Source: Bacillota bacterium (GTDB lineage Bacteria > Bacillota > Limnochordia > Limnochordales > ZCTH02-B6). From it: a DNA stretch of 64,000 nt. The position numbers and the translations under genes were made by a program. Every line of letters starts with the position of its first letter. The first letter of the stretch is position 1. The DNA lies in assembly GCA_017656145.1 (NCBI GenBank), contig JACDOI010000005.1, positions 12,941-76,940 of the forward strand, given 5' to 3'. The notes below the pieces were generated by a model that saw only the letters and a list, made by a program, of their open reading frames with translations, had not been told where the DNA came from and searched no databases. Positions 1 through 64,000 of this stretch are shown one piece after another.

Positions 1-81
1 GCGAGTCATGGTCAGTCCCACCGAGATCCCTGCAAACAACGTGGCCGCCATCACGATGAGGACGAGTCCGAGACGCCGCAC
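1..81 (-). CDS. partial CDS (5' end only, continues past the window start): basic N-terminus plus one hydrophobic helix, divergent from lexA
   Basis: GTG at 81..79 with GGGAGG 10 nt upstream. Translation is VRRLGLVLIVMAATLFAGISVGLTMTR. It is driven by the SOS-box-containing divergent promoter. The position resembles B. subtilis yneA, but no domain is visible in 27 codons. Confidence 0.35.
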   Translation of the reverse strand, partial: MRRLGLVLIVMAATLFAGISVGLTMTR

Positions 82-103
82 CGTTTCCCCGCCTCCCGTA
101 TAT

Positions 104-117
104 CGAACATACGTACG
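104..117. promoter_or_regulatory. putative LexA operator (Cheo/SOS box) 1: CGAACATACGTACG
   Basis: Matches the Gram-positive consensus CGAAC-N4-GTTCG with one mismatch in the 3' half. It lies just downstream of the divergent promoter -10. Confidence 0.5.
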
Positions 118-131
118 ATGGTTCTGGCGCC

Positions 132-161
132 ACTATAGATCGAACACGCGTTTTTTGTCAA
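132..161 (-). promoter_or_regulatory. sigma-A-type promoter for the gene divergent from lexA
   Basis: Minus strand reads TTGACA (161..156), an 18-nt spacer, then TATAGT (137..132). SOS box 2 sits inside the spacer. Confidence 0.55.
141..154. promoter_or_regulatory. putative LexA operator (SOS box) 2: CGAACACGCGTTTT
   Basis: CGAAC-N4-GTTT half-sites located between the -35 and -10 of the divergent promoter. Confidence 0.55.
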
Positions 162-181
162 CGCACACGAAAAGGATTTTG

Positions 182-195
182 CGAACTGGCGTTTG
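182..195. promoter_or_regulatory. putative LexA operator (SOS box) 3: CGAACTGGCGTTTG
   Basis: Good match to CGAAC-N4-GTTYG. It overlaps the -35 of the lexA promoter, consistent with autoregulation. Confidence 0.6.
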
Positions 196-222
196 CATGC
201 GCCGGCCGACCGGTGCTATAAT
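193..222 (+). promoter_or_regulatory. sigma-A-type lexA promoter
   Basis: TTGCAT (193..198), an 18-nt spacer, then TATAAT (217..222) with an upstream TG (extended -10), about 45 nt before the lexA ATG. Confidence 0.6.
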
Positions 223-266
223 GGGCGCAAGCCAGAAATCCTTGTGGAAGAAGGGTTCGGTGGGCC

Positions 267-875
267 ATGGATGAGCTGACCCCGAGACAGCGGCAAATCC
301 TCGAATTTATCAAGCGCGAGGTGCAGCGGAAGGGGTACCCGCCGTCGGTACGGGAGATCGGTCAGGCGGTGGGCTTAAGCTCCAGTTCTACTGTTCACGG
401 CCACCTGGGCAAGTTGGAGCAAAAAGGATACATCCGGAGGGACCCGACCAAGCCAAGAGCTATCGAGGTGCTGGAGAGCAGCCCCGACCTGTCGGCCGAT
501 TTCGTGTACGCGCCCGTTGTCGGGCGGGTGACGGCCGGTGAGCCCATCTTGGCCGTTGAGAACATTGAAGGGTATTTCCCTTTGCCCCAGGACTTCGCGG
601 GCGCCGGCGAGCTGTTCCTCCTTCGGGTGCGGGGCGACAGCATGATTCGAGCCGGTATTTTGGACGGAGACTATGTCATCGTCCGGCAGCAACCGGACGC
701 GGTGAACGGGGACATCGTTGTGGCGCTCATCGGCGATGAGGCAACGGTGAAGCGCTTTTTCAAAGAGGGCGACCAGATCCGGCTTCAGCCGGAAAACGAC
801 GCGTACCCGCCCATCGTCGGCTCGGAAGTCCGGGTGCTCGGCAAAGTGATCGGGGTCTACCGCCGACTGCACTGA
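267..875 (+). CDS. lexA: LexA repressor (SOS regulator, S24 self-cleaving peptidase)
   Basis: 202 aa. N-terminal winged HTH ([34 protein letters not shown]). Ala-Gly cleavage site (VTAGEP). Catalytic GDSM serine and a downstream VKRF lysine. Confidence 0.97.
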
Positions 876-979
876 CCTCGCCGGCGGGCGGCACCGTGCA
901 TCCGGATCGAGCCTCGGCTGCACCCACCGCGCGGCCGAAGGCCTGGTACCCCCCTACCGTTCTTGACGAGGCGGCCCCG

Positions 980-1357
980 TTACGAGCTGGCCTCAGTGGT
1001 GACTTCGTCGCCGGCGCGGTCGCGTACAGCCATATCGTCCCTCGCATCCGGTCCGAGCCCGAGAATGGTGAAAAAGAGCTCCAACGCCTGCCTTGTTCCC
1101 TTGACTTCCGGCGTGGAGCCCGATAAATGATCAAGGGGCAGAGCAGCATGTTCACCGATCGCACTGCGGTACGCTGCCTCTACCCCTTCTTGTTCAATCA
1201 GTGCCATCAGCCTGTCGTACATCGCCCGCCTCGCCTCAGCCTGGCGCTGCCAGAACTCGGGGTCGGAGGTGTGGGCGCTGGCCAAAAGATCCTGCTTCGC
1301 GAGGCGCTTGAACTTTTTGAGCGCCCGCAGGACCTCGGCCTCGGGCAACTGTATCAT
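980..1357 (-). CDS. hypothetical protein (125 aa), convergent with lexA
   Basis: ATG at 1357 with AGGGGGG 8 nt upstream. The part of the track ORF upstream of this (to 1615) is Arg/Pro/Gly-rich filler. The product MIQLPEAEVLRALKKFKRLAKQDL... looks helical. No family recognised. Confidence 0.5.
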   Translation of the reverse strand: MIQLPEAEVLRALKKFKRLAKQDLLASAHTSDPEFWQRQAEARRAMYDRLMALIEQEGVEAAYRSAIGEHAALPLDHLSGSTPEVKGTRQALELFFTILGLGPDARDDMAVRDRAGDEVTTEASS

Positions 1358-1646
1358 GGCGCCATCCCCCCTGGTGCCGTCTTGGCCAACCACCGCCTGA
1401 CCAAATTCTTCTGGACCGGGACGGTCGAATCCTCTGTAGCGGACGCCGAATCCCGAATCTTGCGGAGGGCGTGGCGGATGTTGTGTCGAGTCGACCGCCA
1501 GTTTGCTGCCCGGTTGATTTGCCTTCGCTCGACCATATGAGCCTGTTTCCGAAACGCTCCTGCCGGGCCGGTTCCAGCCGCAGGTTCTCAGTTCATAGTA
1601 TCCGGCGGATGGCACCGGATATGCGTCCCCACCATTACGAGCGCTA

Positions 1647-1832
1647 TTACGAGCGGTATACAGTGAGCCGGCAGCGGTCGTCGTCCACCCGGCTCATGCC
1701 GAAGACCAACTGATGATCTTTCAGGCATCGATTGAGAAACGTCACCAGCCGGTGCACGTCGCCTTGAAGAAGCAACGTTTCGCTGCCAATGACCTCCAGG
1801 CCCTTCTGCTCCCTGCCCCGAACCGCCGTCAT
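1647..1832 (-). CDS. small hypothetical ORF (61 aa) coupled to the surE stop
   Basis: ATG 1832..1830 overlaps the surE TGA (ATGA). No recognisable family; the local GC content is lower here. Confidence 0.3.
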   Translation of the reverse strand: MTAVRGREQKGLEVIGSETLLLQGDVHRLVTFLNRCLKDHQLVFGMSRVDDDRCRLTVYRS

Positions 1833-2620
1833 GCCCGCTCCCCTCCAGGCGCCCTCAGATCCGGGAGATCCAACCCCCAGCTGCGCACCGTTTCCACGGC
1901 CGCATGCTTGGTCAGGTCGAACTCCATCGGCGTAATCGAAACATAGCCGGAACGCACGGCGCCTGCGTCGGTGGCATCGTCGACGTCGACGTCTTCCGCT
2001 TCACCGGCCATCCAGTAGTACACCCGTCCCCGGGGATCGACGCGGCGGTGCAAGACGTCCCGATAACGGCGAATGCCAAGGCGAGTTACCATGAATCCCC
2101 GGATCTCGGAACCCGCAGGGACGTTCACGTTCAACAGCGTACCCGCGGGAAGCCCGTGCTCGTCGAGCTTCCGCGCCACGTACCAAGCTATCTGTGAGGC
2201 CACCCGGTAGTCCTGGGGCGCCCACGCGCTGTGAGAATCCAGCGAGACGGCCAAGGCGGGCACACCGCCTACCGCCGCTTCGATGGCTCCCGATACCGTG
2301 CCCGAATACATGACGTCCGTGCCCAGGTTGGGCCCACGGTTGATGCCGGAGATGACCACATCGGGCCGCTCGCCGAACAGCTCCATCCCAAGCTTGACGC
2401 AATCCGACGGCGTGCCGTTGACCTGGAACGCCCGAACGTCCTGGCCCATGTCGACCGCGTCCACGAACAGCGGCTTGTGTACGGTAATCGCATGACCCGT
2501 GGCGCTGCGCTCGCGATCGGGGGCCATCACCCACAGCTCGACGTCCGGCGGCCGCAGGTCGACCAAAGCCTTTAAACCCGGCGCCCGGATGCCGTCGTCG
2601 TTTGTCAACAGAACCCGCAC
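1829..2620 (-). CDS. surE: 5'/3'-nucleotidase SurE
   Basis: 263 aa starting MRVLLTNDDGIRAPGL (the SurE signature). GTG start with GGAGAGA RBS. Confidence 0.95.
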   Translation of the reverse strand: MRVLLTNDDGIRAPGLKALVDLRPPDVELWVMAPDRERSATGHAITVHKPLFVDAVDMGQDVRAFQVNGTPSDCVKLGMELFGERPDVVISGINRGPNLGTDVMYSGTVSGAIEAAVGGVPALAVSLDSHSAWAPQDYRVASQIAWYVARKLDEHGLPAGTLLNVNVPAGSEIRGFMVTRLGIRRYRDVLHRRVDPRGRVYYWMAGEAEDVDVDDATDAGAVRSGYVSITPMEFDLTKHAAVETVRSWGLDLPDLRAPGGERA

Positions 2621-2786
2621 TCCGTCGATCTCTCCGTTTCCGCTTCCGCCTGCTCATGCTCTCTAGGCCCGCGCCGGTTGAGATGCAGCAGGCCTCCCCT
2701 CGCAGGAGGCGCTTGTCAACCGGGCGGCGGATCCCGCCGGAAACGAATCCCGGGGGGCCCGTTGCCTGTGAGGTTTCACGCCTTGC

Positions 2787-2811
2787 GGGGAGGTTCGGCA
2801 CCGGCCTCCCC
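2787..2811 (-). terminator. GC-rich hairpin just downstream of sigH, no U-tract
   Basis: Minus strand GGGGAGG, an 11-nt loop, then CCTCCCC, starting 7 nt after the sigH stop. No T-run follows. Confidence 0.3.
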
Positions 2812-2817
2812 GTTCCT

Positions 2818-3465
2818 CTAAAATTCCCTGGCGATCTTGTGCTTGATGCGGCAGAGGGCGTTATCGATGGACTTGGTGTGGGTACCCAACCGGGCGGCCA
2901 TTTCCTTGTACGTCAGACCGTTGATGTACAACCGGAACACCTTGTATTCGAATTCGCTGAGCACCTTTTTGATATGGCGCTGGGTATGCAGCAGCCGCTC
3001 CCGGTCGATGACCAGCGTTTCCGGGTCGTCGACCTTGTTGTTGGACAAGACCTCCATCAGGGTCCGATCGCCGTCGATGTCGTAAATCGGCTTGTGAAGC
3101 GACGTGTACGAGTTGAGGGGAATGTGCTTCTGGCGCGTCGTGCCCTTGATCGCGCTGATCACGTTCCGGGTAATGCACAGCTTGGCAAACGACCAAAACG
3201 ACGACGAACCGGGCGTAAAGTCCCGGATGGCCTTGTACAGGCCGATCATGCCCTCCTGAAGCAGGTCGTCGTCTTCCGCGCCCTGCAGGAAGTACGGACG
3301 GGTCCAAACGTAGACGAGCTTCTGGTACTTGAGCAACAAGTAGTCTACGGCATCGGAATTGCCCGCCTGCGCGTAGCGCACGACTTCCTCGTCGCTCATG
3401 GACGAATAATCCGGCTTCGGGTGAGGCCTGTCCGCATTTTCGCTCTGCAAAGGCAGCGCACCCAT
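2818..3465 (-). CDS. sigH: RNA polymerase sporulation sigma factor SigH
   Basis: Near-colinear with B. subtilis SigH: QEGMIGLYKAIRDF, FAKLCITRNVISAIKGTTRQKHIPLNSY, HTKSIDNALCRIKHK. ATG at 3465 with GGAGAGAGG RBS; the track ORF extends 30 codons further. Confidence 0.93.
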   Translation of the reverse strand: MGALPLQSENADRPHPKPDYSSMSDEEVVRYAQAGNSDAVDYLLLKYQKLVYVWTRPYFLQGAEDDDLLQEGMIGLYKAIRDFTPGSSSFWSFAKLCITRNVISAIKGTTRQKHIPLNSYTSLHKPIYDIDGDRTLMEVLSNNKVDDPETLVIDRERLLHTQRHIKKVLSEFEYKVFRLYINGLTYKEMAARLGTHTKSIDNALCRIKHKIAREF

Positions 3466-3654
3466 GCGCGCACCTCTCTCCGTTCTCAATGGCGAGAATT
3501 GCCATCTAAGGAGATTCGCCGCGTTTTGGCAAACTCCTGCGATCCCCGTCTGCAACGCGCTAGGACCCCGTCCGCATCTGTCCTTGCGAACGAGGTCCTA
3601 GGTAAGCCCATCCTCACTTTTCGATCTCATACAACCCGAACCGTCCCCCCTCTC

Positions 3655-4044
3655 CTACGATGCACTCGCCTCCACCGGCCCTTTCAGCGCCACCGGCTGG
3701 ACCCCCCGGGCAACTTCTCGGGTCTCCACCGAGCTGGCCCGAAATGCGGCCGTAAGGTAGTTGCATGCTTCCCAAGGATTCACTGTTTCCCCGCATGTGA
3801 ACACATCGATGGCGGCGTATCCAAGTTCAGGCCATGTATGGATCGCCAGATGCGACTCGGAGATGACAACCACTCCGCTCACGCCCTGGGGGCTAAACTT
3901 GTGAAACGCCACCTCTCGGACTTCCGCCCCCGCCCGGAGGGCCGCGTCCACCATAATCCGTTCGACGACCGCACGGTCGTTCAGCACCTCAGGGTCACAT
4001 CCGTACGCCTCGCACAGGATGTGACGGCCCAAAGCGTGCGCCAT
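3655..4044 (-). CDS. speH: S-adenosylmethionine decarboxylase proenzyme (pyruvoyl type, SpeH/SpeD)
   Basis: [10 protein letters not shown], self-processing motif [15 protein letters not shown], and [11 protein letters not shown] at 4044 with GGGAGG RBS. Confidence 0.92.
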
Positions 4045-4140
4045 CTCTCCGCCTCCCTTGGGAAATATCGACCTCCCCTGCTCCCGCACATGTCAGGGCA
4101 AGCAATCAAGGACCATTGTAGAAGCACGTGCCGGACGAAG

Positions 4141-5409
4141 TCAATAGGCGGGCGCCTGCACCGGTAAATATCCGGCGCGTGCGAATTGTTCTATGACAAT
4201 CGACAGGGCGATGTGCACATGCTCCCGGCTTAAGCCGCCTTGCACGAACACATCGTACGGCGGGCGCATGGGAGCGTCGGCGCTCCATTCCATGGACGAC
4301 CCTTGGACGAACGTACCCCCAGCCATGATGACGGGGACGTCGTAGCCGGGTACCGCCGACGGCACGGGCCGGACGTGGGCGTCCACCGGACCGCTGCTCT
4401 GCACCGCCCTGCAAAAGAGCTGCACCATATCGGGGTTCCCCAGCCGGATGGCCTGGACTAGATCCGCTCTGGGATCTTTCGGACCCGGCGACACCGCAAG
4501 CCCGAGGGATTCAAACACCTGAGCGCAAAGCACCGCGCCCCGCAACGCTTCCGCGACGGTGTGAGGCGCCTGGAAGAAGCCGAAGAGGAGTTGGCGGTTT
4601 ACCCCCAAGGTGGGACCGACCCGGTCGCCCAGGCCGGGCGCCGTGAGCCGGTCGGCCACCAGCGACACGAGCGCCGCCCGGCCGGCTACATACCCACCCG
4701 ACGGGGCCACGCCACCGCCAGGATTTTTGATGAGCGATCCCGCGATCAGGTCCGCACCTACCTGGGGCGGCTCGAGCGTCTCCACAAATTCCCCGTAGCA
4801 GTTGTCGACAAAGCAGACGACATCCGGCTTTTCGGACTTGACAGCCGATATAATCTCCCCGATGCGGTTGACCGGGATCGCCGGGCGCCAGGCGTACCCC
4901 CGGGAACGTTGTAGCATAACCATGCGGGTGTTGGGCCTCAGCGCCTGCAGCACAGCGGGCACGTCCACATGGCCGTCCGGCGTGAGCGGAACGGCGCTGT
5001 ACTCAACCCCCAGCGCGGTAAGGGCGGTGGAACGGTCTCCGGCAATGACCTGCTGCAGGGTATCGTACGGCGGTCCCGAGGCTGACAACAGGTGATCCCC
5101 CGGGCGCAGGACGGCGAACAGGCACGCGCTGATCGCGTGGGTGCCGCTCGCGATCTGGGGCCGCACCAAAGCGGCTTCAGCGCCGAACACCCGCGCGTAC
5201 ACTTCCTCCAGCACCTCCCGGCCCCGGTCGTGATATCCATACCCGGTGCTTCCGGCGAAGTGCTCCTCGCTGACCCGAGCAGCGTGAAATGCCTTCAGAA
5301 CCTTCGTTTGGTTGTGTCGTTCGATTTCATCGATGGCCGCCCACTGGGATTGAACCTCCACCCGAGCCCGGGCGACCACAAGCTCGGGTTCGGCAACGCT
5401 CCGGCTCAC
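4141..5409 (-). CDS. PLP-dependent methionine gamma-lyase family protein (YnbB / aluminium-resistance-protein family)
   Basis: Contains IERHNQTKVLKAFHAARVSEEHFAGSTGYGYHDRGRE. GTG 5409..5407 overlaps the ogt TGA (GTGA). Upstream of that, the track ORF is out-of-frame read-through over ogt. Confidence 0.8.
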   Translation of the reverse strand: MSRSVAEPELVVARARVEVQSQWAAIDEIERHNQTKVLKAFHAARVSEEHFAGSTGYGYHDRGREVLEEVYARVFGAEAALVRPQIASGTHAISACLFAVLRPGDHLLSASGPPYDTLQQVIAGDRSTALTALGVEYSAVPLTPDGHVDVPAVLQALRPNTRMVMLQRSRGYAWRPAIPVNRIGEIISAVKSEKPDVVCFVDNCYGEFVETLEPPQVGADLIAGSLIKNPGGGVAPSGGYVAGRAALVSLVADRLTAPGLGDRVGPTLGVNRQLLFGFFQAPHTVAEALRGAVLCAQVFESLGLAVSPGPKDPRADLVQAIRLGNPDMVQLFCRAVQSSGPVDAHVRPVPSAVPGYDVPVIMAGGTFVQGSSMEWSADAPMRPPYDVFVQGGLSREHVHIALSIVIEQFARAGYLPVQAPAY

Positions 5410-5909
5410 TTGGCCAGCCCCTCTAGCTGAAGCAGAAATCGCTTGATGTGCAAACCTCCCGTATACCCCCCGAGGCTGCCGTCGGACGCGATCACCCGGT
5501 GACAAGGAACGACGATGGCTGCCGGATTGCGCCCCGCGGCTAGGCCCACCGCCCGAGCCGCACCCGGCCGCCCGATGGCCCGCGCAACCCATCCGTAGCT
5601 GCGGGTTTCGCCGAAGGGAATCGTCTGCAGGCAGGCCCAAACGGCCCTTTGAAAAGGCGTCCCCTCAAGGTCCAGCGGGAAGTCGAACTGCCTGCGCCTG
5701 CCCTCGAAGTACTCGGCCAACTGGCTGACCGCGTCCCTGATCGGTACCGGCCCGTTGATGTCCCCGGGTTCGGCGGCGCGGACGGGCCCCTTTTGGATGG
5801 GGACCTGTCCCTCGCCCCCCAAACGGATCGCTTGCACCCCCCGCTCCGTGCCTCGGATCACGAGGGGACCTACCGGGCTTGCCACTGTCACGGACATCGG
5901 AACCGTCAC
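5406..5909 (-). CDS. ogt: methylated-DNA--protein-cysteine methyltransferase
   Basis: 167 aa with IPFGETRSYG and the active-site motif IVVPCHRVI. The start overlaps the trpA stop (ATGA-type overlap). Confidence 0.93.
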   Translation of the reverse strand: MTVPMSVTVASPVGPLVIRGTERGVQAIRLGGEGQVPIQKGPVRAAEPGDINGPVPIRDAVSQLAEYFEGRRRQFDFPLDLEGTPFQRAVWACLQTIPFGETRSYGWVARAIGRPGAARAVGLAAGRNPAAIVVPCHRVIASDGSLGGYTGGLHIKRFLLQLEGLAK

Positions 5910-6730
5910 GTCAACATCCCCGCGGCTTGCGCGGAGCCGCTTCGCAGCGTGGCCACGAACTCCCTGGCTGCCTGGAGCTTATCGGCCGCGGAGGCGGCCT
6001 GCTCCATACGGCTGACGAGGGCACTGCCTACGATAACGCCGTCGGCCCACCGGCCCACCTCCCGGGCGTGGTCGGGTGTCGACACCCCGAACCCTACCGC
6101 CAGCGGCACTCGCCCGCCGCTTGCATCCCGGACCCGGGAAAGAAACTCAGGAAGGTCCGGCGGCAGTGTGGCACGGGCCCCGGTCACTCCTGTCAAGGAT
6201 ACGCAGTAGATGAATCCCGACGCCACCTGTCCGACCAGTGCGAGCCGCTCCGGGGTGCTCGTCGGAGCGACCAGCGGAATCAAGTCGAGCCCCGCACCCC
6301 GGGCGTGCTGCCGCAGCGAGCCTGCCTCCTCCAGAGGCAGGTCGGGGACAACAAGCCCGTCCACTCCGGCCGCGGCCGCCTCCTGCGCGAACCGCTCCTC
6401 GCCGCGCCGGTAGATACAATTATAGTACACCAGCAGCACGATGGGAACTTTAAGCCCCTCTTGCCGCGCTCCGGATACGGCCTCCAGCACACCCGATACG
6501 GTCGTGCCCGACTGAAGGGCCCGCTGGGATGCCCGCTGGATCGTCGGCCCGTCGGCCAGAGGGTCTGAGTACGGCACGCCGAGTTCCAAGATGTCGGCGC
6601 CAGCCGCGGCCAGCTGCGGAATGAGGCGAGCCGTGAACGACAAGTCCGGGTCCCCCGCGGTCACAAACGGGATGACGGCGGGGCGCTTTTCCCGGGCGGC
6701 TGCGGCGAAGCTATTCGCGATGCGGCTCAC
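5906..6730 (-). CDS. trpA: tryptophan synthase alpha chain
   Basis: 274 aa with [10 protein letters not shown] and [19 protein letters not shown]. The start overlaps the trpB stop. Confidence 0.96.
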
Positions 6731-7941
6731 GATGCGCCAACTCCTTGCACGATGTCGGCCACCTGCTGCACGTCCTTGTCGCCGCGGCCGGACAAGTTGA
6801 TGAGCACGATATCGCCGGGCGAAAGCTGCCCTGCCAGCTTCACGCCGTGCGCGATCGCGTGCGCGCTCTCAAGAGCAGGCAAAATGCCTTCCTTGCGGGC
6901 CAACAGGTGAAACCCGTCCAGCGCCTCCCGGTCGGTCACCGCCACGTATTCGGCCCGGCCGCTGTCCTTAAGAAAACTGTGCTCGGGCCCGACGCCGGGA
7001 TAGTCAAGGCCTGCTGACACGCTGTGGGCCGGAAGAATTTGCCCGTCCTCATCGTGCAGGACGTACGTTTTCGCCCCGTGCAGCACGCCCTTGGTTCCCA
7101 TGGACAGCGTAGCTGCGTGGCGACCGGAGGACAGCCCCTCGCCCGCCGCTTCGACGCCCACCAGACGCACGTCCGGATCGTTCAAAAATCCGTGAAACAT
7201 GCCGATAGCGTTGCTGCCCCCGCCCACGCACGCAACGACGGCCGAGGGCAGGCGGCCGGCTTGCTCCAGCAATTGTGCCCGGGCCTCCCGGCCGATGATG
7301 GCCTGAAAGTCCCGCACCATGGTGGGATACGGGTGGGGACCGACCACCGAGCCGATAATGTAATGGGTCGTTCGCACATTGGTCACCCAGTCCCGGATCG
7401 CTTCGTTGGTGGCGTCCTTGAGGGTCGCGGTGCCGGAGGTGACCGGCACGACCCGGGCTCCCAAAAGTTCCATGCGGAACACGTTCAGGCGTTGACGCCG
7501 CATGTCCTCCGCGCCCATGTACACCACGCACTCCATACCGAACATGGCGCAGACGGTGGCGGTGGCCACCCCGTGTTGCCCCGCACCGGTTTCGGCGATG
7601 ATGCGCCGCTTGCCCATCCGCCGGGCGAGGAGGATCTGGCCGAGGCAGTTGTTGATCTTGTGGGCGCCGGTGTGGGTCAGGTCTTCCCGCTTCAAGTAGA
7701 TGGCGGCGCCGCCGGCCGCCTCGCTCAGCCGGCGGGCATGATAGAGCGGCGTCGGGCGCCCAGCGTAATGGGTCAAGTACTGCTCCAGCTCCGCTTGGAA
7801 ACGGGGGTCCGAACGGGCCTCGGCATAGGCCGCCTCAAGCTCGTCCAGGGCCGGGATCAGCGTCTCAGGCACGTACCGCCCGCCGTACTCGCCGAACCGG
7901 CCGGCGTTAAACTTCTCCGCCGGTGGGCTCATCGTCGACAT
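6727..7941 (-). CDS. trpB: tryptophan synthase beta chain
   Basis: 404 aa with [15 protein letters not shown] and [11 protein letters not shown] (PLP lysine). Confidence 0.97.
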
Positions 7942-8581
7942 CCCATCTCCTCACCTTCCAGACGAACTGCCGCATCCGCTCGGGGGATTTCTTCCCCGGC
8001 GCCGACTCCACCCCGCTGCTGACGTCAACCCCGTACGGACGGACGGTGCGAATCGCGAGGTCGACGTTACCCGCATTCAATCCGCCGGCCAAAATCAAGG
8101 GCAAGGGCGGCTCCCGCCGGCCCAGGATGTCGGACGCGGTTTGGGCGAGCGACCAGTCAAACGCGGTGCCCGTGCCGCCGGCCCGATTGGGATCGTACGC
8201 GTCCAGTAGCACCGCATCGGCCTCGATCTCCGCCAGACCATCGATGCTCGCGAAGTTCCGGACGCGTACCGCCTTGATAACCCGATACCCCAGTGCCCTC
8301 AGCCGCCGGGCTACCCTATTGCCCTCCTTGCCGTGAAGCTGGATGGCGTCGAGCCCTGCCCGTTCGGCTACCCGGGCCATGGTGTCATACGCTTCGTCGA
8401 CAAACACGCCCACCCGGATGAGAAACGGCGGCAAGGCGGCCGTGATCCGGGCTGCCTCATCCGGTTCGACGCGCCGGGGGCTTGGGGCGAAAACGATGCC
8501 GATCGCATCAGCGCCCGCCTCGGCCGCGGCTTGGGCATCCTGGGGTGTTGTCAATCCGCAAATCTTGACGCGGATCGTCAT
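7907..8581 (-). CDS. trpF: phosphoribosylanthranilate isomerase
   Basis: 224 aa starting [19 protein letters not shown]. Overlaps the trpB start by 35 nt and the trpC stop by 4 nt. Confidence 0.92.
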
Positions 8582-9390
8582 GGGGCCACCGCCTGGGACG
8601 CCCGCCCAGGGCGCGGCACGCCGTTTAAGCTCGCCACCGCTGTCTCCGGACTTAGGCTTCTAACCAGCGTCTCCCCGACCAAGACCGCATCAACCCCGCT
8701 GGCCGCGAGGCGCTCGATGTCGGATCGCCCGGCGATGCCCGACTCGCTGACGACGGTGATGCCCGCGGGAACCCGCGGTGCGAGTTGCTGACTCACCGCC
8801 AGGCTCGTTTCGAACGTCCGCAAGTCCCGGTTGTTGATTCCGATAAAGTCCACCCCCGCGTCCAGCGCCGTCTCCAGCTCCCAAGCGGTGTGAACTTCGA
8901 CCAAGCCGTCCATCCCCAATTCCCGGACGAGGGCCAGCAGATCGACAAGTACGGGCCGCTCCAGCGCTGCGGCGATGAGCAAAACGCCGTCGGCTCCCCA
9001 CGCCCGCGCCTCATACACCTGGAGCGGATCGATGACGAAGTCCTTCCGCAGCACGGGCAGGGAAACGGCTTGCCGCACCGCCGCCAGGTGTTCCAGGGAT
9101 CCACCGAAAAACGGCCCGTCGGTCAAGACAGACACCGCGGCGGCCCCGCCCCGCTCGTATGCCCGGGCGAGCTCCACCGGGTCGAATTCGGCTCGCAGCA
9201 CCCCTTTGGACGGCGATCGGCGCTTGACCTCGGCCATGATGCGGACCGGGCCGGCAGCGCCCAATGCCCGCGCAAGCCCCCGGGGAGGGTCTTGGGCGAC
9301 GGCCGCGTCCTTGAGGGCCGAAAGAGGACTCCGCCGGCGGAGTTCATCTACCTCGGCCCGCTTGACCTCCAAAATGCGGTCGAGGATCAT
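8578..9390 (-). CDS. trpC: indole-3-glycerol phosphate synthase
   Basis: 270 aa with IMAEVKRRSPSKG, VLTDGPFFGGS and LRKDFVIDPLQV. Confidence 0.95.
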   Translation of the reverse strand: MILDRILEVKRAEVDELRRRSPLSALKDAAVAQDPPRGLARALGAAGPVRIMAEVKRRSPSKGVLRAEFDPVELARAYERGGAAAVSVLTDGPFFGGSLEHLAAVRQAVSLPVLRKDFVIDPLQVYEARAWGADGVLLIAAALERPVLVDLLALVRELGMDGLVEVHTAWELETALDAGVDFIGINNRDLRTFETSLAVSQQLAPRVPAGITVVSESGIAGRSDIERLAASGVDAVLVGETLVRSLSPETAVASLNGVPRPGRASQAVAP

Positions 9391-10427
9391 GCTGCCTGGC
9401 CCCTTGTGAAGCGGCGCCAGTCTTCCAGTTTCCGGTAGGCGGCACCGGAATCGATGGACTCTTGGGCCATGGCGATGCCGTCCAAGAGCGATGAGGCAAG
9501 ACCGGCGACCTTGAGCGCAGCCCCGGCGTTCAGCACCACCGCGTTCCGAGCCGGTCCCCGGTCCTCGCCTCGCAAAATGGCGACGATGCGCCGCGCGTTC
9601 TCCTCGGCCGTGCCGCCCGAAAGCTCCTCGGGCCGGCTGCGGGCGAGCCCCACTTCCTCAGGAGCCAAGACGAACTCAGACACGCGGTCGCCGGTTACCT
9701 CAGCCAACGTGGTCGTCCCGCAGACCGACAGCTCATCCATTCCCGGCGCACCGTGGACGACGTACGCGTGCGTAGCGCCGAGGGCCCGCAATACTCCAGC
9801 CAGGACCGGCACGAGTTTCGCGTCATAGGCGCCGAGAACGTACGCCTGGGCGCCGGCGGGGTTGGTTAGCGGTCCGAGGACGTTGAATACGGTGCGCACG
9901 CCCAGTTCCCGCCGGGGTCCGGCCGCGTGTTTCATGGCCTGATGGTACAACGGGGCAAACATGAAACCGATGCCGGTTTCCTCGATGCAGTCGCGCACCT
10001 GCTCGGGGCTCAGATCGAGCCGGATTCCTAGCGCCTCCAGGACGTCGGCGCTGCCGCACCGGCTGGATACGGCCCGGTTTCCGTGCTTGGCCACGATCGC
10101 TCCCGCTCCAGCGGCGACCAGGGCCGCAGCGGTGGAAATGTTGAACGTGTTGCTGCCGTCGCCTCCCGTTCCGACAATATCCACCAAAGGCGCCCGGCGA
10201 GGGCGGATCTGCACCGCACAGCGGCGCATGCTTTTGGCGCAGCCGGTGATCTCGGCCACCGTTTCGCCTTTCATGCGCAAGGCGATAAGAAATCCCGCCA
10301 CTTGGGCCGGGGTGGCCTGGCCGCTCATGACCGCGTCCATGGCCGCCGACGCTTGTTCCTCGGTCAGATCTTGGCCCTGGACCAAAAGGCTGATGGCTTC
10401 GGCAATCGACATAGGCGTCATCGACAA
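9387..10427 (-). CDS. trpD: anthranilate phosphoribosyltransferase
   Basis: 346 aa with DIVGTGGDGSNTFNISTAAA and AKHGNRAVSS. Confidence 0.95.
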   Translation of the reverse strand: MSMTPMSIAEAISLLVQGQDLTEEQASAAMDAVMSGQATPAQVAGFLIALRMKGETVAEITGCAKSMRRCAVQIRPRRAPLVDIVGTGGDGSNTFNISTAAALVAAGAGAIVAKHGNRAVSSRCGSADVLEALGIRLDLSPEQVRDCIEETGIGFMFAPLYHQAMKHAAGPRRELGVRTVFNVLGPLTNPAGAQAYVLGAYDAKLVPVLAGVLRALGATHAYVVHGAPGMDELSVCGTTTLAEVTGDRVSEFVLAPEEVGLARSRPEELSGGTAEENARRIVAILRGEDRGPARNAVVLNAGAALKVAGLASSLLDGIAMAQESIDSGAAYRKLEDWRRFTRGQAA

Positions 10428-10440
10428 GGCCGTCCTCCCT

Positions 10441-11025
10441 TCACGCGGCCTGCACCGCGCCGGTCATCGCCAGGAAATTGCGCAACATCTGCTTGCCGCA
10501 GGATGTCAGGATCGATTCGGGGTGGAACTGGACGCCTTCTACCGGCAGAGAGCGGTGGCGCAAACCCATGACGTCTCCATTCGCCGTCTCGGCGGTCACC
10601 TCAAGGCAATCCGGCAGCGATTCCCGTTCCACCACCAGAGAGTGGTACCGGGTCGCTGAGATGGGCGACGGCACGCCGGCGAATAGGCCGCGGCCGTCAT
10701 GCCAGATATCCGATGTCTTGCCGTGCATCAACTCTTTGGCCCGCACGACCCGCCCGCCGAAGACCTCGGCAACGCACTGGTGCCCAAGGCAGACGCCAAG
10801 CACCGGAACCCGTCCGGCGAACCGGCGGATGACGTCGGACGAAATGCCCGCTTCCCGGGGGGTGCACGGCCCCGGTGAGATGACGATGCCTGCCGGGTTC
10901 AGCCGTTCGAGGTCCTCGGGTTGGACCTGGTCGTTGCGGTAGACCGCGAGCTTTGCGCCAAGTTCGCCCAAGTATTGGACGAGGTTGTAGGTGAAAGAAT
11001 CGTAGTTGTCGATAACCGCGATCAT
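10441..11025 (-). CDS. trpG: anthranilate synthase component II (glutamine amidotransferase)
   Basis: [27 protein letters not shown] and [11 protein letters not shown] 11025..11023 overlaps the trpE TGA (ATGA). The 142-codon extension in the track is out-of-frame trpE sequence. Confidence 0.94.
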
Positions 11026-12506
11026 CCCTTCGCCTCCTCCGCCAGGGCGATGGTCTTCAGAAGCGCCTTGGCTTTGTTGAGCGTCTCGTCGAACTCGGCT
11101 TGCGGGTTTGAATCGGCCACAATGCCGGCGCCGGCCTGGACGTGGGCCAAGCCGCCCTGTACCAGGACCGTCCGGATGGTGATGCACGAGTCCATGTTTC
11201 CCGAGAAACCGAAGTAACCAACCGCGCCGGCGTACGGCCCCCGGCGGCTCGGTTCCAGCTCGTCGATGATCTCCATGGCCCGGACCTTGGGCGCGCCGGT
11301 TACGGTACCGGCCGGAAACGTGGCGCGCAACAGATCGAACCCGGTCTTGCCCTCGGCCAATTCGCCGGTGACGTTGGAGACGATGTGCATGACGTGGGAA
11401 TACCGCTCGATGGTCATCAGTTCGTCCACCTGTACCGATCCGTAGCGGCACACCCGCCCCAGGTCGTTGCGGCCGAGGTCCACCAGCATGATGTGTTCGG
11501 CCCTTTCCTTGGCGTCCGCCAAAAGCTCCTTGGCCAACCGCTCGTCTTCTTCTGGCGTGGCTCCCCGGGGCCGGGTGCCGGCGATGGGCCTTAGCTGCGC
11601 CTTCCCACCGTCAAGCCGCACCATCACCTCGGGCGATGAGCCGATGAGCTGGTGGTCGCCGAAGTCCAGATAAAACATGTAGGGCGACGGATTGACTGAT
11701 CGCAGCACCCGGTACACGTCGAACGGATGGGCGCCAAGCGGCGCTGTCAGACGTTGTGAGAGAACGACCTGGAAGATGTCGCCCGCCGCGATGTACTCCT
11801 TGGCTTGCTGCACGGACCGGCAAAAGACATCTTTTTCCACGTTGGACTGGTATCGCGGCATGTGGAACCCGCGGGGGTCAATCCCCATGAGGGGCCGCAG
11901 CCCCGGCTCCCGCTCCAGCCGGCGGACAACGTCCTCGACTCGCCGGACCGCCCGCTTGTACGCGCCTTCCGGGTCCCCGTCGACCGGCTGGTTGACGACC
12001 ACCTGGATCCGGCGGCTCACGTGATCGAAGACGAGGACTGTGTCGGTGATGAGAAACGCCATGTCCGGCGTGTTCAGCTCGTCCCGGGGCCCCCCGGGCA
12101 GGCGCTCGATGAATCGGACCGCGTCGTAGCCTACATAGCCCACCGCACCGCCGAAGAAACGGGGAAGGCCGGGTAAACCGGGAACCCGATACCCGGACAA
12201 CAGTTCCTCCAGCCTCTTCAGCGGATCGGCGGCGGTTTCCCGAACCGTTCCGTTAGGACCGGTAATGATCACCTCGCGGCCCCGGGACCGAAAGGTCGCC
12301 AGAGCCGTGTTGCCCAGAAACGAGTAGCGGCCCAGCGTTTCCCCACCTTCCACGCTTTCGAGCAGAAACGTGTGGGGTCCCCATCCGAGCTTGGCCAAAG
12401 CGGACACAGGGGTATCGGTGTCGGCAATGACCTCCCGCAGGACGGGGATCACGTTGGCGGTCCGGGCCAGGGATGCAAACTCCGCCGGGCCGGGCGTGCA
12501 CTGCAT
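11022..12506 (-). CDS. trpE: anthranilate synthase component I
   Basis: Contains [36 protein letters not shown] and [13 protein letters not shown] at 12506 with AGGAGG about 8 nt upstream. Confidence 0.95.
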
Positions 12507-12511
12507 CGGAG

Positions 12512-12540
12512 AGCCTCCTGTCGCGGTTGAGCCGGAGGCT
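12512..12540 (-). promoter_or_regulatory. possible Shine-Dalgarno-sequestering hairpin of trpE
   Basis: Minus strand AGCCTCC (12540..12534) is perfectly complementary to GGAGGCT (12518..12512), which contains the trpE RBS. The loop is 15 nt. Confidence 0.4.
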
Positions 12541-12545
12541 GGCCG

Positions 12546-12575
12546 AAAAAAAGGCCACGCGGTCGCGTGGCCTTT
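12546..12575 (-). terminator. intrinsic terminator (attenuator) in the trp leader
   Basis: Minus strand AAA-GGCCACGCG-ac-CGCGTGGCC-TTTTTTT. It lies between the promoter and trpE, 30 nt after the triplet array. Confidence 0.75.
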
Positions 12576-12604
12576 CTGGGATCCCACTTAGAAACAGAGG
12601 ATAC

Positions 12605-12666
12605 CTCGAGGGATCGCTCGGCTCTGCTCTTCCGCGCTCGACTCGTCTCAAACTCAGCTCAATCTA
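12605..12666 (-). promoter_or_regulatory. (G/U)AG triplet array, candidate TRAP (MtrB) binding site
   Basis: Minus strand reads TAG-att-GAG-ct-GAG-ttt-GAG-ac-GAG-tc-GAG-cgcggaa-GAG-ca-GAG-cc-GAG-cgatccctc-GAG. That is 10 triplets, mostly with 2-3 nt spacers. Confidence 0.7.
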
Positions 12667-12678
12667 GAATTCCAGTCA

Positions 12679-12708
12679 ATTGTAGGCGTTGCGGGGCGAA
12701 CATGTCAA
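12679..12708 (-). promoter_or_regulatory. sigma-A-type trp operon promoter
   Basis: Minus strand consensus TTGACA (12708..12703), an 18-nt spacer, then TACAAT (12684..12679). Confidence 0.75.
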
Positions 12709-12722
12709 GACCGTCCGGGGGT

Positions 12723-13958
12723 TCAAAACACAAATTTCGCCCCGGACAGGCGCCGTCCCACCTCGCGGATGATTCGCCGCTCGTCATCCTCATCTTGCGC
12801 CTCGAAGGTGACCGACAGGCGGACGAAATGGCCCGCCTCGTCCCACGGCACGGTGGCGATGAGCTTTTCTGTCAACAGCCATTGGCTGAAGTCTTCCGCG
12901 GTGGCGAATTCGACGCTCCCGGCCGCCCGGGGCGCCCGTACGTACAAGTAGAAGGATGCCTTTGGCGGCCGGGCGTCGAAGCCCGCTTCCCGCAACACTT
13001 CGGCCAGCATCCGGTGCCGGCGGGCGTACTTTTCAGCGGCCCGCCGGGTGATCTCCGGATGGCGCAAGGCGCGGATGCAAGCCCACTGGATGGCCCGGAA
13101 CTGGCCGGAGTCGGTGTTGTCCTTGACTTGCGAGAACGCCTTGACCGCCAGCTCGTTTCCGCATACCCACGCCATGCGCCATCCGGTCATGTTAAATGCT
13201 TTCGACATGGAATGGATCTCGACACCGACCTCCAAGGCCCCCGGAACCGACAAAAAGCTCAGCGGCCGCTCGCCGTCGAATGTGAGGGCGGCGTACGCGG
13301 CGTCGTGGACCACCATGATCCGGTGGCGCCGGGCAAACTCGACCACATGCTCGAAAAACTCCCGGCTGGCGACAGCCCCAGTCGGGTTGTTGGGGTAGTT
13401 CAAATACAAAAGCTTCGCCCGGCGCCGCTGCTCTTCGGTGAGGCTGTCAAGGTCGGGCAAGAACCCGTTTTCGGGCGTTAACGCGAGCGGGTACACCTCG
13501 CCGCCCAGGTATTGGGTGTAGGTGGCCAGGACCGGATACCCCGGCACGGTAGTGACGGCCGCATCGCCGGGATCGATGAACGCCAGGGGCATCAGCGCCA
13601 GGGCGGACTTGGACCCGATGCTCGGGCAAACGTGGAGGTCGGGGTCTAGCCCCGTTACGCCGTAGACGTCGGCCATGTATTGAACGGCCGCGTCCCGGAA
13701 TTCGGGGATACCGTTGTCCGCGTAAAACCGGTTTTCCGGCCGGCCTGCTTGCCTTGCCAGTTCCTCCACGACCGACGGATCGGCCGGGGAGTCAGGCTCC
13801 CCGATGCCAAGGTCGATAAGTTCCAGTTCAGGGTGGGCTCGTCGGGCTTCTTCCCGGAGGCGCTTCAATTTGGCAAACTTGTACTCCCGCGCGTCCCGGC
13901 CGAATTGCGTCCCACCAAGGCGCTGGGCCAGCAACTCGCGAACGACGGACTCGATCAT
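12723..13958 (-). CDS. dapL: class I/II PLP aminotransferase, probable LL-diaminopimelate aminotransferase
   Basis: 411 aa with YKFAKL, DLGIGEPD, NYPNNPTG and SMSKAFNMTGWR (PLP lysine). It lies immediately downstream of dapF. Confidence 0.7.
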   Translation of the reverse strand: MIESVVRELLAQRLGGTQFGRDAREYKFAKLKRLREEARRAHPELELIDLGIGEPDSPADPSVVEELARQAGRPENRFYADNGIPEFRDAAVQYMADVYGVTGLDPDLHVCPSIGSKSALALMPLAFIDPGDAAVTTVPGYPVLATYTQYLGGEVYPLALTPENGFLPDLDSLTEEQRRRAKLLYLNYPNNPTGAVASREFFEHVVEFARRHRIMVVHDAAYAALTFDGERPLSFLSVPGALEVGVEIHSMSKAFNMTGWRMAWVCGNELAVKAFSQVKDNTDSGQFRAIQWACIRALRHPEITRRAAEKYARRHRMLAEVLREAGFDARPPKASFYLYVRAPRAAGSVEFATAEDFSQWLLTEKLIATVPWDEAGHFVRLSVTFEAQDEDDERRIIREVGRRLSGAKFVF

Positions 13959-13989
13959 CCCGTTTTCCTCCCCACATCAACCTACAACA

Positions 13990-14859
13990 TCAACCGCAAG
14001 AGAGATCGCGAAGCCATTCGGGCGCGAGCTCGCCGGAACAGACGAATCGGCACTCGCCGGTCATGAACACCCGGCCGTCGGCGGCCCATTCCACCGACAG
14101 CGCTCCCCCGGGCAACTGGACCCGCACGCTCCGGCCGACCTTGCCAAGACGGGCTGCGGCCACGGCCGCGGCGCACGCTCCGGTGCCGCAAGCCGCCGTT
14201 TCTCCGCTTCCCCGCTCCCACACCCTCACCTTAATCGTGTTGGCATCCACAACTTGGACAAACTCGACGTTGGTTCGCCTGGGAAAGGCGGCATGGAATT
14301 CGATCCTCGGCCCCAGGTCCGTTACCGGCGCCCGGCCGGTGTCGTCGACGAACAAGACGCAGTGCGGATTGCCCATGGACACGGCTGTTGCCCGCACCTC
14401 CCTGCCGTCGACCACAAGAGGCTCGTCCAACGCCGCAGTGGACGGTTCGCCTCCCTCCATCGGAATTTGCGCCCTAGCCCAGCGCGGCTCGCCCATGTCG
14501 ACCCGGCAAGCGGCGATTTCGCCATCTTGTCGGACGATGTCCACCCTCAACACGCCGGCCCCGGTTTCTACCGCAACCGAATCGGCCGCGGCGATGCCGG
14601 TTTCCACAGCGTAGCGGGCGACGCACCGGATGCCGTTGCCGCACATCTCCGCTTCACTTCCGTCGGCGTTGAAAATCCGCATCCGAACGTCGGCCACGGA
14701 CGACGGCAGGATGAGGATGAGGCCGTCGGATCCGATTCCAAACCGGCTGTCGCTGACCCGCCGGGCGAGGCCGGGCCAGTCCACACGCGGTTCGGACTGG
14801 CGGACGAGATCGATGTAGACGTAGCTGTTTCCAAGGCCGTGCATCTTCACAAACCGCAC
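13990..14859 (-). CDS. dapF: diaminopimelate epimerase
   Basis: 289 aa with MRFVKMHGLGNSY and both catalytic Cys motifs (EMCGNGIRC and AACGTGACA). Confidence 0.95.
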   Translation of the reverse strand: MRFVKMHGLGNSYVYIDLVRQSEPRVDWPGLARRVSDSRFGIGSDGLILILPSSVADVRMRIFNADGSEAEMCGNGIRCVARYAVETGIAAADSVAVETGAGVLRVDIVRQDGEIAACRVDMGEPRWARAQIPMEGGEPSTAALDEPLVVDGREVRATAVSMGNPHCVLFVDDTGRAPVTDLGPRIEFHAAFPRRTNVEFVQVVDANTIKVRVWERGSGETAACGTGACAAAVAAARLGKVGRSVRVQLPGGALSVEWAADGRVFMTGECRFVCSGELAPEWLRDLSCG

Positions 14860-14860
14860 G

Positions 14861-15154
14861 TCAGATTCCCCGGCTTTCCAGCATCATCTCAGGCCCCGTA
14901 TGGGCGTCATTTGCTCGATGCTCGGATTTTACCAATTGGGCGTTTGCGGCGTCAACCGGACTATCGGCCGGCGGTTCGTCGCCGCAAATCGGACAGTGGC
15001 CCCGCTCAAAGGAAGCTTGGCGCAACACTAAGGGGGCGGCCCGCATGCCTTCCAAAAACCCTTCCTTGCGCCCGAAGCGACGTCCCAGCCCATATCCCGC
15101 CACAAACGCCAACACGGCGACGCTTGCCCAAAGTCCGGCCGGATCCCAGGTCAC
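14861..15154 (-). CDS. small membrane-anchored hypothetical protein (97 aa)
   Basis: GTG 15154..15152 overlaps the upstream TGA (GTGA), with GAAGGAGGG about 8 nt upstream. One TM helix (GLWASVAVLAFVAGYGL) and a CPIC motif. The stop is 1 nt from the dapF start. Confidence 0.45.
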   Translation of the reverse strand: MTWDPAGLWASVAVLAFVAGYGLGRRFGRKEGFLEGMRAAPLVLRQASFERGHCPICGDEPPADSPVDAANAQLVKSEHRANDAHTGPEMMLESRGI

Positions 15155-15774
15155 CGCTGAAGCCCTCCTTCTTCCGCAGGCCATCGCCGGGCGCTCCACT
15201 CCATCACGCCGCCGATCACAGGCGCCGCCGCGACGACGCTGGTGACAAACAGCGGCTCGATGGCAAGGCCCAACAAGAGGGCAGCCACGCCCAAGCCTGC
15301 GGTCTCCACCGCTCCGAGGCGGAAGACGAGGGAGCGGGCGCCGCGCAGGCGGTCTTCCGCGGCGTCGGCCAGGTCGTCGATGCACTGGACCGCGAATATG
15401 GCGGCGAGGGCGGCGAGCATGGCCCAAGGCCCGGCCAAGACCGATCCGGCCGCGACGGCCAGGGCCGATTCGTGCCAGCCGCAAAGCCCCGACGGCAACC
15501 GCCGGCGCCAGTCGTGGGACATGCCCACCGCATAGGCGGCCAAAAATAACGTACCCGCCCGCACCCCGTCGGCCAGCGCCGCCGCCGCCAAAGCAGCCAG
15601 GGCATACGCCATCGCCCCGTCGCCGGTCCGGGCGGCCAGTGTAATCCGGCCGGCCAATTCGTCGGTATCCCGGTCGAGGCAGTCGTCCATCAGCTTGACG
15701 GCCAGGCCGGTGAACAGGACCGCCGCCAACATCCGGGCAACGCCGGACCAACCGTCAAAGGTGGCGGCGAACAA
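15151..15774 (-). CDS. polytopic membrane protein with two UbiA-like Asp-rich motifs (mini prenyltransferase-like)
   Basis: 207 aa and very hydrophobic. DDCLDRDTD and DDLADAAED each fit (N/D)DxxDxxxD. Overlaps the GTPase gene's 3' end by 20 nt. Confidence 0.55.
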   Translation of the reverse strand: MFAATFDGWSGVARMLAAVLFTGLAVKLMDDCLDRDTDELAGRITLAARTGDGAMAYALAALAAAALADGVRAGTLFLAAYAVGMSHDWRRRLPSGLCGWHESALAVAAGSVLAGPWAMLAALAAIFAVQCIDDLADAAEDRLRGARSLVFRLGAVETAGLGVAALLLGLAIEPLFVTSVVAAAPVIGGVMEWSARRWPAEEGGLQR

Positions 15775-16363
15775 AGGCTTTCACCTCGTCAAACCCTTGG
15801 CGGTACAGGGCGGAGACAGGCGCGATGGGATGGCCGGCGAACTCTTGTTTCAGGCGGGCAAGCCCAACCCGGGCCGCCGGCAAATCCATTTTGTTGGCCA
15901 ACAGCAAGTATCCGCCCCGCATTTGCGCGAACTGGGCCACTTGGTAATCCACCTCGCCGATGGCGTTCACCGCTTCAGCCTCGCCCAGGGCGGCTGCGTC
16001 AATCATGTGGAGGATGGCTTGCGCCTCCCGAACGGCGGCCAGCGTCTGGGCCATGGCCCGCCGGATCGATGGATCCGGGTGGATGCCGTCTACCAGGCCG
16101 CTTGTGTCGACGAGTTCGAACGGTTGCGTCCCCTTGCCGGCGGGAAGTTCCAGGCAGAGACTCTGAAGCTGGCGAGTGCGATGGGGCTCGGCGCCGGTCA
16201 GATCGTCTAAGGCCGCGGCGATCCGGTACGGCTTTTCCCACCGGCGCCCGCCGGCCTCCGCGAACTGGATGCGGGCTTCGGCCATCCCCAAGTACAGCGC
16301 GAACTGGAGGGCGAACATCGTCTTGCCCACATTGGGCCGGCCGATGATGATGCAGCGCTTCAC
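15755..16363 (-). CDS. small stand-alone P-loop GTPase
   Basis: 202 aa with G1 GRPNVGKT, G3 DTSG and G4 NKMD. GTG 16363..16361 overlaps the spoVK TGA (GTGA). Confidence 0.8.
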
Positions 16364-17355
16364 CGGAGAGCCACCGCGGCCACGTCGGCCGCCTCTAGGG
16401 TGATGAGATCGTCCCGGGACAGCCGCCGGCGCTGGACAAGCCGCACCGCTTGCCGGCGCATGGCCCGTTCGATCAAGTTGCGGACGAAGCGGGCGTTGCC
16501 ATGGCCCAGTAGGTGCGTGCGCTGCTCGAGCACCCGGCGGAGACGCAAGGCCGCCGCCGGCGACAGCCGGTAATGGTGTTGTTCACACATTAGCCTTGCG
16601 ATCTGGTACAGTTCGTCCGCCGTGTAGTCGGGGAAGTCGATCTGCACGGGAAACCGGGACCGCAGGCCGGGATTGACGGTCAAAAAATATTCCATTTCGT
16701 CCCGGTAACCGGCCAGGATGACGACCAGCTCGTGCTTGTGATCCTCCATCGCTTTGACCAGCGTGTCGATGGCTTCCTTGCCGAAGTCCTTCTCCCCGCC
16801 CCGGGCCAAGGCGTACGCCTCATCGACGAACAGCACGCCGCCCAGCGCTTTGCGGATGTGCTCCCGGGTTCGTTGGGCTGTGTGGCCGATGTACTCGCCC
16901 ACCAGGTCGGCTCGCTCGCATTCGACCAGATGGCCCTTGGGCAACGCGCCCAGTTCGCCTAACATCCGGCCGACGATGCGGGCGACGGTAGTTTTGCCGG
17001 TCCCAGGGTTGCCTTTGAAAATCATGTGAAGCGCCATCGGTTTCGTGGGCAAGTGCTCCTTGGCCCGGCGCTGCTGGATTTCGACGAAGGCCGCGAGTTC
17101 CCGCACCAGTTCCTTGACAGGCGCAAGGCCCACCAAAGCGTCCAACTCGGCCAAGACGGCGTCCACCCGCTGCCGCCTGGCATCTTCGTCGGAGCCGGGG
17201 GCCTGGCTCGGTTCAGGCGGGGCCGGTTGCCGGGACCACGTTTCCAGCCGGCGGACGTAACCGAAGGCTTCTCCCGGCGAGATCCGGCCGGCCGCCAGCC
17301 AGTCGAGGATCTCATCGACGGTGCGGGGCGCAAGGTCACGCTCCCCCACCGGCAC
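16360..17355 (-). CDS. spoVK: AAA+ ATPase, stage V sporulation protein K family
   Basis: Contains [11 protein letters not shown], Walker [10 protein letters not shown], Walker B LFVDEAY and [11 protein letters not shown] at 17355 has a GGAGG RBS 9 nt upstream. The track start at 17409 lacks an RBS, so the start is uncertain by 18 codons. Confidence 0.85.
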
Positions 17356-17445
17356 CTCACCTCGCCTCCGTTTTCCGGAGCCCGGTCGAGCCCGAGCGAA
17401 TACCCTCATACTATATGCCGGGGCGCTGGCGGGAGTTCCAGGTCC

Positions 17446-18420
17446 TTAAGGGCGGTCGGGAAGGCGCGGCGCGAAAGAAGGCCACCGCTCGGCAACGGCC
17501 TCGGCAATCGGCCGGATCGCGTCGCGGACGGTACGGTAGCGGGAAAGATCGAGCCAGTGGATTCGGGAATCGGCTCGGAACCAGATCAGCTGCCGGCGGG
17601 CGTAGTGGCGGGTATCCCGCTTGAGCCGGTGAACCGCTTCTTCAAGCGTAACCCGGCCCTTGAGATACGCGATGATTTCCTTGTACCCCAGCCCCTGCAT
17701 GGACACATGGCCTTCGTCCAACCCCCGCTCCATTAAGGACCGGACCTCTTCCACAAGACCCCGGCGCACTTGCTCGTCGACCCGCCGATCGATGCGGGCG
17801 TACAGTTCGTCCCGGGGCCGGGTGAGACCGAACATCAGCAAGTCAAACGCCGGTTCCTTCGCTCGGTGGGCCCGCAGGTGCCACGACAGCGGCCGGCCCG
17901 TCCGCTCGTACACTTCCAAGGCCCGGACGACTCGGCGCAAGTCGTTGGGATGAATTCGGGCGGCGGTCTCCGGGTCCACTTGCGCCAGGCGCCGGTGCAG
18001 TTCGGCCCTGCCGAGCCGCTCGGCCTCTTCCTCGAGCTTGCGGCGCAGCTCCCAGTCGGCCCCCCGGTCGGGGAAAAGAAACTGGTCCACGACCGCCCGC
18101 ACGTACAGTCCGGTGCCCCCGCTGAGAATGGGCAGCCGGCCCCGACGGTGAATGCCGGCGATGGCGGCCAGCGCGTAGTTCCGGTAGTCCGCCACGCTGA
18201 ACGGTTCTTCGGGATCGACGATGTCGATCCCGTGGTGAGGCACCCCTGCGCGCTCGGCCTCGGTGGGCTTGGCGGTGCCGATGTCCATGCCCCGGTACAC
18301 CTGCATGGAATCGGCGGTTACGATCTCCGCCGGCAGCAGGCGTCCCAAGGCGATGCAAACATCGGTCTTTCCGGCGGCGGTGGGGCCGACGATGACGAGC
18401 AGCGGCGGCTTGTGGCTCAC
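17446..18420 (-). CDS. miaA: tRNA dimethylallyltransferase
   Basis: Contains LLVIVGPTAAGKT, DSMQVYRGMDIGTAKP and GGTGLY. GTG 18420..18418 overlaps the upstream TGA (GTGA). Confidence 0.94.
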   Translation of the reverse strand: MSHKPPLLVIVGPTAAGKTDVCIALGRLLPAEIVTADSMQVYRGMDIGTAKPTEAERAGVPHHGIDIVDPEEPFSVADYRNYALAAIAGIHRRGRLPILSGGTGLYVRAVVDQFLFPDRGADWELRRKLEEEAERLGRAELHRRLAQVDPETAARIHPNDLRRVVRALEVYERTGRPLSWHLRAHRAKEPAFDLLMFGLTRPRDELYARIDRRVDEQVRRGLVEEVRSLMERGLDEGHVSMQGLGYKEIIAYLKGRVTLEEAVHRLKRDTRHYARRQLIWFRADSRIHWLDLSRYRTVRDAIRPIAEAVAERWPSFAPRLPDRP

Positions 18421-19265
18421 GACCGAGCCCCTTCCCGCGACCCCGGCGCCCCGTGCTCTGACGCGCGCCCGGCCTCGGAGCCGGCGCGGCAAGCGGAAAC
18501 CGTTCCCAGCCCCGGCACCGCCCCGTACGCCACCCGGCTGCGGCGTCCTCCCGTCACGGTCGAAAGGCCCAGCTCTTCGAAAACGGGACTGCAGGCCCGT
18601 TCTTTGACGACCACCCGCCGGCGGGCTACCCGCCGGGCCAGGGCGATATCCTCAGGAGAGAGGGGACGGTGGCAAGCCAGCTCCCGCCACGGACGCATGG
18701 AGGCGGATTCCATTACCGGGTCCCGGAACATGGGGTCGAAGTAGACGACATCGAAGGAACCGGCCGGCAACTGCGCCAGATAATCCCGGAAATCCGCCGT
18801 CACCACTTCAATGCGGCGCATGGCGGCCCGCGTTCCGGCATGGCCGGGATCATGCTCGCGGAAGCCCCGCCGGACCAGTTCCGCCAAAACGGGCACCGTC
18901 TCCAGGCCCACTACCCGGCCGGCCTCACCAACCACATACGACGCCACGATCGCGTCCGCGCCCAAACCCAAAGTGCAGTCGAGCACCGAGTCTTTCGGTC
19001 CAAGGTCCATGGCCTCGACCATGACGTCGGGCTTTCCCCGCTCCAGCTGGCGTATCCGGGGCCGGGCCATGCCGGGATGGAAGAAAATTTCCCCTGCCGG
19101 CGACTGGATGACCAGCCGCTCCCGGGTGACGACCAACGCCGCGCTGGCTCCGAGCTGGCGCCACGCCCCCCGGCGCTGGCGGAACTCAAGGCCCAATCGA
19201 GCCGCCAGCTCCCGGGCCAAGCGTTCCTGTTCAGGCGTCGCCTGCCGGGACGTGGTGACAACCAT
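18417..19265 (-). CDS. class I SAM-dependent methyltransferase, RsmJ-like (DUF548-type)
   Basis: Contains VLDCTLGLGADA (SAM-binding loop) and VVYFDPMF (RsmJ-like motif). ATG 19265 overlaps the mutL stop by 1 nt (TGATG). The 3' end is coupled to miaA. Confidence 0.65.
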   Translation of the reverse strand: MVVTTSRQATPEQERLARELAARLGLEFRQRRGAWRQLGASAALVVTRERLVIQSPAGEIFFHPGMARPRIRQLERGKPDVMVEAMDLGPKDSVLDCTLGLGADAIVASYVVGEAGRVVGLETVPVLAELVRRGFREHDPGHAGTRAAMRRIEVVTADFRDYLAQLPAGSFDVVYFDPMFRDPVMESASMRPWRELACHRPLSPEDIALARRVARRRVVVKERACSPVFEELGLSTVTGGRRSRVAYGAVPGLGTVSACRAGSEAGRASEHGAPGSREGARS

Positions 19266-21172
19266 CAGTGGCGACCGAACCTCCTCTCCAGATCCGCCCG
19301 CCCTACCTCGATGATGATGGGCCGGCCGTGGGGACAGGCAAACGGGTTTTCGCACTCCGAAAGTTCGGCCACGAGTTTCGCCATTCGGGTCCGGTCCAGG
19401 ACCTGCCCAGCCTTGATGGCGGACCGGCACGCCACGGCGGCCGCGAGGCGGTGGGGGTTCCACCGCCCTTCAGCCTCGCAGGCGGACAGCACTTCGTCGA
19501 GCAACTGCCCTATCCGGGACGGGTCGGGCGACGACAGCGCCACAGGCAGGCCGCGTACGAGATAGGAGGTGCCGCCGAACGGTTCCAACAGAAAGCCCAT
19601 TTCTTCGAGCTTGTCCCGGTACTGCTCGGCGAGGCCGCTTCGGGCGGGAGGCAGCGTGACGCTGACGGGAGCCAGCAACCGTTGGACCGCATGAGGGCCG
19701 CCGTCCCGCAGGATCCGCTCGTACAAGACCCGCTCGTGGGCCACGTGCTGATCGACGATCCAAAGCCCGCCGGGCGTTTCTCCCAAGATGAAGGTCCGGT
19801 GCAGCTGGCCGAGGATTTCCATGCGCCGCAAGATCTCCCGGCCGCCGGATTCTTCCCCTGCTCCAACCCCGGGCGCGGCCCGCGTCCCGCTACCCGTCCG
19901 GCCGGCCTCGAACGAGCCGTCCGCCCCCCAAGAAGGGGCCAGTTCCCGGACCGCGGACTCCTCCCGAAAGACCGCGGTCTTCCCGGTCGCTGCTGCCCGG
20001 ACGACCGTCCACTCCCCTTGAGCGCTTTCCGATTTCCCGGCAGGCTCAGACGCCGGCGTCCGGCCTTCCCCGGGGGATTGAGCCCGCGGGTACGGCAGCG
20101 GTGCGGGAGCGACGCCCTTCTCGGACGGATGGGGCCTGGGCGGCGTATCGTCGAGGGTGGAATGGCCCGGCACTAGATTGGCCGAAAGCAGCGCCCGGCG
20201 CACCGCCCGGTGAACCGCTCGGAACACCGTATCGTCCGCCCGGAACCGGACCTCGGCTTTGGCTGGGTGCACGTTGACGTCGACTGCGGCCGGATCGCAT
20301 TCGAGGTGGATGACCGCCGCGGGAAATCGCCTCGGCGGCAGCAGGGTGTCGTACCCTTTCTCGATGGCCCGGATGACGGACGGGCTATGGATGAAGCGGC
20401 CGTTCAGGACGACGCACATCCGATCCCGGTTCCCGTAGTGCAGCGCCGGCTTGCCGACAAGGCCGGACACCGAAAGACCGTTCATTTCGAACTGGACCGC
20501 CAACATCTCCCGAGCGGACTGCGGGCCGAAGATCGCCGCCACCGCGGAAGCCAGCAGGCCGTCGCCGGGAGCCACCAGAACTTCCCGCCCGTCCGCGACG
20601 AGCCGGAAGGCCACCTCCGGCCGGGCAAGGCTCAACCGGGCGACGACGTCGGCCACGTGCCGCTTTTCGGCGGCATCCGAGCGGAGAAACTTGTACCTTG
20701 CGGGTGTGTTGAAAAACAGCCGCCGCACGATGACGGTGGTCCCCGGCGGCGCCCCGACGGGCGAGCGGCCTTTGGGCTTGCCGGCCGCAATCTCGTACAA
20801 GGTTCCTTCGAGCTGTTCAGGCGTCCTGGTCCGCATTTCGACCTCGGCCACCGCCGCGATGCTGGCCAGGGCTTCGCCGCGGAAGCCGAGGGTGGAGACG
20901 GCCGACAAATCCGCGGCCGTGACGATCTTGCTCGTCGCGTGCCGGCAAAACGCGAGCGGCACCTCGTCCGGCGGGATGCCGGCACCGTCGTCGCTGACCC
21001 GGATGTACTCCTTGCCGCCGCCCCGGATCTCGACTTCGATGCGGCGAGCTCCCGCGTCCAGGGCGTTTTCCACCAGTTCTTTGACGACCGACGCCGGCCG
21101 CTCGATGACCTCCCCCGCCGCGATCTGGTTCGCGACGTGCGGATCCAGCACCGTGATGGGCCGCCGGTCCAT
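19265..21172 (-). CDS. mutL: DNA mismatch repair protein MutL (endonuclease type)
   Basis: 635 aa. GHKL ATPase N-terminus (VANQIAAGEVIERPASVVKELVENALDAGA). C-terminal endonuclease motif DQHVAHERVLYE. Confidence 0.96.
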   Translation of the reverse strand: MDRRPITVLDPHVANQIAAGEVIERPASVVKELVENALDAGARRIEVEIRGGGKEYIRVSDDGAGIPPDEVPLAFCRHATSKIVTAADLSAVSTLGFRGEALASIAAVAEVEMRTRTPEQLEGTLYEIAAGKPKGRSPVGAPPGTTVIVRRLFFNTPARYKFLRSDAAEKRHVADVVARLSLARPEVAFRLVADGREVLVAPGDGLLASAVAAIFGPQSAREMLAVQFEMNGLSVSGLVGKPALHYGNRDRMCVVLNGRFIHSPSVIRAIEKGYDTLLPPRRFPAAVIHLECDPAAVDVNVHPAKAEVRFRADDTVFRAVHRAVRRALLSANLVPGHSTLDDTPPRPHPSEKGVAPAPLPYPRAQSPGEGRTPASEPAGKSESAQGEWTVVRAAATGKTAVFREESAVRELAPSWGADGSFEAGRTGSGTRAAPGVGAGEESGGREILRRMEILGQLHRTFILGETPGGLWIVDQHVAHERVLYERILRDGGPHAVQRLLAPVSVTLPPARSGLAEQYRDKLEEMGFLLEPFGGTSYLVRGLPVALSSPDPSRIGQLLDEVLSACEAEGRWNPHRLAAAVACRSAIKAGQVLDRTRMAKLVAELSECENPFACPHGRPIIIEVGRADLERRFGRH

Positions 21173-21190
21173 GCCGCTCCCTCCCCCGGG

Positions 21191-23830
21191 CTAGCTGTCC
21201 GCTTGCCCGCGGAGCTTCGCCTGCCACTCAGCCAAAAGGTTCAGCGCCTCAAGGGGCGTAAGGCCGGAGATGTCCAGCCGGCGCAACGATTGGAGCACCT
21301 CATCCTCGATGAGGAACGCGCCCAGCTCATCCCGGGCCCTGTCGCCGTCGCGAGCAGAGGCCGCCTCGGCCTCGAACAAGGCTGCAAGGCTCAGCTGGGC
21401 CGGTCGGGGGCGCCCTTCTTCCAATTCCTTCAGCAAACGCTGAGCCCGGAGAATGACGTCTCTTGGGACCCCGGCCATGCGGGCCACGTTGATGCCGTAG
21501 CTTTTGTCCGCTCCGCCGGGAACGATCTTGTACAGGAAGTTGATTCGTCCCCGGTTTTCGGCGACCTCGGCCCGGAAGTTGCAGGCCCGGGGCAAGGACT
21601 CGGCCAGCCTGGTCAGCTCATGGTAGTGGGTGGACACCAGCGTCCGGGCGCCGATGCGGTCGTGGATATGCTCAATGATGGCTTGGGTAAGCGCCATGCC
21701 GTCGTAGGTGCTCGTCCCCCGGCCCAGTTCATCGAGGATGATGAGGCTGCCGGCCGTTGCATGGTGCAAGATGTTCGCCGCTTCCATCATCTCCACCATG
21801 AAGGTGCTGCGGCCGGTTCCCAAGTCGTCGGCGGCGCCGATTCGGGTGAAAATGCGGTCCACGAGCCCGATGCGGGCCGAAGCGGCCGGCACGAAGCTGC
21901 CGATTTGGGCGAGGAGCGCGATGAGCGCCACCTGGCGCAAGTAGGTGCTCTTGCCGGCCATGTTGGGGCCTGTGAGCACGATGACTTGATGAGACTGCCG
22001 GTCGAGCCGGGTGTCGTTGGGGACGAAGCCCCCTTCCCGGTTCATAGCTTCCACGACCGGATGGCGCCCGTCCCGGATGTCGATGACATCGCTCTCGTCC
22101 ACCGTTGGGCGGCACCATCGCCCGGTCACCGCCACCTCCGCCAGGGCCGCCAACACGTCCAGCGTCGCGATGCGGCGGGCAGTCTCCTGGATGGCCTGCG
22201 CCTTGGAAGCCACTTCATCCCGCAGCTCGGTGAACAGCTGGTACTCCAGTTCCACGACCCGTTCCTGGGCGTTGAGGATCAACGCCTCCTGCTCTTTCAA
22301 GGCGGCCGTGACAAACCGCTCGGCGCCGGCCAGCGTCTGCTTGCGCTCATAATCCGGCGGCACCAGGTGGAGGTTGGGACGGGTCACTTCCAGGTAATAG
22401 CCGAACACTTTGTTGAAGCCGACTTTGAGGGACTTAATGCCGGTGCGGGCCCGTTCCGACTCCTCTAGCTGTGCGATCCATTCTTTGCCTTTCTGGCTCG
22501 CTTCCCGCAGCCGGTCCACTTCGCCATTGAATCCGGGCCGGATGAGCCCGCCTTCCCGCACGCCGGCCGGCGGGTTGTCGACAAGGGCCTGAGCGATTCG
22601 GTCGGCCAGCGCCGAAAGGTCGTTCAACCCTTCCGCCAGCTGCCGGAGGCTGTCGCCGGCATCCCGCGAAAGGATCAGCTCCCGGATGCGGGGCACCCGT
22701 TCCAGCGTCTGCCGCAAAGCCACCAGGTCCCGGGCGTTGGCACTGCGGTATGCCACCCGCCCAAGCAGCCGCTCGATGTCGGCCATGCCCTTGAGCAACG
22801 ACCGCAATTCAGACCGCAGGTCCCCGCGTTCGGCGAGGGCTTGCACCCCGTTGAGCCGCCAATCGATGGCGGTCCGGTCCAGCAACGGCTGGTCGAGCCA
22901 GCGCCGGAGCATCCGTCCCCCCATGGCCGTTTCGGTCCGGTCCAACACCCACAAGAGGCTTCCTTTGACAGTCCCTTCCCGAAACGTCCGGATGAGCTCC
23001 AGGCTCCGCCGGGTCGGGGCGTCGAGCACCATGTACTCGCTTGTGGAGTACGTACTGAGGGCTGTGATTTGCTGGGCCGCGGTCATCTGGGTTTCCTCCA
23101 GATACTGGAGGATCGCGCCCGCGGCGGCGACCGCCAAGGGCAGGTGTTCGCACCCGAACCCTTCCAGCGATTGGACGCCCAAGTGCTCTGTGAGCCGCCG
23201 GTAGGCTCCCTCGGGGTGAAAAGCCCGCTCGTCGTAGGTGGTGCACGCCTTGACGCATTCCCGGATCGCAGCGACCAGCGCTTCATCGGACGCCGCGCCC
23301 GGGCCTAGAAGGCACTCGGCCGGGCTCAATCGCCAAAGTTCGGACAAGAGATCTTCCCGGGCCGTCTCACCGGCAAATTGGGTCACCTGGAAATCACCGG
23401 TGGACGCATCGGCCACGGCGAGGCCGTACCCTTGCTTGCCCCGGGCGACGGCCACAAGAAAGTTGTTGGCCCGCTCCTCGAGGGAGGCAGGGCTGATGAC
23501 GGTGCCGGGCGTGACGACCCGCACCACGTCCCGGTGGACGAGGCCTTTGGCTTTCCGGGGATCTTCCAGCTGATCGCAAATCGCGACCTTGTACCCTTGC
23601 GAGACGAGCGTCGCCAGGTAGTTGTCCGCGGCATGGTACGGCACCCCGCACATGGGGATGCGCCCGGCGGAGCCCGCGTCCCGGGAGGTCAAGGTGATGC
23701 CGAGGACCCGGCTCGCGAGCTCCGCGTCGTCACCGAACATTTCATAAAAATCCCCGAGGCGAAAGAAGACGATCGCATCGGGGTGCCGCGATTTGATCCG
23801 GCGGTACTGATCGAGCATCGGAGTGGACAT
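21191..23830 (-). CDS. mutS: DNA mismatch repair protein MutS
   Basis: MSTPMLDQYRRIKSRHPDAIVFFRLGDFYEMF, Walker A GPNMAGKST, and DELGRGTSTYDG. ATG at 23830, chosen by homology to the B. subtilis N-terminus. Confidence 0.96.
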   Translation of the reverse strand: MSTPMLDQYRRIKSRHPDAIVFFRLGDFYEMFGDDAELASRVLGITLTSRDAGSAGRIPMCGVPYHAADNYLATLVSQGYKVAICDQLEDPRKAKGLVHRDVVRVVTPGTVISPASLEERANNFLVAVARGKQGYGLAVADASTGDFQVTQFAGETAREDLLSELWRLSPAECLLGPGAASDEALVAAIRECVKACTTYDERAFHPEGAYRRLTEHLGVQSLEGFGCEHLPLAVAAAGAILQYLEETQMTAAQQITALSTYSTSEYMVLDAPTRRSLELIRTFREGTVKGSLLWVLDRTETAMGGRMLRRWLDQPLLDRTAIDWRLNGVQALAERGDLRSELRSLLKGMADIERLLGRVAYRSANARDLVALRQTLERVPRIRELILSRDAGDSLRQLAEGLNDLSALADRIAQALVDNPPAGVREGGLIRPGFNGEVDRLREASQKGKEWIAQLEESERARTGIKSLKVGFNKVFGYYLEVTRPNLHLVPPDYERKQTLAGAERFVTAALKEQEALILNAQERVVELEYQLFTELRDEVASKAQAIQETARRIATLDVLAALAEVAVTGRWCRPTVDESDVIDIRDGRHPVVEAMNREGGFVPNDTRLDRQSHQVIVLTGPNMAGKSTYLRQVALIALLAQIGSFVPAASARIGLVDRIFTRIGAADDLGTGRSTFMVEMMEAANILHHATAGSLIILDELGRGTSTYDGMALTQAIIEHIHDRIGARTLVSTHYHELTRLAESLPRACNFRAEVAENRGRINFLYKIVPGGADKSYGINVARMAGVPRDVILRAQRLLKELEEGRPRPAQLSLAALFEAEAASARDGDRARDELGAFLIEDEVLQSLRRLDISGLTPLEALNLLAEWQAKLRGQADS

Positions 23831-23835
23831 GGCCT

Positions 23836-25269
23836 TTACGCGGTCCTGGCGGCCGCGGCCACCTCCACGTCGCCGACCAGCGTCCATGTGCGGGCCTCGG
23901 TAATGCGCACCGGCACCACCCGGCCCACGAGAGCCTCATCCCCGTGGAAGACGACGATCTTGTTGCCCCGGGTGCGGCCTGTAAGGCGCGCCGGGTCCTT
24001 TTCGCTTTTGCCTTCGACGAGCACCTCTTGCACGGTGCCGACGAGGGCCCGGTTGCGGGCGGCGGTAATTTCGTTTTGGATCTCGATCAACCGGTGAATC
24101 CGAGTCCGCTGCACCTCTTCGGGCACCGGGTTTGGAAGGCGCGGCGCGCCGGTACCGGGCCGGGGCGAGTAGATGAAGGTGAACGCCCCGTCAAACTGGA
24201 CTTCCTTGACCAGCCGGACGGTGTCCTCAAACTCCTCGTCGGTCTCCCCGGGGAATCCGACGATGATGTCGGTGGTGATGGTCAGGCCGGGAATGTTGCT
24301 GCGCAGCTTGTCGATCAGGGCCAGGTACTCCTCCCGGGTGTAGCGGCGCCCCATCAGTTTGAGGATGCGGTTGTTGCCCGACTGCACCGGCAAGTGAAGG
24401 TGCTCGCACACCTTCCCGGCGTCCCGCATGGCAATGATCAGGTCGTCGGTGATATCCCGCGGATGTGAAGTGGTGAACCGGATGCGTTCAAGGCCCGGGA
24501 TTTCATTCAGCCGCCACAGCAGCGAAGCCAGGGTGGTGCCGTCGCCCAGGTCTTTCCCGTACGCGTCCACCGTCTGGCCGAGCAGCGTCACTTCCTTATA
24601 ACCCTCTGCAGCCAGCTGCTCCACTTCGTTGATGATATAGCCCGCCCGGCGGCTGCGCTGGCGGCCCCGCGTCTGGGGGACGATGCAGAAGCTGCACCGG
24701 TAGTCGCACCCGTAGATGATGGTGACGTACGCCTTCAGACGGTCTTCCCGCACGACGGGAAGTCCCTCGACGATGTCACCCTCTTCGTCCCAAACTTCCA
24801 TCACCCGCTGCCCGGTCTCTTGCACCTGCATGAGCAGCTCGGGCAGCCGGTGCAAGTTCATCGTGCCGAAGATCAAATCGACGTGGGGCAGCCGCTCCCA
24901 CAGCTTCTGCCGTTCCACCCGGCTTTGGGGCATGCAACCGCAGATCCCGATGATGAGGTGCGGCTTGGCTTCCTTCAGCTTCTTAAGTAGCCCGACCTGG
25001 CCGTACACTTTGCGCTCGGGATTCTCCCGAACGGAGCACGTGTTGTACAAGATCACATCGGCTTCCGCCGGGTCGTCGGTGCGGGAATAACCCATGCGGG
25101 CCAAAAGACCGAACATGGTCTGGGTGTCCAGCTCGTTCATCTGGCAGCCCAAAGTGACGATATGGGCTTTCTTGCCTGTACCGAGGCCGTTTCCGGGCAA
25201 ATGATCCTGGGGCTTGACGTCCGCCCCCGCCGGAACGGCCGGATTGACGATGGGCAGATCGAGCGCCAT
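23836..25269 (-). CDS. miaB: tRNA-2-methylthio-N6-dimethylallyladenosine synthase (radical SAM)
   Basis: 477 aa with LGCQMNELD, NTCSVRE, the radical-SAM CDYRCSFC motif and a C-terminal TRAM domain. Confidence 0.95.
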   Translation of the reverse strand: MALDLPIVNPAVPAGADVKPQDHLPGNGLGTGKKAHIVTLGCQMNELDTQTMFGLLARMGYSRTDDPAEADVILYNTCSVRENPERKVYGQVGLLKKLKEAKPHLIIGICGCMPQSRVERQKLWERLPHVDLIFGTMNLHRLPELLMQVQETGQRVMEVWDEEGDIVEGLPVVREDRLKAYVTIIYGCDYRCSFCIVPQTRGRQRSRRAGYIINEVEQLAAEGYKEVTLLGQTVDAYGKDLGDGTTLASLLWRLNEIPGLERIRFTTSHPRDITDDLIIAMRDAGKVCEHLHLPVQSGNNRILKLMGRRYTREEYLALIDKLRSNIPGLTITTDIIVGFPGETDEEFEDTVRLVKEVQFDGAFTFIYSPRPGTGAPRLPNPVPEEVQRTRIHRLIEIQNEITAARNRALVGTVQEVLVEGKSEKDPARLTGRTRGNKIVVFHGDEALVGRVVPVRITEARTWTLVGDVEVAAAARTA

Positions 25270-25567
25270 GGCGTTCCCTCCGTTCGTCGTGCCGCAAACC
25301 CCTGATAGCCAAAAGGCGCATCCCCGCCATAGGCGATCCCCATTTTAGTACATCTCCCCGGACGGGGCAAGGAAGACGAATCCGGCCCGGCGAACCGTTG
25401 TCGAGGGTGGAGACGGTGCGACGATCCCGACTGTGGAAGGTGTTCGCCTTCGGGCTGGCCATGGGACTTCTCGCCGCGGTGGTCACCCGCGCGGTCGCCG
25501 AATTCCGCGCCATCCGGGCGGTGCTGTTCCAGTAGCGGTTCGGGCAGCGGGCTTGGGCCCGCGGCCT

Positions 25568-26752
25568 TCAGACGGGCTCCTCAGGTCCTACGACCCTCGT
25601 TTGGATGCCGGCCAGCGCCCGCTCGACAAGCCCTTGGACGTCCAAGGCTCGCTCGGCCTCCTCGGCTTCGGCAATGGTGGGCCGGGTGGCCGGGTGCTCG
25701 GGCACAAACAGCGTGCAGCAGTCCTCATACGGACGGATCGAGATCGGGTACGTGCCGATCTCCTGGGCCCGGGCGACGATCTCCTGTTTATCGAAACCAA
25801 CCAGTGGCCGCAAGATGGGCATGCACGTCACCGCGTTGATCGAGGCCATGCTCTCCAACGTTTGGCTGGCCACCTGCCCCACGCTTTCGCCCGTGACCAG
25901 CGCCAGTGCGCCCACTTGCCTGGCCAAAGACTCGGCGATGCGCAACATGAAGCGGCGCATGAGCGTGATCATCAAGTCGTGGGGGCAGCGGCGGCGCAGT
26001 TCGGTTTGGATTTCGGTGAAGTGGACGACGTGGAGGCGCACAACCCCCCCCCAGCGGGCCAGAACCTTGCTGAGGTCCTCTACCTTGGCAAGGGATCGCT
26101 CGCTCGTAAAGGGAGGGCTGTGAAAGTGCACTGCCTCAAGCCGGATGCCCCGTTTCAAGGCCATCCAACCGGCCACCGGGCTGTCGATGCCGCCCGAAAG
26201 CAAAAGCAGCGCCCGGCTGCTCGCGCCCACCGGCAGGCCGCCGGGCCCGGGCACCTGGTCCGAGTAGACATAGGCGGCGTGCTCCCGCACTTCGATCGCT
26301 ACGACGAGCTGGCTGCCCTTGAGCTGCACCTGGAGGTTGGGCATGTTCCGAAGCAGGTGGGTGCCGACCGTTTCGTTGATTTGTTGCGATGTCAAGGGAA
26401 ACGATTTGTTGGGTCGGCGGGCGTCCACCCGAAACGTGAGGGGACCGGACGCCGCTTTGTCCCGGACGAGTCTGAGGGCCGCGTCCTTGATGGCCTCGAT
26501 GTCCAGCGGGACCTTGAGCGCGGGGCTGGCCCCGACGACGCCGAATACTTGCCGGAGCCGGTTCAAGGCCGCCCCGACGTCCTCCTCCCGTTCCAACTCG
26601 ACGAACAATCGGCCGTACGCCCGTCGGACCCGGTTGGGCAGCTGTGGTCCCAGGGCCTCGTGGATGTTGCGGGCCAGCTGCTCTTCGAACAATCGACGGT
26701 TCTGGCCCTTGAGGCCTATCTCTCCGTACCTCACCAACACAAGATGCGACAA
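25568..26752 (-). CDS. thiI: tRNA 4-thiouridine(8) synthase ThiI
   Basis: LVLVRYGEIGLKGQNR (THUMP N-terminus) and the PP-loop LLLSGGIDSPVA. TTG at 26752 has GGAAGGAGAA about 6 nt upstream, 20 nt after the desulfurase stop. Confidence 0.93.
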   Translation of the reverse strand: MSHLVLVRYGEIGLKGQNRRLFEEQLARNIHEALGPQLPNRVRRAYGRLFVELEREEDVGAALNRLRQVFGVVGASPALKVPLDIEAIKDAALRLVRDKAASGPLTFRVDARRPNKSFPLTSQQINETVGTHLLRNMPNLQVQLKGSQLVVAIEVREHAAYVYSDQVPGPGGLPVGASSRALLLLSGGIDSPVAGWMALKRGIRLEAVHFHSPPFTSERSLAKVEDLSKVLARWGGVVRLHVVHFTEIQTELRRRCPHDLMITLMRRFMLRIAESLARQVGALALVTGESVGQVASQTLESMASINAVTCMPILRPLVGFDKQEIVARAQEIGTYPISIRPYEDCCTLFVPEHPATRPTIAEAEEAERALDVQGLVERALAGIQTRVVGPEEPV

Positions 26753-26771
26753 GGGGATTCTCCTTCCGGCG

Positions 26772-27932
26772 CTAGGCACCAACGAGCTGGCGCAGTTGTT
26801 CCACTACTCTCGCGATGCGCTCCGCGGCCCGATCGATCTCCGCCTCCGTCGTCAATGGGGAAAGGCTCAACCGCAGCGCCCCGCCGGCTACGTCGTCAGA
26901 AAGCCCCAGTGCCGTCAGCACGTGGCTGTGGCCGGGCCGCCGGGACGAGCACGCGGAGCCGGTCGAGACGTACACCCCTTCATCGGCCAGGGCGTGCACG
27001 AGCACCTCGCCCTTTAGGCCTGGAAACGACACATTGAGGATGTGTGGAGCCCGTTCGGCCGGATCCGGCGGGCCGTTGAGCACCGCCCACGGGACAGCTT
27101 CCTTAACGGACGACCACAAGCGATCCCGAAGCCGCGCCATGCGAGGACCGGCCTCGGGCAACGTCTCGGCGGCGCGAGCCGCCGCTTGCCCGAAGCCCAC
27201 AATTCCGGCCACGTTTTCGGTGCCGGGCCGCAGGCCCCGCTCCTGGCTGCCGGTCCCAAACAGCGGCACGAGCCGCACGCCGGCACGCACCCAGAGGAGG
27301 CCGACGCCTTTCGGACCGTGGATCTTGTGGGCGCTGGCCGATAGAAGATCGAATGGTTGATTGTCCACCGCGACGGGCACCTTGCCGACGGCCTGAACAG
27401 CGTCAACGTGCACGAGGATGTCCGGGTCGAGGGCCTTGACCGCCCGCGCGATATCGGCCACAGGATGAAGCGTTCCCAGCTCGTTGTTGACCCACATGAG
27501 GCTGACGAGGGCCGTATCGTCTCGCAACGCCGCCTTCACCTGTTCGGGTTCGATCCGCCCGGTCCGGTCAACGGGGAGCCGGGTGACCGAAAACCCTTCG
27601 GCCTCCAGAAGCTGGCAGGCATTGAGCACCGACGAATGCTCCGTGCTGCCGGTGATGATGTGGCGCCGCCGGGTCCGGGCTCGCGCTGCTCCTATGATGG
27701 CCAGGGCGTTGGCCTCCGTGCCGCCGGAGGTGAACACGATATCGTCGGCCCGGGCGCCGATGAGCCGCGCCACCCGCTCCCGCGCCTCCCGCACCGCCCG
27801 CTCCGCTTCCAGGCCTTTGCGGTGCGATGATGAGGGATTGCCGTACGCGTAGCACAAGAACCGGGTCATCTCGTCCGCGACTTCTCGCAAGACCGGCGTC
27901 GTCGCCGCGTTGTCCAGGTATACCTCGGCCAT
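26772..27932 (-). CDS. cysteine desulfurase (NifS/IscS class V aminotransferase) paired with thiI
   Basis: Contains VYLDNAATTP, SAHKIHGPKGVG (PLP lysine) and SGSACSS (catalytic Cys). ATG at 27932 with GGGAGGTG RBS. Confidence 0.93.
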   Translation of the reverse strand: MAEVYLDNAATTPVLREVADEMTRFLCYAYGNPSSSHRKGLEAERAVREARERVARLIGARADDIVFTSGGTEANALAIIGAARARTRRRHIITGSTEHSSVLNACQLLEAEGFSVTRLPVDRTGRIEPEQVKAALRDDTALVSLMWVNNELGTLHPVADIARAVKALDPDILVHVDAVQAVGKVPVAVDNQPFDLLSASAHKIHGPKGVGLLWVRAGVRLVPLFGTGSQERGLRPGTENVAGIVGFGQAAARAAETLPEAGPRMARLRDRLWSSVKEAVPWAVLNGPPDPAERAPHILNVSFPGLKGEVLVHALADEGVYVSTGSACSSRRPGHSHVLTALGLSDDVAGGALRLSLSPLTTEAEIDRAAERIARVVEQLRQLVGA

Positions 27933-27989
27933 GGTCCGCACCTCCCGTTCTCCATCAGTATACCAGAACGCGCCGCTCGCCAAGGCGCG

Positions 27990-28017
27990 CCGGAGGGGCG
28001 CCGCGGCGCCCCTCCGG
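27990..28017 (-). terminator. perfect 13-bp GC-rich palindrome after the SLH gene (possible U-tract-less terminator)
   Basis: CCGGAGGGGCGCC-gc-GGCGCCCCTCCGG, 25 nt downstream of the stop at 28042. No T-run follows. Confidence 0.4.
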
Positions 28018-28041
28018 TGTTGCCGGTGCTAGTTGGACGAC

Positions 28042-29829
28042 TCACCGGCTGAGGCCGAGCAGGATGGCCAACACCGCGGCCCCCGCTGCCAGGGTGCCGG
28101 TGCCCCGTAGCGACCCGATCTCGTTCTCCGCTCTGGACCGGTAGCTGGCGAATTCGGACTTCAGTTCTTCCAGCTCCCGCTCCAGGCGCTGCTCCCGGGC
28201 GATGCTCAAGTTGAGCTGGGTCTCCATTTCCCGCCGCAACCGGTCGGCCAAGTTGGCGATTTGCTCTTCGCTTGTCCCAAGCAGCCCTTGGATGTCCCGG
28301 ATGGCCGCCTGAATCTCCGACAGCTCCTGGCGAATCGCACCCCGCTCGCTCCGGGACTCGGCCAAGGCGCTGTCGAAATCTTCTCTCAAAAGGTTGATGG
28401 CCGCCTCGTTGGCCAGGACCCGACCCTCCAGCGCGTCCTGTCGCCGGCGCAACGCCTGCACTTCCTGCCGCAGAGATTGCACATCCTGCAGAACTTGGGC
28501 GTCGCCTTCCACCAGCGCCGCGGACCGCCGTTCCGACTCCTCCCGGAGCGCGGCCAGCTCAGCTTCCAAGCTCGCCAGCAAATCGTGCAAGGCGCTGATC
28601 TGGGAGTCCAACCGCTGGCCCTCTTGGGCCGCCTGCTCTTCGACGGCTTCCACCTGGGCGCGGACCTCGTTGAGGCGGGCTTCCTGGTCCGACAGCCGCT
28701 CCTGGTGAGCGGCCAAAAACCGCCGCAGCTCCTCATCGGCGGTCTGCGCGGCCAGGCCCCGGGCTTGGACGGTCTCCTCAAGCTGCTCAAGGGCGGCCGC
28801 CAGATCCGCCGCGTCAGCCCGGAGCGTCGCCAGCTCCCCGCTCAAGTCGGAGACTTGCGCGTCCAACCGCTCATTGACCGCGGATTCCAGTTGGCCAAGG
28901 CGCAAGGCGATGGCCGCCGCCTGTTCGTTCATCAAGTTGGCCAGCCGCTGGACGTCGTCGTCCACCCGAACGGTCAACGCCGCGAGCTGTTCTTTCACGG
29001 CGTCCAGATCCTCCCGGAGCCCGTTTACCCGCTCATCCAATGCGGTCAAGTCCGCCGCCAGGCCCGACACGTCCGTCTCCAACGCTTCGAGAGCCGTGCG
29101 ATGTTCCCCGAGCCGCTGACCGAACTCCTCCTCGAGGGTTATCCCGTGCTGCTCCAAAGCCTGCTCCAGCGCGGCCTGCAGCGCGTCCAACCGCTGGGTC
29201 AAGTCTTCGCTGGTCTGCACAAGCCGCGCGTGCAACTCCGCGAGGCTTTCGTCCTGGCCGTCCATGCGCTCCTCATGCTCGTCCAGCAGAGCGTCCCGGG
29301 TTGCCAACTCCTGAGCAAATTGGGCGTCCATGGCCTCAAGCACCGCCGTGAGCTCCGCCCGGGCCGCCGCCTCCGCGTCGCGAAGGCTGTTCAGTTCGGA
29401 TTCGAGCAGCTCGAGATCCCGCAAAACCCGGTTCAGCTGCTCGTCGACGACGGCGACAGCCCGCTGGGTTTGGGCGTACGACGATTGCAGCTCGTCCCGC
29501 TCGGCGTGCCACGCCACCAGTTCCGCCCGGAACTCCTGTTCCAGCTGCCGGATAAGCTCCGCGTCGGCACCTTCCCGAATCTGTATCCGGCCGGCTTCAA
29601 TGTCCTCCAAAAGCCGCCCTACAACGGCTGCGACGGTAAACCGGTCCACCGGCTCTTCGCCCCGGAACGTACCGTCGTCGGCGATGTCCAAATACCCCCG
29701 GTCTACCAGCTCCCGAACCGCCTCGTACGCCCAGTGGTCCGGAGGCACGTCGGCCAGCCCGGCTGCGGCCGGAATGCCTGTCCAGGCCAAAAGCATCATG
29801 AGGGTCCATCCCAGGGCCCATCGCTTCAT
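28042..29829 (-). CDS. exported SLH-domain protein with a very long coiled coil and a C-terminal hydrophobic tail anchor
   Basis: ATG at 29829 with AAGGAGAGGTGA RBS. Signal peptide MKRWALGWTLMMLLAWTGIPAAAG. One SLH domain (DVPPDHWAYEAVRELVDRGYL..DGTFRGEEPVDRFTVA). About 480 aa of Glu/Leu/Ala/Arg heptad-like sequence. Ends GTLAAGAAVLAILLGLSR. Confidence 0.8.
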   Translation of the reverse strand: MKRWALGWTLMMLLAWTGIPAAAGLADVPPDHWAYEAVRELVDRGYLDIADDGTFRGEEPVDRFTVAAVVGRLLEDIEAGRIQIREGADAELIRQLEQEFRAELVAWHAERDELQSSYAQTQRAVAVVDEQLNRVLRDLELLESELNSLRDAEAAARAELTAVLEAMDAQFAQELATRDALLDEHEERMDGQDESLAELHARLVQTSEDLTQRLDALQAALEQALEQHGITLEEEFGQRLGEHRTALEALETDVSGLAADLTALDERVNGLREDLDAVKEQLAALTVRVDDDVQRLANLMNEQAAAIALRLGQLESAVNERLDAQVSDLSGELATLRADAADLAAALEQLEETVQARGLAAQTADEELRRFLAAHQERLSDQEARLNEVRAQVEAVEEQAAQEGQRLDSQISALHDLLASLEAELAALREESERRSAALVEGDAQVLQDVQSLRQEVQALRRRQDALEGRVLANEAAINLLREDFDSALAESRSERGAIRQELSEIQAAIRDIQGLLGTSEEQIANLADRLRREMETQLNLSIAREQRLERELEELKSEFASYRSRAENEIGSLRGTGTLAAGAAVLAILLGLSR

Positions 29830-29887
29830 GATCGCTCGTTCACCTCTCCTTAATGAAAGCATCGAACCATTGCCGGTTAACGCACCG

Positions 29888-32017
29888 TCACGGCTGCTCT
29901 TCCCCGCCCCGGACAAATACGACCGCCTCGTCGACAACCACGTTCACCGCATGGCCTTCTCCATCGGCCACGAACGCTTGTTGGGCGTCCGGGCGCAAGA
30001 AAGGGTGGTCGGCCACCGGGACAAGGCGCAACGCCGTACGGCCCTCGCCCACCGCCCGAAACCGGATCGTCGCCAGCGAATCGTTCCCCCACGGAAGCGG
30101 GTCTTTCGGCGACCGGCTGCCCGCGATGCGCACGACGCCCGTGCGGTTGTCCACCGCAGCGGGAATCCACCCAAGCCGCTCCCGTTCGCCGGTGATCGGA
30201 TTCACGTCGACGAACAAGCGTCCCCAGCCGACGCCCCGGGCCCCCCCGATCACCTGAAGCACGGCGGGGTCGAAGCGCAGCTCGAACGCGGCGCCGAAAA
30301 ACGGCCGCACGTTTTGGGCCCGCACCTCCACCGCGAACAGATCGCCCACGGCCACATCGACCTCCGAAGCGCCGGAGCGGGCGTCCACGATCTGCAGCGC
30401 CGCGTCGAGCCGGGGCACGTTGACGAAGTGGATGGGAAAGCGCGAGTCGATGCGAGCGTTATCGGATGTCAGCTCGACGGACACAGGCAAGTTGCCGACG
30501 ACCCCCGTGGGCACCAGGTGCCAGCGAGCCGTCACCGTTTGGCCGGGCTCCACGGAGCCGAGCCGCCACACCGCTCGATCGCCCCGTGCCAGGGAAAGCC
30601 CGATCGGCATTTGGATTTCCGCTTCCACGCCCCGCGCTTCCAGCTCCCCGGTGTTGGTAATTTGGGCTTCGACCGCAAACGGCACAGGCGACCATCGGCC
30701 ATCGACGACTTGGAGGTCCGTCGGGCCCGTTATGGCCGCGCTCAAAGACGCCGGCGCGACGACCGTGACCGACCGGTCGACCCGGTTCGGGTCGGTGTTT
30801 TCTGCTGTCACGAAGACCCTGTAGACGAACTCGCCGAACGTTTCCGGCGGGGCAGCTACCCGCCAGCTGACTTGCCGGGAAGCCCGCGGGGCCAAATCCC
30901 CCAGGCTGACCTGCGGGGATCCTTGGACCAGTTGCAGGGGACCGAGATTCTCGAGTCGCACCACCGCATCCCGCGCGATCCAGTCGCCGGTGTTCTCGAC
31001 GTACGCCCGGACCTCAAACACGACAGGCTCGTCGTAATGTCCTTCCACCGAGGCCGGAGACGTAACGCCCAGCGACAGCTGTCCCGGAGCGATGGTGATA
31101 CCGCCCAGGCCGTAATAGATCACGTACCGCCGGGACTGGCCCGGATCAAGAGGCGCCGGATCCCAGTAGAGGGCGACAGCGCTGTCCAGTTCGAACCCTT
31201 CCCCGACCCGGGTGAAATCCCGTCCGGGAGAGAAATCGAAGTCCCAGATGCCGTCGGCGAGGCTGCCCCAGTTTGAAAAGTAAACCTCATCCGGAACAGT
31301 GGTGTCGAAGGCTCGAAGGGTCCCTTGGGAAACGACCCTCGGGTTGGCCAGCGAGTCAAAGGCTTGAAAGTAGTCGGGGATGGCCTCGTGCCGAAACCCG
31401 TGGTCGGCGGTGAGAGCCTGCCCGCTCACTTGAAACGGAGCGCCGTCGTTTGCTCCCAGCATCGTATCGAGCATGATCCGCAAGCCCACTGTTCGGGTCT
31501 GGGAACCCTCGTTGGCGACGACGTACTCGATCCGGGCCGTATCCGGATTTCCGGTGGTGATCCCCTTTGCGATGGAGATCACTTGGGTCACCAGGATGTC
31601 CCCCATCCGAAACGCGGTCCGTATCTCGCGCCCCTCATGAAACGTCGGCGGTTCCACCATCTGTCCGTACTGTCCTGTGCGGCCCGCCCGTTTTCCCGTC
31701 TGGCCGCCGAATACGTAATCGCGGCCGTCGATCCGCACGGTGGTGTACGACGTCCACGGACCGGGAGGGTTTTCGGTGCCGTAGATGAGCGGCATGCGCT
31801 CATCCCCTTCCCGTTCGGGATCTCCCCCGGTCGTGTTGACGGAGAACCGCCCGGTGTCCTCGTTCCTTGCGTTGACGACGATGGCGATGAATTCGTTTTC
31901 CAGGACAAAGCTGTCTCCGCTCCGGGTCTGCACTTCTTGGGCCAGGGCCGGTGACCCCGCCAAGGCCAGGGCTAAGATGAGCATCCCGATGAGCCGTGGG
32001 CTCAGCACGAACGGCAC
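29888..32017 (-). CDS. secreted multidomain protein: unassigned N-terminal domain, two CARDB-like Ig domains, C-terminal cohesin-like domain
   Basis: Signal peptide LIGMLILALALAGSPALAQE. Two segments of the type VxNTG...xxVxL...L..G.S..V.W (CARDB-like). C-terminus LFAVEVRAQNVRPFFGAAFELRFDPAVLQV...LATIRFRAVGEG (cohesin-like). The start could instead be the GTG at 32008. Confidence 0.75.
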   Translation of the reverse strand: MPFVLSPRLIGMLILALALAGSPALAQEVQTRSGDSFVLENEFIAIVVNARNEDTGRFSVNTTGGDPEREGDERMPLIYGTENPPGPWTSYTTVRIDGRDYVFGGQTGKRAGRTGQYGQMVEPPTFHEGREIRTAFRMGDILVTQVISIAKGITTGNPDTARIEYVVANEGSQTRTVGLRIMLDTMLGANDGAPFQVSGQALTADHGFRHEAIPDYFQAFDSLANPRVVSQGTLRAFDTTVPDEVYFSNWGSLADGIWDFDFSPGRDFTRVGEGFELDSAVALYWDPAPLDPGQSRRYVIYYGLGGITIAPGQLSLGVTSPASVEGHYDEPVVFEVRAYVENTGDWIARDAVVRLENLGPLQLVQGSPQVSLGDLAPRASRQVSWRVAAPPETFGEFVYRVFVTAENTDPNRVDRSVTVVAPASLSAAITGPTDLQVVDGRWSPVPFAVEAQITNTGELEARGVEAEIQMPIGLSLARGDRAVWRLGSVEPGQTVTARWHLVPTGVVGNLPVSVELTSDNARIDSRFPIHFVNVPRLDAALQIVDARSGASEVDVAVGDLFAVEVRAQNVRPFFGAAFELRFDPAVLQVIGGARGVGWGRLFVDVNPITGERERLGWIPAAVDNRTGVVRIAGSRSPKDPLPWGNDSLATIRFRAVGEGRTALRLVPVADHPFLRPDAQQAFVADGEGHAVNVVVDEAVVFVRGGEEQP

Positions 32018-32025
32018 CTCCGCGT

Positions 32026-33396
32026 CTACGGCCGGTCGAGATAACGGCGGCCTTCGAAATCGAGGACTTGCACCCGACTGCTGACGCCACCCATCGTCAC
32101 CACTTCAAACCGCACTCGCCAGACCTCCACGAAGGACCGGCCTTCCGGGTCGGGGTTGAACGTCCACCGGCGCAACTGCTCCACCAACCTTGTGTCGATA
32201 TCTTGCAGGCTTGTGGAGCCGATAACCCTCACATCCGCCACCGTACCGGCTCCAGACACCTCCACCTCGACTACCAGATCGGCCAGCGGGTAGTCGATGG
32301 GAACGTTTTCTAAAGCCTTCGGCGTTCCCAGGCCGGGGTTGCGGGCCAGGGATACGGGCGGCGGCGGAGGCGCCCCCTCGCCCTCCAATGCTTCAGACGG
32401 GTCAAGGTCGCCGTCCTGCGGCTCAGCGGCGGGCTCCCCGTCTCCCGGCCGCTCCTCATCCGGCAGCGCCGGCTCGGGCCGGTCTTCCGGTTCCGCAACG
32501 GGCGGCGTCGCGCGATCCGCCAGCGATCCAGGTTCCGGATCAGGCTCAAGCGGTTCCGGTTCCGGCTCGGGCCCGGGAGAAGGCCCAGGCAGCGGCAGGG
32601 GCGGAGCCTCCAAAGGCGCGGACTGTGAGCCCGGCTCCGGCTCAGACGGGGATTGCGGTGTCGCTGGATCGGCAGGCTCGGGAACGGACTCCTCCGCGGG
32701 GCGGGCGGCCGGGATGTCGAAAACGCCCTGGTCGCTGGCGAGGATCTCCTCTCCGATCCCTGGCCCCTGCTCCGGATCGGGAGCAAGTTCAGCAGGGGCC
32801 GGAGGTTCACGGTCCGGCAAATCCGTCGCCTCCGACTGGCGCGGCAGCCCGGGCGGCTCGACCGGTTCAGGCTGGGGTTCGGACGCCGCTGGGCCGGTTG
32901 GCTCAGGCCGAGGCTCGGGCGCAGGCGGCTCCGGTACCGGTTCTGACGGCGCTTCGGGCTCCGGCTCGGGTTCCGGTTCCGGCTCGGGCCTAGGCTCCGG
33001 CGCCGCCTCCGGGGGCCGTTCAGGAGGCTCAGGCGCCCGCTCCGGCTCGGGCCGGCTCTGTTCCACCGGCGGTCGCTCAGGACTGGGCGGCTGAACGGCG
33101 GGCGCGTCCGCACGCGGGGGTTCCGGCTCGGGCGCAGGCTCCGGCATCTTGGCTTGCGGCCGAGGTCGCTCGGAAGCGATGGGAACCGGCCGCGACGGCT
33201 GCGGCGGCTGGGGCATCGGCACCGACGGGGCCGGCAGGCTGACCAGTTCGACTACGCCGCCCTGGTCGAGGCCGGGGCCGGTGACCACCGCCGACTGCCA
33301 CTGGGGCCACAACCAGATGAGCAAACCGTGGACGAGCACGGAAAGGATGAAAAACCAGTGGAATGAGGACTGTTCCTCCCGCTCGTCGGCGGTCAC
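32026..33396 (-). CDS. TonB/TolA-like energy transducer (N-terminal TM, about 300 aa Pro/Glu-rich linker, TonB_C-like domain)
   Basis: GTG at 33396 with AGGTGAGG RBS. TM helix FHWFFILSVLVHGLLIWLW. Long PEPEPE/APEP tracts. C-terminal IDYPLAD...VEVEVSGAGTVADVRVIGSTS...FNP resembles the TonB C-terminal fold. Confidence 0.7.
   Translation of the reverse strand: MTADEREEQSSFHWFFILSVLVHGLLIWLWPQWQSAVVTGPGLDQGGVVELVSLPAPSVPMPQPPQPSRPVPIASERPRPQAKMPEPAPEPEPPRADAPAVQPPSPERPPVEQSRPEPERAPEPPERPPEAAPEPRPEPEPEPEPEPEAPSEPVPEPPAPEPRPEPTGPAASEPQPEPVEPPGLPRQSEATDLPDREPPAPAELAPDPEQGPGIGEEILASDQGVFDIPAARPAEESVPEPADPATPQSPSEPEPGSQSAPLEAPPLPLPGPSPGPEPEPEPLEPDPEPGSLADRATPPVAEPEDRPEPALPDEERPGDGEPAAEPQDGDLDPSEALEGEGAPPPPPVSLARNPGLGTPKALENVPIDYPLADLVVEVEVSGAGTVADVRVIGSTSLQDIDTRLVEQLRRWTFNPDPEGRSFVEVWRVRFEVVTMGGVSSRVQVLDFEGRRYLDRP
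32316..33234 (-). repeat. low-complexity Pro/Glu/Ala-rich coding tract inside the TonB-like gene
   Basis: Runs such as PEPEPEPEPEPEAPSEPVPEPPAPEPRPEP. It produces mirror-image Gly/Ser-rich and Arg-rich ORFs in other frames. Confidence 0.6.
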
Positions 33397-33418
33397 GCAG
33401 CCTCACCTGCCTCTAGAC

Positions 33419-33832
33419 TTACCTCTGGGGTTCGACGCTCAGGGCCAACCGAAACGCGCCCGCCTCGCGCGCCAGATCCATCGCCCGAACGACGTGATCA
33501 TAGGCGGCCCGGCGATCGGCGGAGACGATGACCAGCGTGTCCGCCCGCCGGGCGACGGCTTCCCGGACCCGGGAGCGCACCTGGTCGGGCGACGCGGCCT
33601 GGCCGTTGATGAAGAAAGCCCCTTGCTGGGTGACGGTGATGCGCAATTCCGATGTCTCGTGGACCGCGGCCGTGGCGGCCCGGGGCAGGTCAACTTGGAT
33701 TCCCGTTGGATCGGTGCGGAACGTCGTAAACACCATGAAGAACGCGACCAAGAAAAACATCACGTCGATGAGCGGCACAATGTTGACGACGGGCGCCCGG
33801 CGCCGCTCGCGCTCGATAGCCACGCTACTCAC
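33419..33832 (-). CDS. exbD: biopolymer transport protein ExbD/TolR
   Basis: 137 aa with NIVPLIDVMFFLVAFFMV and the typical periplasmic domain. Overlaps exbB by 8 nt. Confidence 0.9.
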   Translation of the reverse strand: MSSVAIERERRRAPVVNIVPLIDVMFFLVAFFMVFTTFRTDPTGIQVDLPRAATAAVHETSELRITVTQQGAFFINGQAASPDQVRSRVREAVARRADTLVIVSADRRAAYDHVVRAMDLAREAGAFRLALSVEPQR

Positions 33833-34439
33833 CTCGCAGGGTGGACAGAACCTCGAGCAGTTCCCCGCTGCGGCGGTTCATATCCGCGACCCGGCGGTCG
33901 ATGATGCTGCCGATCCAGTTGTAGAGCACCACCGTCGGCACCGCGACGACAAGCCCCGCAGCGGTGGTGATGAGCGCCTCGGCGATGCCGGAAGCCAGCA
34001 CTTGAGGCGAGTCAAGACCGGCCAAAGATCCGAGCACGTTGAAGCTGCGCATAATACCGGTTACCGTTCCCAAAAGGCCCAAGAGCGGCGCAATGGTGGC
34101 GATGCTGTCTAACATGACCAGGCGGCGCTCCATCTTGTACAGCTCGTCCCGGCCCACTTCCTCCAACCGCTCCTTGAGCTCGTCCCGGGGACGGTCCGAA
34201 TACGCGATACCGGTGGCCACCAGGGCGGCCACTTGTCCCCGGGAGCGCTTGGCGATCTGCACCGCCTCCAGCACCTTTCCCTGTTCCAGGGCCAGCTTGA
34301 CTTCATCCATGAGATCGTCCGAATCGGCCCGGGTGCTGTACAGATACCACAACCGTTCCAAAGCGACGGCCACGGTCAACACCGAACAAAACAGCAGCGG
34401 GATCATCACCAGGCCGCCTTTGACGAGCACGTCGATCAT
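33825..34439 (-). CDS. exbB: MotA/TolQ/ExbB proton-channel protein
   Basis: 204 aa with three TM segments and LGLLGTVTGIMRSF...GIAEALITTAAGLVVAVP. RBS GGAGGGTGA. Confidence 0.9.
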   Translation of the reverse strand: MIDVLVKGGLVMIPLLFCSVLTVAVALERLWYLYSTRADSDDLMDEVKLALEQGKVLEAVQIAKRSRGQVAALVATGIAYSDRPRDELKERLEEVGRDELYKMERRLVMLDSIATIAPLLGLLGTVTGIMRSFNVLGSLAGLDSPQVLASGIAEALITTAAGLVVAVPTVVLYNWIGSIIDRRVADMNRRSGELLEVLSTLRGE

Positions 34440-34543
34440 GCGTTTTCACCCTCCACGACCGGGGGGATGGAAGTTACCATTTCCTGCGGGGTCCGCCGAA
34501 AACTTCTACGCTCCGCCGGGTAATCCTTGCGCGGCTTACGCGC

Positions 34544-34588
34544 AAAAAGGAAAGCGCCTCCGACCGGGTGCGCCCGGCGCAGGCGCTT
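34544..34588 (-). terminator. intrinsic terminator after the GNAT gene
   Basis: Minus strand AAGCGCCT...(inner GCGCC-g-GGCGC)...AGGCGCTT followed by TCCTTTTTG. Confidence 0.7.
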
Positions 34589-34620
34589 GTGTCATAACCC
34601 TTAAGGATCCGGGGATCGGT

Positions 34621-35181
34621 CTAGCTTGCGCGGGCACGCTCCGGATGGCGGCGCAAGAATTCCTTCCTCCACATTCGCATGAGAATCACTTCCCTCCGGT
34701 CGCTTTCCCCGGTTCGGCGGACGAGAAATCCCTCCTGCCGGAAACCGACTCGGCGGTAGCATCGCACGGCCCGTTCATTGGCCGCAAAGACACGGAGATA
34801 GACCCGGCGCAAATTCAAGGAGCCGAAAGCGTAGGCCAAGAGCAAAGTCACCGCCTCGGACCCGTAGCCTTTGCCCCATTGCGCTTTTTCACCGATTCGC
34901 ACCCGAAGCTCCCCGTCGCCGCTGCGCCAGGCGATGTGATCGAGCTCGATGTCCCCGATCAGAAGCCCGTTCAACAGCTCAATGCCGAACACCTGCCGGT
35001 GCCGGTCGCTCCGGATCTTTTGATGCCAGGCCGGGCAGTCCGCAAGAGAACGGGGATAGTCCCCGTCGAGAAACCGCCCGACATCGGGATCCAAAGTCCA
35101 TTTGACCAAAAGGGGGTAATCGTCCGGGATGATAGGCCTGAGGGCGACGTTCTCCCCGGCAATCGTTGGCGTCATTGGCAC
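34621..35181 (-). CDS. GNAT family N-acetyltransferase (RimJ/RimL-like)
   Basis: Contains VALRPIIPDDYPLLVKW, WGKGYGSEAV and RVFAANERAVRCYRRVGF. GTG at 35181 has AAGGAG 6 nt upstream; ATG at 35175 is the alternative start. Confidence 0.85.
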   Translation of the reverse strand: MPMTPTIAGENVALRPIIPDDYPLLVKWTLDPDVGRFLDGDYPRSLADCPAWHQKIRSDRHRQVFGIELLNGLLIGDIELDHIAWRSGDGELRVRIGEKAQWGKGYGSEAVTLLLAYAFGSLNLRRVYLRVFAANERAVRCYRRVGFRQEGFLVRRTGESDRREVILMRMWRKEFLRRHPERARAS

Positions 35182-35336
35182 GGTACACTCCTTCGGCGGT
35201 GGTCTGAACGGTGGCTGCAACTGCGATCGACGATGAGGGGGAGACGCTATTCTTTTGACCTAGGGGAGCACTTCGACTGCCGGAACCGGGCCCCTGCCGG
35301 CAAAATCAGGCGGGACCGGCGCGGCTTTGGGCCAGG

Positions 35337-36092
35337 TCATTCCAGCCATCGACGGAACTGCTCCAGGATGCGGCGCTCGGTGCGGGATACGTGGGCCTGG
35401 GAGACGCCGAGCCGCCGGGCTGTCTCAGCCTGGGACAGGTCGAGGAAATATCGCAGGGCAACCAGACGCCGCTCCCAGTCGGCCAGCCGCATCATCGCCG
35501 CCCGCAAAGCGGCGGTCTCCAACAGCTCGTCCGCAGGGCCGCTGGCCGCGATGCGCTCCTTGAGGGGAGGCTGTTCCCCATCCTCCCCACCGGATCCGGC
35601 CTCTAGAGAAGCAACCGCCTGAAACGCGTCGAGGGCCGCGACCACTTCTTCCGATCCGACCCCAAGGTCTGCGGCGATTTCGGCCGGGGTAGGCGCTCGG
35701 GAGAGCTTCTGGGCTAACCGGTCCCGGGAGACGGCCACCCGCGCACCCAGCTCGTGCACGGCCCGGCCCACCCGCACCGCCCGATCTTCCCGCAGACGTT
35801 GCCGGATCTCCCCGATGATGACCGGCACCGCGTAGGTGGAAAACCGGACCTCATAGCTCAGGTCAAACCGGTCGATGGCTTTCATCAGGCCGACGCAACC
35901 GATTTGGAACAGATCGTCGAACTCCGCGCCCCGCCCTTGAAACCGGGCCGCCACGCTGGCGACCAGGCGCAGGTTGGCCTCCACCAGCCGGTCCCGGGCT
36001 TCCCGGTCTCCTTTTTGGGCCCGGGCCAACAGGGCCCGGGTTTCGTCAGGCGAAAGACCGCCCGGGGCCGCGCTTCCCCAGGGCCCGTTCAC
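35337..36092 (-). CDS. sigF: RNA polymerase sporulation sigma factor SigF
   Basis: 251 aa with DLFQIGCVGLMKAIDRFD and FSTYAVPVIIGEIRQ. It follows spoIIAA-spoIIAB. GTG start with AAAGGGGAGG RBS. Confidence 0.93.
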   Translation of the reverse strand: MNGPWGSAAPGGLSPDETRALLARAQKGDREARDRLVEANLRLVASVAARFQGRGAEFDDLFQIGCVGLMKAIDRFDLSYEVRFSTYAVPVIIGEIRQRLREDRAVRVGRAVHELGARVAVSRDRLAQKLSRAPTPAEIAADLGVGSEEVVAALDAFQAVASLEAGSGGEDGEQPPLKERIAASGPADELLETAALRAAMMRLADWERRLVALRYFLDLSQAETARRLGVSQAHVSRTERRILEQFRRWLE

Positions 36093-36107
36093 CGCCGGCC
36101 TCCCCTT

Positions 36108-36560
36108 TCAACTGGGAATCCGAGCCCGCGCGGGCGTTTTGTACAAGGTGACCGTCGTTCCCCGGCCGGGGGCCGATTCCACCTCCACCCGGTCGCTATA
36201 CTCTTCCATGAAGGTAAATCCGAGGCCCATGTGCTCTTCCGGTTTCGTCGTCCACTGGGCCTGGCGGGCGGATTCCACGTCCTCGATTCCCCGGCCTCGA
36301 TCCTGAACGGCGACTACGAGACATCCGTCGCCGGTGATGGCCGCCTCCAACCGGATGCAACCGTCTTCCCCGGCGTACCCGTGGACGACGGCGTTGGACA
36401 CCGCCTCGGAGACCGCGACTTTCAGCTCGTCCAGTTCGTCAACGGTAAACTCCAGCTGCGCGGCGAACACTGCGACGGCGGTGCGGGCAAAGGCGACGTT
36501 CTCCGGCCTGCTGGGAAACTCCATCACCACCTGGTTCCGGATCCCCTCTGGCAACTTCAT
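36108..36560 (-). CDS. spoIIAB: anti-sigma F factor (serine kinase) SpoIIAB
   Basis: 150 aa with the N-box VSEAVSNAVVHGY and the G-box DRGRGI...GLGF. The start overlaps the spoIIAA stop (ATGA). Confidence 0.94.
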   Translation of the reverse strand: MKLPEGIRNQVVMEFPSRPENVAFARTAVAVFAAQLEFTVDELDELKVAVSEAVSNAVVHGYAGEDGCIRLEAAITGDGCLVVAVQDRGRGIEDVESARQAQWTTKPEEHMGLGFTFMEEYSDRVEVESAPGRGTTVTLYKTPARARIPS

Positions 36561-36928
36561 GGGGCAGGGTTTCCCTCCTTCACCAAGGCCAGGGCCTGCT
36601 GCTGGGTGTCCGCCACCGCCACAAGGCGCAGTAGCCCGGCCAGCTCCAGGACGCGGCGCACCGGCGGGCGGGGACCTAGGATCACCATCTGCCCGTCCCG
36701 CCGGGTGCGGATCTCCCGGTAGCGCCCGAGGATGGCTCCGACCCCGGAGCTGTCGACAAAGCGGACGCCGCGGAGATCGAGAATCAGGTGGCGGATCCGG
36801 CCAGATCCGTCTAGCTCCTCCTGGACCAGCGTTCGAAACGGGCCGGCGCTCTCCAAGTCCAGCTCACCGTTGAGGCGGACGATGAGGCTGTCCCGCACCC
36901 GCCTGGCTTCCATGCGCACCCGCGGCAC
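36557..36928 (-). CDS. spoIIAA: anti-anti-sigma factor SpoIIAA (STAS domain)
   Basis: Contains LIVRLNGELD and the phosphorylatable serine context FVDSSGVGAILG. The start is ambiguous among GTG 36928, GTG 36919 and ATG 36913. Confidence 0.9.
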   Translation of the reverse strand: MPRVRMEARRVRDSLIVRLNGELDLESAGPFRTLVQEELDGSGRIRHLILDLRGVRFVDSSGVGAILGRYREIRTRRDGQMVILGPRPPVRRVLELAGLLRLVAVADTQQQALALVKEGNPAP

Positions 36929-36948
36929 CTCCCACGCGCCGCGGAGAA

Positions 36949-36976
36949 CTTTCGGTATAGTCTTTCAAGTTCCTTC
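36949..36976 (-). promoter_or_regulatory. possible sigma-H-type promoter of the spoIIA operon
   Basis: Minus strand AAGGAACTT, 14 nt, then CGAAAG. This resembles the sigma-H consensus (AGGAWWT ... GAAT) and the B. subtilis spoIIA promoter layout. Confidence 0.35.
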
Positions 36977-37081
36977 CCGCAGGCGCTGCGGATCGTCCAA
37001 GCACGCCGGAGGAAACCCACAGGCCGGCGAACAGACCATCGAAGCTCAGGCTGTTCAATGCTTCCGGTCATCCCGGGCATA

Positions 37082-38284
37082 TTACCAGAAAAAGCTGCCG
37101 AGCAATCGGCGCGCGGTGCTGACCAACAGCGACCAGGCAGTCCCCCGGGGAATGTCAGCCGCCGCGACCAGCTCCACGCGGTCTATCTCCTGCCCGTCCT
37201 GAAGAACGATGAGCTCGCCCATGGCCTGACCCCGGCTTACCGGTGCCAGAACGCGCTCTTCCAGCCGAACTTCCCGTTCCACTTGCGCCTTGGTACCGCG
37301 GGGGACGACGACTCGAACTGCGCGCGAGGCTACAACGCCGACGTTGTCCTCTAGCCCCTTGGCCACCCGCACCCGCCCGAACGGTTCGGAGTCCTCGACG
37401 ACTTCCTGCGCCTGGTACTGGCTGAAACCCCAGTTGAGCAGCGTTCGGATGTCTTCGTCCCGGGAATCCCGGCTCGGCGCGCCCAGCACGACCGCGAGCA
37501 AGTGAAGGCCGTCCCGCACGGCGCTGGCAGCAAGACAATAGCCCGCCTCCTGGGTAAATCCCGTCTTAATGCCGTTCGCGCCTTCGTAAGAGCGCAAAAG
37601 CCGGTTGCGGTTCCAAAACTCCCGCTCCGCCCGGGTGCCGACCCGAACCCGATACGGCCCGTACGTGGAGACGAGTTCCTCAAACATGGGCAACGTGTAG
37701 GCGTACCGGGAGACGACGGCCACATCGTACGCGGACGTCACATGGGGCATGCCCGCCATCCCGACGTCTTCCGGCGGCAAACCTGAGGCGTTGGCCAATT
37801 GCGTGTTCTGCGCGCCCAGTTGCCGGGCCCGCTCGTTCATCCGGCGGGCAAAGGCTTCCTCGGTTCCCGCCAGGTGTTCGGCCACCGCCACCGCCGCGTC
37901 GTTGGCCGATTCGACTGCGATGCCGTACAAGAGGTCCCGAAATGACATCTGTTCCCCTACTTCGAGGTACACCTGGGTGCCACCCATGCTCGCCGCCCGC
38001 CTGCTCACGGTCACCAGGTCATCCAGGGCGACGCGCCCGTCCCGCAGCGCTTCCAAGGCCACCGCCAGGGTGAACACCTTGGTGACGCTGGCCGGGGGCA
38101 GGGGTTCGTGGGCGTTTTTCTCAAACAGCACCCGGCCGCTGTGGGCTTCGATGAGGATGGCGGAGCGGGCGGAAACGGGCAGATCAGGGTTCGCCGTGCT
38201 CGGCTGGGCAGCAAAAGTCACCGCCGCGGCGCAAAACAGCACGGCCAGCAAGGCGTTCGCCGACCGCCGCATCAAGGCGCGCAT
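37082..38284 (-). CDS. dacF: D-alanyl-D-alanine carboxypeptidase (PBP5 family, DacF-like)
   Basis: ATG at 38284 with AAGGAGG RBS. Signal peptide, active site PPASVTKVFT (SxxK), SANDAA-like ESANDAAV (SxN) and IKTGFT (KTG). The 145-codon extension in the track is Arg/Pro filler. Confidence 0.9.
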   Translation of the reverse strand: MRALMRRSANALLAVLFCAAAVTFAAQPSTANPDLPVSARSAILIEAHSGRVLFEKNAHEPLPPASVTKVFTLAVALEALRDGRVALDDLVTVSRRAASMGGTQVYLEVGEQMSFRDLLYGIAVESANDAAVAVAEHLAGTEEAFARRMNERARQLGAQNTQLANASGLPPEDVGMAGMPHVTSAYDVAVVSRYAYTLPMFEELVSTYGPYRVRVGTRAEREFWNRNRLLRSYEGANGIKTGFTQEAGYCLAASAVRDGLHLLAVVLGAPSRDSRDEDIRTLLNWGFSQYQAQEVVEDSEPFGRVRVAKGLEDNVGVVASRAVRVVVPRGTKAQVEREVRLEERVLAPVSRGQAMGELIVLQDGQEIDRVELVAAADIPRGTAWSLLVSTARRLLGSFFW

Positions 38285-38373
38285 CGCGCAAGCCTCCTTC
38301 AGGGCCAAGTTGCCTCCCTCCATGCCTATTCTGCGCCCGGCGGGCGTAGCACGGCGGGGGCCGCTGGCCCGGG

Positions 38374-39681
38374 TCAGCCCGCGATGCGCTGAATGACCAG
38401 GGGACGGGAACGAGGGGGTCTTTGGCTGATGACAAAGCACCGCCGGATCCGATCGGTGACGGCCGCGACCGCCTGCGGGGACGCGGCGTGGACCTCGCAC
38501 AACGGCTCGCCTTGTTCCACCCAGCTGCCGGCTTTGGCGCGCACGACCAGGCCTACCGAATGGTCGATGGCGTCCTCTTTGCGGCGGCGGCCGGCCCCAA
38601 GTTCCATGGTGATGAGCCCTAGCTGCTTGCCGTCGACCGCGGACACCCAGCCGGCCTGGGACGCCTCTACGGTCGCCCGCACGGCCGCCTGGGGGAGGCG
38701 GTCGGAATCGTCGATGCACGCAGGATCGCCGCCTTGATTGACGACCATCTCCCGGAATTTGGCTAAAGCTTTACCGCTTGTCAGCGCGTCTTGCAGAAGA
38801 TTCCGGGCTTGCTCAGCGCTTGACGCTACGCCGGCAAGAACGAGCATCTCGACACCTAAGGCGATGACAAGGTCGGTGAGATCGGCCGGCCCCTGTCCCC
38901 TTAGCGCGTCGATGGCCTCTTTCACCTCCAGGGCGTTTCCGATGGCATGGCCCAAGGGCTGATCCATGTCGGTCACCAGCGCCACGACCCGCCGGCCTGC
39001 CCGCTGGCCGATGGCGACCATCGTCTCGGCCAGTTTCCTGGCGTCCTCAAGCCGGGGAAGAAACGCCCCCCGTCCGGTCTTGACGTCGAGCACTAAGGCG
39101 TCAGCGCCCGCGGCCAATTTCTTGCTCATGATGCTGGACGCGATGAGAGGGATGCTTTCCACAGTGCCGGTCACGTCCCGGATGGCGTACAGCTGCTTGT
39201 CCGCTGGCGCCAGCTCGGCCGTTTGCCCCATGATCGCCACGTTGATCCGGTTGACGCTGTCCACAAACTCTTGCATCGACAGCTCTACACGGAAACCCGG
39301 GATCGATTCGAGCTTGTCCAAGGTTCCGCCCGTATGTCCGAGCGCCCGGCCGGACATTTTGGCCACCGGCGCTCCACAGGCTGCCACCAGCGGCGCGAGG
39401 ACGAGCGTCGTTTTGTCCCCGACCCCGCCGGTAGAATGCTTGTCCACCTTCACGCCCGCGATGGGACTCAGATCGACCGTTTGACCGCTGTCCACCATGG
39501 TTTGGGTCAGGGCGGCGGTTTCCTCATCGGTCATGCCCCGGAAAAACACCGCCATGCACCAGGCGGAGATCTGGTAATCGGCCACCTGGCCGTCCAGCCA
39601 CCCCCGGACGAGAAAGCGGATCTCCTCGGGGGACAATTCGCCCCCCTCCCGCTTTTTGATGATGAGGTCAACGGCCCGCAC
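38374..39681 (-). CDS. pdp: pyrimidine-nucleoside phosphorylase
   Basis: 435 aa with DKHSTGGVGDKTT and SGRALGHTGGTLDKLE. GTG start with GAGGGGGG RBS. Confidence 0.94.
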   Translation of the reverse strand: MRAVDLIIKKREGGELSPEEIRFLVRGWLDGQVADYQISAWCMAVFFRGMTDEETAALTQTMVDSGQTVDLSPIAGVKVDKHSTGGVGDKTTLVLAPLVAACGAPVAKMSGRALGHTGGTLDKLESIPGFRVELSMQEFVDSVNRINVAIMGQTAELAPADKQLYAIRDVTGTVESIPLIASSIMSKKLAAGADALVLDVKTGRGAFLPRLEDARKLAETMVAIGQRAGRRVVALVTDMDQPLGHAIGNALEVKEAIDALRGQGPADLTDLVIALGVEMLVLAGVASSAEQARNLLQDALTSGKALAKFREMVVNQGGDPACIDDSDRLPQAAVRATVEASQAGWVSAVDGKQLGLITMELGAGRRRKEDAIDHSVGLVVRAKAGSWVEQGEPLCEVHAASPQAVAAVTDRIRRCFVISQRPPRSRPLVIQRIAG

Positions 39682-39693
39682 CGCCGGCCCCCC

Positions 39694-40881
39694 TCACGTC
39701 GTTCCTAAAATGTCGGCCAAGAAACTGGTTCCGCAGGAAGGCCCCTCGACGCCGAAAAACTCCGCAACCGTTGCGGCCACGTCCGCGAACGTCTCACGGG
39801 TGCCCAGGGCCACGCCCGACCGGCCCGAGGGGGAGTAGCACATAAGGGGCGTGTACTCCCGGGAATGGTCCGTGCTGGGCGTCGTCGGGTCATTGCCGTG
39901 ATCGCCCACCAGGATGAGCAAGTCGCCTGGGTCAAGACCTTCGAGGAGCTCAGGCACCCGCGCGTCGAACTCCGCCAGTCCCCGGGCCATGCCCTGCGGA
40001 TCGTTGCGATGCCCCCACAGCATGTCGAAGTCGATGCAGTTCGCGAAAATGAGGCACGGTCCGGGCTCGTGGCGCAGGAGGTCGAGCACCCCGTCGACGG
40101 TCTCCTGGTTGCCCGCGGTGTGCCGGCCCCGGGTGATCCCGCGCCCAGCGAAGATGTCTTCGATCTTGCCCACCGAAAAGACGGGCACGCCTGCGGCCTG
40201 CAGCCGGTCGAGCACCGTCGGCTCCGGCGGGGCGAGGCTGAAGTCCCGCCGGCGGGGAGTGCGGTAGAACTTGCCCGGTTCGCCGGCAAAGGGGCGGGCG
40301 ATGACCCTCCCGACGGCGTGTTCGCCCGAAAGCAAGCGCCGGGCGGTGCGGCACATTTCATACAGCTCGTCCACCGGAATGACATCTTCGTGGGCCGCGA
40401 TCTGGAAAACGCTGTCCGCGGACGTGTACACGATGGGCTGGCCGGTGCGCATGTGTTCCTCGCCCAGCTCCTCCAGGATCGCGGTGCCGGAAGCGGGCTT
40501 GTTACCGAGAACGCCTCGCCCGATGGCTTCCGTGAACGGGCCGATGACTTCCGGCGGAAACCCTCTGGGGTATACAGGAAACGGTTTTTCCAGGATAACG
40601 CCCGCCAGCTCCCAATGACCTGTAGTCGTGTCTTTGCCCGCTGACTGTTCGGCCATCCGACCGAAGGCGCCGATCGGATGGGGCGCCGACGGCACACCGT
40701 CGATGCGAGCAATGTTGCCCAGGCCCAACTGCGCGAGGTTCGGGAGATCCAAGCCGCCTACTGCCCGGGCCGTGTTGACCAGCGTATTGCTGCCTTCGTC
40801 ACCGAATCGGCCGGCATCGGGCAGTTCCCCGACTCCGATGCCGTCCAAAACGATAAGCACTACGCGCGAACGGCGCCGCAC
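39694..40881 (-). CDS. deoB: phosphopentomutase
   Basis: 395 aa with [17 protein letters not shown] and [12 protein letters not shown] start with AAGGAGGTG RBS. Confidence 0.94.
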
Positions 40882-41129
40882 CGCTCGCCACCTCCTTCTT
40901 CACCGTTCGGATTTCGGCAGCTCGCGACCGATACCCTTCCCCAGAGCGCCACGGCGCCGGACACAACGATCGGCCACGGAAGCCGCTGCCCCGGTGACGC
41001 GGCCGGCCTGAGCCATCGGTACGCCTGGAACAAGGCCCACAGCACGACAACGGCGATGAACAGCGTTCGGACCCAAGGTCCCAGGCGGCGGAGCCAGGGG
41101 CCCAAGGGGATTACGTACAGAGCCACCAC
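40860..41129 (-). CDS. possible small two-TM membrane protein (89 aa)
   Basis: Hydrophobic segments [12 protein letters not shown] and [10 protein letters not shown]. It fills the spoIIM-deoB gap and runs over the deoB RBS and start by 22 nt. The RBS is weak or too close. Confidence 0.3.
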
Positions 41130-41146
41130 CTCCTAAGCGACGGCCG

Positions 41147-41785
41147 TCACGGGAGCATGCGAGCCACTGCGTCCATGAGCACGGGCGTCACGTACGCTTC
41201 CACAAAGGCGGCCGCGACAAACGCCGCGGCGCTTGTCCCAAGCAACAGGCCGGTGCCCAGCAAATGGTGATACATGCTGGTCTCCCGGCGGCCCAACAGC
41301 ACCCGGACAGCGGCCAACGAGAAGCTGATGGCGCTGGCCCCCGCCACGATGAGGGCGGGAACCGCCAGCACGTTGTGGGGAACGATCGCAGCGACAGCCA
41401 GAATGAGTCCCCGGAACATGAGCCGGTCCACTAAAAACGCGGCCGTGAATCCCAGGACAAATCCCCGCAGGAAAACGACAGCCAGGACGAAAGGCGCGCC
41501 GATGATGGAAAGACCCAACAAACCGATGAGTCCCACGGTCTTGAGCAGCTGATCGGCAGCCGCCTGCCGCAGGACGTCCTCGGGCTCGGGGAACGCCCGT
41601 TCCTTTTCAACGTCCATGAGCCCTTCCAGCTCAAGGCCGAGGGCGGCCCGTTGGTCGGTGCCGACGCGGCCGACGGCCAGTCCGCCCCAGACGGTCCCCA
41701 TGGCAAAAACGATGACGACGGAAAGATAAATCGCGGTCCTGCGGCGGAAATAGCCTTTCAGGACGTCCGCGAACCCGCCGGCCAC
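41147..41785 (-). CDS. spoIIM: stage II sporulation protein M
   Basis: 212 aa polytopic membrane protein. N-terminus FADVLKGYFRRRTAIYLSVVIVF and AIVPHNVLAVPALIVAG are typical of SpoIIM. Confidence 0.88.
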   Translation of the reverse strand: MAGGFADVLKGYFRRRTAIYLSVVIVFAMGTVWGGLAVGRVGTDQRAALGLELEGLMDVEKERAFPEPEDVLRQAAADQLLKTVGLIGLLGLSIIGAPFVLAVVFLRGFVLGFTAAFLVDRLMFRGLILAVAAIVPHNVLAVPALIVAGASAISFSLAAVRVLLGRRETSMYHHLLGTGLLLGTSAAAFVAAAFVEAYVTPVLMDAVARMLP

Positions 41786-41841
41786 CCGCGCCCACTCCTC
41801 GTCCCCGCTTCATCCCATGCGTATGCGGGCGCAGGAGGGGT

Positions 41842-43062
41842 TTAGCACCCGCGGAGCGTTTCTGTCCGCAGTCCGCCCGTCCCCGGGCCCGATACCCGGC
41901 CGTACACGCCGCCGCCGCCGGCCCGTAAAGGCAAGCGGCCTTCGCGCGCAAGCAAGATGCGGCCTGCGACGTCAGAGCCCGCCACAGCCGCCAGCTCTTC
42001 GGCTGGAATCCGGTGGAGCACCGACATTTCGGTTCCGAACGCATCCAATAGCCTCGCCATAGTACGGGGACCTACCCCCGGCACGAATGCCAGCGGCACC
42101 TGGTGGACGTAGGGCGGCCTGCCGGGCGGCGATTCCGGGTTTGAGCGGTCGGCGATTTCTTCCAGCCGGTCGAGCACCCCCTTGACCATCCGATCGCTGC
42201 CGCAACGGCCGCAGCGGTGCACCGGCGGAGGCCCGCCGGCCACCTGGCCGCAGGCGAGACAGGCGCTGCGGTAATACTTGCCGAGGCGGGGATCCAGGCC
42301 GTAGTTGGCCGCCACCCGGCGGCCGCCGTTCCGTTTCAGCGCCCGCACCAGCTCCTCAAAGGAGGGGCGTTCGACCTCCAGCGCGCTGAACTCCCGGCCG
42401 ATGCGCTCCGGCGAGTGGGCGTCGGAACTGGACAAGAACGCCCGAGAGGCGAGTTCGCTCAGCCGATCGGCCATAGCCGTGTCCGCCGACAGACCCAGTT
42501 CGACAGCGAAAACCCGCGCGGCCTCGGCGCCGAACACGTCCTCAAGCCGGGGCGCGCACGCGCCGTAAAACCCTTTGTGGGGCGTGAACACATGGGCCGG
42601 AACGAGAAACCCGCCGTGCCCCTCGGCAAGATCAAGCAAGTCTTTGGCCCGCATCCGGGTCCGCTGGGACGAAAGCTGGATGTTGCGGATTGTCCGGCCC
42701 AACACCTCGGCAGCGCCGTCGACGGACGCAAGATCCGGGAAGTAGAGGACATAGTGCGCGGGGCCGGCTCCTTCCCCGCCGATCTCCACCTCGACCGCAG
42801 GGATCAGAACCGGCCCCCCGTCAAACCGCAATCCCCCTCCGGGTTCGGGAGCCATCCGCCCCGCGTCCAAAAGGCGCCGGATGTCGTTTCGCACTCCCGG
42901 GGAGGCGCAGTCCACGACGGCCACCAGGTCGATGCCCTTGCGCCTTCGACATTCTTCCAAAACGACCTCCAGCGTCATCCGGCGCGCGGCAGAGATCTTT
43001 ACCGGATGCCCGTCGCCGGAGGAGCCCACATGGACGTGTAAGTCGGCGAAATACCGGTTCAG
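41842..43062 (-). CDS. endonuclease Q-like PHP-domain protein (TIGR00375 family), probable CTG start
   Basis: Colinear with archaeal/Bacillus EndoQ: VPAHVFTPHKGFYG, VELGLSADTAMAD, SSSDAHSPERIGREF, GLDPRLGKYYRSACLAC, CGRCG and RPPYVH. The N-terminal FADLHVHV motif lies upstream of the track GTG (43029). The only in-frame start after the TAG at 43068..43066 is CTG 43062, with GGGGGGA 6 nt upstream. Confidence 0.8.
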   Translation of the reverse strand: MNRYFADLHVHVGSSGDGHPVKISAARRMTLEVVLEECRRRKGIDLVAVVDCASPGVRNDIRRLLDAGRMAPEPGGGLRFDGGPVLIPAVEVEIGGEGAGPAHYVLYFPDLASVDGAAEVLGRTIRNIQLSSQRTRMRAKDLLDLAEGHGGFLVPAHVFTPHKGFYGACAPRLEDVFGAEAARVFAVELGLSADTAMADRLSELASRAFLSSSDAHSPERIGREFSALEVERPSFEELVRALKRNGGRRVAANYGLDPRLGKYYRSACLACGQVAGGPPPVHRCGRCGSDRMVKGVLDRLEEIADRSNPESPPGRPPYVHQVPLAFVPGVGPRTMARLLDAFGTEMSVLHRIPAEELAAVAGSDVAGRILLAREGRLPLRAGGGGVYGRVSGPGTGGLRTETLRGC

Positions 43063-44159
43063 CGCCTATCCCCCCGCCGGACAAGGTCAGCCGCAAGAAA
43101 GCCGGCGGCCGCCGCGGCCAAAAACGGCGTCGGGTCCTCGGCGGCTTCCCGGCCCATGGAGCGCGCCGGCACCCCGGCGCGCTCCAATGCCACAAGCGCC
43201 TCGCGCCCACGGTGCACCTCGACGAGGCGGTGCCGGCCCGCGATGCCGGCCTGTCGCAGTTGGCGGAGAATCTGCCCGCGAGCGGGCGGTTCCAGCGCCG
43301 GTATCGCTACCCAACACGGGCGCTGCGCGATGCGGCCCAGCGCGGTCAACGTGTGGTGGCTTACGCCCCGGTGGCGGGCCCGGGGATCGGCGAAGCTGAG
43401 CCGCAGCGCCGCCACGGCCTGCCCGCCCATGACGCCCACCGCGTCCACATGCTGCCCCGTCTCGATCGCGGTGGTGCCGTATCGGGTCCCCGTTCCCACC
43501 ACCCCCGGACCCATGGCGATCACCGCCGCATCCGCCCCCAGTACCCAGCGGGCGGCCAAAAGGCCGGAAAACAAGGTGACGGCCTCCACATCCCCGCCGA
43601 ACGCGTGGCCTACCGTGACCGTGGCGTCCACAAACCGGGCCCGTCGCAAGGCATCGACGAGACGGCTTACGGCAAGGGGCAGGGCGCCGCCGTCGGTCAT
43701 GATGTACACAAGGCGAGCCTTGTCCCCCAAGGCGACGCGCAAGGCCGCGGCCGCCGCAGCCAGCTGGCTGTGCAGTTCGGCGACGACGACAGGCAGGCCG
43801 GATACGCCGTCGGCCCGGACGAGGGTCGCATGGTGCGGGCTCGCGGGCTCCTCGGCAGCCAGCACCCTCAGCTGCAGCGGCGTGTAGCGCAATTTCATGA
43901 TGTGGCCAGGGCCGGCGGGAGCCGGACGCTCCCGGCCGAGGACGTGGACGATGAAGTGGGTGCCGCCCGTGCCCAGGCCCAGATCGACCGCGGTCGTGTT
44001 GACCGCGACCCGATCGCCGGGCTTGGCAGGCGGCGTCAACGCCTCATACAACAGCGCCCGCTCGATTTGCCGGCCAAGCTCCACATCCAGCTCCCACAGG
44101 CCCGCCCGAAGCCGGCGGACTGAAACCACCCGCCCTTCCCGCACGTGGGCGCCGCCCAA
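43059..44159 (-). CDS. conserved hypothetical protein, DUF3866-like, paired with the EndoQ-like gene
   Basis: 366 aa. TTG start with GGTGAGG RBS. The stop TGA overlaps the CTG of the downstream gene (CTGA). Family assignment is from memory of the recurrent EndoQ neighbour and was not verified. Confidence 0.6.
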   Translation of the reverse strand: MGGAHVREGRVVSVRRLRAGLWELDVELGRQIERALLYEALTPPAKPGDRVAVNTTAVDLGLGTGGTHFIVHVLGRERPAPAGPGHIMKLRYTPLQLRVLAAEEPASPHHATLVRADGVSGLPVVVAELHSQLAAAAAALRVALGDKARLVYIMTDGGALPLAVSRLVDALRRARFVDATVTVGHAFGGDVEAVTLFSGLLAARWVLGADAAVIAMGPGVVGTGTRYGTTAIETGQHVDAVGVMGGQAVAALRLSFADPRARHRGVSHHTLTALGRIAQRPCWVAIPALEPPARGQILRQLRQAGIAGRHRLVEVHRGREALVALERAGVPARSMGREAAEDPTPFLAAAAAGFLAADLVRRGDRR

Positions 44160-44201
44160 TGCCGCCTCACCGTCCTCTCCTCACTGTTTCGATTGGCGCG
44201 C

Positions 44202-44234
44202 AAAAAGCAGGTGATCGCGCAAAGACCACCTGCT
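44202..44234 (-). terminator. intrinsic terminator downstream of pnp
   Basis: Minus strand AGCAGGTG, a 13-nt loop, CACCTGCT, then TTTTTG, starting 27 nt after the pnp stop. Confidence 0.75.
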
Positions 44235-44261
44235 TCCCCTGCTCCGCTCGCGCCGGCCGGG

Positions 44262-46493
<2,232 letters not shown>

Positions 46494-46514
46494 GTGCCTT
46501 GCGGGCCGCTCAAG

Positions 46515-46543
46515 ATACAAACAAGAGCGGCCTGCACCGCTCT
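46515..46543 (-). terminator. hairpin between rpsO and pnp (partial terminator or processing site)
   Basis: Minus strand AGAGCGG-tgcagg-CCGCTCT followed by TGTTTGTAT, starting 2 nt after the rpsO stop. Confidence 0.5.
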
Positions 46544-46545
46544 GT

Positions 46546-46815
46546 TCAACGCCTCAGCCCCAGCTTCTCCACGAGCGCCCGGTACCGCTGCACATCGGTC
46601 CGCTCCAGGTAGTCGAGCAGGCCGCGCCGCTGGCCGATCATTTTGTAGAGCCCGCGCCGGGAGTGGTGATCCTTCCGGTGCACCCGAAGATGCTCGGTCA
46701 GTTCGTTGATGCGGGCCGTCAAGATGGCCACCTGCACCTCGGGCGAGCCGGTATCGGATTCGTGCTGGCGAAAATCGTTGATGATGCGGGCTTTGGCGTC
46801 CTTGGACAATGACAC
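46546..46815 (-). CDS. rpsO: 30S ribosomal protein S15
   Basis: 89 aa with [39 protein letters not shown] at 46815 with GGAGGTGGA RBS. Confidence 0.96.
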
Positions 46816-46930
46816 CGAAATCCACCTCCGATGCGGTGTAGCCCCTGGTTCCAAGCCTGCCGACCGGAGCGCGCAAGCCTAGAGCCAGGTTTCCTCGCTT
46901 AGTTATACCACACCCGCCGGGCGTTGTAAA
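46816..46930 (-). promoter_or_regulatory. rpsO promoter plus structured 5' leader
   Basis: Minus strand TTTACA (46930..46925), a 17-nt spacer, then TATAAC (46907..46902) with an upstream TG. The leader contains a CCTGG...CCAGG helix that could be an S15 autoregulatory structure. Confidence 0.5.
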
Positions 46931-46957
46931 ACATGGGACGAACGGATCGGCAACGGC

Positions 46958-47941
46958 TCAAGGCCGGGCCGGGGCCGCCTGTTCGGCTTTGAACCGGCGC
47001 CGGGCTTCCTTCACGTCGAGCTCGATCTGCCGGCGAAGCTCATCGGCGGACCGAAAGCGGCTCACGCCCCGGATCCGGTCGAGAAACGCGACTTCCGCCG
47101 GCTGGCCGTACAAGTCGCCGTGAAAGTCAAGCACGTGGACTTCTAGCGAGAGCGTGCGCCCGCCGAACGTCGGTCGGGTACCGATGACCGCCACCGCCGC
47201 CATGTCGGGCCCGGATCCGGCGGCGAACCGGACGCGGTATACGCCTTCTCCGGGAACCACAAGCCCGGGCCGGGGCTCCACATTGGCCGTAGGAAATCCC
47301 AACGTCCGACCGCGCCGCTCACCGGTTCGGACGAGCCCCGAAAGCCGGTATGGCCGACCCAGAAGCCTCGCGGCGCCTTCCACGTCGCCGGCCGAAAGCC
47401 GCTCTCGTATAAGACTGCTGGAGACGACTTGCCCGTCGACCCGCACCGGACCCACTGCATGGACGGCAAACCCGCTGCCCAGACCGATCTGTTTCAACAG
47501 GTCCACCGTTCCTTCAGCCCGGTGGCCGAACCGGAAGTTAAAGCCCACCGCCACATGGGCCGCGCCGAGTCCTGCCTTAAGCACCTCTTCGGCGAACGCC
47601 CGGGCCGGCAATCGGGCCAGTTCCTCATCAAATCGGAGGCACACCGTGGTGCGGGCGCCTGCCGAGCGCAGTTGGGCGAGCCGCTCGTCCAGGGTGCCCA
47701 GGGCCGGCGGGGAACCGCGCCCTACAACCGCCTGAGGATGGGGATCGAACGTCAACGCCACCACCGCAGCGCCGCAGCGCGCGCCCCACTTTGCGGCCGT
47801 CTCTAGGATGCGCCGGTGCCCCACGTGGACACCGTCAAAGTTGCCCACCGCGATGCTGGACAAGGGAAAGAGCGGCGCGCGAGCTCGCAGCGTTGACAAC
47901 GTCAGGCGCAAATCGGCCGGCTGTGGAGAACAATCGGTCAT
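46958..47941 (-). CDS. ribF: bifunctional riboflavin kinase / FMN adenylyltransferase
   Basis: Contains AVGNFDGVHVGHRRIL, TFDPHP and GFPTANV. ATG at 47941, 12 nt after the truB stop. Confidence 0.93.
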   Translation of the reverse strand: MTDCSPQPADLRLTLSTLRARAPLFPLSSIAVGNFDGVHVGHRRILETAAKWGARCGAAVVALTFDPHPQAVVGRGSPPALGTLDERLAQLRSAGARTTVCLRFDEELARLPARAFAEEVLKAGLGAAHVAVGFNFRFGHRAEGTVDLLKQIGLGSGFAVHAVGPVRVDGQVVSSSLIRERLSAGDVEGAARLLGRPYRLSGLVRTGERRGRTLGFPTANVEPRPGLVVPGEGVYRVRFAAGSGPDMAAVAVIGTRPTFGGRTLSLEVHVLDFHGDLYGQPAEVAFLDRIRGVSRFRSADELRRQIELDVKEARRRFKAEQAAPARP

Positions 47942-47952
47942 ATCGCGACCCT

Positions 47953-48900
47953 TTACACGAGTACGATGCGGGGCTGCCACCGTACCCGGCCCCCGCTTTC
48001 GGCCGCCTCGGCCACGGCGATGACCGTTTCGCCGGGCTCCCAAAGTCCCACGAGCCCCTGAGCGGCACGAGGAGGCATCGGTCCGGCCAAGTGCTCCGGG
48101 CCAACGGCTTGCCCATGCCGGGCGCGCGCTTGCCCTGCAGCGGACAGCTTCAATGCGGGCAGGTGGCGCAACACATGCTCTTTCGTCACAAGGCGCAATA
48201 CTCCTCGTTCCGCGTCCTGGGCCAGCTCCTCCATGGTGCGGGCGGCCTCAAGACCGAACATCCCGCAACGGGTCCGGAGGAGGAACGACATGTACGCGCC
48301 CACACCGAGCGCCTGGCCCAGCTGGTGGCAGAGCGTTCGCACGTACGTGCCTTTGGAACATTCGATGTCGAGCAGCACCCGGGTCCCGGCCGGAAGCACC
48401 GGCCCATCCGGCTCGATACGCACGACTTGCAGCCGGCCGATCCGGACCCGGCGGGCCGGCCGCGGCACCTCGATCCCTTGACGGGCCAGCTCGTAGAGGT
48501 GCCGGCCCCGGTGACGGATCGCGGACGTCATCGGCGGTATTTGTTCGATCTCGCCGGCAAACCGGGCCACAACCTCGTCCAGTTTCTCCCGGGCCACCGT
48601 CCCCTCAGGACAGGTGCTCACGATCTTTCCGAATGCGTCGTGGGAATCGGTGGAGACCCCGAGCACCATTTCTGCCCGGTACTCTTTATCATCGGCTTGT
48701 AACAGCTCCACAAGGCGGGTCGCGCGGCCGACGCACAACACGAGCACCCCGGCGGCCCCGGGGTCCAACGTGCCCGTGTGCCCCACGCGCTTTGTACCAA
48801 GCAGCCGGCGGGCAAAGGCGACAACGTCGTGGGATGTGACTCCGGGCGGCTTCAACACGGGCAGCACGCCGTCCGCTGCGCCATGAACGCCCGCGCTCAC
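47953..48900 (-). CDS. truB: tRNA pseudouridine(55) synthase
   Basis: 315 aa with KPPGVTSHDVV and the catalytic motif GHTGTLDPGAAGVL. GTG overlaps the nrnA stop (GTGA). Confidence 0.95.
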   Translation of the reverse strand: MSAGVHGAADGVLPVLKPPGVTSHDVVAFARRLLGTKRVGHTGTLDPGAAGVLVLCVGRATRLVELLQADDKEYRAEMVLGVSTDSHDAFGKIVSTCPEGTVAREKLDEVVARFAGEIEQIPPMTSAIRHRGRHLYELARQGIEVPRPARRVRIGRLQVVRIEPDGPVLPAGTRVLLDIECSKGTYVRTLCHQLGQALGVGAYMSFLLRTRCGMFGLEAARTMEELAQDAERGVLRLVTKEHVLRHLPALKLSAAGQARARHGQAVGPEHLAGPMPPRAAQGLVGLWEPGETVIAVAEAAESGGRVRWQPRIVLV

Positions 48901-49901
48901 GGCGAGAATGGCTCCCTGCGCCCGGAAGACTGTTCGTCATCGAGCTCCCGGATCACCTCGGCCACGACCCGATTCCGGGCGGCATCGGGGGGCAGCGGCA
49001 GCGTGCAGCCAGCCGCGCGAGGATGGCCTCCGCCTCCGAGGCGCTGCGCGATGCGGCTCACGTCCACAGTCCCGCGGGAGCGCAATCCCACGCGGGTCTC
49101 TCCGCTCGAAAGCTCCCGCAACGCCAGCGCGACTTCCACCCCATTGACCATCCTCGGGTACTGGACGAACCCGTCGGCTTCGTCGTCCCGGGCGCCGGCT
49201 TCGGCGAGCATCCGGCGGGTAACGGTGATCCATGCGATGCGCCCGTCAGGGGTGCGGTCCATACCCGTTAAGGCTTTGGCCAGCAGGCGCATGGACGTCC
49301 ACGACGCGCGCTCATACACCTGGGAGGCGATCCAGTCGGGCCGGGCGCCGGCCTCGACCAGGCGAGCGGCCACCTTCAGTGCGGACGCGGTGGTGTTGCT
49401 GAAGCGAAACGATCCGGTATCGGTCATGAGCGCGGCATAGAGATTGGTCGCCGCCGCGCTATCGAGTTTGAGGTCCCAATAGTCGGTAAGCAGCCGGTAG
49501 ACGATCTCCCCGGTCGCGGCCGCGGCGGGATCCACATACCAACCGTTCCCAGCAGCGCTGTTGGTTGCATGATGGTCGAGGACGAAAAGCCGCGCAAACC
49601 GCCCGGCGTTCTGACCCACCTCGCCGGTGCGGGACGGCTCGCAGTCTAAGACCACAAGCGCTTCCGCAACCGGTGCGGGCGGTTGCATGATGCGCTCGGA
49701 TCCGGGCAGAAACCGCCATTCGGGCCGGACCGGATCAGGCGACACCAGCGTTACCTGCTTGCCCAATCGCTCCAGTCCCCAGGCAACCGCCAGCATCGAT
49801 CCGAGGCAGTCCGGATCCGGGTTGACGTGGCCCGTGACGACGAACGTCTCGTTGGCCCGCATCGCGGCCGCGACGGCGGCGAGCGACCCGTCAAGACCCA
49901 T
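48897..49901 (-). CDS. nrnA: DHH/DHHA1 phosphoesterase (NrnA-type oligoribonuclease / pAp phosphatase)
   Basis: Contains VVTGHVNPDPDCLGS, VLDHHATN, TDTGSFRF and GGGHPRAAG. ATG at 49901 overlaps the rbfA 3' end by 11 nt. Confidence 0.88.
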   Translation of the reverse strand: MGLDGSLAAVAAAMRANETFVVTGHVNPDPDCLGSMLAVAWGLERLGKQVTLVSPDPVRPEWRFLPGSERIMQPPAPVAEALVVLDCEPSRTGEVGQNAGRFARLFVLDHHATNSAAGNGWYVDPAAAATGEIVYRLLTDYWDLKLDSAAATNLYAALMTDTGSFRFSNTTASALKVAARLVEAGARPDWIASQVYERASWTSMRLLAKALTGMDRTPDGRIAWITVTRRMLAEAGARDDEADGFVQYPRMVNGVEVALALRELSSGETRVGLRSRGTVDVSRIAQRLGGGGHPRAAGCTLPLPPDAARNRVVAEVIRELDDEQSSGRREPFSP

Positions 49902-50271
49902 CAGCGTTCTCCCCGGACGTAACCGAGCGCAAGATGTTGTCGATTCGGTGCCCTCGCTCGATGGAATCATCGAGCCGGAACGCGATCTCGGGCGTGTGCC
50001 GGAGGCGAATGCGCTTGCCGATCTCTGTGCGCACAAATCCCCGGGCGTGTTCGAGCGCCGCCAGCGTCCGCTCTTTCTCCTCGGGGGTACCGTAGATGCT
50101 GACGAAGATCTTCACATGCCGCAAGTCCGACGAAATCTCGGCGTCCGTCACCGAAACGAACCCGATGCGCGGGTCCTTCATCTTGCGCAGGATGTCGCTG
50201 GCCTCCCGCTTCAACTCTTCCCGGATGCGTGCCGACCGTGGCACGGCCACGGACGCCCCCTCCTCCGACAC
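49891..50271 (-). CDS. rbfA: ribosome-binding factor A
   Basis: 126 aa with RIREELKREASDILR, DPRIGFVSVTDAEISSDLRHVKIFVS and HTPEIAF. Confidence 0.94.
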   Translation of the reverse strand: MSEEGASVAVPRSARIREELKREASDILRKMKDPRIGFVSVTDAEISSDLRHVKIFVSIYGTPEEKERTLAALEHARGFVRTEIGKRIRLRHTPEIAFRLDDSIERGHRIDNILRSVTSGENADGS

Positions 50272-50276
50272 CAGCT

Positions 50277-50558
50277 TTAGATCAACTCGATCGAGTAGTC
50301 GGTCAGCTCGACGTCAGGCTCCCGGCGGACCAGGTCGACGATGGTCGACAAGACCTGGTGCGCATGGCGGCTGTCGTTGGTCACCAGCGCCAGGCCAAGC
50401 GTCGACCGCTGCCACGCGTCGTGCCCGTCGACTTCGGCGATGGAAACGTTGAATTTGCGGCGGATCCGGTCCCGCAAGCTGCGGAGGACCCGCCGCTTCC
50501 CCTTAAGCGACCCGCTTTCCCCGATGAACAACTCCAGGGTGAGCAGGCCAACCACCAT
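50277..50558 (-). CDS. ylxP: DUF503 protein (YlxP family)
   Basis: 93 aa, MVVGLLTLELFIGESGSLKGKRRVLRSL. Conserved position between infB and rbfA. Confidence 0.85.
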   Translation of the reverse strand: MVVGLLTLELFIGESGSLKGKRRVLRSLRDRIRRKFNVSIAEVDGHDAWQRSTLGLALVTNDSRHAHQVLSTIVDLVRREPDVELTDYSIELI

Positions 50559-50564
50559 CGCCCA

Positions 50565-52796
50565 TCACCGGGCGACCTCTTCGACGCGGAACGCTTCAAG
50601 CACGTCGCCTTCCTTAAGATCGTTGAAGCGCTCCAGTCCGATGCCGCACTCAAAGCCTGCGGCCACCTCGCGCACGTCGTCTTTGAACCGCTTCAGCGAG
50701 CTCATGGCGCCCTCGTACACCACAACGCCGTCCCGGATGACGCGAATGGAGCTTCCCCGGGCCACCTTGCCTTCGGTGACGTAGCAGCCGGCCACGGTGC
50801 CCACGTTGGGCACCCGGAACAACGCCCGAACCTCCGCCCGGCCAACGACGACTTCCCGGTACTCCGGTTTCAGCATGCCCTTCAGCGCCCGTTCGATCTC
50901 GTCGATGGCGTCGTATATCACCCGGTACAGCCGGATGTCGACGTTCTCCTGCTCCGCCACTTTGCGAGCCGTCGCATCGGGGCGGACGTTGAACCCAACA
51001 ATGACAGCGTTGGCGGTGGCGGCCAGGTCCACGTCGGTCTTGGTGATTGCGCCCACCGCGGCGTGCAGCACCCGGACCCGAACCTCATCGCCGCTCAGCT
51101 TCTCCAAGGCTCCCCGCAGCGCTTCCACCGAACCTTGGACGTCGCCCTTGATGATCAGCGGCAACTCCTGGATCTGGCCGTCGCCGGACTGCTGGAACAG
51201 TTGCTCCAGGTTGGCCCGGACGGGCTTCCGCATCTCCTGTTCCCGCAACTGCTCCCGGCGCCGGGCCGCCACTTCCCGGGCGAGCCGCTCCTCGGGAAGC
51301 ACCACCAGTTCGTCGCCCGCAGCCGGCACGTCCTCCAGCCCGAGCACTGACACGGGCATCGACGGTCCGGCTTGGGAGACCGGCTTGCCGCGGTCGTCAA
51401 ACATCGCCCGCACTTTGCCCGCCACGGGTCCGGCGACTACCGCATCCCCGAGCCTGAGCGTGCCCTTCTTCACCAGCACGGTAGCCACCGGGCCCCGGCT
51501 GCGATCAAGTTCCGCTTCGATGATGACTCCGCGGGCCGGCCGGTCGGGATTCGCCCGCAACTCCTTCAGCTCGCCGACGAGCACGATCATTTCCAAAAGG
51601 TCGTCAATGCCTTCCCGCTTCAAGGCCGAGACAGGCACCATCACCGTGTCGCCGCCCCAGTCTTCAGGGACGAGGCCCCGCTCCGCCAGTTGCTGCTTGA
51701 TCCGGTCGGGATTGGCGTCAGGCCGGTCCATCTTATTGATGGCGACGATGATCGGCACGCCGGCCGCCCGGGCGTGGTCGATGGCTTCCACCGTCTGGGG
51801 CATGACGCCGTCGTCCGCGGCCACGACCAGCACCGCGATGTCCGTCACCTGAGCTCCCCGCGACCGCATGGCGGTGAACGCTTCGTGGCCCGGGGTGTCA
51901 AGAAACGTAATGGACTTGTCGCGCCACTGCACCTGATAAGCACCGATGTGCTGGGTGATGCCGCCGGCCTCGGTGGCCGCGACCCGCGTCTCGCGAATCG
52001 CATCCAAAAGCGTCGTCTTGCCGTGGTCCACATGACCCATGATGGTCACGACCGGCGGCGCGGGCACCAGCTTCTCCGGAGGATCTTCCGCATCGGCCAA
52101 AGCCAGCGCTTCCTCGATCGGATCCTTGGGGCGGACCACCTCGAACCCAAGCCGGGTCGCGACCTTGGCCGCGGTCTCAAAATCCAAGCTCTGGTTGATG
52201 GTGGTCATAATGCCCTGGTTGAACAAGTACTTGACGATAGCCGCGGCCGGAACGCCCACCCTGCCGGCCAGCTCTTTGACGGGAATGTTTTCGGGTAGCT
52301 CCAGCTTCCCCCGGGACCCCGGCTCCGGCGGAGTGACCCGCTGGGGGCTGCGGGCCCCCGGCCGCTGGCCGTGCTGACCGGATCGCCGGCTTACCGATCC
52401 GGCCTTATTGGAGCTGCCGCCGGGCCGACCGGCCACATGACCGCCGCGCGCCGCGCGAGACCCTCCTGCCCCGCCGCTTGTTGCAGCACCCCGCCCTGAG
52501 CGCGGATCACCCTGGGATTGGACCCGGGATTGGGGGCGGGTCTGGGATTGGGGCTGGGGTTTTTGGGATTGCGCCTGGGGTTGGGGCCGTTCGCCCGGCG
52601 ACTGCACCTTGTCCGCGGCTGCCGGCCGAGCCGCCTTGGATTTGGCGAAGTGCCGGCGAATCCGCTGCACGTATTCGTCCTCAATGGTGCTCATGTGATT
52701 CCTGGCTTCTTGCCCCATGGACTCCAGGAGGTCGACGATCTGCTTGCTTTCCACGCCCAAGGCGCGGGCCAGTTCGTACACTCGGATCTTTGCCAT
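50565..52796 (-). CDS. infB: translation initiation factor IF-2
   Basis: [16 protein letters not shown]-terminus, Gln/Pro/Gly-rich linker, and G domain [29 protein letters not shown] at 52796 with GAGGTGA 8 nt upstream. Confidence 0.96.
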
Positions 52797-53118
52797 CGAC
52801 TGCATCACCTCGACTCGTTTCCCCGCCGCCCAGGGCTTGCCATAGCCGGTTCGCCCATCCCGGGTCGCATACCGCAATCACGGCCCGGGGCCGCTCGCCG
52901 ACCCACCGGCCGAGCTCTTCCTTTCGGCCCCACTGGACGACGGGCACCCCGTGCGTCTCGGCCATGTGCCGCACGCGGCGAACCAGCGCGGCCCCGGCGT
53001 CCTCAGCTACCAGCACAAGCCGCGCTTTGCCGTAGCGCACCGCCCGGCGACAAGCTTCATCGCCCGAAGCCACCTGCCCTGCGGCCCGGGCGAAGCCAAG
53101 CACCGCACTGGGGTTCAT
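52681..53118 (-). CDS. ylxQ: L7Ae-family RNA-binding protein YlxQ with a C-terminal run-on into infB
   Basis: ATG 53118 overlaps the ylxR TGA (ATGA). The core is [29 protein letters not shown]...HGVPVV. The frame stays open 116 nt past the infB start. Confidence 0.8.
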
Positions 53119-53384
53119 GACGGCGCGGCCAGCATGCCCGCGAGGCGTTCCCGAACCTCGTCCGGCACCGGATGCTGCAACGCCCGTTCCAGCCGCTTTC
53201 CCTTCCACGCCAGCTCCAAGCACCGGGGATCCGGGCACACGTACGCTCCCCGTCCAGCCAGCTTACCAGTAGTATCCACCGTCACCTGGCCGTCCGGGGT
53301 GCGCACCACCCGCACGAGTTCCCGCTTCGCTCGTACTTGCCGGCACCCGACACAAGTGCGCTGGGGGATCTTGCGCGGCTTCAC
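53115..53384 (-). CDS. ylxR: YlxR/RnpM family (DUF448) RNA-binding protein
   Basis: 89 aa with PQRTCVGCRQVRAKRELVRVV and GRGAYVCP. Confidence 0.92.
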   Translation of the reverse strand: MKPRKIPQRTCVGCRQVRAKRELVRVVRTPDGQVTVDTTGKLAGRGAYVCPDPRCLELAWKGKRLERALQHPVPDEVRERLAGMLAAPS

Positions 53385-53397
53385 CCGAAGCTCCCCC

Positions 53398-55077
53398 CTA
53401 TTCCTCTCGGAACAGCTCGCCCAAAGCCTTCAGGTCCCGGACGACCCGCTTCGGCTTTTGGCGGGCCTTTTTCGGGGCGGCCGGCGCGGGCTGCTCCTTG
53501 TCCGTCACTTGAACCTTTTCCAGCACCTGGGCCAGCCGCTGGCGCAAGGGGTTGTTGTCGTCCTCTTCTTCGGGTCCCGCGACGTACACCGGAACTTCGG
53601 CGCTCTCGCTCTCCTCGTCGTCCTCGTCACCGAACAAGGACGGCAACGGTTCGTCCTCCTCGAGGACTTCCTCCTCGAAGATCTCCTGCAGCTCCCGCCG
53701 GGCGACCTTGCCCTTTTTCGCCTTGGAAGCCGGCTTCTCCCGCTCCGGTTCGAGCTCCGTTTCGTCGACGACGGGCGTGAGAAACTCCTCGGGGAATTCG
53801 TCGTCCTCCACGAGCTCCGGTTCGGGCTCTTCCCCTTCGGCGGGCGCCGCTGCCTCGGCCGGAGCGGCTGCTGCGGGCAGTTCCGGCTGCTGCTCAAGTT
53901 CCTCGGGCGCCGCCGGTTCCTCCGGCACCGCTTCCTCCGCGCGGGCCGCCTCGGCCTCTTGCCGGGCCATTTCCGCGGCCCGCTTAGCCCGAAGGGCCGC
54001 TTCGGCCTCCTCGAACGCCCTCTGGGCCTCCAGCACCGCGAGCTCAGCCATTTGCGACTCGCTCTTAATGTCGATCTTCCAGCCGCACAGGCGGGCGGCC
54101 AGCCGCGCGTTCTGGCCCTCCTTGCCGATGGCGAGCGACAGCTGATGGTCAGGCACGACGGCCCGGGCAGTCTTCTCCTCGGAATTGAGGAACACCTGGA
54201 CGACTTTGGCCGGGCTCAAGGCGTTGGCCACAAACCGCTGCGGATCGGGGGACCACTCGACGATGTCGATCTTCTCCCCCTTGAGCTCTTGCACGACCGC
54301 CTGTACCCGGGAACCGCGGGGACCGACGCAGGCGCCCACCGGATCCACGTTGGATTCATAGGACCAGACGGCGATCTTGGAGCGATTGCCCGCTTCCCGG
54401 GCCACCGCCTTGATCTCCACCGTGCCGTCGTGGATCTCGGGAACCTCCAGCTCAAACAGGCGCTTGAGCAGCCCGGGGTGCGTCCTGGAAATCAAGACCT
54501 GGGGCCCCTTGGGCGTCTTGCGCACCTCGGTAATGTAGACTTTGATGCGGGACCCCGGGGAATACGTTTCGCCCGGCATCTGCTCGCTGGGAACGAGCAC
54601 CGACTCGATGCGGCCCAGATCCACGATGACGTTCCGGTGGTCCAGGCGCTGCACGATGCCGGTCACGATGTCGCCGGCCCGGTTCGCGTATTCCTCGTAG
54701 ATCAAGTTGCGTTCGGCCTCGCGGATGCGCTGGATGACGACCTGCTTGGCGGTTTGGGCGGCGATCCGGCCGAAATCCCGGGGCGTGATCTCGACCTCGG
54801 CCACGTCGTGGAGGTTGTAGTTCGGGTCGATCTTCCTGGCGTCGTCTAGGGAGATCTCCGTGGCGTCGTCTTCCACCTCTTCGACCACGTCCTTTAGGGC
54901 GTAAACCCGCATCTTCCCGGTGCGGTCGTCCACGACGACCCGCACGTTCTCCGCGGACCCGTAGTGGCGCTTGTACGCCGAGACGATGGCCGCTTCAATG
55001 GCCTCCATCAGAATCTCTTTTGAAATGCCCCGTTCCTTCTCAAGCTCGTTCAGCGCGCCAACCAGTTCCAGGTTCAT
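53398..55077 (-). CDS. nusA: transcription termination/antitermination factor NusA with a long acidic C-terminal extension
   Basis: MNLELVGALNELEKERGISKE N-terminus, S1 domain (GDIVTGIVQR) and KH1/KH2 (VGACVGPRGSRVQ, AIGKEGQNARLAARL). These are followed by about 217 aa of Glu/Ala/Pro-rich sequence. Confidence 0.95.
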   Translation of the reverse strand: MNLELVGALNELEKERGISKEILMEAIEAAIVSAYKRHYGSAENVRVVVDDRTGKMRVYALKDVVEEVEDDATEISLDDARKIDPNYNLHDVAEVEITPRDFGRIAAQTAKQVVIQRIREAERNLIYEEYANRAGDIVTGIVQRLDHRNVIVDLGRIESVLVPSEQMPGETYSPGSRIKVYITEVRKTPKGPQVLISRTHPGLLKRLFELEVPEIHDGTVEIKAVAREAGNRSKIAVWSYESNVDPVGACVGPRGSRVQAVVQELKGEKIDIVEWSPDPQRFVANALSPAKVVQVFLNSEEKTARAVVPDHQLSLAIGKEGQNARLAARLCGWKIDIKSESQMAELAVLEAQRAFEEAEAALRAKRAAEMARQEAEAARAEEAVPEEPAAPEELEQQPELPAAAAPAEAAAPAEGEEPEPELVEDDEFPEEFLTPVVDETELEPEREKPASKAKKGKVARRELQEIFEEEVLEEDEPLPSLFGDEDDEESESAEVPVYVAGPEEEDDNNPLRQRLAQVLEKVQVTDKEQPAPAAPKKARQKPKRVVRDLKALGELFREE

Positions 55078-55146
55078 CGCCGCCAGCTTCCTCCCGCTCG
55101 TTGTTCCCGAAACGGCCCGGTCCATTGGTGACCCGTCGGTTCCCGC

Positions 55147-55608
55147 TCATCCTTCAGCCACGAGGTGGGCCTTGGCAACGAGATCGTGGGGAATGGCCAC
55201 CTCGCCGTCATCGGTCCGCAGCACCACGTCACCGCCGACGAGTCCCACAAGCAGCCCTTGCCAGTTACGGCGGCCGTCCACGGGCTTGAAGGTGCGCAGC
55301 CGGATCCGTCGCCCGGCAAACCGGACGAAATCTTCGGGCTGGCGCAGCGGCCGTTCGATGCCGGGTGAGGAAACTTCCAGGCTGTACGGACCGGGAATGG
55401 GATCCCGCTCGTCGAGGCGTTCTCCCAGCGCCTCGCTGAAGGCCTGGCAGTCGTCCAAGGTCACCCCGGTCGGCTTGTCGATGAAGACCCGCAACACCCA
55501 GCCGCCAGCCTCCCGCCGGTATTCCACGTCCACGACTTCAAGCCCCAGGCCCGGGGCCACTTCTTGTGCGAGCGGTCGAACCGCCGCCAAAACGTCGCGG
55601 GCTCCCAC
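55147..55608 (-). CDS. rimP: ribosome maturation factor RimP
   Basis: Contains GLEVVDVEYRREAGGWVLRVFIDKP and LEVSSPGIERPL. GTG at 55608 with AAAGGAGAGG about 7 nt upstream. Confidence 0.92.
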   Translation of the reverse strand: MGARDVLAAVRPLAQEVAPGLGLEVVDVEYRREAGGWVLRVFIDKPTGVTLDDCQAFSEALGERLDERDPIPGPYSLEVSSPGIERPLRQPEDFVRFAGRRIRLRTFKPVDGRRNWQGLLVGLVGGDVVLRTDDGEVAIPHDLVAKAHLVAEG

Positions 55609-55692
55609 AGACGCCCCTCTCCTTTCGGCGAGCGGCGCCCCCGGTTCCGGACCCGGCCCGTTCCTCACCGGGCGAACAGGGCCCAACATTAA

Positions 55693-55722
55693 CGAAAGAG
55701 TGGGGAAGTCCCCACTCTTTCG
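55693..55722 (-). terminator. leader hairpin (candidate attenuator) of the rimP-nusA-infB operon
   Basis: Perfect 13-bp stem CGAAAGAGTGGGG-(4-nt loop)-CCCCACTCTTTCG followed on the minus strand by an interrupted U-tract (TTAATGTT). It lies downstream of the promoter at 55753..55781 and upstream of rimP. Confidence 0.6.
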
Positions 55723-55752
55723 CCGAAGGCACGCATCGCCGTCCTGATGACC

Positions 55753-55781
55753 AGTATACCATTGCACAGGGGCTTTGGCAA
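55753..55781 (-). promoter_or_regulatory. sigma-A-type promoter of the rimP-nusA operon
   Basis: Minus strand TTGCCA (55781..55776), a 17-nt spacer, then TATACT (55758..55753) with an upstream TG, starting 10 nt after the polC stop. Confidence 0.65.
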
Positions 55782-55790
55782 CAGCCCCCG

Positions 55791-58700
55791 CTAAAAAAGC
55801 GTCAGCTGGTCCGTCTCTGGCAAGCCGTCCAGGGCCCCGTGCTGGCGCAAGGCATCGACGACGCTGCGGCTCACGCCCGCCCGCCGCCGCAAGTCTTCCA
55901 TAGACGTGAACGGGCCCTCTTTCCGGGCCGCGGCGATGCTGTCCGCCGCGCTGGCGCCGACTCCCGCCAGCGCCATGAGCGGCGGCAAAAGGCCTTGAGG
56001 CGTGATCCGGAACCGTCGCGGGTCGGATTCGTACAGATGCACCCGTCGAAACGAAATGCCGCGGGCCATGGCTTCCAACACGATCTCCAAAATCGTCACC
56101 AAGTTTTTCTCTCGGGCGGTCGCTTCCGGCCCTTTGCGTTCTACCGCTTCCATGGCCCGGCGCATGGCTTCCCGCCCTTCGATCACCAGCTGCGCGTCGT
56201 ACTCTTCGGCCCGCACCGACAGGTAGGACGCGTAAAACGCCTCGGGATAATGGACTTTAAAGTACGCGATGCGAAACGCCATCATCACGTAGGCCGCGGC
56301 GTGGGCTTTGGGGAACATGTAGCTGATCTTTTGGCATGACTCGATGTACCACTCGGGCAAGCCGTGGCGCCGCATCAGTTCTTCGTCCTCAGGCTTGAGC
56401 CCCTTGCCCTTGCGGACCTGCTCCATGATCCGGAACGCTGCTCCGGATTCTATCCCCCGCTGGATCAGGTACGTCATGATGTCGTCCCGGGTCGCAATGA
56501 CTTCCGGCAACGTCGCGATGCCCCGCCGGATCAAGTCCTGGGCGTTGTTGGTCCAGACGTTGGTCCCATGGGAGAGGCCACTGATTCGCACCAGTTCCGC
56601 GAATGTACGGGGCCTGGTTTCTTCCAGCATCTGCCGGACGAACCGGGTGCCGAACTCAGGCACGCCCAGGGTGCCCACGTTGGTCCCGGCCTCCCCCGGC
56701 CGCAGTCCCAGCGAGGTCACGTCGCGAAAGATGGCCATCGTATCCGGATCGTCCAGGGGAATTCTGCGGACGTCGACCCCCGTCATATCCTGGAGCATCC
56801 GGAGCACGGTCGGATCGTCGTGGCCGAGGATGTCCAGCTTCACCAGGTTGTCGTGCAGCGCATGGAAATCGAAATGGGTCGTCACAACGCCGGCGTCCCG
56901 ATCGTTGGCGGGGTATTGCACCGGAGTGAACTCGTGGATATCCCGGCCGCGGGGGACGACGATGAGCCCGCCCGGGTGCTGGCCCGTAGTCCGCCGCACG
57001 CCCGAGCATCCCCGGACCAGGCGGTTCACCTCCGCCGCGCGCGCTTCCCGCCCTTGGGCTTCGAGGAACTTCCGGACGTAGCCGTACGCGGTGCGCTCCG
57101 CGAGGGTAGCCGTGGTGCCGGCCCGGTAAACGTTTTCCTTGCCGAGAAGTTCCTCCGCGTACTTATGGGCTTCCGCCTGGTATTCCCCGGAAAAGTTGAG
57201 GTCGATATCGGGCACCTTGTCGCCGTGGAATCCCATGAACGTTTCGAACGGGATGTCGAACCCGTCTTTTTCCAGCGACTGGCCGCAGCGGGGACACTCG
57301 CGGGCCGGCAGATCGATCCCGCACCCGTAGCGGCCGTCGGTGAAAAACTGGGTCCACTGGCAAGATGGGCAGACGTAGTGCGGCGGCAGGGGATTGACCT
57401 CGGTGATGCCGCACATGGTCGCCACCAGCGACGAGCCCACCGAACCCCGGGAACCGACCAGGTATCCGTCCTCCAGCGACTTGCGAACGAGCTTGTGAGC
57501 GATGTAATACAGCGGCGCAAAGCCGTTGTCGATAATCGCCTTCAGCTCCCGCTCAAGCCGGGTCTCCACGATCTCCGGCAACGGATCCCCATACCGGGCC
57601 CGGGCCCGCTGGCGGGCCATGGCCGCGATGGTGTCGGCCGCTTCGGGCACATCCGGCGTATGGAGGCCGGGCGGCACCGGCTCCATGGACTCGCAACGGT
57701 CGGCGATCCGGTTGGGGTTGACGATGACGACTTCCCGGGCCTTCTCGTCTCCCAAATAGGCGAACTCCTCGAGCATTTCCCGGGTCGTGCGCAGATATAG
57801 GGGCGTCGGCCGTTCCGCAGTGCTGAAGCCGTGGCCGGCCATGAGAATGCGGCGGAAGATATCGTCTTCCGGATGGATGAAATGCGCGTCGGAGGTGGCC
57901 ACCACCGGAAGCCCCAATTCCTCGCCGAGCTTGACGATGCGCCGGTTGATCTCGAGCAGGTCGTCTTCGCCCTTCACTTTCCCCTCGCCGATCAGAAACC
58001 GGTTGTTGTCCCTGGGCTGAATCTCCAGGTAGTCGTAAAACCGCGCCCGCTCCAACAGCTTCTCCCACGGCTCGCCCGACAAAATCGCCTGGTACAGTTC
58101 CCCGGCCTCGCAGGCGGAGCCGACGATCAGCCCTTCCCTCCGCCGGGCCAGCTCGTCCCGGGGGATCCGGGGGTTGCGGTAAAAGTAGCGCAAGTGCGAA
58201 AGAGAAACCAGCTCGTACAGGTTTCTCAGTCCCCGCTTGTTCCGGGCCAGGATGATGATGTGGTATGATCGGCTTCGCGCCTCGGGGTCGTCGACCAAAT
58301 ACCCCTCGATGCCGTAAATCAGCTTAATTCCGGACGCCGCTGCGGCCTGGTGCGCCTCGGGAAAGGCGTGGATGACCCCGTGGTCGGTGACGGCCACGGC
58401 CCGGTGTCCCCACGCGGCCGCCTGGCGAATAGCCGCAGCCACATCCGCGGCGCCGTCCAGGCTGCTCATCTTGGTGTGCATGTGCAGTTCGACCCGCTTT
58501 TCGGGCCAGTCGTCGATCCTTGCGCGGGGTTCCGTCCGCATTATATCCTTGGCGCTCAAGACCAGCTCCCGGGCGAACCGGTCGAACTCCACCCGGCCCC
58601 GGATCCGGACCGCTGTGCCCGCCGGCAACGGGTCTGCCAGCACCGCCTCTCCGCGGGCGAACAACTTAACCGTGATGGAGTCGGTGCGGTCGGTGATGTC

Positions 58701-59264
58701 GAAGCTGATCAGCCGGCCGCCCCGCACTTCCCGGACATCCCAGGTCATGACCTCGCCTTCGACCACAACTTCCGGCACCGGTTCCGTGATCGACGAAAGC
58801 GGCACGACATCCCCCGTCACCGCCCGGCCCAAGAGCACAGGGCTGTCTTCGTTCTTGCCCGCTGGAGCGTCCGACCCCGCGGCGTTTACCTCCTCAGGGG
58901 CTGCCGCCATCGCCAGCAGTCGCTCGATATAGGCGTCGTCGTCTTGCAGTGACGGAGCGGTTTCCGGCTCAAGGCCATCGGCCGGGCCGGACTGGCCGGC
59001 GGCCCCGGGGGTTGCCGGCAAAAACCGGACACGGTTGATGTCGGGTACAAGCGCTTCGATTCGCTCCTCGATGGGCTTCAAGATCGCGGGAGAGAACCCG
59101 GCGTCGCTGGCATCGACGTAGATCAGCCACTCCCGGCGGAGAGTATCCACTTCAACCCGCTCCAGCCGGACCCGTGCGAGCCATTCTCGACCCGCCTCGG
59201 GAAGTTCACCCGCGGCTTCCTTGAGAAGCCGGGCATCGCCGGGTTCAATGACGAAAATTCCCAT
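55791..59264 (-). CDS. polC: DNA polymerase III alpha subunit, PolC type, lacking the internal DEDD 3'-5' exonuclease domain
   Basis: 1157 aa. PolC N-domain/OB, PHP (VELHMHTKMSSLDG, AVTDHG), Zn-finger region (HYVCPSCQ...CPRCG), palm (GDKVPDIDLNFSGEYQ) and HhH tail. At IYGIEGYLVDD-PEARSRS-YHIIILARN the PHP halves are joined directly. ATG start with GAGGTG RBS. Confidence 0.93.
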   Translation of the reverse strand: MGIFVIEPGDARLLKEAAGELPEAGREWLARVRLERVEVDTLRREWLIYVDASDAGFSPAILKPIEERIEALVPDINRVRFLPATPGAAGQSGPADGLEPETAPSLQDDDAYIERLLAMAAAPEEVNAAGSDAPAGKNEDSPVLLGRAVTGDVVPLSSITEPVPEVVVEGEVMTWDVREVRGGRLISFDITDRTDSITVKLFARGEAVLADPLPAGTAVRIRGRVEFDRFARELVLSAKDIMRTEPRARIDDWPEKRVELHMHTKMSSLDGAADVAAAIRQAAAWGHRAVAVTDHGVIHAFPEAHQAAAASGIKLIYGIEGYLVDDPEARSRSYHIIILARNKRGLRNLYELVSLSHLRYFYRNPRIPRDELARRREGLIVGSACEAGELYQAILSGEPWEKLLERARFYDYLEIQPRDNNRFLIGEGKVKGEDDLLEINRRIVKLGEELGLPVVATSDAHFIHPEDDIFRRILMAGHGFSTAERPTPLYLRTTREMLEEFAYLGDEKAREVVIVNPNRIADRCESMEPVPPGLHTPDVPEAADTIAAMARQRARARYGDPLPEIVETRLERELKAIIDNGFAPLYYIAHKLVRKSLEDGYLVGSRGSVGSSLVATMCGITEVNPLPPHYVCPSCQWTQFFTDGRYGCGIDLPARECPRCGQSLEKDGFDIPFETFMGFHGDKVPDIDLNFSGEYQAEAHKYAEELLGKENVYRAGTTATLAERTAYGYVRKFLEAQGREARAAEVNRLVRGCSGVRRTTGQHPGGLIVVPRGRDIHEFTPVQYPANDRDAGVVTTHFDFHALHDNLVKLDILGHDDPTVLRMLQDMTGVDVRRIPLDDPDTMAIFRDVTSLGLRPGEAGTNVGTLGVPEFGTRFVRQMLEETRPRTFAELVRISGLSHGTNVWTNNAQDLIRRGIATLPEVIATRDDIMTYLIQRGIESGAAFRIMEQVRKGKGLKPEDEELMRRHGLPEWYIESCQKISYMFPKAHAAAYVMMAFRIAYFKVHYPEAFYASYLSVRAEEYDAQLVIEGREAMRRAMEAVERKGPEATAREKNLVTILEIVLEAMARGISFRRVHLYESDPRRFRITPQGLLPPLMALAGVGASAADSIAAARKEGPFTSMEDLRRRAGVSRSVVDALRQHGALDGLPETDQLTLF

Positions 59265-59286
59265 ATGAGCACCTCACGGTGGGACG

Positions 59287-59910
59287 TTACCGGTACGACT
59301 TGATGATCTCCCAATACATCTTCATCCGGGCGCGAAATCCCCGCCATACCCCGGCCTTTTCTTCCTTCATGACTTGAGCCAGTCCCGGCAGCCGGACCTT
59401 GACCACGCGAAAGCCTTGCCGGTCGGCGTAACGGGACAACGCCACCTCGACCCCGAAACGGCTTTGCGCCAGTTCGGGGACTCCCTCCAGAATTTCTCGG
59501 CGAACCGCCCGCTGGCCCGAGAGAACAGGCATCAGCCTTTGGGCCAGGTCCGTCGCGAACCGTCCGTGATCGAAGACACCCAGCGACATGTCGGCCCGGC
59601 CGCTTGTTACCGGCTCAAGCAGCGACCGGATGTGACTCGTTCGCAAGCCGACCAGATCGGCATCGAGGAACAGGATGATGTCCGCGTCGGTTGCATTGAC
59701 CCCCGCCATCATGGCGCCGCCCTTGCCGACGTTGGTGGCGAGCTCCACCACCTGGACCGGAAACCGGCGGGCCACCGCGGCCGTGTCGTCTTCGCATCCG
59801 TCGCAGACGACGATGACCTCGTGGACGAATCGGCACCGGGTCGCCCGGCGCAGCACCCGGGCGATGTTGTCAGCCTCATTGTAGGCGGGAATGACGATGG
59901 CAACCTTCAC
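59287..59910 (-). CDS. family 2 glycosyltransferase
   Basis: VAIVIPAYNEADNI, DGCEDDT (DxD-like) and FLDADL. GTG at 59910 after GGGGAG; the track start at 59970 overlaps proS. Confidence 0.85.
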   Translation of the reverse strand: MKVAIVIPAYNEADNIARVLRRATRCRFVHEVIVVCDGCEDDTAAVARRFPVQVVELATNVGKGGAMMAGVNATDADIILFLDADLVGLRTSHIRSLLEPVTSGRADMSLGVFDHGRFATDLAQRLMPVLSGQRAVRREILEGVPELAQSRFGVEVALSRYADRQGFRVVKVRLPGLAQVMKEEKAGVWRGFRARMKMYWEIIKSYR

Positions 59911-59939
59911 GGCTACCCATCTCCCCTGCCTCGATGCCT

Positions 59940-61664
59940 TTAGGGCCGGGGAATGGCCGCCTCCAGCCACGCCTTGGCCGCGCCTGCCGTCTCAGGCAGC
60001 GCAACCCGCTCATCATAACTTCCGTCGCGGCTTTTCAGTTCCACCGACCCTTCGGCCAGCGCCCTGGGCCCGACCGTAATCCGCAGCGGAAAGCCGATCA
60101 AGTCGGCGTCCTTAAACTTGACGCCCGCCCGTTCGGGCCGATCGTCCAGCACCGTTTCCACACCGGCCGCGCTGAGTTCCCGGTACAGTTGCTCGGCTGC
60201 CTGCCGCTGCCGCTCGTCCTCGTATTTGACCGGAACGATGACGACGTGGTAGGGAGCCACCGACACCGGCCAGCGAATGCCGTTTTCGTCGTGGTGCTGC
60301 TCGATGATCGCGGCCATGGTGCGGCTGATGCCGATGCCGTAGCATCCCATGACCACAGGGTGCGACTCGCCTCGCTCGTCCAAGTACGTGGCACCCAAGA
60401 CCTCCGAGTACTTGGTGCCCAGCTTGAAGATCTGGCCCACCTCGATCCCGCGGGCCGCGGCCAACGGCGCCCCGCAGCGGGGGCAAGGGTCGCCCGGCGC
60501 AGCCGTCCGGATGTCCGCGATCACATCGGCTTGCCAGTCCCGCCCCGGCTCCACGTGGATAAGGTGCTCATCCGCCGCGTTAGCGCCAGCCACCCCGTCG
60601 CGCACGCGGGCGGCCCACGGGTCGGCGACGATGCGCACGCCTGACAAGCCGGCGGGCCCGGCGAAGCCCACCGGAGCCCCGGTCACCCGTTCGATGACGG
60701 CGGCCGAGGCCATGGCCACCGAGGTTGCGCCGAGCGCTCGCTTGAGCTTGACTTCATTGAGCTCATGATCGCCCCGGACGACCGCTGCGACCGGTTCGCC
60801 GTCGGCTTCGTAGATCAATGTCTTGAGCAAACGGTCCGCGGGCACGCCCAAAAACCGGGTCAGCTCGTCGATGGTCCGCACGCTTGGGGTGGCAACCCGC
60901 TCGGCCGCCGGCACCGGTTTGTCCGGCTCATCCCCCGGCGGCGGCGGGACGCACTCGGCCTTTTCCGTATTGGCCGCATACGCGCATTGCGGGCAGTGGA
61001 CGACCGCAGCCTCGCCGGCTTCGGCCAACACCATGAACTCATGGGTCACATTGCCGCCGATGGCCCCCGGGTCCGCTTCCACCGCCCGGACGTCAAGCCC
61101 CATGCGCTGGAACGCCCGGGTGTAGGCGTCGTACATCTTGGCGTAGCTTTCGTCCAATCCCGCCTCGTCCCGGTCGAACGAATACAAGTCCTTCATGATG
61201 AACTCCCGGCCCCGCATCACGCCGAACCGGGGCCGGATTTCGTCCCGGTACTTGTTGGCGATCTGGTAGAGCAAAAGCGGCAGCTGGCGATACGACCGGA
61301 CTTCTGCCCGTACCAGGGCGGTGATCAGCTCTTCGTGGGTGGGGCCGAGGCAAAACTCCCGCCCGTGGCGGTCCTTCAACCGGAACATCTCGTCGCCGTA
61401 TTCGGTCCATCGGCCCGTCTCCCGCCACAGCTCCGCCGGTTGAACGATGGGCATCAAGAGCTCTTGACCGCCTTTGTTGTCCATTTCCTCCCGCACAATG
61501 TTCATGATCTTTTGCAGCACCCGCCATCCCAAAGGCAGGTACGTGTACATGCCGGCGGCCGTCTTGCGCAACAGCCCCGCCCGCAACATGAGCTGATGGC
61601 TGACGATCTCCGCTTCCCCGGGCGTCTCGCGCAGCGTCGGCGCGAGCAGCTGGGACATGCGCAT
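59940..61664 (-). CDS. proS: proline--tRNA ligase (bacterial type with INS editing domain)
   Basis: [51 protein letters not shown] and [12 protein letters not shown] at 61664 with AAGGAGG 7 nt upstream. The 131-codon extension in the track is out-of-frame rseP sequence. Confidence 0.95.
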
Positions 61665-61693
61665 GGAACATCCTCCTTGATCGGCCGGGTCCT

Positions 61694-62782
61694 TCACCCG
61701 AACAAACGCGTGAGATCCAGGTAGAACACGAACGCCATCAAGGCCAACAGCACCGTCAAACCGACAAACTGGGCCACCCCCTGGTGCTCGGGGGCCAGGG
61801 GCTTGCCCCGCACCGCTTCGATGAGCAGAAACAACAGCCAGCCCCCGTCCAGCACCGGAATGGGCAGCAAGTTGACCAGCGCCAAGTTGACGTTTAGGAC
61901 CGCCGTGAACAACAAGAGATATCCGATGCCCGACCGGGCCGACTCGCCCAACCCTACGACGATGCCGATAGGCCCTGCGACGCTGTCCCGCACTTGCTCG
62001 GCAGGGGTCTGGCCGGAGACAATGCCGCCCAGCCATCGGATGAGCGACCACGTCCACTGAGCCGTGTCCCGCACAGCCTGCACGACGGACTGCCCGATGG
62101 GCAGCCGTTCTTTCCCGGCCGTGGCTCCGCCCATCACGGTCACACCGATGAGCACCCGTCCCGTTTGGGGATCCCTGGCCGCGAGCACCGGCACCCGCAG
62201 CTCGCGGCCGTCCCGCTCGATCACGATCTCCACCGTTTGGTCCGGAAACTGCTGTAACGTGCCGGTCAAGTCGGCCAGGTTGTGGACCGGGTTGCCCTCC
62301 ACCGCGATGATTCGATCACCTGGGAGAATCCCCGCGGCCTGCGCGGGACTCCCCGGCAAAACGTCGGCCACCTTGAACGGCACTTCAACGGCCGCGTAAA
62401 ACACGATCAAAAGGACGACCGCCAGCGCGAAATTGGCCAAGGGCCCAGCGGCGATGGTGGCCATTCGCTGCCACAGCGGCTTGTTCTGGAAGTTGCGGTG
62501 ATCCTCAGGGTCGATCTCCTCCGCCGGGTCTACCGCCGCGTCCATTCCGGCCAGTTTCACAAACCCGCCCAGCGGAAAGATCCGCAGCGAGTAGCGGGTT
62601 TCGCCCCGCTTCCACTGGAAAACCGCCCGGCCGAAGCCGATGGCGAACTCGTGCACTTTCACGCCCACCCGGCGGGCGACGAGAAAATGCCCCAGTTCAT
62701 GAACGAGAACGATGGTCCCGAACACGACCGCGAACGGCAACACCCAGCCGGCAAACAAATCCCACAGGGTCGTGGCGTTCAA
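61694..62782 (-). CDS. rseP: RIP site-2 metalloprotease RseP/RasP
   Basis: [10 protein letters not shown] (HExxH), a PDZ domain ([20 protein letters not shown]) and [14 protein letters not shown] at 62782 has GGGGGAGAG 6 nt upstream; the track start at 62800 lacks an RBS. Confidence 0.93.
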
Positions 62783-62806
62783 CGTCAGCTCTCCCCCCAA
62801 TGGACC

Positions 62807-63982
62807 CTACAGGGCGGCCGCGGCGCTGACCGTCCGGGCTCGCCGGCGAGCCCACTCGTCAGCGGCGACGATGGACTCCAGCGTCGCCCGCTCCACCCGG
62901 TGATCGCTCATCACGCCGGCGACGATCCGGGCAATGTCCGTAAAACGGATCTGGCGGCGGAGAAACATCTCCACGGCCTCTTCGTTGGCCGCGTTGAGCA
63001 CTGCGGGCATGGTACCCCCGACCTTGGCTGCCTCGTAGGCCAGCTCCAGCGCCGGGAACCGCTGCCGGTCCGGCTCCTCAAAGGTCAAGTTCCCCACTTG
63101 GGCCAAAGACAACCGGCGGACCGGCGACGAAAGCCGCCGGGGGTACAGCAATGCGTACTGGATCGGGATGCGCATATCCGTCGGCCCGAGATGGGCCAGG
63201 ATCGACCCGTCCACGAGCTCCACGCACGAATGAACGATGCTTTGCGGATGGATGACGACCTCGATCCGGTCCAACGGCGTCCCGAATAGCCAATGGGCTT
63301 CGATGACTTCGAGCCCTTTGTTCATCAACGTCGCCGAGTCGATGGTGACCTTGGCTCCCATCCGCCACGTCGGATGCCGCAGCGCCTGCTCCGGCGTGAC
63401 GCTCGGCAGCGCCTCGGCGGGCGTTTGGCGAAACGGCCCGCCCGAAGCGGTCAAAATGAGCCGGAAGACCGCTTCGGTCTCCTCGCCCTTAAGACACTGG
63501 AAGATGGCGCTGTGCTCGCTGTCCACGGGCAACACCCGCGCACCCGACTTGCGGGCGGCTTCCATGATCAGCGAGCCGCCGGCGACCAGGACCTCTTTCG
63601 TGGCCAGGGCCACATCTTTGCCCGCCCGGATCGCAGCCAGCGTCGGCAACAGCGCGCCCGCGCCCGGCATGGCCATCACCACCAGGTCGACGCTGGGGCG
63701 GGTCACCAGTTCTACCAACGCCTCGCGTCCGGACGCGACCGTGATCCGATCGTCCCCGAGCCCCTCTTTGACCGCCTTCGCGGCTGTCGCATCGGCCATG
63801 ACTACGTGGCGGACATGCTTCCGGACGAATTCCGGCTTGAGCTCGGCAAGCAGTGCCTCGGCCCGCCGTCCCCCGGCTAAACCGACAACCCGCACCATTT
63901 CCGGGTGGTGCCGCGCCACTGCCAGCGTCTGGCGGCCGATGGATCCCGAGGCCCCCACGATCACGATGGATTTCGGCTTCAA
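62807..63982 (-). CDS. dxr: 1-deoxy-D-xylulose 5-phosphate reductoisomerase
   Basis: 391 aa with IVIVGASGSIGRQTL, LPVDSEHSAIFQCL and HPTWRMG. TTG start with GGAGGTGG RBS. Confidence 0.95.
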   Translation of the reverse strand: MKPKSIVIVGASGSIGRQTLAVARHHPEMVRVVGLAGGRRAEALLAELKPEFVRKHVRHVVMADATAAKAVKEGLGDDRITVASGREALVELVTRPSVDLVVMAMPGAGALLPTLAAIRAGKDVALATKEVLVAGGSLIMEAARKSGARVLPVDSEHSAIFQCLKGEETEAVFRLILTASGGPFRQTPAEALPSVTPEQALRHPTWRMGAKVTIDSATLMNKGLEVIEAHWLFGTPLDRIEVVIHPQSIVHSCVELVDGSILAHLGPTDMRIPIQYALLYPRRLSSPVRRLSLAQVGNLTFEEPDRQRFPALELAYEAAKVGGTMPAVLNAANEEAVEMFLRRQIRFTDIARIVAGVMSDHRVERATLESIVAADEWARRRARTVSAAAAL

Positions 63983-64000
63983 TCCGCCACCTCCGTGTCG

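Follow-up and report, generated by a model that had tools for sequence, protein, structure and literature searches.

A likely TRAP-type attenuator in the leader of a trpEGDCFBA operon from a GC-rich lineage related to Limnochordia

The trp operon and its leader

The DNA under study is a 64-kb stretch (hereafter, the window) from a metagenome-assembled genome (MAG), with a G+C content of 66%. It carries a trp operon with the gene order trpE-G-D-C-F-B-A (5906..12506), followed by ogt and a gene of the methionine gamma-lyase family. Gene calls were taken from an identical 7.9-kb contig of the SRA run SRR13776092. A preliminary description of this DNA had remarked on the very GC-rich genome and on the presence of trpG within the operon, and both remarks hold. 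The TRAP-like leader occupies the 5′ untranslated region that runs from a sigma-A-type promoter to trpE, and all of its features lie on the minus strand at the coordinates given in Table 1. Elsewhere, the window carries lexA (267-875), SpoIIM (41147-41785) and, at 28042-33396 on the minus strand, three large adjacent ORFs of 631, 709 and 456 aa. The first gives weak S-layer-homology and coiled-coil-like matches, the second contains a cohesin-like domain and the third has no Pfam match; they probably encode cell-envelope proteins.

Table 1. Positions of the leader features, of the trp genes and of the triplet arrays adjoining mtrB on other contigs
Feature	Position	Strand	Basis
-35 hexamer TTGACA	12703..12708	-	Consensus match; relatives with TTGACA-17/18-TAnAAT at the equivalent site
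-10 hexamer TACAAT, 18-nt spacer to -35	12679..12684	-	11/12 consensus matches for the promoter
(G/U)AG triplet array (1 UAG, 9 GAG)	12605..12666	-	Chain statistics and homology with the arrays of relatives
7-nt 'long spacer' CG-CGG-AA	12630..12636	-	Overlies tc-GAG-tt of relatives in alignment A3
Candidate antiterminator, 5′ strand (last array triplets and GAUCCC)	12610..12627	-	Fold of the transcript before the 3′ arm; consensus structure
Candidate antiterminator, 3′ strand (GGGAUC and part of the terminator 5′ arm)	12565..12585	-	Region shared with the terminator, 12572-12565
Intrinsic terminator (attenuator), AAAGGCCACGC-GACC-GCGUGGCCUUU and rest of the U7 run	12546..12575	-	Folding
SD-sequestering hairpin, AGCCUCC (12540-12534) with GGAGGCU (12518-12512)	12512..12540	-	Fold, -12.5 kcal/mol
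trpE, anthranilate synthase component I, 494 aa, NCBI MBO8140976.1	11022..12506	-	Gene calls, Pfam domains
trpG	11025-10441	-	Pfam domains; gene calls on identical contig L001
trpD	10421-9387	-	Pfam domains; gene calls on identical contig L001
trpC	9390-8578	-	Pfam domains; gene calls on identical contig L001
trpF	8581-7907	-	Pfam domains; gene calls on identical contig L001
trpB	7941-6727	-	Pfam domains; gene calls on identical contig L001
trpA	6730-5906	-	Pfam domains; gene calls on identical contig L001
mtrB-adjacent array	L106:7097-7260
mtrB-adjacent array	L149:5187-5370
mtrB-adjacent array	L156:6461-6775
mtrB-adjacent array	L130:10214-10520
mtrB-adjacent array	L110:3816-4000

The preliminary description had proposed a consensus promoter, ten triplets (one TAG and nine GAG) mostly 2-3 nt apart, a strong intrinsic terminator with a 7-U tract, and pairing of AGCCUCC with the Shine-Dalgarno sequence (SD) of trpE. 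We found these four elements where it had placed them. The promoter, TTGACA-18-TACAAT, matches the consensus at 11 of 12 positions, and shuffles of the region gave an expectation of 0.1 such sites. Judging from this sequence the sigma-A-type promoter is strong, and we infer that transcription would start at around 12672.

The array begins with the TAG at 12666 and continues with GAG triplets at 12660, 12655, 12649, 12644, 12639, 12629, 12624, 12619 and 12607. The successive spacers measure 3, 2, 3, 2, 2, 7, 2, 2 and 9 nt, that is, 2-3 nt in seven out of nine cases. Nine triplets make up the core of the array (12666-12617), where they fill 9 of 10 consecutive positions of a 5-6-nt register, and the tenth (12607-12605) lies 9 nt beyond it. 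When only 2-3-nt spacers were accepted, the array gave a chain of 6 triplets, compared with 3 for the runner-up across both strands of the window; with two longer spacers permitted, these values were 10 and 4. Among 100 windows simulated with a first-order Markov model, the longest chains were 5 and 6, respectively. The triplet array is hence far above chance expectation. Natural TRAP sites are built of 9-11 NAG repeats (G~U>A>C), between which the spacers are not conserved (PMC1474065), and their triplets are spaced by 2-3 nt (PMC7430163). The window array agrees with this description in its ten triplets and in seven of its nine spacers.

Downstream of the array, a GC-rich hairpin spans 12575-12550 and leads into a U7 tract, the last position of which is 12546. 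This hairpin folds with -19.4 to -21.7 kcal/mol, according to the segment used for folding. A simple terminator scan of the region did not list this main attenuator, probably because the stem reaches into A/U pairs and too few T's are left in the tail. The sole call of the scan was a weak hairpin at 12738-12752 (minus strand), within the 3′ end of an aminotransferase gene. Between the terminator and trpE, the hairpin formed by AGCCUCC and GGAGGCU consists of 7 bp with perfect pairing and buries the SD of the trpE ATG at 12506.

Related leaders and the antiterminator

Using a TrpE protein search and a look-up of the corresponding contigs, we recovered eight distinct related trp leaders (L082, L084-L087, L089, L093 and L094; the leader of L083 is the same as that of L082), with TrpE identities of 61-75%. 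Assemblies with related leaders include GCA_047459605.1, GCA_041685055.1 and GCA_964424335.1. The nearest TrpE proteins were 73-76% identical to that of the window and included a cluster named Limnochordales at NCBI, and the 61-65% tier included proteins named Limnochordia. A TrpE scan of a genome collection gave, among the matches listed, identities of at most 58% from many phyla and no usable leaders. By tetranucleotide signature, the clade could not be told apart from GC-matched controls.

The related loci resemble the window in promoter, array, a GGUCCCG/CGGGAUC helix, terminator, a conserved UCCGGCUCAAC segment and gene neighbourhood. All eight leaders have a TTGACA-17/18-TAnAAT promoter and a hairpin with a U-run ahead of trpE, and they share with the window the gene order miaB-mutS-mutL-miaA-AAA-GTPase ... 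trp operon-ogt-mgl ... surE. Directly upstream of the trp promoter, the relatives also have a conserved ORF of 76-94 aa with no Pfam match (L082:9501-9785, L084:9591-9839, L085:9581-9841, L086:6495-6725 and L087:9393-9641), in place of which the window has dapF and the aminotransferase gene. Translations from L082, L084 and L085 show a hydrophobic N-terminus and the motifs GLGYG.GRRQG and C.LCG.

The arrays of the eight relatives contain from 8 to about 14 (G/U)AG triplets, mostly 2 nt apart. In L082, L084 and L085 there are eight triplets with strict 2-nt spacers, whose bases vary (tt, ct, ac, cc, tc, ca); one of the eight triplets of L085 is UAG. L086 has seven GAG plus an in-register AAG, L087 has nine GAG with about 50 nt ahead of the array, and L089 has ten GAG. 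The two relatives with 58-59% G+C (L093 and L094) have around fourteen G/UAG triplets in blocks split by longer spacers. Triplet conservation among the leaders of trpE orthologs had been suggested as a check on the TRAP assignment, and these homologous arrays provide it: the triplets are kept while the spacers vary.

In a MAFFT alignment of the six closest leaders, the window triplets are in register with the others. The 7-nt spacer of the window, CG-CGG-AA, is aligned exactly over tc-GAG-tt of its relatives, and we therefore read it as a decayed triplet (2 + 3 + 2 nt). The 5-nt register would thus be kept, with a single subunit of a ring protein skipped at this position. The 7- and 9-nt spacers had been described as departures from the Bacillus pattern; both are present, but the 7-nt one corresponds to a decayed in-register triplet and not to a true gap.

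We then folded each leader up to the terminator loop, i.e. as the transcript without the 3′ arm. In six of the eight relatives the 5′ arm of the terminator pairs with the array (per-nucleotide probabilities of 0.57-0.90), enclosing the conserved GGUCCCG...CGGGAUC helix; such pairing between array and arm is absent in L087. These composite antiterminator stems, in which GAGCU or GAGCC of the array is paired to GGCUC in the terminator arm, reach -28 to -34 kcal/mol, versus -12 to -19 for the terminators. RNAalifold recovered the antiterminator from the alignment, with 88% of cells paired compared to 25-50% when the partners were slid. Covariation amounts to two compensatory pairs among six similar sequences, which gives weak statistical support. 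When the array was forced to be single-stranded, the antiterminator partners were lost and the terminator probability rose wherever it was not already saturated, from 0.60 to 0.97 in L085 and from 0.51 to 0.96 in L089.

The window leader departs from this picture. Its closest relatives combine eight strictly spaced triplets with a terminator 5′ arm, GACCAGGCUC, capable of good pairing with GAGCC or GAGCU of the array, whereas the window carries the terminator arm sequence GGCCACGCG, unlike that of its relatives, and a much weaker antiterminator. This antiterminator is the weakest in the set, with only 5 of 11 nucleotides of the 5′ arm engaged and a probability of array pairing of 0.23. The energy difference in favour of the terminated fold is +16 kcal/mol, compared with +1 to +11 in the relatives. 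On thermodynamics alone, the window terminator would fire even when protein-free. In addition, the GCGCGG of the decayed-triplet segment is complementary to a window-specific CCGCG (12562-12558) in the loop and 3′ arm of the terminator, with a pairing probability near 0.78 when the transcript ends at 12558, which hints at co-adaptation. A convincing antiterminator had not been discerned by eye in the preliminary description; folding yields a weak one for the window and a clear one in most relatives. In these models, the antiterminator is the least secure part of a TRAP model for the window sequence.

Regarding the hairpin over the SD, its pairing probability in the window is at least 0.91 with the array either free or blocked, and folding therefore does not make it TRAP-dependent. 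It may act as a constant brake or be controlled kinetically. Of the translational control of trpE put forward earlier, the hairpin is real, but its dependence on the state of the array is not predicted. Across the relatives, SD accessibility changed in no consistent direction between free and blocked arrays, and in most of them a hairpin of the local fold hides the SD wholly or partly. The loop of the hairpin holds a segment, GGCUCAACCGCG, that is conserved in the alignment of leaders. More broadly, the stretch at 12519-12533 between terminator and SD, (U)CCGGCUCAAC(C/G)GCGCG, is nearly invariant in the window and four relatives, a conservation beyond the need of a simple hairpin loop.

MtrB in the lineage and beside trp leaders

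We searched for the TRAP protein, MtrB, using the G. stearothermophilus TRAP sequence, checked against PDB 1C9S, as a query. No mtrB was found in the 64-kb window or within ±10 kb of any related trp operon. Likewise, no MtrB was found among the NCBI accessions of the window MAG's block (MBO81409xx). The candidates MBE3574702, MBO2521069, MBO2484397, MFO7318569 and MFS8653178 all fall outside this block, and therefore the link to mtrB holds at the clade level only.

A first search gave, among the matches listed, MtrB proteins from Bacillaceae only. The family comprises 4,559 clusters at 90% identity, and an exhaustive search yielded 127 representatives at 50% identity. MtrB (PF02081) was detected in MAGs named Limnochordia at NCBI and in contigs of 59-68% G+C, with a common gene order aroA-dnaE-(malic enzyme)-mtrB. 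One representative (P0250) is annotated at NCBI as 'MtrB [Limnochordia bacterium]' and lies in the order aroA-dnaE-mtrB-DUF2007-pfkA-pyk. Another (P0265), from a 'Firmicutes bacterium' MAG with 66.3% G+C, lies in the order aroA-dnaE-malic enzyme-mtrB-small gene-accD-accA. A metagenome scan added two contigs of 68% G+C with aroA-(dnaE)-mtrB (L109 and L148), one of 61.5% with aroA-mtrB-DUF2007 (L114) and one of 59% with malic enzyme-mtrB ... DUF2007-accD (L102). The MtrB of L148 (P0511) occurs on 45 contigs, and its NCBI accessions are named 'Firmicutes bacterium'.

Residues Thr30, Glu36, Lys37, Asp39, Lys56 and Arg58 (B. subtilis numbering) are invariant in the MtrB proteins of the lineage (alignment A4). 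Glu36, Lys37, Lys56 and Arg58 are RNA-binding residues and Thr30 belongs to the tryptophan pocket (PMC1474065). With the RNA- and tryptophan-binding residues intact, the MtrB of this lineage is functional-looking at the sequence level. A tblastn search of the retrieved loci with an anti-TRAP query returned just DnaJ-like Cys-rich matches at unrelated loci.

Some candidate links to the window were discarded. A GC-rich MtrB subgroup chosen by amino-acid composition turned out to be named mostly as Dormibacterota, Baltobacterales or 'Chloroflexi' MAGs, not as the window lineage. The TrpE relatives P0017 and P0031 do not belong to GCA_014896355.1, the assembly that bears mtrB. As a separate observation, the window encodes at 55791-59264 (minus strand) a 1157-aa protein of the DNA polymerase III alpha type, with a PHP domain and, at the N-terminus, an OB fold. 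The polymerase III alpha beside mtrB in contig L092 is 27% identical to it, a value that is uninformative on relatedness since the two genes are probably different paralogs, the window's being e.g. PolC.

Low-GC metagenome contigs served as positive controls: in five of them (L106, L149, L156, L130 and L110), mtrB is directly followed by an array of 9-11 triplets. As in the window, trpE is the gene after the array in L106, L149 and L156, and L106 and L130 show a hairpin with a U-run downstream of it. The hairpin of L130, GACCAGGCUC...CCGGUC, resembles at its start that of the relatives of the window. These loci differ from the window in their G+C content (35-50%) and in that mtrB adjoins the leader, and TrpE of the mtrB-array loci is just 50-55% identical to that of the window. 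In L130 and L156, a second group of GAG triplets covers the SD and the start region, a feature absent from the window; the position of this group suggests direct translational blocking in these two loci.

Proposed mechanism and alternative explanations

Taking together the anatomy of the leader, the array statistics, its conservation, the lack of a match to any other leader class and the presence of MtrB in the lineage, TRAP-type attenuation is the best explanation, and we consider it likely that the leader of trpEGDCFBA is a protein-mediated transcription attenuator of this type. This agrees with the original proposal of TRAP-type attenuation rather than a T-box, which is further supported by the contigs that carry mtrB, array and trpE together.

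We infer that TRAP binding, the tryptophan response and the kinetic competition of the two folds would operate as follows. Transcription would begin at the sigma-A-type promoter, and the first ~65 nt of RNA would bear the nine in-register triplets and the tenth. With plentiful tryptophan, a tryptophan-loaded MtrB ring would bind one triplet per subunit, with the array wrapped round the ring. The bound array would be held single-stranded and be unavailable for pairing with the downstream hairpin's 5′ arm; once freed, this arm would let the GC-rich U7 terminator form, and RNA polymerase would stop ahead of trpE. With scarce tryptophan, the free array and GAUCCC would pair with GGGAUC and the terminator 5′ arm, and this antiterminator would allow read-through into trpE. 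The 7-bp hairpin over the SD would act as an additional brake on translation.

Since the window terminator is the most strongly favoured and its antiterminator the weakest of the set, one could argue that the attenuator has decayed in this genome, leaving a largely constitutive terminator or RNA-only element and a GAG array that is a relic. The decayed triplet, the replaced terminator arm and the predicted constitutive SD hairpin point in the same direction. Nonetheless, nine in-register triplets are left, inside the natural range of 9-11 (PMC1474065), and an operon under such a terminator would be almost silent, yet all seven trp genes are intact. The complementarity of CGCGG to the window-specific CCGCG looks like co-adaptation rather than decay. 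Moreover, the choice between termination and antitermination is settled kinetically and not at equilibrium, and the B. subtilis attenuator likewise needs more than RNA folding (PMC3064811). We thus regard decay of the attenuator as unlikely.

It could also be that the array is read by a different RNA-binding protein, or that mtrB has been lost, with the same logic in which an array held single-stranded lets the terminator form. The lack of mtrB in the window and within ±10 kb of the related trp operons, and of an MtrB accession linked to the MAG, is in line with this reading. Against it stand the 5-nt period of GAG/UAG, a specific signature of TRAP sites (PMC1474065), the MtrB proteins with intact RNA-binding residues in the same class and in GC-matched contigs, and the same leader layout in mtrB-encoding contigs; we judge this explanation improbable. 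There is a similarly small chance that the organism is devoid of mtrB and that the period-5 GAG array is read by an unknown RNA-binding protein or acts with an unusually strong terminator in a protein-independent way. If true, the leader would only mimic a TRAP site, having arisen or survived in the absence of TRAP.

T-box riboswitches and ribosome-mediated attenuators with a leader peptide are both common controls of trp operons in Gram-positives, and a terminator is present here. A covariance-model match to another leader class had been named beforehand as a result that would count against TRAP. At the Rfam gathering threshold no family, T-box (RF00230) included, was found in the window or in the eight related loci, and the window leader gave no T-box-like match even with E values up to 10. 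The window leader contains no ORF of at least 8 codons, and no ORF in the related leaders has more than one Trp codon, which leaves both mechanisms very unlikely. HutP also recognises NAG triplets and binds UAG repeats; its sites, which belong to hut operons, comprise two groups of three UAG spaced by 4 nt, and its binding prevents termination. With GAG triplets, 2-3-nt spacers and a position ahead of trp genes, the window leader can hardly be a HutP-type antiterminator site.

In order to contextualize the TRAP-type reading, we compared the window with the trpEDCFBA leader of B. subtilis. Both have a sigma-A promoter, a (G/U)AG array with mostly 2-3-nt spacers and an SD-sequestering hairpin ahead of trpE (PMC3064811, PMC7430163). 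In B. subtilis the TRAP site overlaps the antiterminator, which shares only a few residues with the terminator (PMC3064811), and in the window the array would likewise overlap the 5′ strand of the candidate antiterminator, with few residues shared with the terminator. As for the differences, the window has 10 triplets, nine of them GAG, versus 11 mixed GAG/UAG triplets, and its array is broken by the decayed triplet and the 9-nt gap. The B. subtilis leader has a 5′ stem-loop ahead of its array, whereas the window array lies about 6 nt from the predicted 5′ end. The window also differs in having trpG inside the operon, 66% G+C and an anti-SD hairpin that is predicted whether the array is free or blocked. 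Finally, its terminator is strong (about -20 kcal/mol, U7), in contrast to the weak B. subtilis attenuator that needs bound TRAP (PMC3064811). These differences are variations within the known design, and the mechanism itself is known.

The translational targets of B. subtilis TRAP (trpG and others) also contain NAG arrays for the same protein (PMC1474065). The window array, unlike theirs, is separated from the SD by about 100 nt, with a terminator in between. In the B. subtilis translational targets, ribosomes are directly blocked by arrays that lie over the SD or start codon.

To our knowledge, TRAP-type attenuation has been studied experimentally almost only in Bacillus and Geobacillus, and our literature search, which did not cover older comparative work on TRAP outside Bacillaceae, found nothing on TRAP in Limnochordia. 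The window leader, which leaves the known TRAP mechanism unchanged, would extend it to an uncultured GC-rich lineage related to Limnochordia. The nine leaders form a comparative set in which the triplets, the 5-nt register and the pairing of the array with the terminator 5′ arm are kept, while the spacers, the terminator sequence, the number of triplets and the tolerance of a skipped position drift. Having a strong terminator and a weak antiterminator, the reverse of B. subtilis, the window would also be a natural test of the role of TRAP beyond RNA refolding.

Two further observations concern the MtrB family at large. A large and tight subgroup of MtrB/TRAP homologs (P0273 and P0367-P0483), with 85-96% mutual identity and Arg in place of Lys37, is named at NCBI as Candidatus Dormibacteraeota/Dormibacterales, Baltobacterales and 'Chloroflexi' MAGs, and therefore TRAP may be common in soil phyla beyond Firmicutes. 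Besides, ten large proteins of 440-2268 aa (P0307, P0334, P0344-P0347, P0349, P0356, P0359 and P0362) contain 2-7 weak TRAP matches each (22-34% identity, E values from 1e-10 to 8e-4), which may represent a repeated TRAP-like beta-sandwich module.

What the first reader, a model, noticed from the sequence alone, without database searches (positions are those of the whole stretch)
28042..34439. ExbB-ExbD-TonB-like motor operon continuing into a secreted CARDB/cohesin-like protein and an SLH coiled-coil tail-anchored protein (Tol-Pal-like logic, no barrel receptor)
Five co-directional genes are packed tightly (8-nt overlap, then gaps of 22, 8 and 58 nt). They are bracketed by a terminator upstream of exbB (34544..34588) and a strong palindrome downstream (27990..28017). 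The genes encode, in order:
- a MotA/TolQ/ExbB channel;
- ExbD/TolR;
- a 456-aa protein with one TM helix, about 300 aa of Pro/Glu-rich linker and a TonB_C-like end;
- a 709-aa signal-peptide protein (unassigned N-domain, two CARDB-like Ig domains, cohesin-like C-domain);
- a 595-aa protein with a signal peptide, one SLH wall-binding domain, about 480 aa of coiled coil and a C-terminal hydrophobic anchor.
No TonB-dependent beta-barrel is encoded here. The order (motor, extended transducer, soluble envelope partner, wall-binding protein with coiled coil) mirrors tolQ-tolR-tolA-tolB-pal-cpoB, with SLH replacing the OmpA-like peptidoglycan-binding module. In a sporulating Bacillota background this could be an undescribed proton-motive-force-driven envelope-tethering or wall/S-layer-remodelling system. 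It may also hint at a diderm-type envelope.
Basis: partly seen in the sequence, partly recalled or inferred. Interest (0 to 1): 0.75.

Follow-up and report, generated by a model that had tools for sequence, protein, structure and literature searches.

The report
Orphan TonB motor with wall-tether partners
A five-gene operon pairs a proton-driven TonB-type motor with a sugar-binding-like periplasmic protein and a wall-binding coiled-coil anchor instead of the usual outer-membrane receptor. It is conserved across three phyla of two-membraned bacteria that lack Tol-Pal, so it is a candidate for an undescribed envelope-maintenance machine.

Summary
Five co-directional minus-strand genes (28042-34439) have exactly the stated spacing and are bracketed by two strong hairpins.

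They encode:
- ExbB/TolQ-like and ExbD/TolR-like motor subunits.
- A TonB-family transducer: one TM helix with S-x3-H, a linker of 32% Pro, and a TonB_C end.
- A secreted 709-aa all-beta protein.
- A 595-aa protein with a signal peptide, SLH domain, about 475 aa of coiled coil and a C-terminal TM helix.

New findings:
- The unassigned N-domain of the 709-aa protein has a galactose-mutarotase-like supersandwich fold, which is typically carbohydrate-binding.
- The SLH plus stalk of the fifth protein best matches the periplasmic wall-binding stalks of OmpM and SlpA. It looks like a barrel-less, Omp-alpha-like tether.
- The gene order is kept in all 80 related genome loci examined (Limnochordia, Halanaerobiales) and in Margulisiibacteriota and Armatimonadota.
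- One Armatimonadota genome keeps only TonB, the 709-like gene and the coiled-coil gene together.

No TonB-dependent receptor lies in the window. Published work found none in Halothermothrix orenii and no Tol-Pal in Terrabacteria.

The most likely function is a PMF-driven envelope module that is Tol-Pal-like in logic but not in ancestry. The mechanism is inferred, not shown. I found no paper describing it.

The parts
34544..34588 (-). Terminator-like hairpin with a U-rich tail after the upstream GNAT gene. It marks the 5' boundary of the operon.
   Evidence: -31.4 kcal/mol, z -2.5, followed by UUUCCUUUUU.
33825..34439 (-). ExbB/TolQ-like proton-channel subunit, 204 aa, 3 TM helices.
   Evidence: Pfam MotA_ExbB 5.5e-31. 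NCBIfam best matches are TolQ 4e-29 and ExbB 6.7e-24, both far below the equivalog cut-offs. TM segments.
33419..33832 (-). ExbD/TolR-like subunit, 137 aa, one TM helix carrying the Asp in PLIDVMFF.
   Evidence: Pfam ExbD 2.2e-30. TolR 4e-22 and ExbD 5e-15, both below cut-offs. Sequence.
32026..33396 (-). TonB-family transducer, 456 aa. It has a TM helix at residues 11-30 with the S-x3-H motif, a roughly 310-aa linker (32% Pro, 17% Glu) and a TonB_C-type C-domain.
31058..31936 (-). N-domain of the 709-aa protein (residues 28-320). It is a galactose-mutarotase-like beta-supersandwich, the most conserved part of the protein, and has no Pfam model.
   Evidence: AlphaFold2 pLDDT 87. Foldseek against the PDB gives TM 0.5-0.58 and E 4e-8 to 1e-5 to GH94 N-domains, a cyclic glucan synthase, aldose epimerases and YidC P1. 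47 invariant residues.
30410..31057 (-). Two Ig-like (CARDB/NPCBM_assoc-like) beta-sandwich domains, roughly residues 321-536.
   Evidence: AlphaFold2 secondary structure. Weak Pfam hits here. Precomputed PF10633, PF07705 and PF01345 in many homologues.
29900..30409 (-). Cohesin domain, roughly residues 537-706.
   Evidence: Pfam Cohesin 1.2e-5, above the cut-off. Profile hits to solved type-II cohesins at 4e-15. Retained in Armatimonadota but diverged in Margulisiibacteriota.
29888..32017 (-). Whole 709-aa secreted protein. Signal peptide residues 1-27, cleavage motif ALA/QE, no lipobox.
   Evidence: 100% identical to a MAG protein that NCBI names 'cellulosome anchor protein'.
29440..29769 (-). 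SLH domain plus the start of the stalk of the fifth protein (residues 21-130). It is of the OmpM/SlpA type.
   Evidence: phmmer against the PDB: D. radiodurans SlpA 9.7e-10, V. parvula OmpM1 7e-9, B. anthracis Sap only 4e-3. NCBIfam por_somb N-terminus 8.6e-11.
28042..29829 (-). Fifth protein, 595 aa: signal peptide, one SLH, about 475 aa of proline-free coiled coil, and a C-terminal TM helix at residues 576-594 (28048-28104).
27990..28017 (-). Perfect GC-rich palindrome just after the stop codon, a probable terminator without a U tract. It marks the 3' boundary.
   Evidence: -35.2 kcal/mol, z -3.1.

Best explanation
This is one operon encoding a proton-motive-force-driven, envelope-spanning module of diderm Terrabacteria.

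Motor and transducer. An ExbB/ExbD-type motor in the inner membrane energises a genuine TonB-family transducer.

Partners. The transducer's partner is not a TonB-dependent barrel. It is the two proteins encoded immediately downstream:
- A periplasmic four-domain beta-sandwich protein: a probable glycan-binding supersandwich, two Ig-like domains and a cohesin.
- A coiled-coil protein, probably trimeric, whose N-terminal SLH and stalk are homologous to the peptidoglycan-binding stalk of OmpM/SlpA. Its far end is a single-helix membrane anchor, giving a barrel-less, Omp-alpha-like tether.

Proposed action. The motor uses TonB to pull on or reposition the beta-sandwich protein and/or the tether. 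That would control the attachment between wall and membrane. This is the job Tol-Pal does in Gracilicutes, done here with unrelated output parts.

Shown here: the domain identities, the operon structure and the co-conservation of the genes across three phyla.

Inferred: that the TonB C-domain contacts these two proteins, which membrane holds the tail anchor, that the N-domain binds a wall glycan, and the physiological role.
For: Operon anatomy: tight spacing and two bracketing hairpins.

Domain identities.

Conservation of gene order ExbB-ExbD-TonB-709-like-coiled-coil:
- Every one of 80 genome loci where the contig allows, covering Limnochordia and Halanaerobiales at 40-70% identity.
- Margulisiibacteriota.
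- Armatimonadota.
- Gene overlaps of a few bases are common.

Minimal core: the complete Armatimonadota genome CP070648.1 keeps TonB, the 709-like gene and the coiled-coil gene together without ExbBD alongside. This points to these three as the partners.

Orthology of the fifth gene: a cross-phylum coiled-coil motif (h-h-[RK]-E-D-L) and a universal C-terminal hydrophobic tail.

No receptor nearby: none among the 38 Pfam-scanned proteins of the 64-kb window.

Literature:
- The H. orenii genome paper found ExbB/ExbD/TonB together, found no TonB-dependent receptors, and suggested a different function (PMC2626281).
- A 2025 survey that searched for tonB and receptor genes detected Ton systems only in Negativicutes among Firmicutes, and found Tol-Pal only in Gracilicutes (PMC12204202).
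- Pal is absent from Terrabacteria (bioRxiv 10.1101/2021.05.31.446380).
- Limnochordia are diderm by electron microscopy (PMC11456536).
Against: - No interaction was tested.
- The window's own TonB_C sits at Pfam's threshold.
- Whether these genomes lack TonB-dependent receptors was not checked here. It rests on papers about other species.
- A signal peptide plus a C-terminal helix would by default leave the fifth protein in the inner membrane, not the outer.
- The coiled-coil length varies from about 60 to about 1300 residues and does not covary with TonB linker length (rho -0.21, p 0.12, n 58). That fits poorly with a simple periplasm-spanning ruler.
- Armatimonadota copies have no SLH, so wall binding is not universal.
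- The N-domain also occurs in proteins with no motor nearby, fused to RHS or PKD modules.
Confidence: 0.5

Rival explanations
1. This is an ordinary Ton nutrient-uptake system. ExbB-ExbD-TonB energise TonB-dependent barrels encoded elsewhere. The two downstream genes are envelope passengers that merely share the transcript.
For: - The transducer C-domain is clearly TonB-type rather than TolA-type.
- tonB is often unlinked to its receptors (PMC12204202).
- Receptor content of these genomes was not examined here.
Against: - The downstream pair stays with tonB across three phyla, and does so even when exbBD are not adjacent.
- No receptors were detected in H. orenii.
- Ton systems were not detected in non-Negativicutes Firmicutes.
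- No receptor lies among the 38 Pfam-scanned proteins of the 64-kb window.
Confidence: 0.15
2. This is a cell-surface scaffold, as NCBI's name 'cellulosome anchor protein' implies. The 709-aa protein would display a cohesin that docks dockerin-bearing enzymes, the SLH protein would anchor it to the wall, and the motor genes would be unrelated neighbours.
For: - The cohesin domain is genuine and resembles type-II anchoring cohesins.
- An SLH domain is present.
Against: - The cohesin is the least conserved part and is unrecognisable in Margulisiibacteriota orthologues.
- SLH is absent in Armatimonadota.
- This SLH matches periplasmic OmpM/SlpA stalks far better than the S-layer protein Sap.
- Linkage to tonB is invariant.
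- The locus sits among housekeeping genes, with no glycoside hydrolases nearby.
Confidence: 0.07
3. This is a sporulation or germination device of diderm Firmicutes. The motor would remodel cortex or membranes during engulfment or outgrowth.
For: - In Limnochordia the module always follows dacF-spoIIAA-spoIIAB-sigF, and in one genome it precedes spoVAC/D/E.
- In Halanaerobiales it lies between spmA-spmB and a cwlJ/sleB-like gene.
Against: - The same module occurs in Margulisiibacteriota and Armatimonadota. From general knowledge these phyla do not form spores.
- In the window the downstream genes are iscS and thiI.
- No sporulation-type promoter was identified.
Confidence: 0.1
4. This is a wall-glycan processing or uptake machine. 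The supersandwich domain would be catalytic or a substrate receptor for a wall polymer, with TonB delivering energy for turnover or import and no role in tethering.
For: - The fold is shared with polysaccharide lyases, the GH174 family and mutarotases, as well as with non-catalytic N-domains.
- The domain has 47 invariant, mostly polar or aromatic, residues.
Against: - There is no match to any catalytic family in Pfam or NCBIfam.
- TM scores are only about 0.5.
- No transporter is encoded in the operon.
Confidence: 0.13

Closest known systems
Tol-Pal system (TolQ-TolR-TolA-TolB-Pal-CpoB) of Gracilicutes
   Same: - A 5:2-type motor, then an extended single-pass transducer, then a soluble periplasmic beta-rich partner, then a wall-binding membrane-anchored protein, all in one operon.
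- No barrel receptor.
- The motor subunits score slightly better against the TolQ/TolR models than against the ExbB/ExbD models.
   Different: - The transducer C-domain is TonB-type (8.5e-12 against 7e-3 for TolA).
- The soluble partner has a supersandwich, two Ig domains and a cohesin, not a TolB propeller.
- The wall binder uses SLH, a coiled coil and a helical anchor, not a lipoprotein with an OmpA-like domain.
- There is no CpoB and no YbgC.
- It is found in Terrabacteria, where Tol-Pal is absent.
Canonical Ton system (ExbB-ExbD-TonB with TonB-dependent transporters)
   Same: ExbB and ExbD domains, the S-x3-H motif in the TonB TM helix, a Pro-rich linker, and the TonB_C fold signature (YP...G.V.V...SSG..LD...W.F).
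   Different: - No receptor in the locus or among the Pfam-scanned window genes.
- Obligate linkage to two non-barrel proteins.
- None of the NCBIfam equivalog cut-offs is reached.
OmpM (diderm Firmicutes) and SlpA (Deinococcus) outer-membrane-to-wall connectors
   Same: An N-terminal single SLH with the W-x-Y motif and the conserved Arg, followed by the conserved start of the stalk. These are the best solved-structure matches. One SLH per chain implies a trimer, as in OmpM.
   Different: The C-terminal beta-barrel is replaced by a very long coiled coil and one TM helix.
Thermotoga Omp-alpha
   Same: SLH plus a long coiled-coil rod (about 45-50 nm) that tethers the toga to the wall without a barrel of its own (PMC10160955). 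A C-terminal hydrophobic anchor was reported by Engel et al. 1992; that point is from my own knowledge.
   Different: Omp-alpha pairs with a beta-barrel (Omp-beta or others), not with a TonB motor. Direct sequence homology to Omp-alpha was not tested.
vWA-type motor-driven force transducers (PMC12204202)
   Same: Another case of TolQR/ExbBD-like motors coupled to non-canonical outputs, recognised by synteny and the SHLS/His motif.
   Different: In those systems the transducer C-domain itself is replaced. Here the transducer is a normal TonB and the novelty lies in its partners.

Membership tests
Ton system | ExbB: MotA_ExbB domain with three TM helices | tested here: met
   Pfam 5.5e-31. Three hydrophobic segments.
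Ton system | ExbD: ExbD/TolR domain with a TM aspartate | tested here: met
   Pfam 2.2e-30. Asp within PLIDVMFF in the TM helix.
Ton system | TonB: N-terminal TM helix with S-x3-H, a Pro-rich linker and a TonB_C domain | tested here: met
   The window copy is borderline (24.5 against 24.6 bits). 68 of 70 orthologues match TonB_C, and the profile hits solved TonB C-domains at 8.5e-12.
Ton system | A TonB-dependent barrel receptor as the energised partner | tested here: inconclusive
   None among the 38 Pfam-scanned window proteins. The rest of the genome is not available. The literature reports none in H. orenii.
Ton system | NCBIfam equivalog scores for ExbB and ExbD | tested here: not met
   ExbB 84.9 against 206.2. 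ExbD 55.9 against 123.45.
Tol-Pal system | TolQ and TolR equivalogs | tested here: not met
   TolQ 101.9 against 221. TolR 79.2 against 127.3.
Tol-Pal system | TolA-type C-domain | tested here: not met
   The profile matches TonB at 8.5e-12 and TolA only at 7e-3.
Tol-Pal system | TolB beta-propeller partner | tested here: not met
   The model shows four beta-sandwich domains and no propeller.
Tol-Pal system | Pal: an outer-membrane lipoprotein with an OmpA-like wall-binding domain | tested here: not met
   The fifth protein has an SLH, has no OmpA domain and has no lipobox.
OmpM/SlpA connectors | N-terminal SLH followed by a coiled-coil stalk | tested here: met
   SlpA 9.7e-10 and OmpM1 7e-9, aligned over SLH and stalk.
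OmpM/SlpA connectors | C-terminal outer-membrane beta-barrel | tested here: not met
   The C-terminus is coiled coil plus one TM helix at residues 576-594.
Omp-alpha-like tethers | SLH, a long coiled-coil rod, and no barrel on the same chain | tested here: met
   The architecture of Omp-alpha is taken from PMC10160955.
Omp-alpha-like tethers | Localisation of the tail anchor in the outer membrane | not testable with these tools
   Needs fractionation or imaging.
Cellulosome anchoring scaffoldin | Cohesin module | tested here: met
Cellulosome anchoring scaffoldin | SLH repeats on the same polypeptide, and dockerin-bearing partners | tested here: not met
   There is no SLH on the 709-aa protein. 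Dockerin partners were not searched for.
Zorya or other MotAB-based phage defence | ZorA/ZorB and accessory defence proteins | tested here: not met
   PADLOC gave only a 7.9e-4 generic hit on ExbB and coiled-coil noise.

The most novel reading that the evidence does not exclude
The module is the long-missing functional counterpart of Tol-Pal in diderm Terrabacteria. It would be an ancestral TonB-driven machine that loads, releases or relocates an OmpM-stalk-like tether through a glycan-binding adaptor. By doing so it would coordinate outer-membrane attachment with wall growth and division in lineages that have no Pal, Lpp or TolB.
Probability: 0.25. Interest if true: 0.88.

Novelty: new variant of a known kind. 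Interest (0 to 1): 0.72.

Why it matters
How diderm Terrabacteria keep their outer membrane attached and pull it in at division is an open question. They lack Tol-Pal, Pal and Lpp, and OmpM is the only tether described so far.

This is a conserved, motor-linked module whose fifth gene carries an OmpM-type wall-binding stalk. It gives a concrete, testable candidate. It would also explain the 'orphan' TonB noted in Halothermothrix in 2009. Finally, it adds an unannotated, widespread supersandwich domain (about 2,500 sequence clusters) to the list of envelope modules.

Tried and rejected
- Foldseek with the whole 709-aa model returned only generic Ig-repeat proteins such as integrins and ciliary proteins, with TM below 0.25. 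It was uninformative, so I re-modelled the N-domain alone.
- TonB linker length does not covary with coiled-coil length (rho -0.21, p 0.12). This gives no support for a shared 'ruler'.
- I looked for Rosetta-stone fusions. Longer N-domain proteins carry low-complexity, RHS, PKD or Big_2 modules, never TonB or ExbD.
- There is no sigma-70-like promoter in the region, and the consensus terminator scan missed both hairpins.
- The Fuchsiella protein had no contig on record. Its context came instead.
- PADLOC and Rfam gave nothing.
- Seven literature searches found no description of the module. The library lacks many subscription papers, for example Taib 2020 and Beaud Benyahia 2025.
- A conserved first strand (h-x-h-x-N-E-Y/F-I) lies right after the signal peptide of the 709-like proteins. 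I considered it as a TonB-box analogue but could not test it.
Full report
**What is there.**
The upstream GNAT gene ends in a hairpin with a U-rich tail (34544-34588, -31.4 kcal/mol). The last gene is followed by a perfect 12-bp GC stem (27990-28017, -35.2 kcal/mol, z -3.1). I Pfam-scanned 38 proteins in the window: the five module genes plus 33 of the larger predicted ORFs, not the smaller ones. The 33 flanking proteins are all core genes: rseP, proS, polC, nusA, infB, pnp, spoIIM, dacF, spoIIAA/AB-sigF, iscS, thiI, miaB, mutS, mutL, miaA and the trp operon. None is a beta-barrel or a TonB-dependent receptor. The 709-aa protein is 100% identical to a protein from a 'Firmicutes bacterium' MAG. 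Its relatives are Limnochordia, a high-GC class shown by electron microscopy to be diderm (PMC11456536).

**Motor and transducer.**
- Gene 1 is MotA_ExbB (5.5e-31) with three TM segments.
- Gene 2 is ExbD (2.2e-30) with the TM aspartate.
- Against NCBIfam both genes score a little better on TolQ/TolR than on ExbB/ExbD, but they fall far below every equivalog cut-off.
- Gene 3 has a TM helix (residues 11-30) with the S-x3-H motif shared by TonB and TolA. It has a 310-aa linker (32% Pro, 17% Glu) and a C-domain that sits on Pfam's TonB_C threshold.
- I collected the ORF in the same position from 69 related loci. Of 70 aligned C-domains (these 69 plus the window copy), 68 match TonB_C (best 1e-17). 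The profile built from them hits solved TonB C-domains at 8.5e-12, against 7e-3 for TolA.
- So this is a real, somewhat divergent TonB.

**The 709-aa protein.**
It has a cleavable signal peptide and no lipobox. AlphaFold2 with a 54-sequence alignment gives an all-beta, four-domain model (pLDDT 92).
- The C-domain is a genuine cohesin. Pfam scores it above the cut-off, and the profile hits type-II cohesins at 4e-15.
- Two Ig-like sandwiches precede it.
- The N-domain (residues 28-320) is the most conserved part, with 47 invariant positions, and it matches no Pfam or NCBIfam model.
- Modelled alone (pLDDT 87), the N-domain matches the galactose-mutarotase-like supersandwich. Matches include the N-domains of GH94 phosphorylases, a cyclic glucan synthase, aldose 1-epimerases, the periplasmic P1 domain of YidC and some lyases (TM 0.5-0.58, E 4e-8 to 1e-5).
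- That fold usually binds carbohydrate. Whether it does so here is inference.
- An exhaustive search found the N-domain in 2,567 sequence clusters. Some are fused to RHS, PKD or Big_2 modules and lie away from any motor. It is therefore a general extracytoplasmic module that this operon has recruited.

**The fifth protein.**
It has a signal peptide, one SLH, about 475 residues without a single proline and with heptad hydrophobic spacing, and a TM helix within two residues of the C-terminus (576-594 of 595).
- The best solved-structure matches to its first 110 mature residues are Deinococcus SlpA (9.7e-10) and Veillonella OmpM1 (7e-9). Both alignments run through the SLH into the start of the stalk.
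- The S-layer protein Sap scores only 4e-3.
- The W-x-Y motif and the Arg of OmpM's T-R-Y-E motif are kept. The window copy reads D-R-F-T and the Halanaerobiales copies read T-R-Y-E. PMC10628300 links these residues to the periplasmic, peptidoglycan-binding SLH of OmpM.
- The protein is therefore an OmpM/SlpA-type stalk whose barrel has been replaced by a long rod and a single helix. This is the architecture described for Thermotoga Omp-alpha (PMC10160955).

**Conservation.**
- A scan of one genome per GTDB species found relatives of the 709-aa protein in 349 species. The 80 best are Limnochordia-type MAGs and Halanaerobiales: Fuchsiella, Frackibacter, Halonatronum, Halanaerobacter and Natroniella.
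- In every locus where the contig reaches far enough, the order is ExbB, ExbD, a roughly 1-kb TonB ORF, the 709-like gene and an SLH/coiled-coil/tail-anchor gene. All are on one strand and close together.
- More distant orthologues show the same five genes in Margulisiibacteriota, next to holB, rpsU and lptFG.
- The same five genes occur in Armatimonadota.
- In the complete Armatimonadota genome CP070648.1, tonB, the 709-like gene and the coiled-coil gene stay together without exbBD alongside.
- The Armatimonadota fifth proteins lack SLH. They keep the coiled coil, a short [RK]-E-D-L motif and the tail anchor.
- The Armatimonadota 709-like protein aligns over its full length at 40% identity. 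The Margulisiibacteriota protein aligns only through the N-domain and the two Ig domains.

**What it most likely does.**
Linkage this tight across three phyla makes TonB, the beta-sandwich protein and the tail-anchored rod functional partners. That linkage includes a minimal three-gene form.

The literature agrees that the usual partner is missing:
- H. orenii has ExbB/ExbD/TonB together but no detectable receptors (PMC2626281).
- A 2025 survey that scored tonB and receptor genes found Ton systems only in Negativicutes among Firmicutes (PMC12204202).
- The same survey found Tol-Pal only in Gracilicutes, and a separate analysis found Pal absent from Terrabacteria.

I therefore favour a PMF-driven module that acts on wall-to-membrane attachment. 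It would be Tol-Pal-like in logic but built from TonB plus unrelated output parts. The contacts, the membrane that holds the anchor, the ligand of the N-domain and the phenotype are all inferred.

Points against a simple tether model:
- By default, a signal peptide plus a C-terminal helix leaves a protein in the inner membrane.
- Rod length ranges enormously, from 138 to 1,447 aa in total protein length.
- Rod length does not covary with TonB linker length.

**Rivals.**
- A normal Ton system with distant receptors is not excluded for this genome, but it fits the linkage poorly.
- NCBI's 'cellulosome anchor' reading rests on the least conserved domain. It also conflicts with the OmpM-type SLH and with the housekeeping context.
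- A sporulation-specific role is suggested by the neighbours: dacF-spoIIA upstream in all Limnochordia loci, and spmAB upstream with a cwlJ/sleB-like gene downstream in Halanaerobiales. The module's presence in phyla that, from general knowledge, do not sporulate contradicts it.
- A defence system is excluded by PADLOC.

**Novelty.**
Seven full-text searches found no description of this module, although the library is incomplete. The motor and transducer are of a known kind, and the partner set and its distribution are new. I therefore class it as a new variant of a known kind, of clear interest to envelope biologists.

Noticed in passing
window 34621-38719; loci L001, L004, L009-L082: In every Limnochordia-type locus the module sits directly downstream of dacF-spoIIAA-spoIIAB-sigF-GNAT. 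In L001 it is followed by spoVAC/D/E. It therefore occupies the slot between the spoIIA and spoVA operons of Bacillus-type gene order.
   Followed up: partly
L020, L042, L063-L065, L070, L071 (Halanaerobiales): In Halanaerobiales the module lies between spmA-spmB (spore maturation genes) plus a PHP-domain gene upstream, and a cwlJ/sleB-like cell-wall hydrolase plus hisZ-hisG downstream.
   Followed up: partly
36 of 64 loci, e.g. L001:6289-7107 and L065:6666-7508: An orthologous PHP-domain protein of about 275 aa lies just upstream of exbB on the same strand in both Limnochordia and Halanaerobiales. It may be a sixth, facultative member of the operon. It is not adjacent in the window, where a PHP-like ORF lies at 41842-43029.
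   Followed up: partly
window 31058-31936 and proteins P0241, P0250, P0251, P0254, P0262: The supersandwich N-domain has no Pfam model, yet it occurs in about 2,567 clusters at 50% identity. Some copies are fused to RHS repeats, PKD, Big_2, Big_5 or CarboxypepD_reg modules. One copy sits in a genome region with no motor genes (L084).
   Followed up: partly
L081:11930-16273, L058:12189-15308, L050:12074-14740: The coiled-coil gene varies enormously in length within Limnochordia, from 344 to 1,447 aa. The longest copies are visibly built from internal repeats. Halanaerobiales copies are uniformly 220-238 aa.
   Followed up: partly
L083:11411-17368 and L086:11937-17845: In Margulisiibacteriota the module is followed by holB, rpsU, lptF/G, a large TPR protein and a roughly 800-aa protein with weak LptC/LptD_N similarity. 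That places it next to LPS-transport genes.
   Followed up: no
L054, L076, L047, L082, L018: Several MAG records carrying the Limnochordia-type or Firmicutes-type locus are labelled Betaproteobacteria, Natronincola, Clostridiaceae or Peptococcaceae. These are probably taxonomic mislabels of the bins.
   Followed up: no
L030, L035, L052, L054, L059, L061, L062, L066, L068, L073, L074: A third group of Bacillota MAGs carries the module in a different genomic context, without spoIIA or cwlJ neighbours. Their fifth proteins share a distinctive tail (LRKENGLLKVLL...). Their class was not identified.
   Followed up: no
window 1-64000: No Rfam family reaches its gathering score anywhere in the 64 kb, including upstream of the trp operon (about 5900-12600) and of the aminoacyl-tRNA synthetase gene proS.
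   Followed up: no
window 43059-44159 and 16360-17409: A DUF3866 protein (E 8e-121) sits beside the PHP_C-containing ORF (41842-43029), with spoIIM (41147-41785) just beyond it. A SpoVK-like AAA protein (AAA plus AAA_lid_6) lies next to miaA. Neither was examined further.
   Followed up: no

What the first reader, a model, noticed from the sequence alone, without database searches (positions are those of the whole stretch)
55791..59264. PolC replicase without its PHP-inserted DEDD proofreading exonuclease domain
Canonical PolC enzymes (B. subtilis, Geobacillus) are about 1,430-1,450 aa. They carry a DnaQ-like DEDD exonuclease of roughly 200 aa inserted inside the PHP domain. This ORF is 1157 aa. 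The two PHP halves are fused directly at ...IKLIYGIEGYLVDD-PEARSRS-YHIIILARNKRGLRNLYELVSLSH... (nt 58263..58292). No ExoI (D-x-E-T-T-G), ExoII or ExoIII (H-x-A-x-x-D) motifs occur anywhere in the protein. The rest is clearly PolC (N-domain, OB, Zn finger, palm, HhH). The PHP metal-ligand motifs (HMH, TDHG, SDAH) appear intact. Proofreading may therefore have moved to the PHP domain, as in some DnaE1 enzymes, or to a trans-acting DnaQ.
Basis: partly seen in the sequence, partly recalled or inferred. Interest (0 to 1): 0.7.

Follow-up and report, generated by a model that had tools for sequence, protein, structure and literature searches.

The report
Exonuclease-less PolC replicase from Limnochordia
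This is a real, intact copy of the Gram-positive replicative DNA polymerase PolC that naturally lacks its built-in proofreading exonuclease, but such PolCs were described in 2014 and are common in several anaerobic Firmicute lineages, so it is a new member of a known variant, not a discovery.

Summary
ORF 55791-59264(-) encodes a 1157-aa PolC whose two PHP halves are joined by a 7-residue linker (PEARSRS) where canonical PolCs carry a 205-207-aa DEDD exonuclease. No exonuclease domain or motif was detected in the protein, in any frame of the 64-kb window, or within 10 kb of 80 related polC loci. It is not an assembly artefact: an independent assembly is identical, and 96 of 120 closest homologs lack the domain at the same anchor points, including proteins on multi-megabase (apparently complete) contigs of named species. 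The polymerase hallmarks and all nine PHP metal ligands are intact, and the gene sits in the canonical proS-polC-rimP-nusA-infB position.

It is not new. Timinskas et al. (NAR 2014) reported that about 6% of PolCs lack the Exo insertion, in Clostridia and Negativicutes, paired with DnaE1.

Additions here:
- The trait covers the Limnochordia-type clade in the sample.
- Clade-specific linker lengths and a tree suggest at least three independent excisions.

How proofreading is done is unresolved. PHP-based proofreading is plausible, since the ligands are intact, but the groove-lining PHP loop is minimal.

The parts
55791..59264 (-). polC ORF, 1157 aa plus stop codon. It is an exonuclease-less PolC-type DNA polymerase III alpha subunit.
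   Evidence: The ORF is listed. NCBIfam NF001688 scores 1491 bits (cutoff 873) and TIGR01405 scores 1386 bits (cutoff 1043). It aligns in one stretch to 3F2B. The AF2 model matches 3F2B with TM 0.95 and 2.5 A rmsd.
59270..59275 (-). Shine-Dalgarno GAGGTG, 5 nt upstream of the ATG. An in-frame TGA lies at 59274-59276.
   Evidence: This shows the short N-terminus is not a start-codon artefact.
59016..59264 (-). NI-like N-terminal subdomain, residues 1-83.
   Evidence: It aligns with the NI segment of full-length PolCs. The AF2 model gives a compact alpha/beta fold with block pLDDT of 67-91. It is below Pfam PF14480 detection.
58815..59015 (-). Disordered Ala/Pro/Gly/Asp/Glu-rich linker, residues 84-150, occupying the place of subdomain NII (absent).
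   Evidence: The alignment shows a gap of roughly 80-100 residues relative to NII-bearing PolCs. PF11490 is found in P0068 and P0091 but not here or in L. pilosa P0026. The length before the OB domain is 165 aa here, against a median of 248 in exo+ relatives. pLDDT is below 50 for residues 86-109 and 121-138.
58536..58778 (-). OB fold, residues 163-243, located N-terminal to PHP. This domain order is specific to PolC.
   Evidence: Pfam PF01336 matches residues 166-241. The model has strands at 163-243.
58287..58499 (-). PHP domain, N-terminal half, residues 256-326, with ligands H261, H263, D270, H295 and E320.
   Evidence: Pfam PF02811 matches residues 259-410. The ligands are invariant in 96 exo-less and 23 exo+ relatives.
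58266..58286 (-). Seven-residue junction linker PEARSRS, residues 327-333, in place of the 205-207-aa DEDD exonuclease.
   Evidence: Searches show a linker of 6-7 aa (7 in 65 of 66) in the 66 Limnochordia-type sequences. The model shows a tight loop (325-333) between PHP strands 314-324 and 334-340, with block pLDDT of 88-94.
57630..58265 (-). PHP domain, C-terminal half, residues 334-545, with ligands H335, C385, D459 and H461.
   Evidence: D459 is an Asn in G. kaustophilus PolC ('GNVH' in the alignment).
56085..57629 (-). Polymerase core (palm, thumb, fingers), residues 546-1060. Catalytic Asp residues are D686 and D688 (PDIDLNF) and D811 (KLDILGHDD).
   Evidence: Pfam PF07733 and PF17657 match. 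The motifs are located. D686, D688 and D811 are invariant in 46 sequences.
57285..57371 (-). Four-cysteine Zn module, CPSC (632-635) and CPRC (657-660).
   Evidence: The motifs are located. C632, C635, C657 and C660 are invariant.
55818..56060 (-). Tandem helix-hairpin-helix domain, residues 1069-1149.
   Evidence: Pfam PF14579 matches at E=1.6e-13.
55794..55808 (-). C-terminal beta-clamp-binding motif QLTLF, residues 1153-1157.
   Evidence: Q1153 and F1157 are invariant. The consensus QxxLF motif is discussed in PMC3919608.
59940..62057 (-). proS (proline-tRNA ligase), the upstream neighbour in the conserved polC neighbourhood.
   Evidence: NCBIfam NF006625 scores 807.7 bits.
53398..55767 (-). 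rimP (55147-55767) and nusA (53398-55125), the downstream neighbours, followed by infB at 50565-52877.
   Evidence: Called genes in L081 agree.

Best explanation
Identity. This is the genuine, functional, positionally orthologous polC of a Limnochordia-class bacterium (Bacillota, about 66% GC). It belongs to the already described subgroup of PolC enzymes that have lost the DnaQ-like DEDD exonuclease normally inserted between PHP strands 3 and 4.

Shown here. The domain was excised cleanly at its boundaries, leaving a 7-residue loop that closes the PHP barrel. The rest of the enzyme is unchanged and length-invariant (about 985 residues from the OB domain to the C-terminus). That includes the OB fold, both PHP halves, the Zn module, the catalytic Asp triad, the fingers, the HhH domain and a C-terminal QLTLF clamp motif. 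In this clade the N-terminal subdomain NII is also gone.

Inferred. The enzyme still works as a clamp-bound replicative polymerase, like the engineered dN/dExo G. kaustophilus PolC that was crystallised with DNA, which it matches closely.

Proofreading cannot be done by a cis DEDD domain. The most likely solution, at roughly 45%, is the intrinsic metal-dependent 3'-5' exonuclease of the PHP domain. All nine of its ligands (HHDHEHCDH) are intact. This may be backed up by the DnaE1 partner that, according to the literature, always accompanies exo-less PolCs.

The Exo domain was probably lost independently at least three times, on a clostridial-type background where PolC-PHP, PolC-Exo and DnaE1-PHP are redundant proofreaders.

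The confidence value of 0.85 refers to the identity, architecture and class assignment. The PHP proofreading step is rated separately at about 0.45.
For: Architecture.

No DEDD domain in the window or in 80 related loci, with a 23/23 positive control.

Not an artefact: an identical independent assembly; 96 of 120 homologs are exo-less with the same anchor points, including L. pilosa, Sporomusa, Pelosinus, Heliorestis and Thermanaeromonas proteins on multi-megabase contigs.

Positional orthology: the gene order dxr..proS-GT-polC-rimP-nusA-infB-rbfA-truB-pnp.

Intact catalytic, Zn and clamp motifs.

Nine of nine PHP ligands, invariant in 119 relatives. This matches the 'active' PHP criterion of PMC12926913. 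Gka PolC has Asn at the D459 position and shows no PHP exonuclease activity.

Structure: the AF2 model has pLDDT 87, a confident junction loop, and TM 0.95 with 2.5 A rmsd to 3F2B, the dExo construct.

Known class, always paired with DnaE1: PMC3919608.

Recurrent loss: a Fitch count of 4 state changes on the NJ tree, with at least 3 in 98 of 100 bootstraps. Linker lengths are clade-specific at 7, 5 and 10-15 aa, with exo+ lineages interleaved.
Against: PHP-based proofreading in any PolC has never been demonstrated, as far as the searched literature shows.

The Exo domain sits in the PHP loop that lines the ssDNA groove in PHP-active enzymes. That loop is 29 aa in Mtb and 18 aa in Taq, but only 9 aa in E. 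coli, where PHP is inactive (PMC5636811). Here the loop is only about 9 residues.

An intact PHP is not specific to exo-less PolCs, because 23 of 23 exo+ relatives also have 9 of 9 ligands.

The three exo-less clades share no convergent substitutions.

PHP is not consistently more constrained relative to the polymerase core in exo-less clades. The PHP/core identity ratios are 0.97, 0.90 and 0.87, against 0.88 in exo+ sequences.

The presence of DnaE1, a stand-alone DnaQ or a second polC in this particular genome could not be checked.

The tree is a distance tree without an outgroup, so the number of losses is approximate.
Confidence: 0.85

Rival explanations
1. Proofreading is supplied in trans by a separately encoded DnaQ-like (epsilon-type) exonuclease that docks on the exo-less PolC, as epsilon does on E. 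coli alpha. The DEDD function was moved to another gene, not lost.
For: Bacterial proteomes carry more than three stand-alone DnaQ homologs on average (PMC12926913). Inactive PHP domains in DnaE1 are routinely complemented by stand-alone DnaQ. The minimal PHP loop here resembles the epsilon-dependent E. coli enzyme.
Against: No DEDD domain was found in any frame of the 64-kb window, or within +/-10 kb of 80 exo-less polC loci, using an HMM that recovered 23 of 23 controls. So there is no conserved linked partner. Epsilon-dependent polymerases typically have degenerate PHP sites, whereas this one is 9/9 intact. No epsilon-PolC complex is known.
Confidence: 0.2
2. The exo-less PolC does not proofread at all. 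DnaE1, with its own active PHP, is the main or the correcting replicase. PolC has a specialised or subsidiary role, and fidelity is secured by DnaE1 in trans and by mismatch repair.
For: Timinskas et al. raise this possibility. They note that some Clostridia have DnaE1 only, that clostridial DnaE1 has every feature of a self-sufficient replicase, and that exo-less PolCs occur only in PolC+DnaE1 genomes (PMC3919608). Trans-proofreading between polymerases has a precedent, since B. subtilis DnaE3 is proofread by PolC Exo (PMC12926913). Recurrent loss implies that the Exo domain is dispensable on this background.
Against: The gene keeps its canonical position and every polymerase and clamp-binding hallmark. 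The core is about 55-60% identical across classes. The nine PHP ligands are invariant in all 96 exo-less sequences, which is hard to explain if the site has no function, although a purely structural role for PHP is documented in E. coli. The window shows the strong leading-strand gene bias usually associated with PolC-driven replication, though this is weak evidence from only 64 kb.
Confidence: 0.25
3. The missing domain is an assembly or binning artefact, or the gene is a decaying pseudogene.
For: The window comes from a metagenome-assembled genome. The deletion is in frame and sits exactly at a domain boundary.
Against: An independent Logan assembly is identical over 8.6 kb. There are 66 Limnochordia-type orthologs with the same 6-7-aa linker (7 aa in 65 of them), plus multi-megabase, apparently complete contigs of L. 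pilosa and others. The ORF is uninterrupted, with all catalytic residues invariant and a confident fold. No remnant of the Exo domain is detectable in any frame.
Confidence: 0.01
4. The exo-less architecture is the ancestral PolC state in these lineages, and the DEDD domain was gained later, so nothing was lost here.
For: Exo-less PolCs occur in several deep-branching Bacillota classes (Limnochordia, Negativicutes, Heliobacteria). PHP is regarded as the older proofreader in C-family polymerases. This last point rests on the Rock et al. 2015 'ancestral prokaryotic proofreader' argument, recalled from general knowledge, not read here.
Against: Exo+ and exo-less lineages are interleaved on the tree, requiring 3-4 state changes. 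All Exo insertions are homologous, 205-207 aa long and at the identical PHP position. Multiple gains are therefore far less parsimonious than multiple losses. The linkers left behind differ between clades, as expected for independent deletions.
Confidence: 0.07

Closest known systems
Exo-less PolC subgroup of Clostridia and Negativicutes (Timinskas, Balvociute, Timinskas & Venclovas, NAR 2014, PMC3919608)
   Same: The same architecture: PolC without the Exo insertion in PHP, a conserved PHP metal site and a conserved clamp motif. The same excision anchor points are seen in Negativicutes, Heliobacteria, Thermanaeromonas and Syntrophomonadaceae sequences.
   Different: This protein belongs to the class Limnochordia, which the 2014 paper does not mention (in the passages read); L. 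pilosa is in the 2026 dataset. The clade has its own 7-aa linker and additionally lacks NII. Pairing with DnaE1 was not verifiable for this genome.
Canonical PolC (B. subtilis, G. kaustophilus, E. faecium; PDB 9QPC)
   Same: The OB-PHP-palm/thumb/fingers-HhH order, the Zn module, the catalytic Asp triad, the C-terminal clamp motif and the proS-polC-rimP-nusA synteny are shared. Identity to Gka PolC is 54%.
   Different: It lacks the 205-207-aa DEDD exonuclease and subdomain NII. It has Asp at ligand position 8, where Gka PolC has Asn. According to the literature, the exo-less class partners with DnaE1, whereas Bacilli use DnaE3.
Engineered G. kaustophilus PolC dN/dExo crystallisation construct (PDB 3F2B/3F2C/3F2D, Evans et al. 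2008)
   Same: It is the closest structural match, with TM 0.95 and 2.5 A rmsd over about 1,000 residues. The sequence aligns in a single uninterrupted stretch across the junction. That construct had the Exo domain removed for crystallisation and still binds DNA and dGTP.
   Different: The construct is man-made, while this is the natural equivalent. The natural linker is shorter and this protein retains an NI-like domain.
PHP-proofreading DnaE1 (M. tuberculosis DnaE1, Thermus PolIII alpha; PMC5636811)
   Same: A nine-residue PHP metal site of five His, three Asp/Glu and one Cys, with no cis DEDD domain.
   Different: It is a different branch of the C-family (DnaE versus PolC). The groove-lining PHP loop is 18-29 aa in those enzymes and about 9 aa here. 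PHP exonuclease activity has not been shown for any PolC in the literature read here.
E. coli Pol III alpha-epsilon core
   Same: The polymerase polypeptide has no DEDD domain and a short PHP loop of 9 aa.
   Different: E. coli alpha has five of the nine PHP ligands altered and depends on a separate epsilon subunit. Here the PHP site is intact, and no epsilon-like gene was found in the window.

Membership tests
PolC-type DNA polymerase III alpha (C-family) | Whole-protein match above the curated equivalog cutoffs. | tested here: met
   NF001688 scores 1491 bits against a cutoff of 873. TIGR01405 scores 1386 bits against a cutoff of 1043. The DnaE models all fall far below their cutoffs.
PolC-type DNA polymerase III alpha (C-family) | [quoted passage not shown] | tested here: met
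   The OB fold spans residues 166-241 and precedes PHP at 259-410. The model agrees.
PolC-type DNA polymerase III alpha (C-family) | Polymerase catalytic aspartates and the four-Cys Zn module in the palm region. | tested here: met
   The PDIDLNF motif (D686, D688), the KLDILGHDD motif (D811) and C632, C635, C657 and C660 are all present and invariant.
PolC-type DNA polymerase III alpha (C-family) | Beta-clamp-binding motif (QxxLF type). | tested here: met
   QLTLF forms the extreme C-terminus at residues 1153-1157. Q1153 and F1157 are invariant.
PolC-type DNA polymerase III alpha (C-family) | DnaQ-like DEDDh 3'-5' exonuclease inserted in the PHP domain, the hallmark of canonical PolC. | tested here: not met
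   There is no PF00929 match at E<=1. No Exo motifs are present. The Exo HMM is negative with a 23/23 positive control. A 7-aa linker replaces 205-207 aa.
PolC-type DNA polymerase III alpha (C-family) | N-terminal domain made of subdomains NI and NII. | tested here: inconclusive
   An NI-like fold is predicted for residues 1-83, but it is below Pfam detection. NII is absent and replaced by a disordered linker. Timinskas et al. could not assign an NTD in 7% of PolCs.
PolC-type DNA polymerase III alpha (C-family) | Conserved genomic position (proS-polC-rimP-nusA-ylxR-infB). | tested here: met
   One glycosyltransferase gene is intercalated between proS and polC.
Exo-less PolC subgroup (Timinskas et al. 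2014) | PolC lacking the Exo insertion, with both PHP halves contiguous. | tested here: met
Exo-less PolC subgroup (Timinskas et al. 2014) | Conserved PHP metal-binding site, nine of nine residues (HHDHEH[C/H]DH). | tested here: met
   H261, H263, D270, H295, E320, H335, C385, D459 and H461 are all present. The criterion comes from PMC12926913.
Exo-less PolC subgroup (Timinskas et al. 2014) | Co-occurrence with a DnaE1 (not DnaE3) in the same genome, and no second exo-bearing PolC. | not testable with these tools
   No second C-family polymerase is in the 64-kb window or in the 80 loci.
Exo-less PolC subgroup (Timinskas et al. 2014) | Taxonomic range Clostridia and Negativicutes. | tested here: inconclusive
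   The closest named relatives are Limnochordales and Limnochordia. This is a separate class of Bacillota, so the range is extended and not contradicted.
PHP-exonuclease proofreading polymerases (Mtb DnaE1 type) | Trinuclear metal site with nine conserved ligands. | tested here: met
   The definition comes from PMC5636811.
PHP-exonuclease proofreading polymerases (Mtb DnaE1 type) | A long PHP loop lining a groove that is continuous with the active site. | tested here: not met
   The loop at residues 325-333 is about 9 residues long, against 29 in Mtb and 18 in Taq.
PHP-exonuclease proofreading polymerases (Mtb DnaE1 type) | Demonstrated Zn/Mn-dependent 3'-5' exonuclease activity. | not testable with these tools
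   This requires biochemistry.

The most novel reading that the evidence does not exclude
Limnochordia-type PolC is a naturally minimised replicase, lacking both NII and Exo, in which the PHP domain is the sole cis proofreader. On this reading, the DnaQ-like Exo domain has been discarded independently at least three times in Bacillota because PHP proofreading is sufficient in clostridial-type PolCs. That would make these enzymes the first PolCs known to proofread through PHP. They would also be a natural experiment on the turnover between the two bacterial proofreading systems.
Probability: 0.3. Interest if true: 0.55.

Novelty: new member of a known kind. Interest (0 to 1): 0.3.

Why it matters
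As an observation it matters little, because exo-less PolCs have been in the literature since 2014 and this protein is already deposited and annotated as PolC.

The open question behind it has some value. Nobody has characterised a PolC+DnaE1 replisome experimentally (PMC3919608), and it is unknown how a PolC without its DEDD domain achieves fidelity.

This analysis adds three points that sharpen that question:
1. In this sample the exo-less state covers the whole Limnochordia-type clade and dominates the nearest homologs, at 96 of 120.
2. The loss appears recurrent and always precise at the domain boundaries.
3. The PHP site is fully intact, but its substrate-groove loop is minimal. The PHP proofreading hypothesis is therefore neither trivially true nor excluded.

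Cultured exo-less species such as Limnochorda pilosa, Pelosinus and Sporomusa would be convenient sources of enzyme for a direct test.

Tried and rejected
1. Remnant or relocated Exo domain. I built an HMM from 23 PolC Exo domains and searched all six frames of the window and 80 related loci, also with --max and E<=100. Nothing was found, and the positive control was 23/23.

2. Second C-family polymerase near polC. None was found in the window or in the loci.

3. Per-genome polymerase and proofreader tables of the 2026 NAR survey. L. pilosa and H. convoluta are in the dataset, but the stored supplement files are truncated and only the genome list was retrievable. The 2014 supplements held no species names that I searched for.

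4. P0058, a 1330-aa homolog with a 77-aa insert at the junction, considered as a possible decaying Exo domain. It is a low-complexity acidic/Ala/Pro linker with no Pfam or Exo-HMM hit.

5. Convergent substitutions shared by the three exo-less clades. Only one linker column and one palm surface column (residue 710) discriminate them, and Gka PolC (exo+) has Asp at that palm position, so there is no signal.

6. Tighter constraint on PHP after Exo loss. The PHP/core identity ratio is higher only in the Limnochordia clade (0.97). It is not higher in the other two exo-less clades (0.90 and 0.87, against 0.88 for exo+). The result is inconclusive.

7. A mis-called start codon as the reason for the short N-terminus. 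This is rejected, because there is an in-frame stop three codons upstream.

8. A literature search for Limnochordia together with PolC or DnaE found no paper.

9. A repeat finder on the junction failed because of a strand-parameter error. I did not repeat it, because the independent assembly and the orthologs made it unnecessary.

Full report
**Observation**

The ORF at 55791..59264 on the minus strand exists and encodes 1157 aa. An in-frame TGA lies three codons upstream of the ATG, and a GAGGTG Shine-Dalgarno sits 5 nt upstream, so the protein cannot be longer at its N-terminus.

Pfam detects an OB fold (166-241), PHP (259-410), pol3_alpha (546-737), fingers (817-956) and HHH_6 (1069-1149). 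It detects no RNase_T/DEDD domain even at E<=1. The NCBIfam PolC equivalogs are passed comfortably: NF001688 scores 1491 bits against a cutoff of 873, and TIGR01405 scores 1386 against 1043. The match is split into two stretches, and the best one starts at profile position 611.

The protein aligns in one uninterrupted stretch to PDB 3F2B. That entry is the G. kaustophilus PolC construct from which the exonuclease was removed for crystallisation (PMC12592400).

**The junction**

A MAFFT alignment with full-length relatives shows a clean excision. About 205 residues carrying ExoI (DxETTG), ExoII (AHNAxFD) and ExoIII (HHRAxDDA) are missing between YLVDD (322-326) and YHIIIL (334-). They are replaced by PEARSRS.

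The length arithmetic closes:
- Query: 165 (N-terminus) + 7 (linker) + 985 (OB to C-terminus) = 1157 aa.
- Typical exo+ relative: 248 + 206 + 988 aa.
- The core is length-invariant across all groups.

**Not an artefact**

- A Logan assembly of run SRR13776092 carries the identical protein, and its 8,618-bp contig matches window 52906-61523 with 0 mismatches.
- Of the 120 best homologs, 96 lack the domain, with linkers of 5-24 aa, and 23 carry it at 205-207 aa.
- The exo-less set includes proteins of named species on multi-megabase, apparently complete contigs: Limnochorda pilosa, Thermanaeromonas toyohensis, Sporomusa, Pelosinus and Heliorestis.
- All 80 loci recovered from GTDB species genomes have match lengths that leave no room for the domain, and none contains an Exo-HMM hit.

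**Is the exonuclease elsewhere?**

An HMM built from the 23 PolC Exo domains recovered all 23 controls at E<=1e-82. It found nothing at E<=1 in any frame of the 64-kb window or in the 80 loci with +/-10 kb flanks, even with HMMER's filters switched off. No second C-family polymerase lies in the window or in the loci. The presence of DnaE1, a stand-alone DnaQ or a second polC in this organism therefore remains untested.

**Identity and context**

The neighbourhood is dxr ... proS - glycosyltransferase - polC - rimP - nusA - (ylxR) - infB - rbfA - DHH/DHHA1 - truB - ribF - pnp. From general knowledge, this matches the conserved arrangement around polC in B. subtilis. The gene is therefore the positional ortholog and not a stray paralog.

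The closest named relatives are Limnochordales and Limnochordia MAGs at 73-82% identity, and L. pilosa at 59%. At about 66% GC, the window comes from a Limnochordia-class bacterium.

All the polymerase hallmarks are present and invariant in a 46-sequence alignment:
- D686 and D688 (PDIDLNF)
- D811 (KLDILGHDD)
- the four-Cys module (C632, C635, C657, C660)
- the C-terminal clamp motif QLTLF

The N-terminal subdomain NII (PF11490) is absent. Residues 84-150 are an Ala/Pro/Gly/Asp/Glu-rich segment that AlphaFold leaves largely disordered (pLDDT below 50 for 86-109 and 121-138; one helix is predicted at 109-121). Residues 1-83 form a compact NI-like fold that Pfam does not detect.

This is a clade trait. 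The median N-terminal length before the OB fold is 173 aa in the Limnochordia-type group, against 226-248 aa in the other groups. Exo-less Negativicutes PolCs such as Pelosinus P0091 keep both NI and NII.

**Structure**

The AF2 model has a mean pLDDT of 87 and pTM of 0.75. It places the junction as a tight loop (325-333) between two PHP strands (314-324 and 334-340), with block pLDDT of 88-94. The model superimposes on 3F2B with TM 0.95 and 2.5 A rmsd. The natural protein is thus the equivalent of the engineered dExo enzyme, which was crystallised as a ternary complex with DNA and dGTP (entry titles).

**PHP site**

All nine metal ligands are present: H261, H263, D270, H295, E320, H335, C385, D459 and H461. 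They are invariant in all 96 exo-less and 23 exo+ relatives. This matches the 'active' signature HHDHEH[C/H]DH used in the 2026 survey (PMC12926913). Gka PolC has Asn at the D459 position ('GNVH') and is reported to lack PHP exonuclease activity (PMC5636811).

Three points weigh against a simple PHP-proofreader reading:
1. The same paper notes that the Exo domain of PolC is inserted in the PHP loop that lines the ssDNA groove in PHP-active enzymes. That loop is 29 aa in Mtb and 18 aa in Taq, but only 9 aa in E. coli, where PHP is inactive. Here it is about 9 aa.
2. The three exo-less clades share no convergent substitutions.
3. PHP is not consistently more constrained relative to the polymerase core after Exo loss.

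**Evolution**

I built a neighbour-joining tree from 119 sequences and 1,069 columns with the Exo columns removed. It requires 4 changes of Exo state by Fitch parsimony, and at least 3 in 98 of 100 bootstraps.

The exo-less clades have characteristic linkers:
- 7 aa, pattern P-[DE]-x-[KR]-[SG]-R-[SM], in Limnochordia
- 5 aa (DINQA) in Negativicutes
- 10-15 aa in a group containing Heliobacteria, Thermanaeromonas and Syntrophomonadaceae

Exo+ lineages such as Thermincola and Desulfotomaculum are interleaved among these clades. All Exo insertions are homologous and sit at the identical site. Recurrent precise loss is therefore much more parsimonious than repeated gain. The tree is distance-based and has no outgroup, so the exact number of losses is provisional.

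**Comparison with what is known**

Timinskas et al. (NAR 2014, PMC3919608) reported that 6% of PolC sequences lack the Exo insertion. With one exception, an extra PolC copy in Thermotogae, they occur only in Clostridia and Negativicutes, whose genomes pair PolC with DnaE1. They make up 16% of the PolCs in PolC+DnaE1 systems. The authors asked whether DnaE1 might be the main replicase in such organisms.

The 2026 survey finds that Clostridia usually have three 'active' proofreaders: PolC-PHP, PolC-DnaQ and DnaE1-PHP. This redundancy explains why the Exo domain can be lost on that background.

The class is therefore known. The protein itself is already in NCBI, annotated as a PolC-type DNA polymerase III. 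No paper in the searched library discusses Limnochordia PolC.

**Verdict**

Two qualifications apply. The finding is a new member of a known variant, and the N-domain is not intact.

The mechanism of proofreading remains undecided. My estimates are:
- PHP-based proofreading: about 45%
- No cis proofreading, with DnaE1 or mismatch repair compensating: about 25%
- A trans-acting DnaQ: about 20%
- Other possibilities: the remainder

Noticed in passing
window 41842-43065 (-) and 43059-44180 (-): A stand-alone PHP-family protein (TIGR00375, PHP_C) is a clear Endonuclease Q homolog, with E=4.7e-48 to P. furiosus EndoQ (5ZB8). It overlaps by a few bases a DUF3866 gene (E=8.6e-121) just upstream on the same strand, and a SpoIIM gene follows. 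From general knowledge, EndoQ cleaves DNA next to deaminated or abasic bases, which makes it a repair nuclease rather than a proofreader. The tight EndoQ-DUF3866 pairing may be worth examining.
   Followed up: partly
window 59287-59970 (-): A family-2 glycosyltransferase gene is intercalated between proS and polC in the otherwise canonical proS-polC-rimP-nusA arrangement.
   Followed up: no
whole window 1-64000: Roughly 90% of likely genes lie on the minus strand. The plus-strand ORFs that my heuristic called at nusA, rimP, ribF and the DHH gene are shadows of verified minus-strand genes. The cumulative GC skew falls monotonically to -1.98. This is the strong leading-strand gene bias typical of PolC-bearing Firmicutes, here in a genome whose PolC lacks Exo and NII.
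   Followed up: partly
window 53398-55125 (-): NusA is 575 aa long. The NusA domains end near residue 360, and a tail of about 200 aa follows that is rich in acidic, Ala and Pro residues and is of low complexity. Similar Ala/Pro/Glu-rich linkers replace NII in this PolC, which suggests a lineage-wide tendency in this high-GC genome.
   Followed up: no
window 28042-33402 (-): Three consecutive large ORFs of 633, 738 and 458 aa have no NCBIfam match. One has only coiled-coil-like weak Pfam hits, and one has a weak cohesin domain (E=1.4e-5). They may encode a cell-surface or filament apparatus.
   Followed up: no
window 48897-50036 (-): A DHH/DHHA1 phosphoesterase, NrnA-like, lies between rbfA and truB. 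From general knowledge, NrnA-type enzymes are nano-RNases or oligonucleotide exonucleases and not replicative proofreaders.
   Followed up: no
P0014 (homolog from ENA, 1865 aa): An exo-bearing PolC homolog has about 375 extra residues in the OB-to-C-terminus core (1,363 aa against about 988), and its pol3_alpha match is split into two stretches. This may be an intein or another insertion.
   Followed up: no
P0058 (homolog, 1330 aa), junction region: One exo-less PolC near the base of the Limnochordia clade carries a 77-aa acidic/Ala/Pro low-complexity insert exactly at the Exo junction, and two others have inserts of 23-24 aa. This shows that the PHP loop tolerates disordered insertions.
   Followed up: yes
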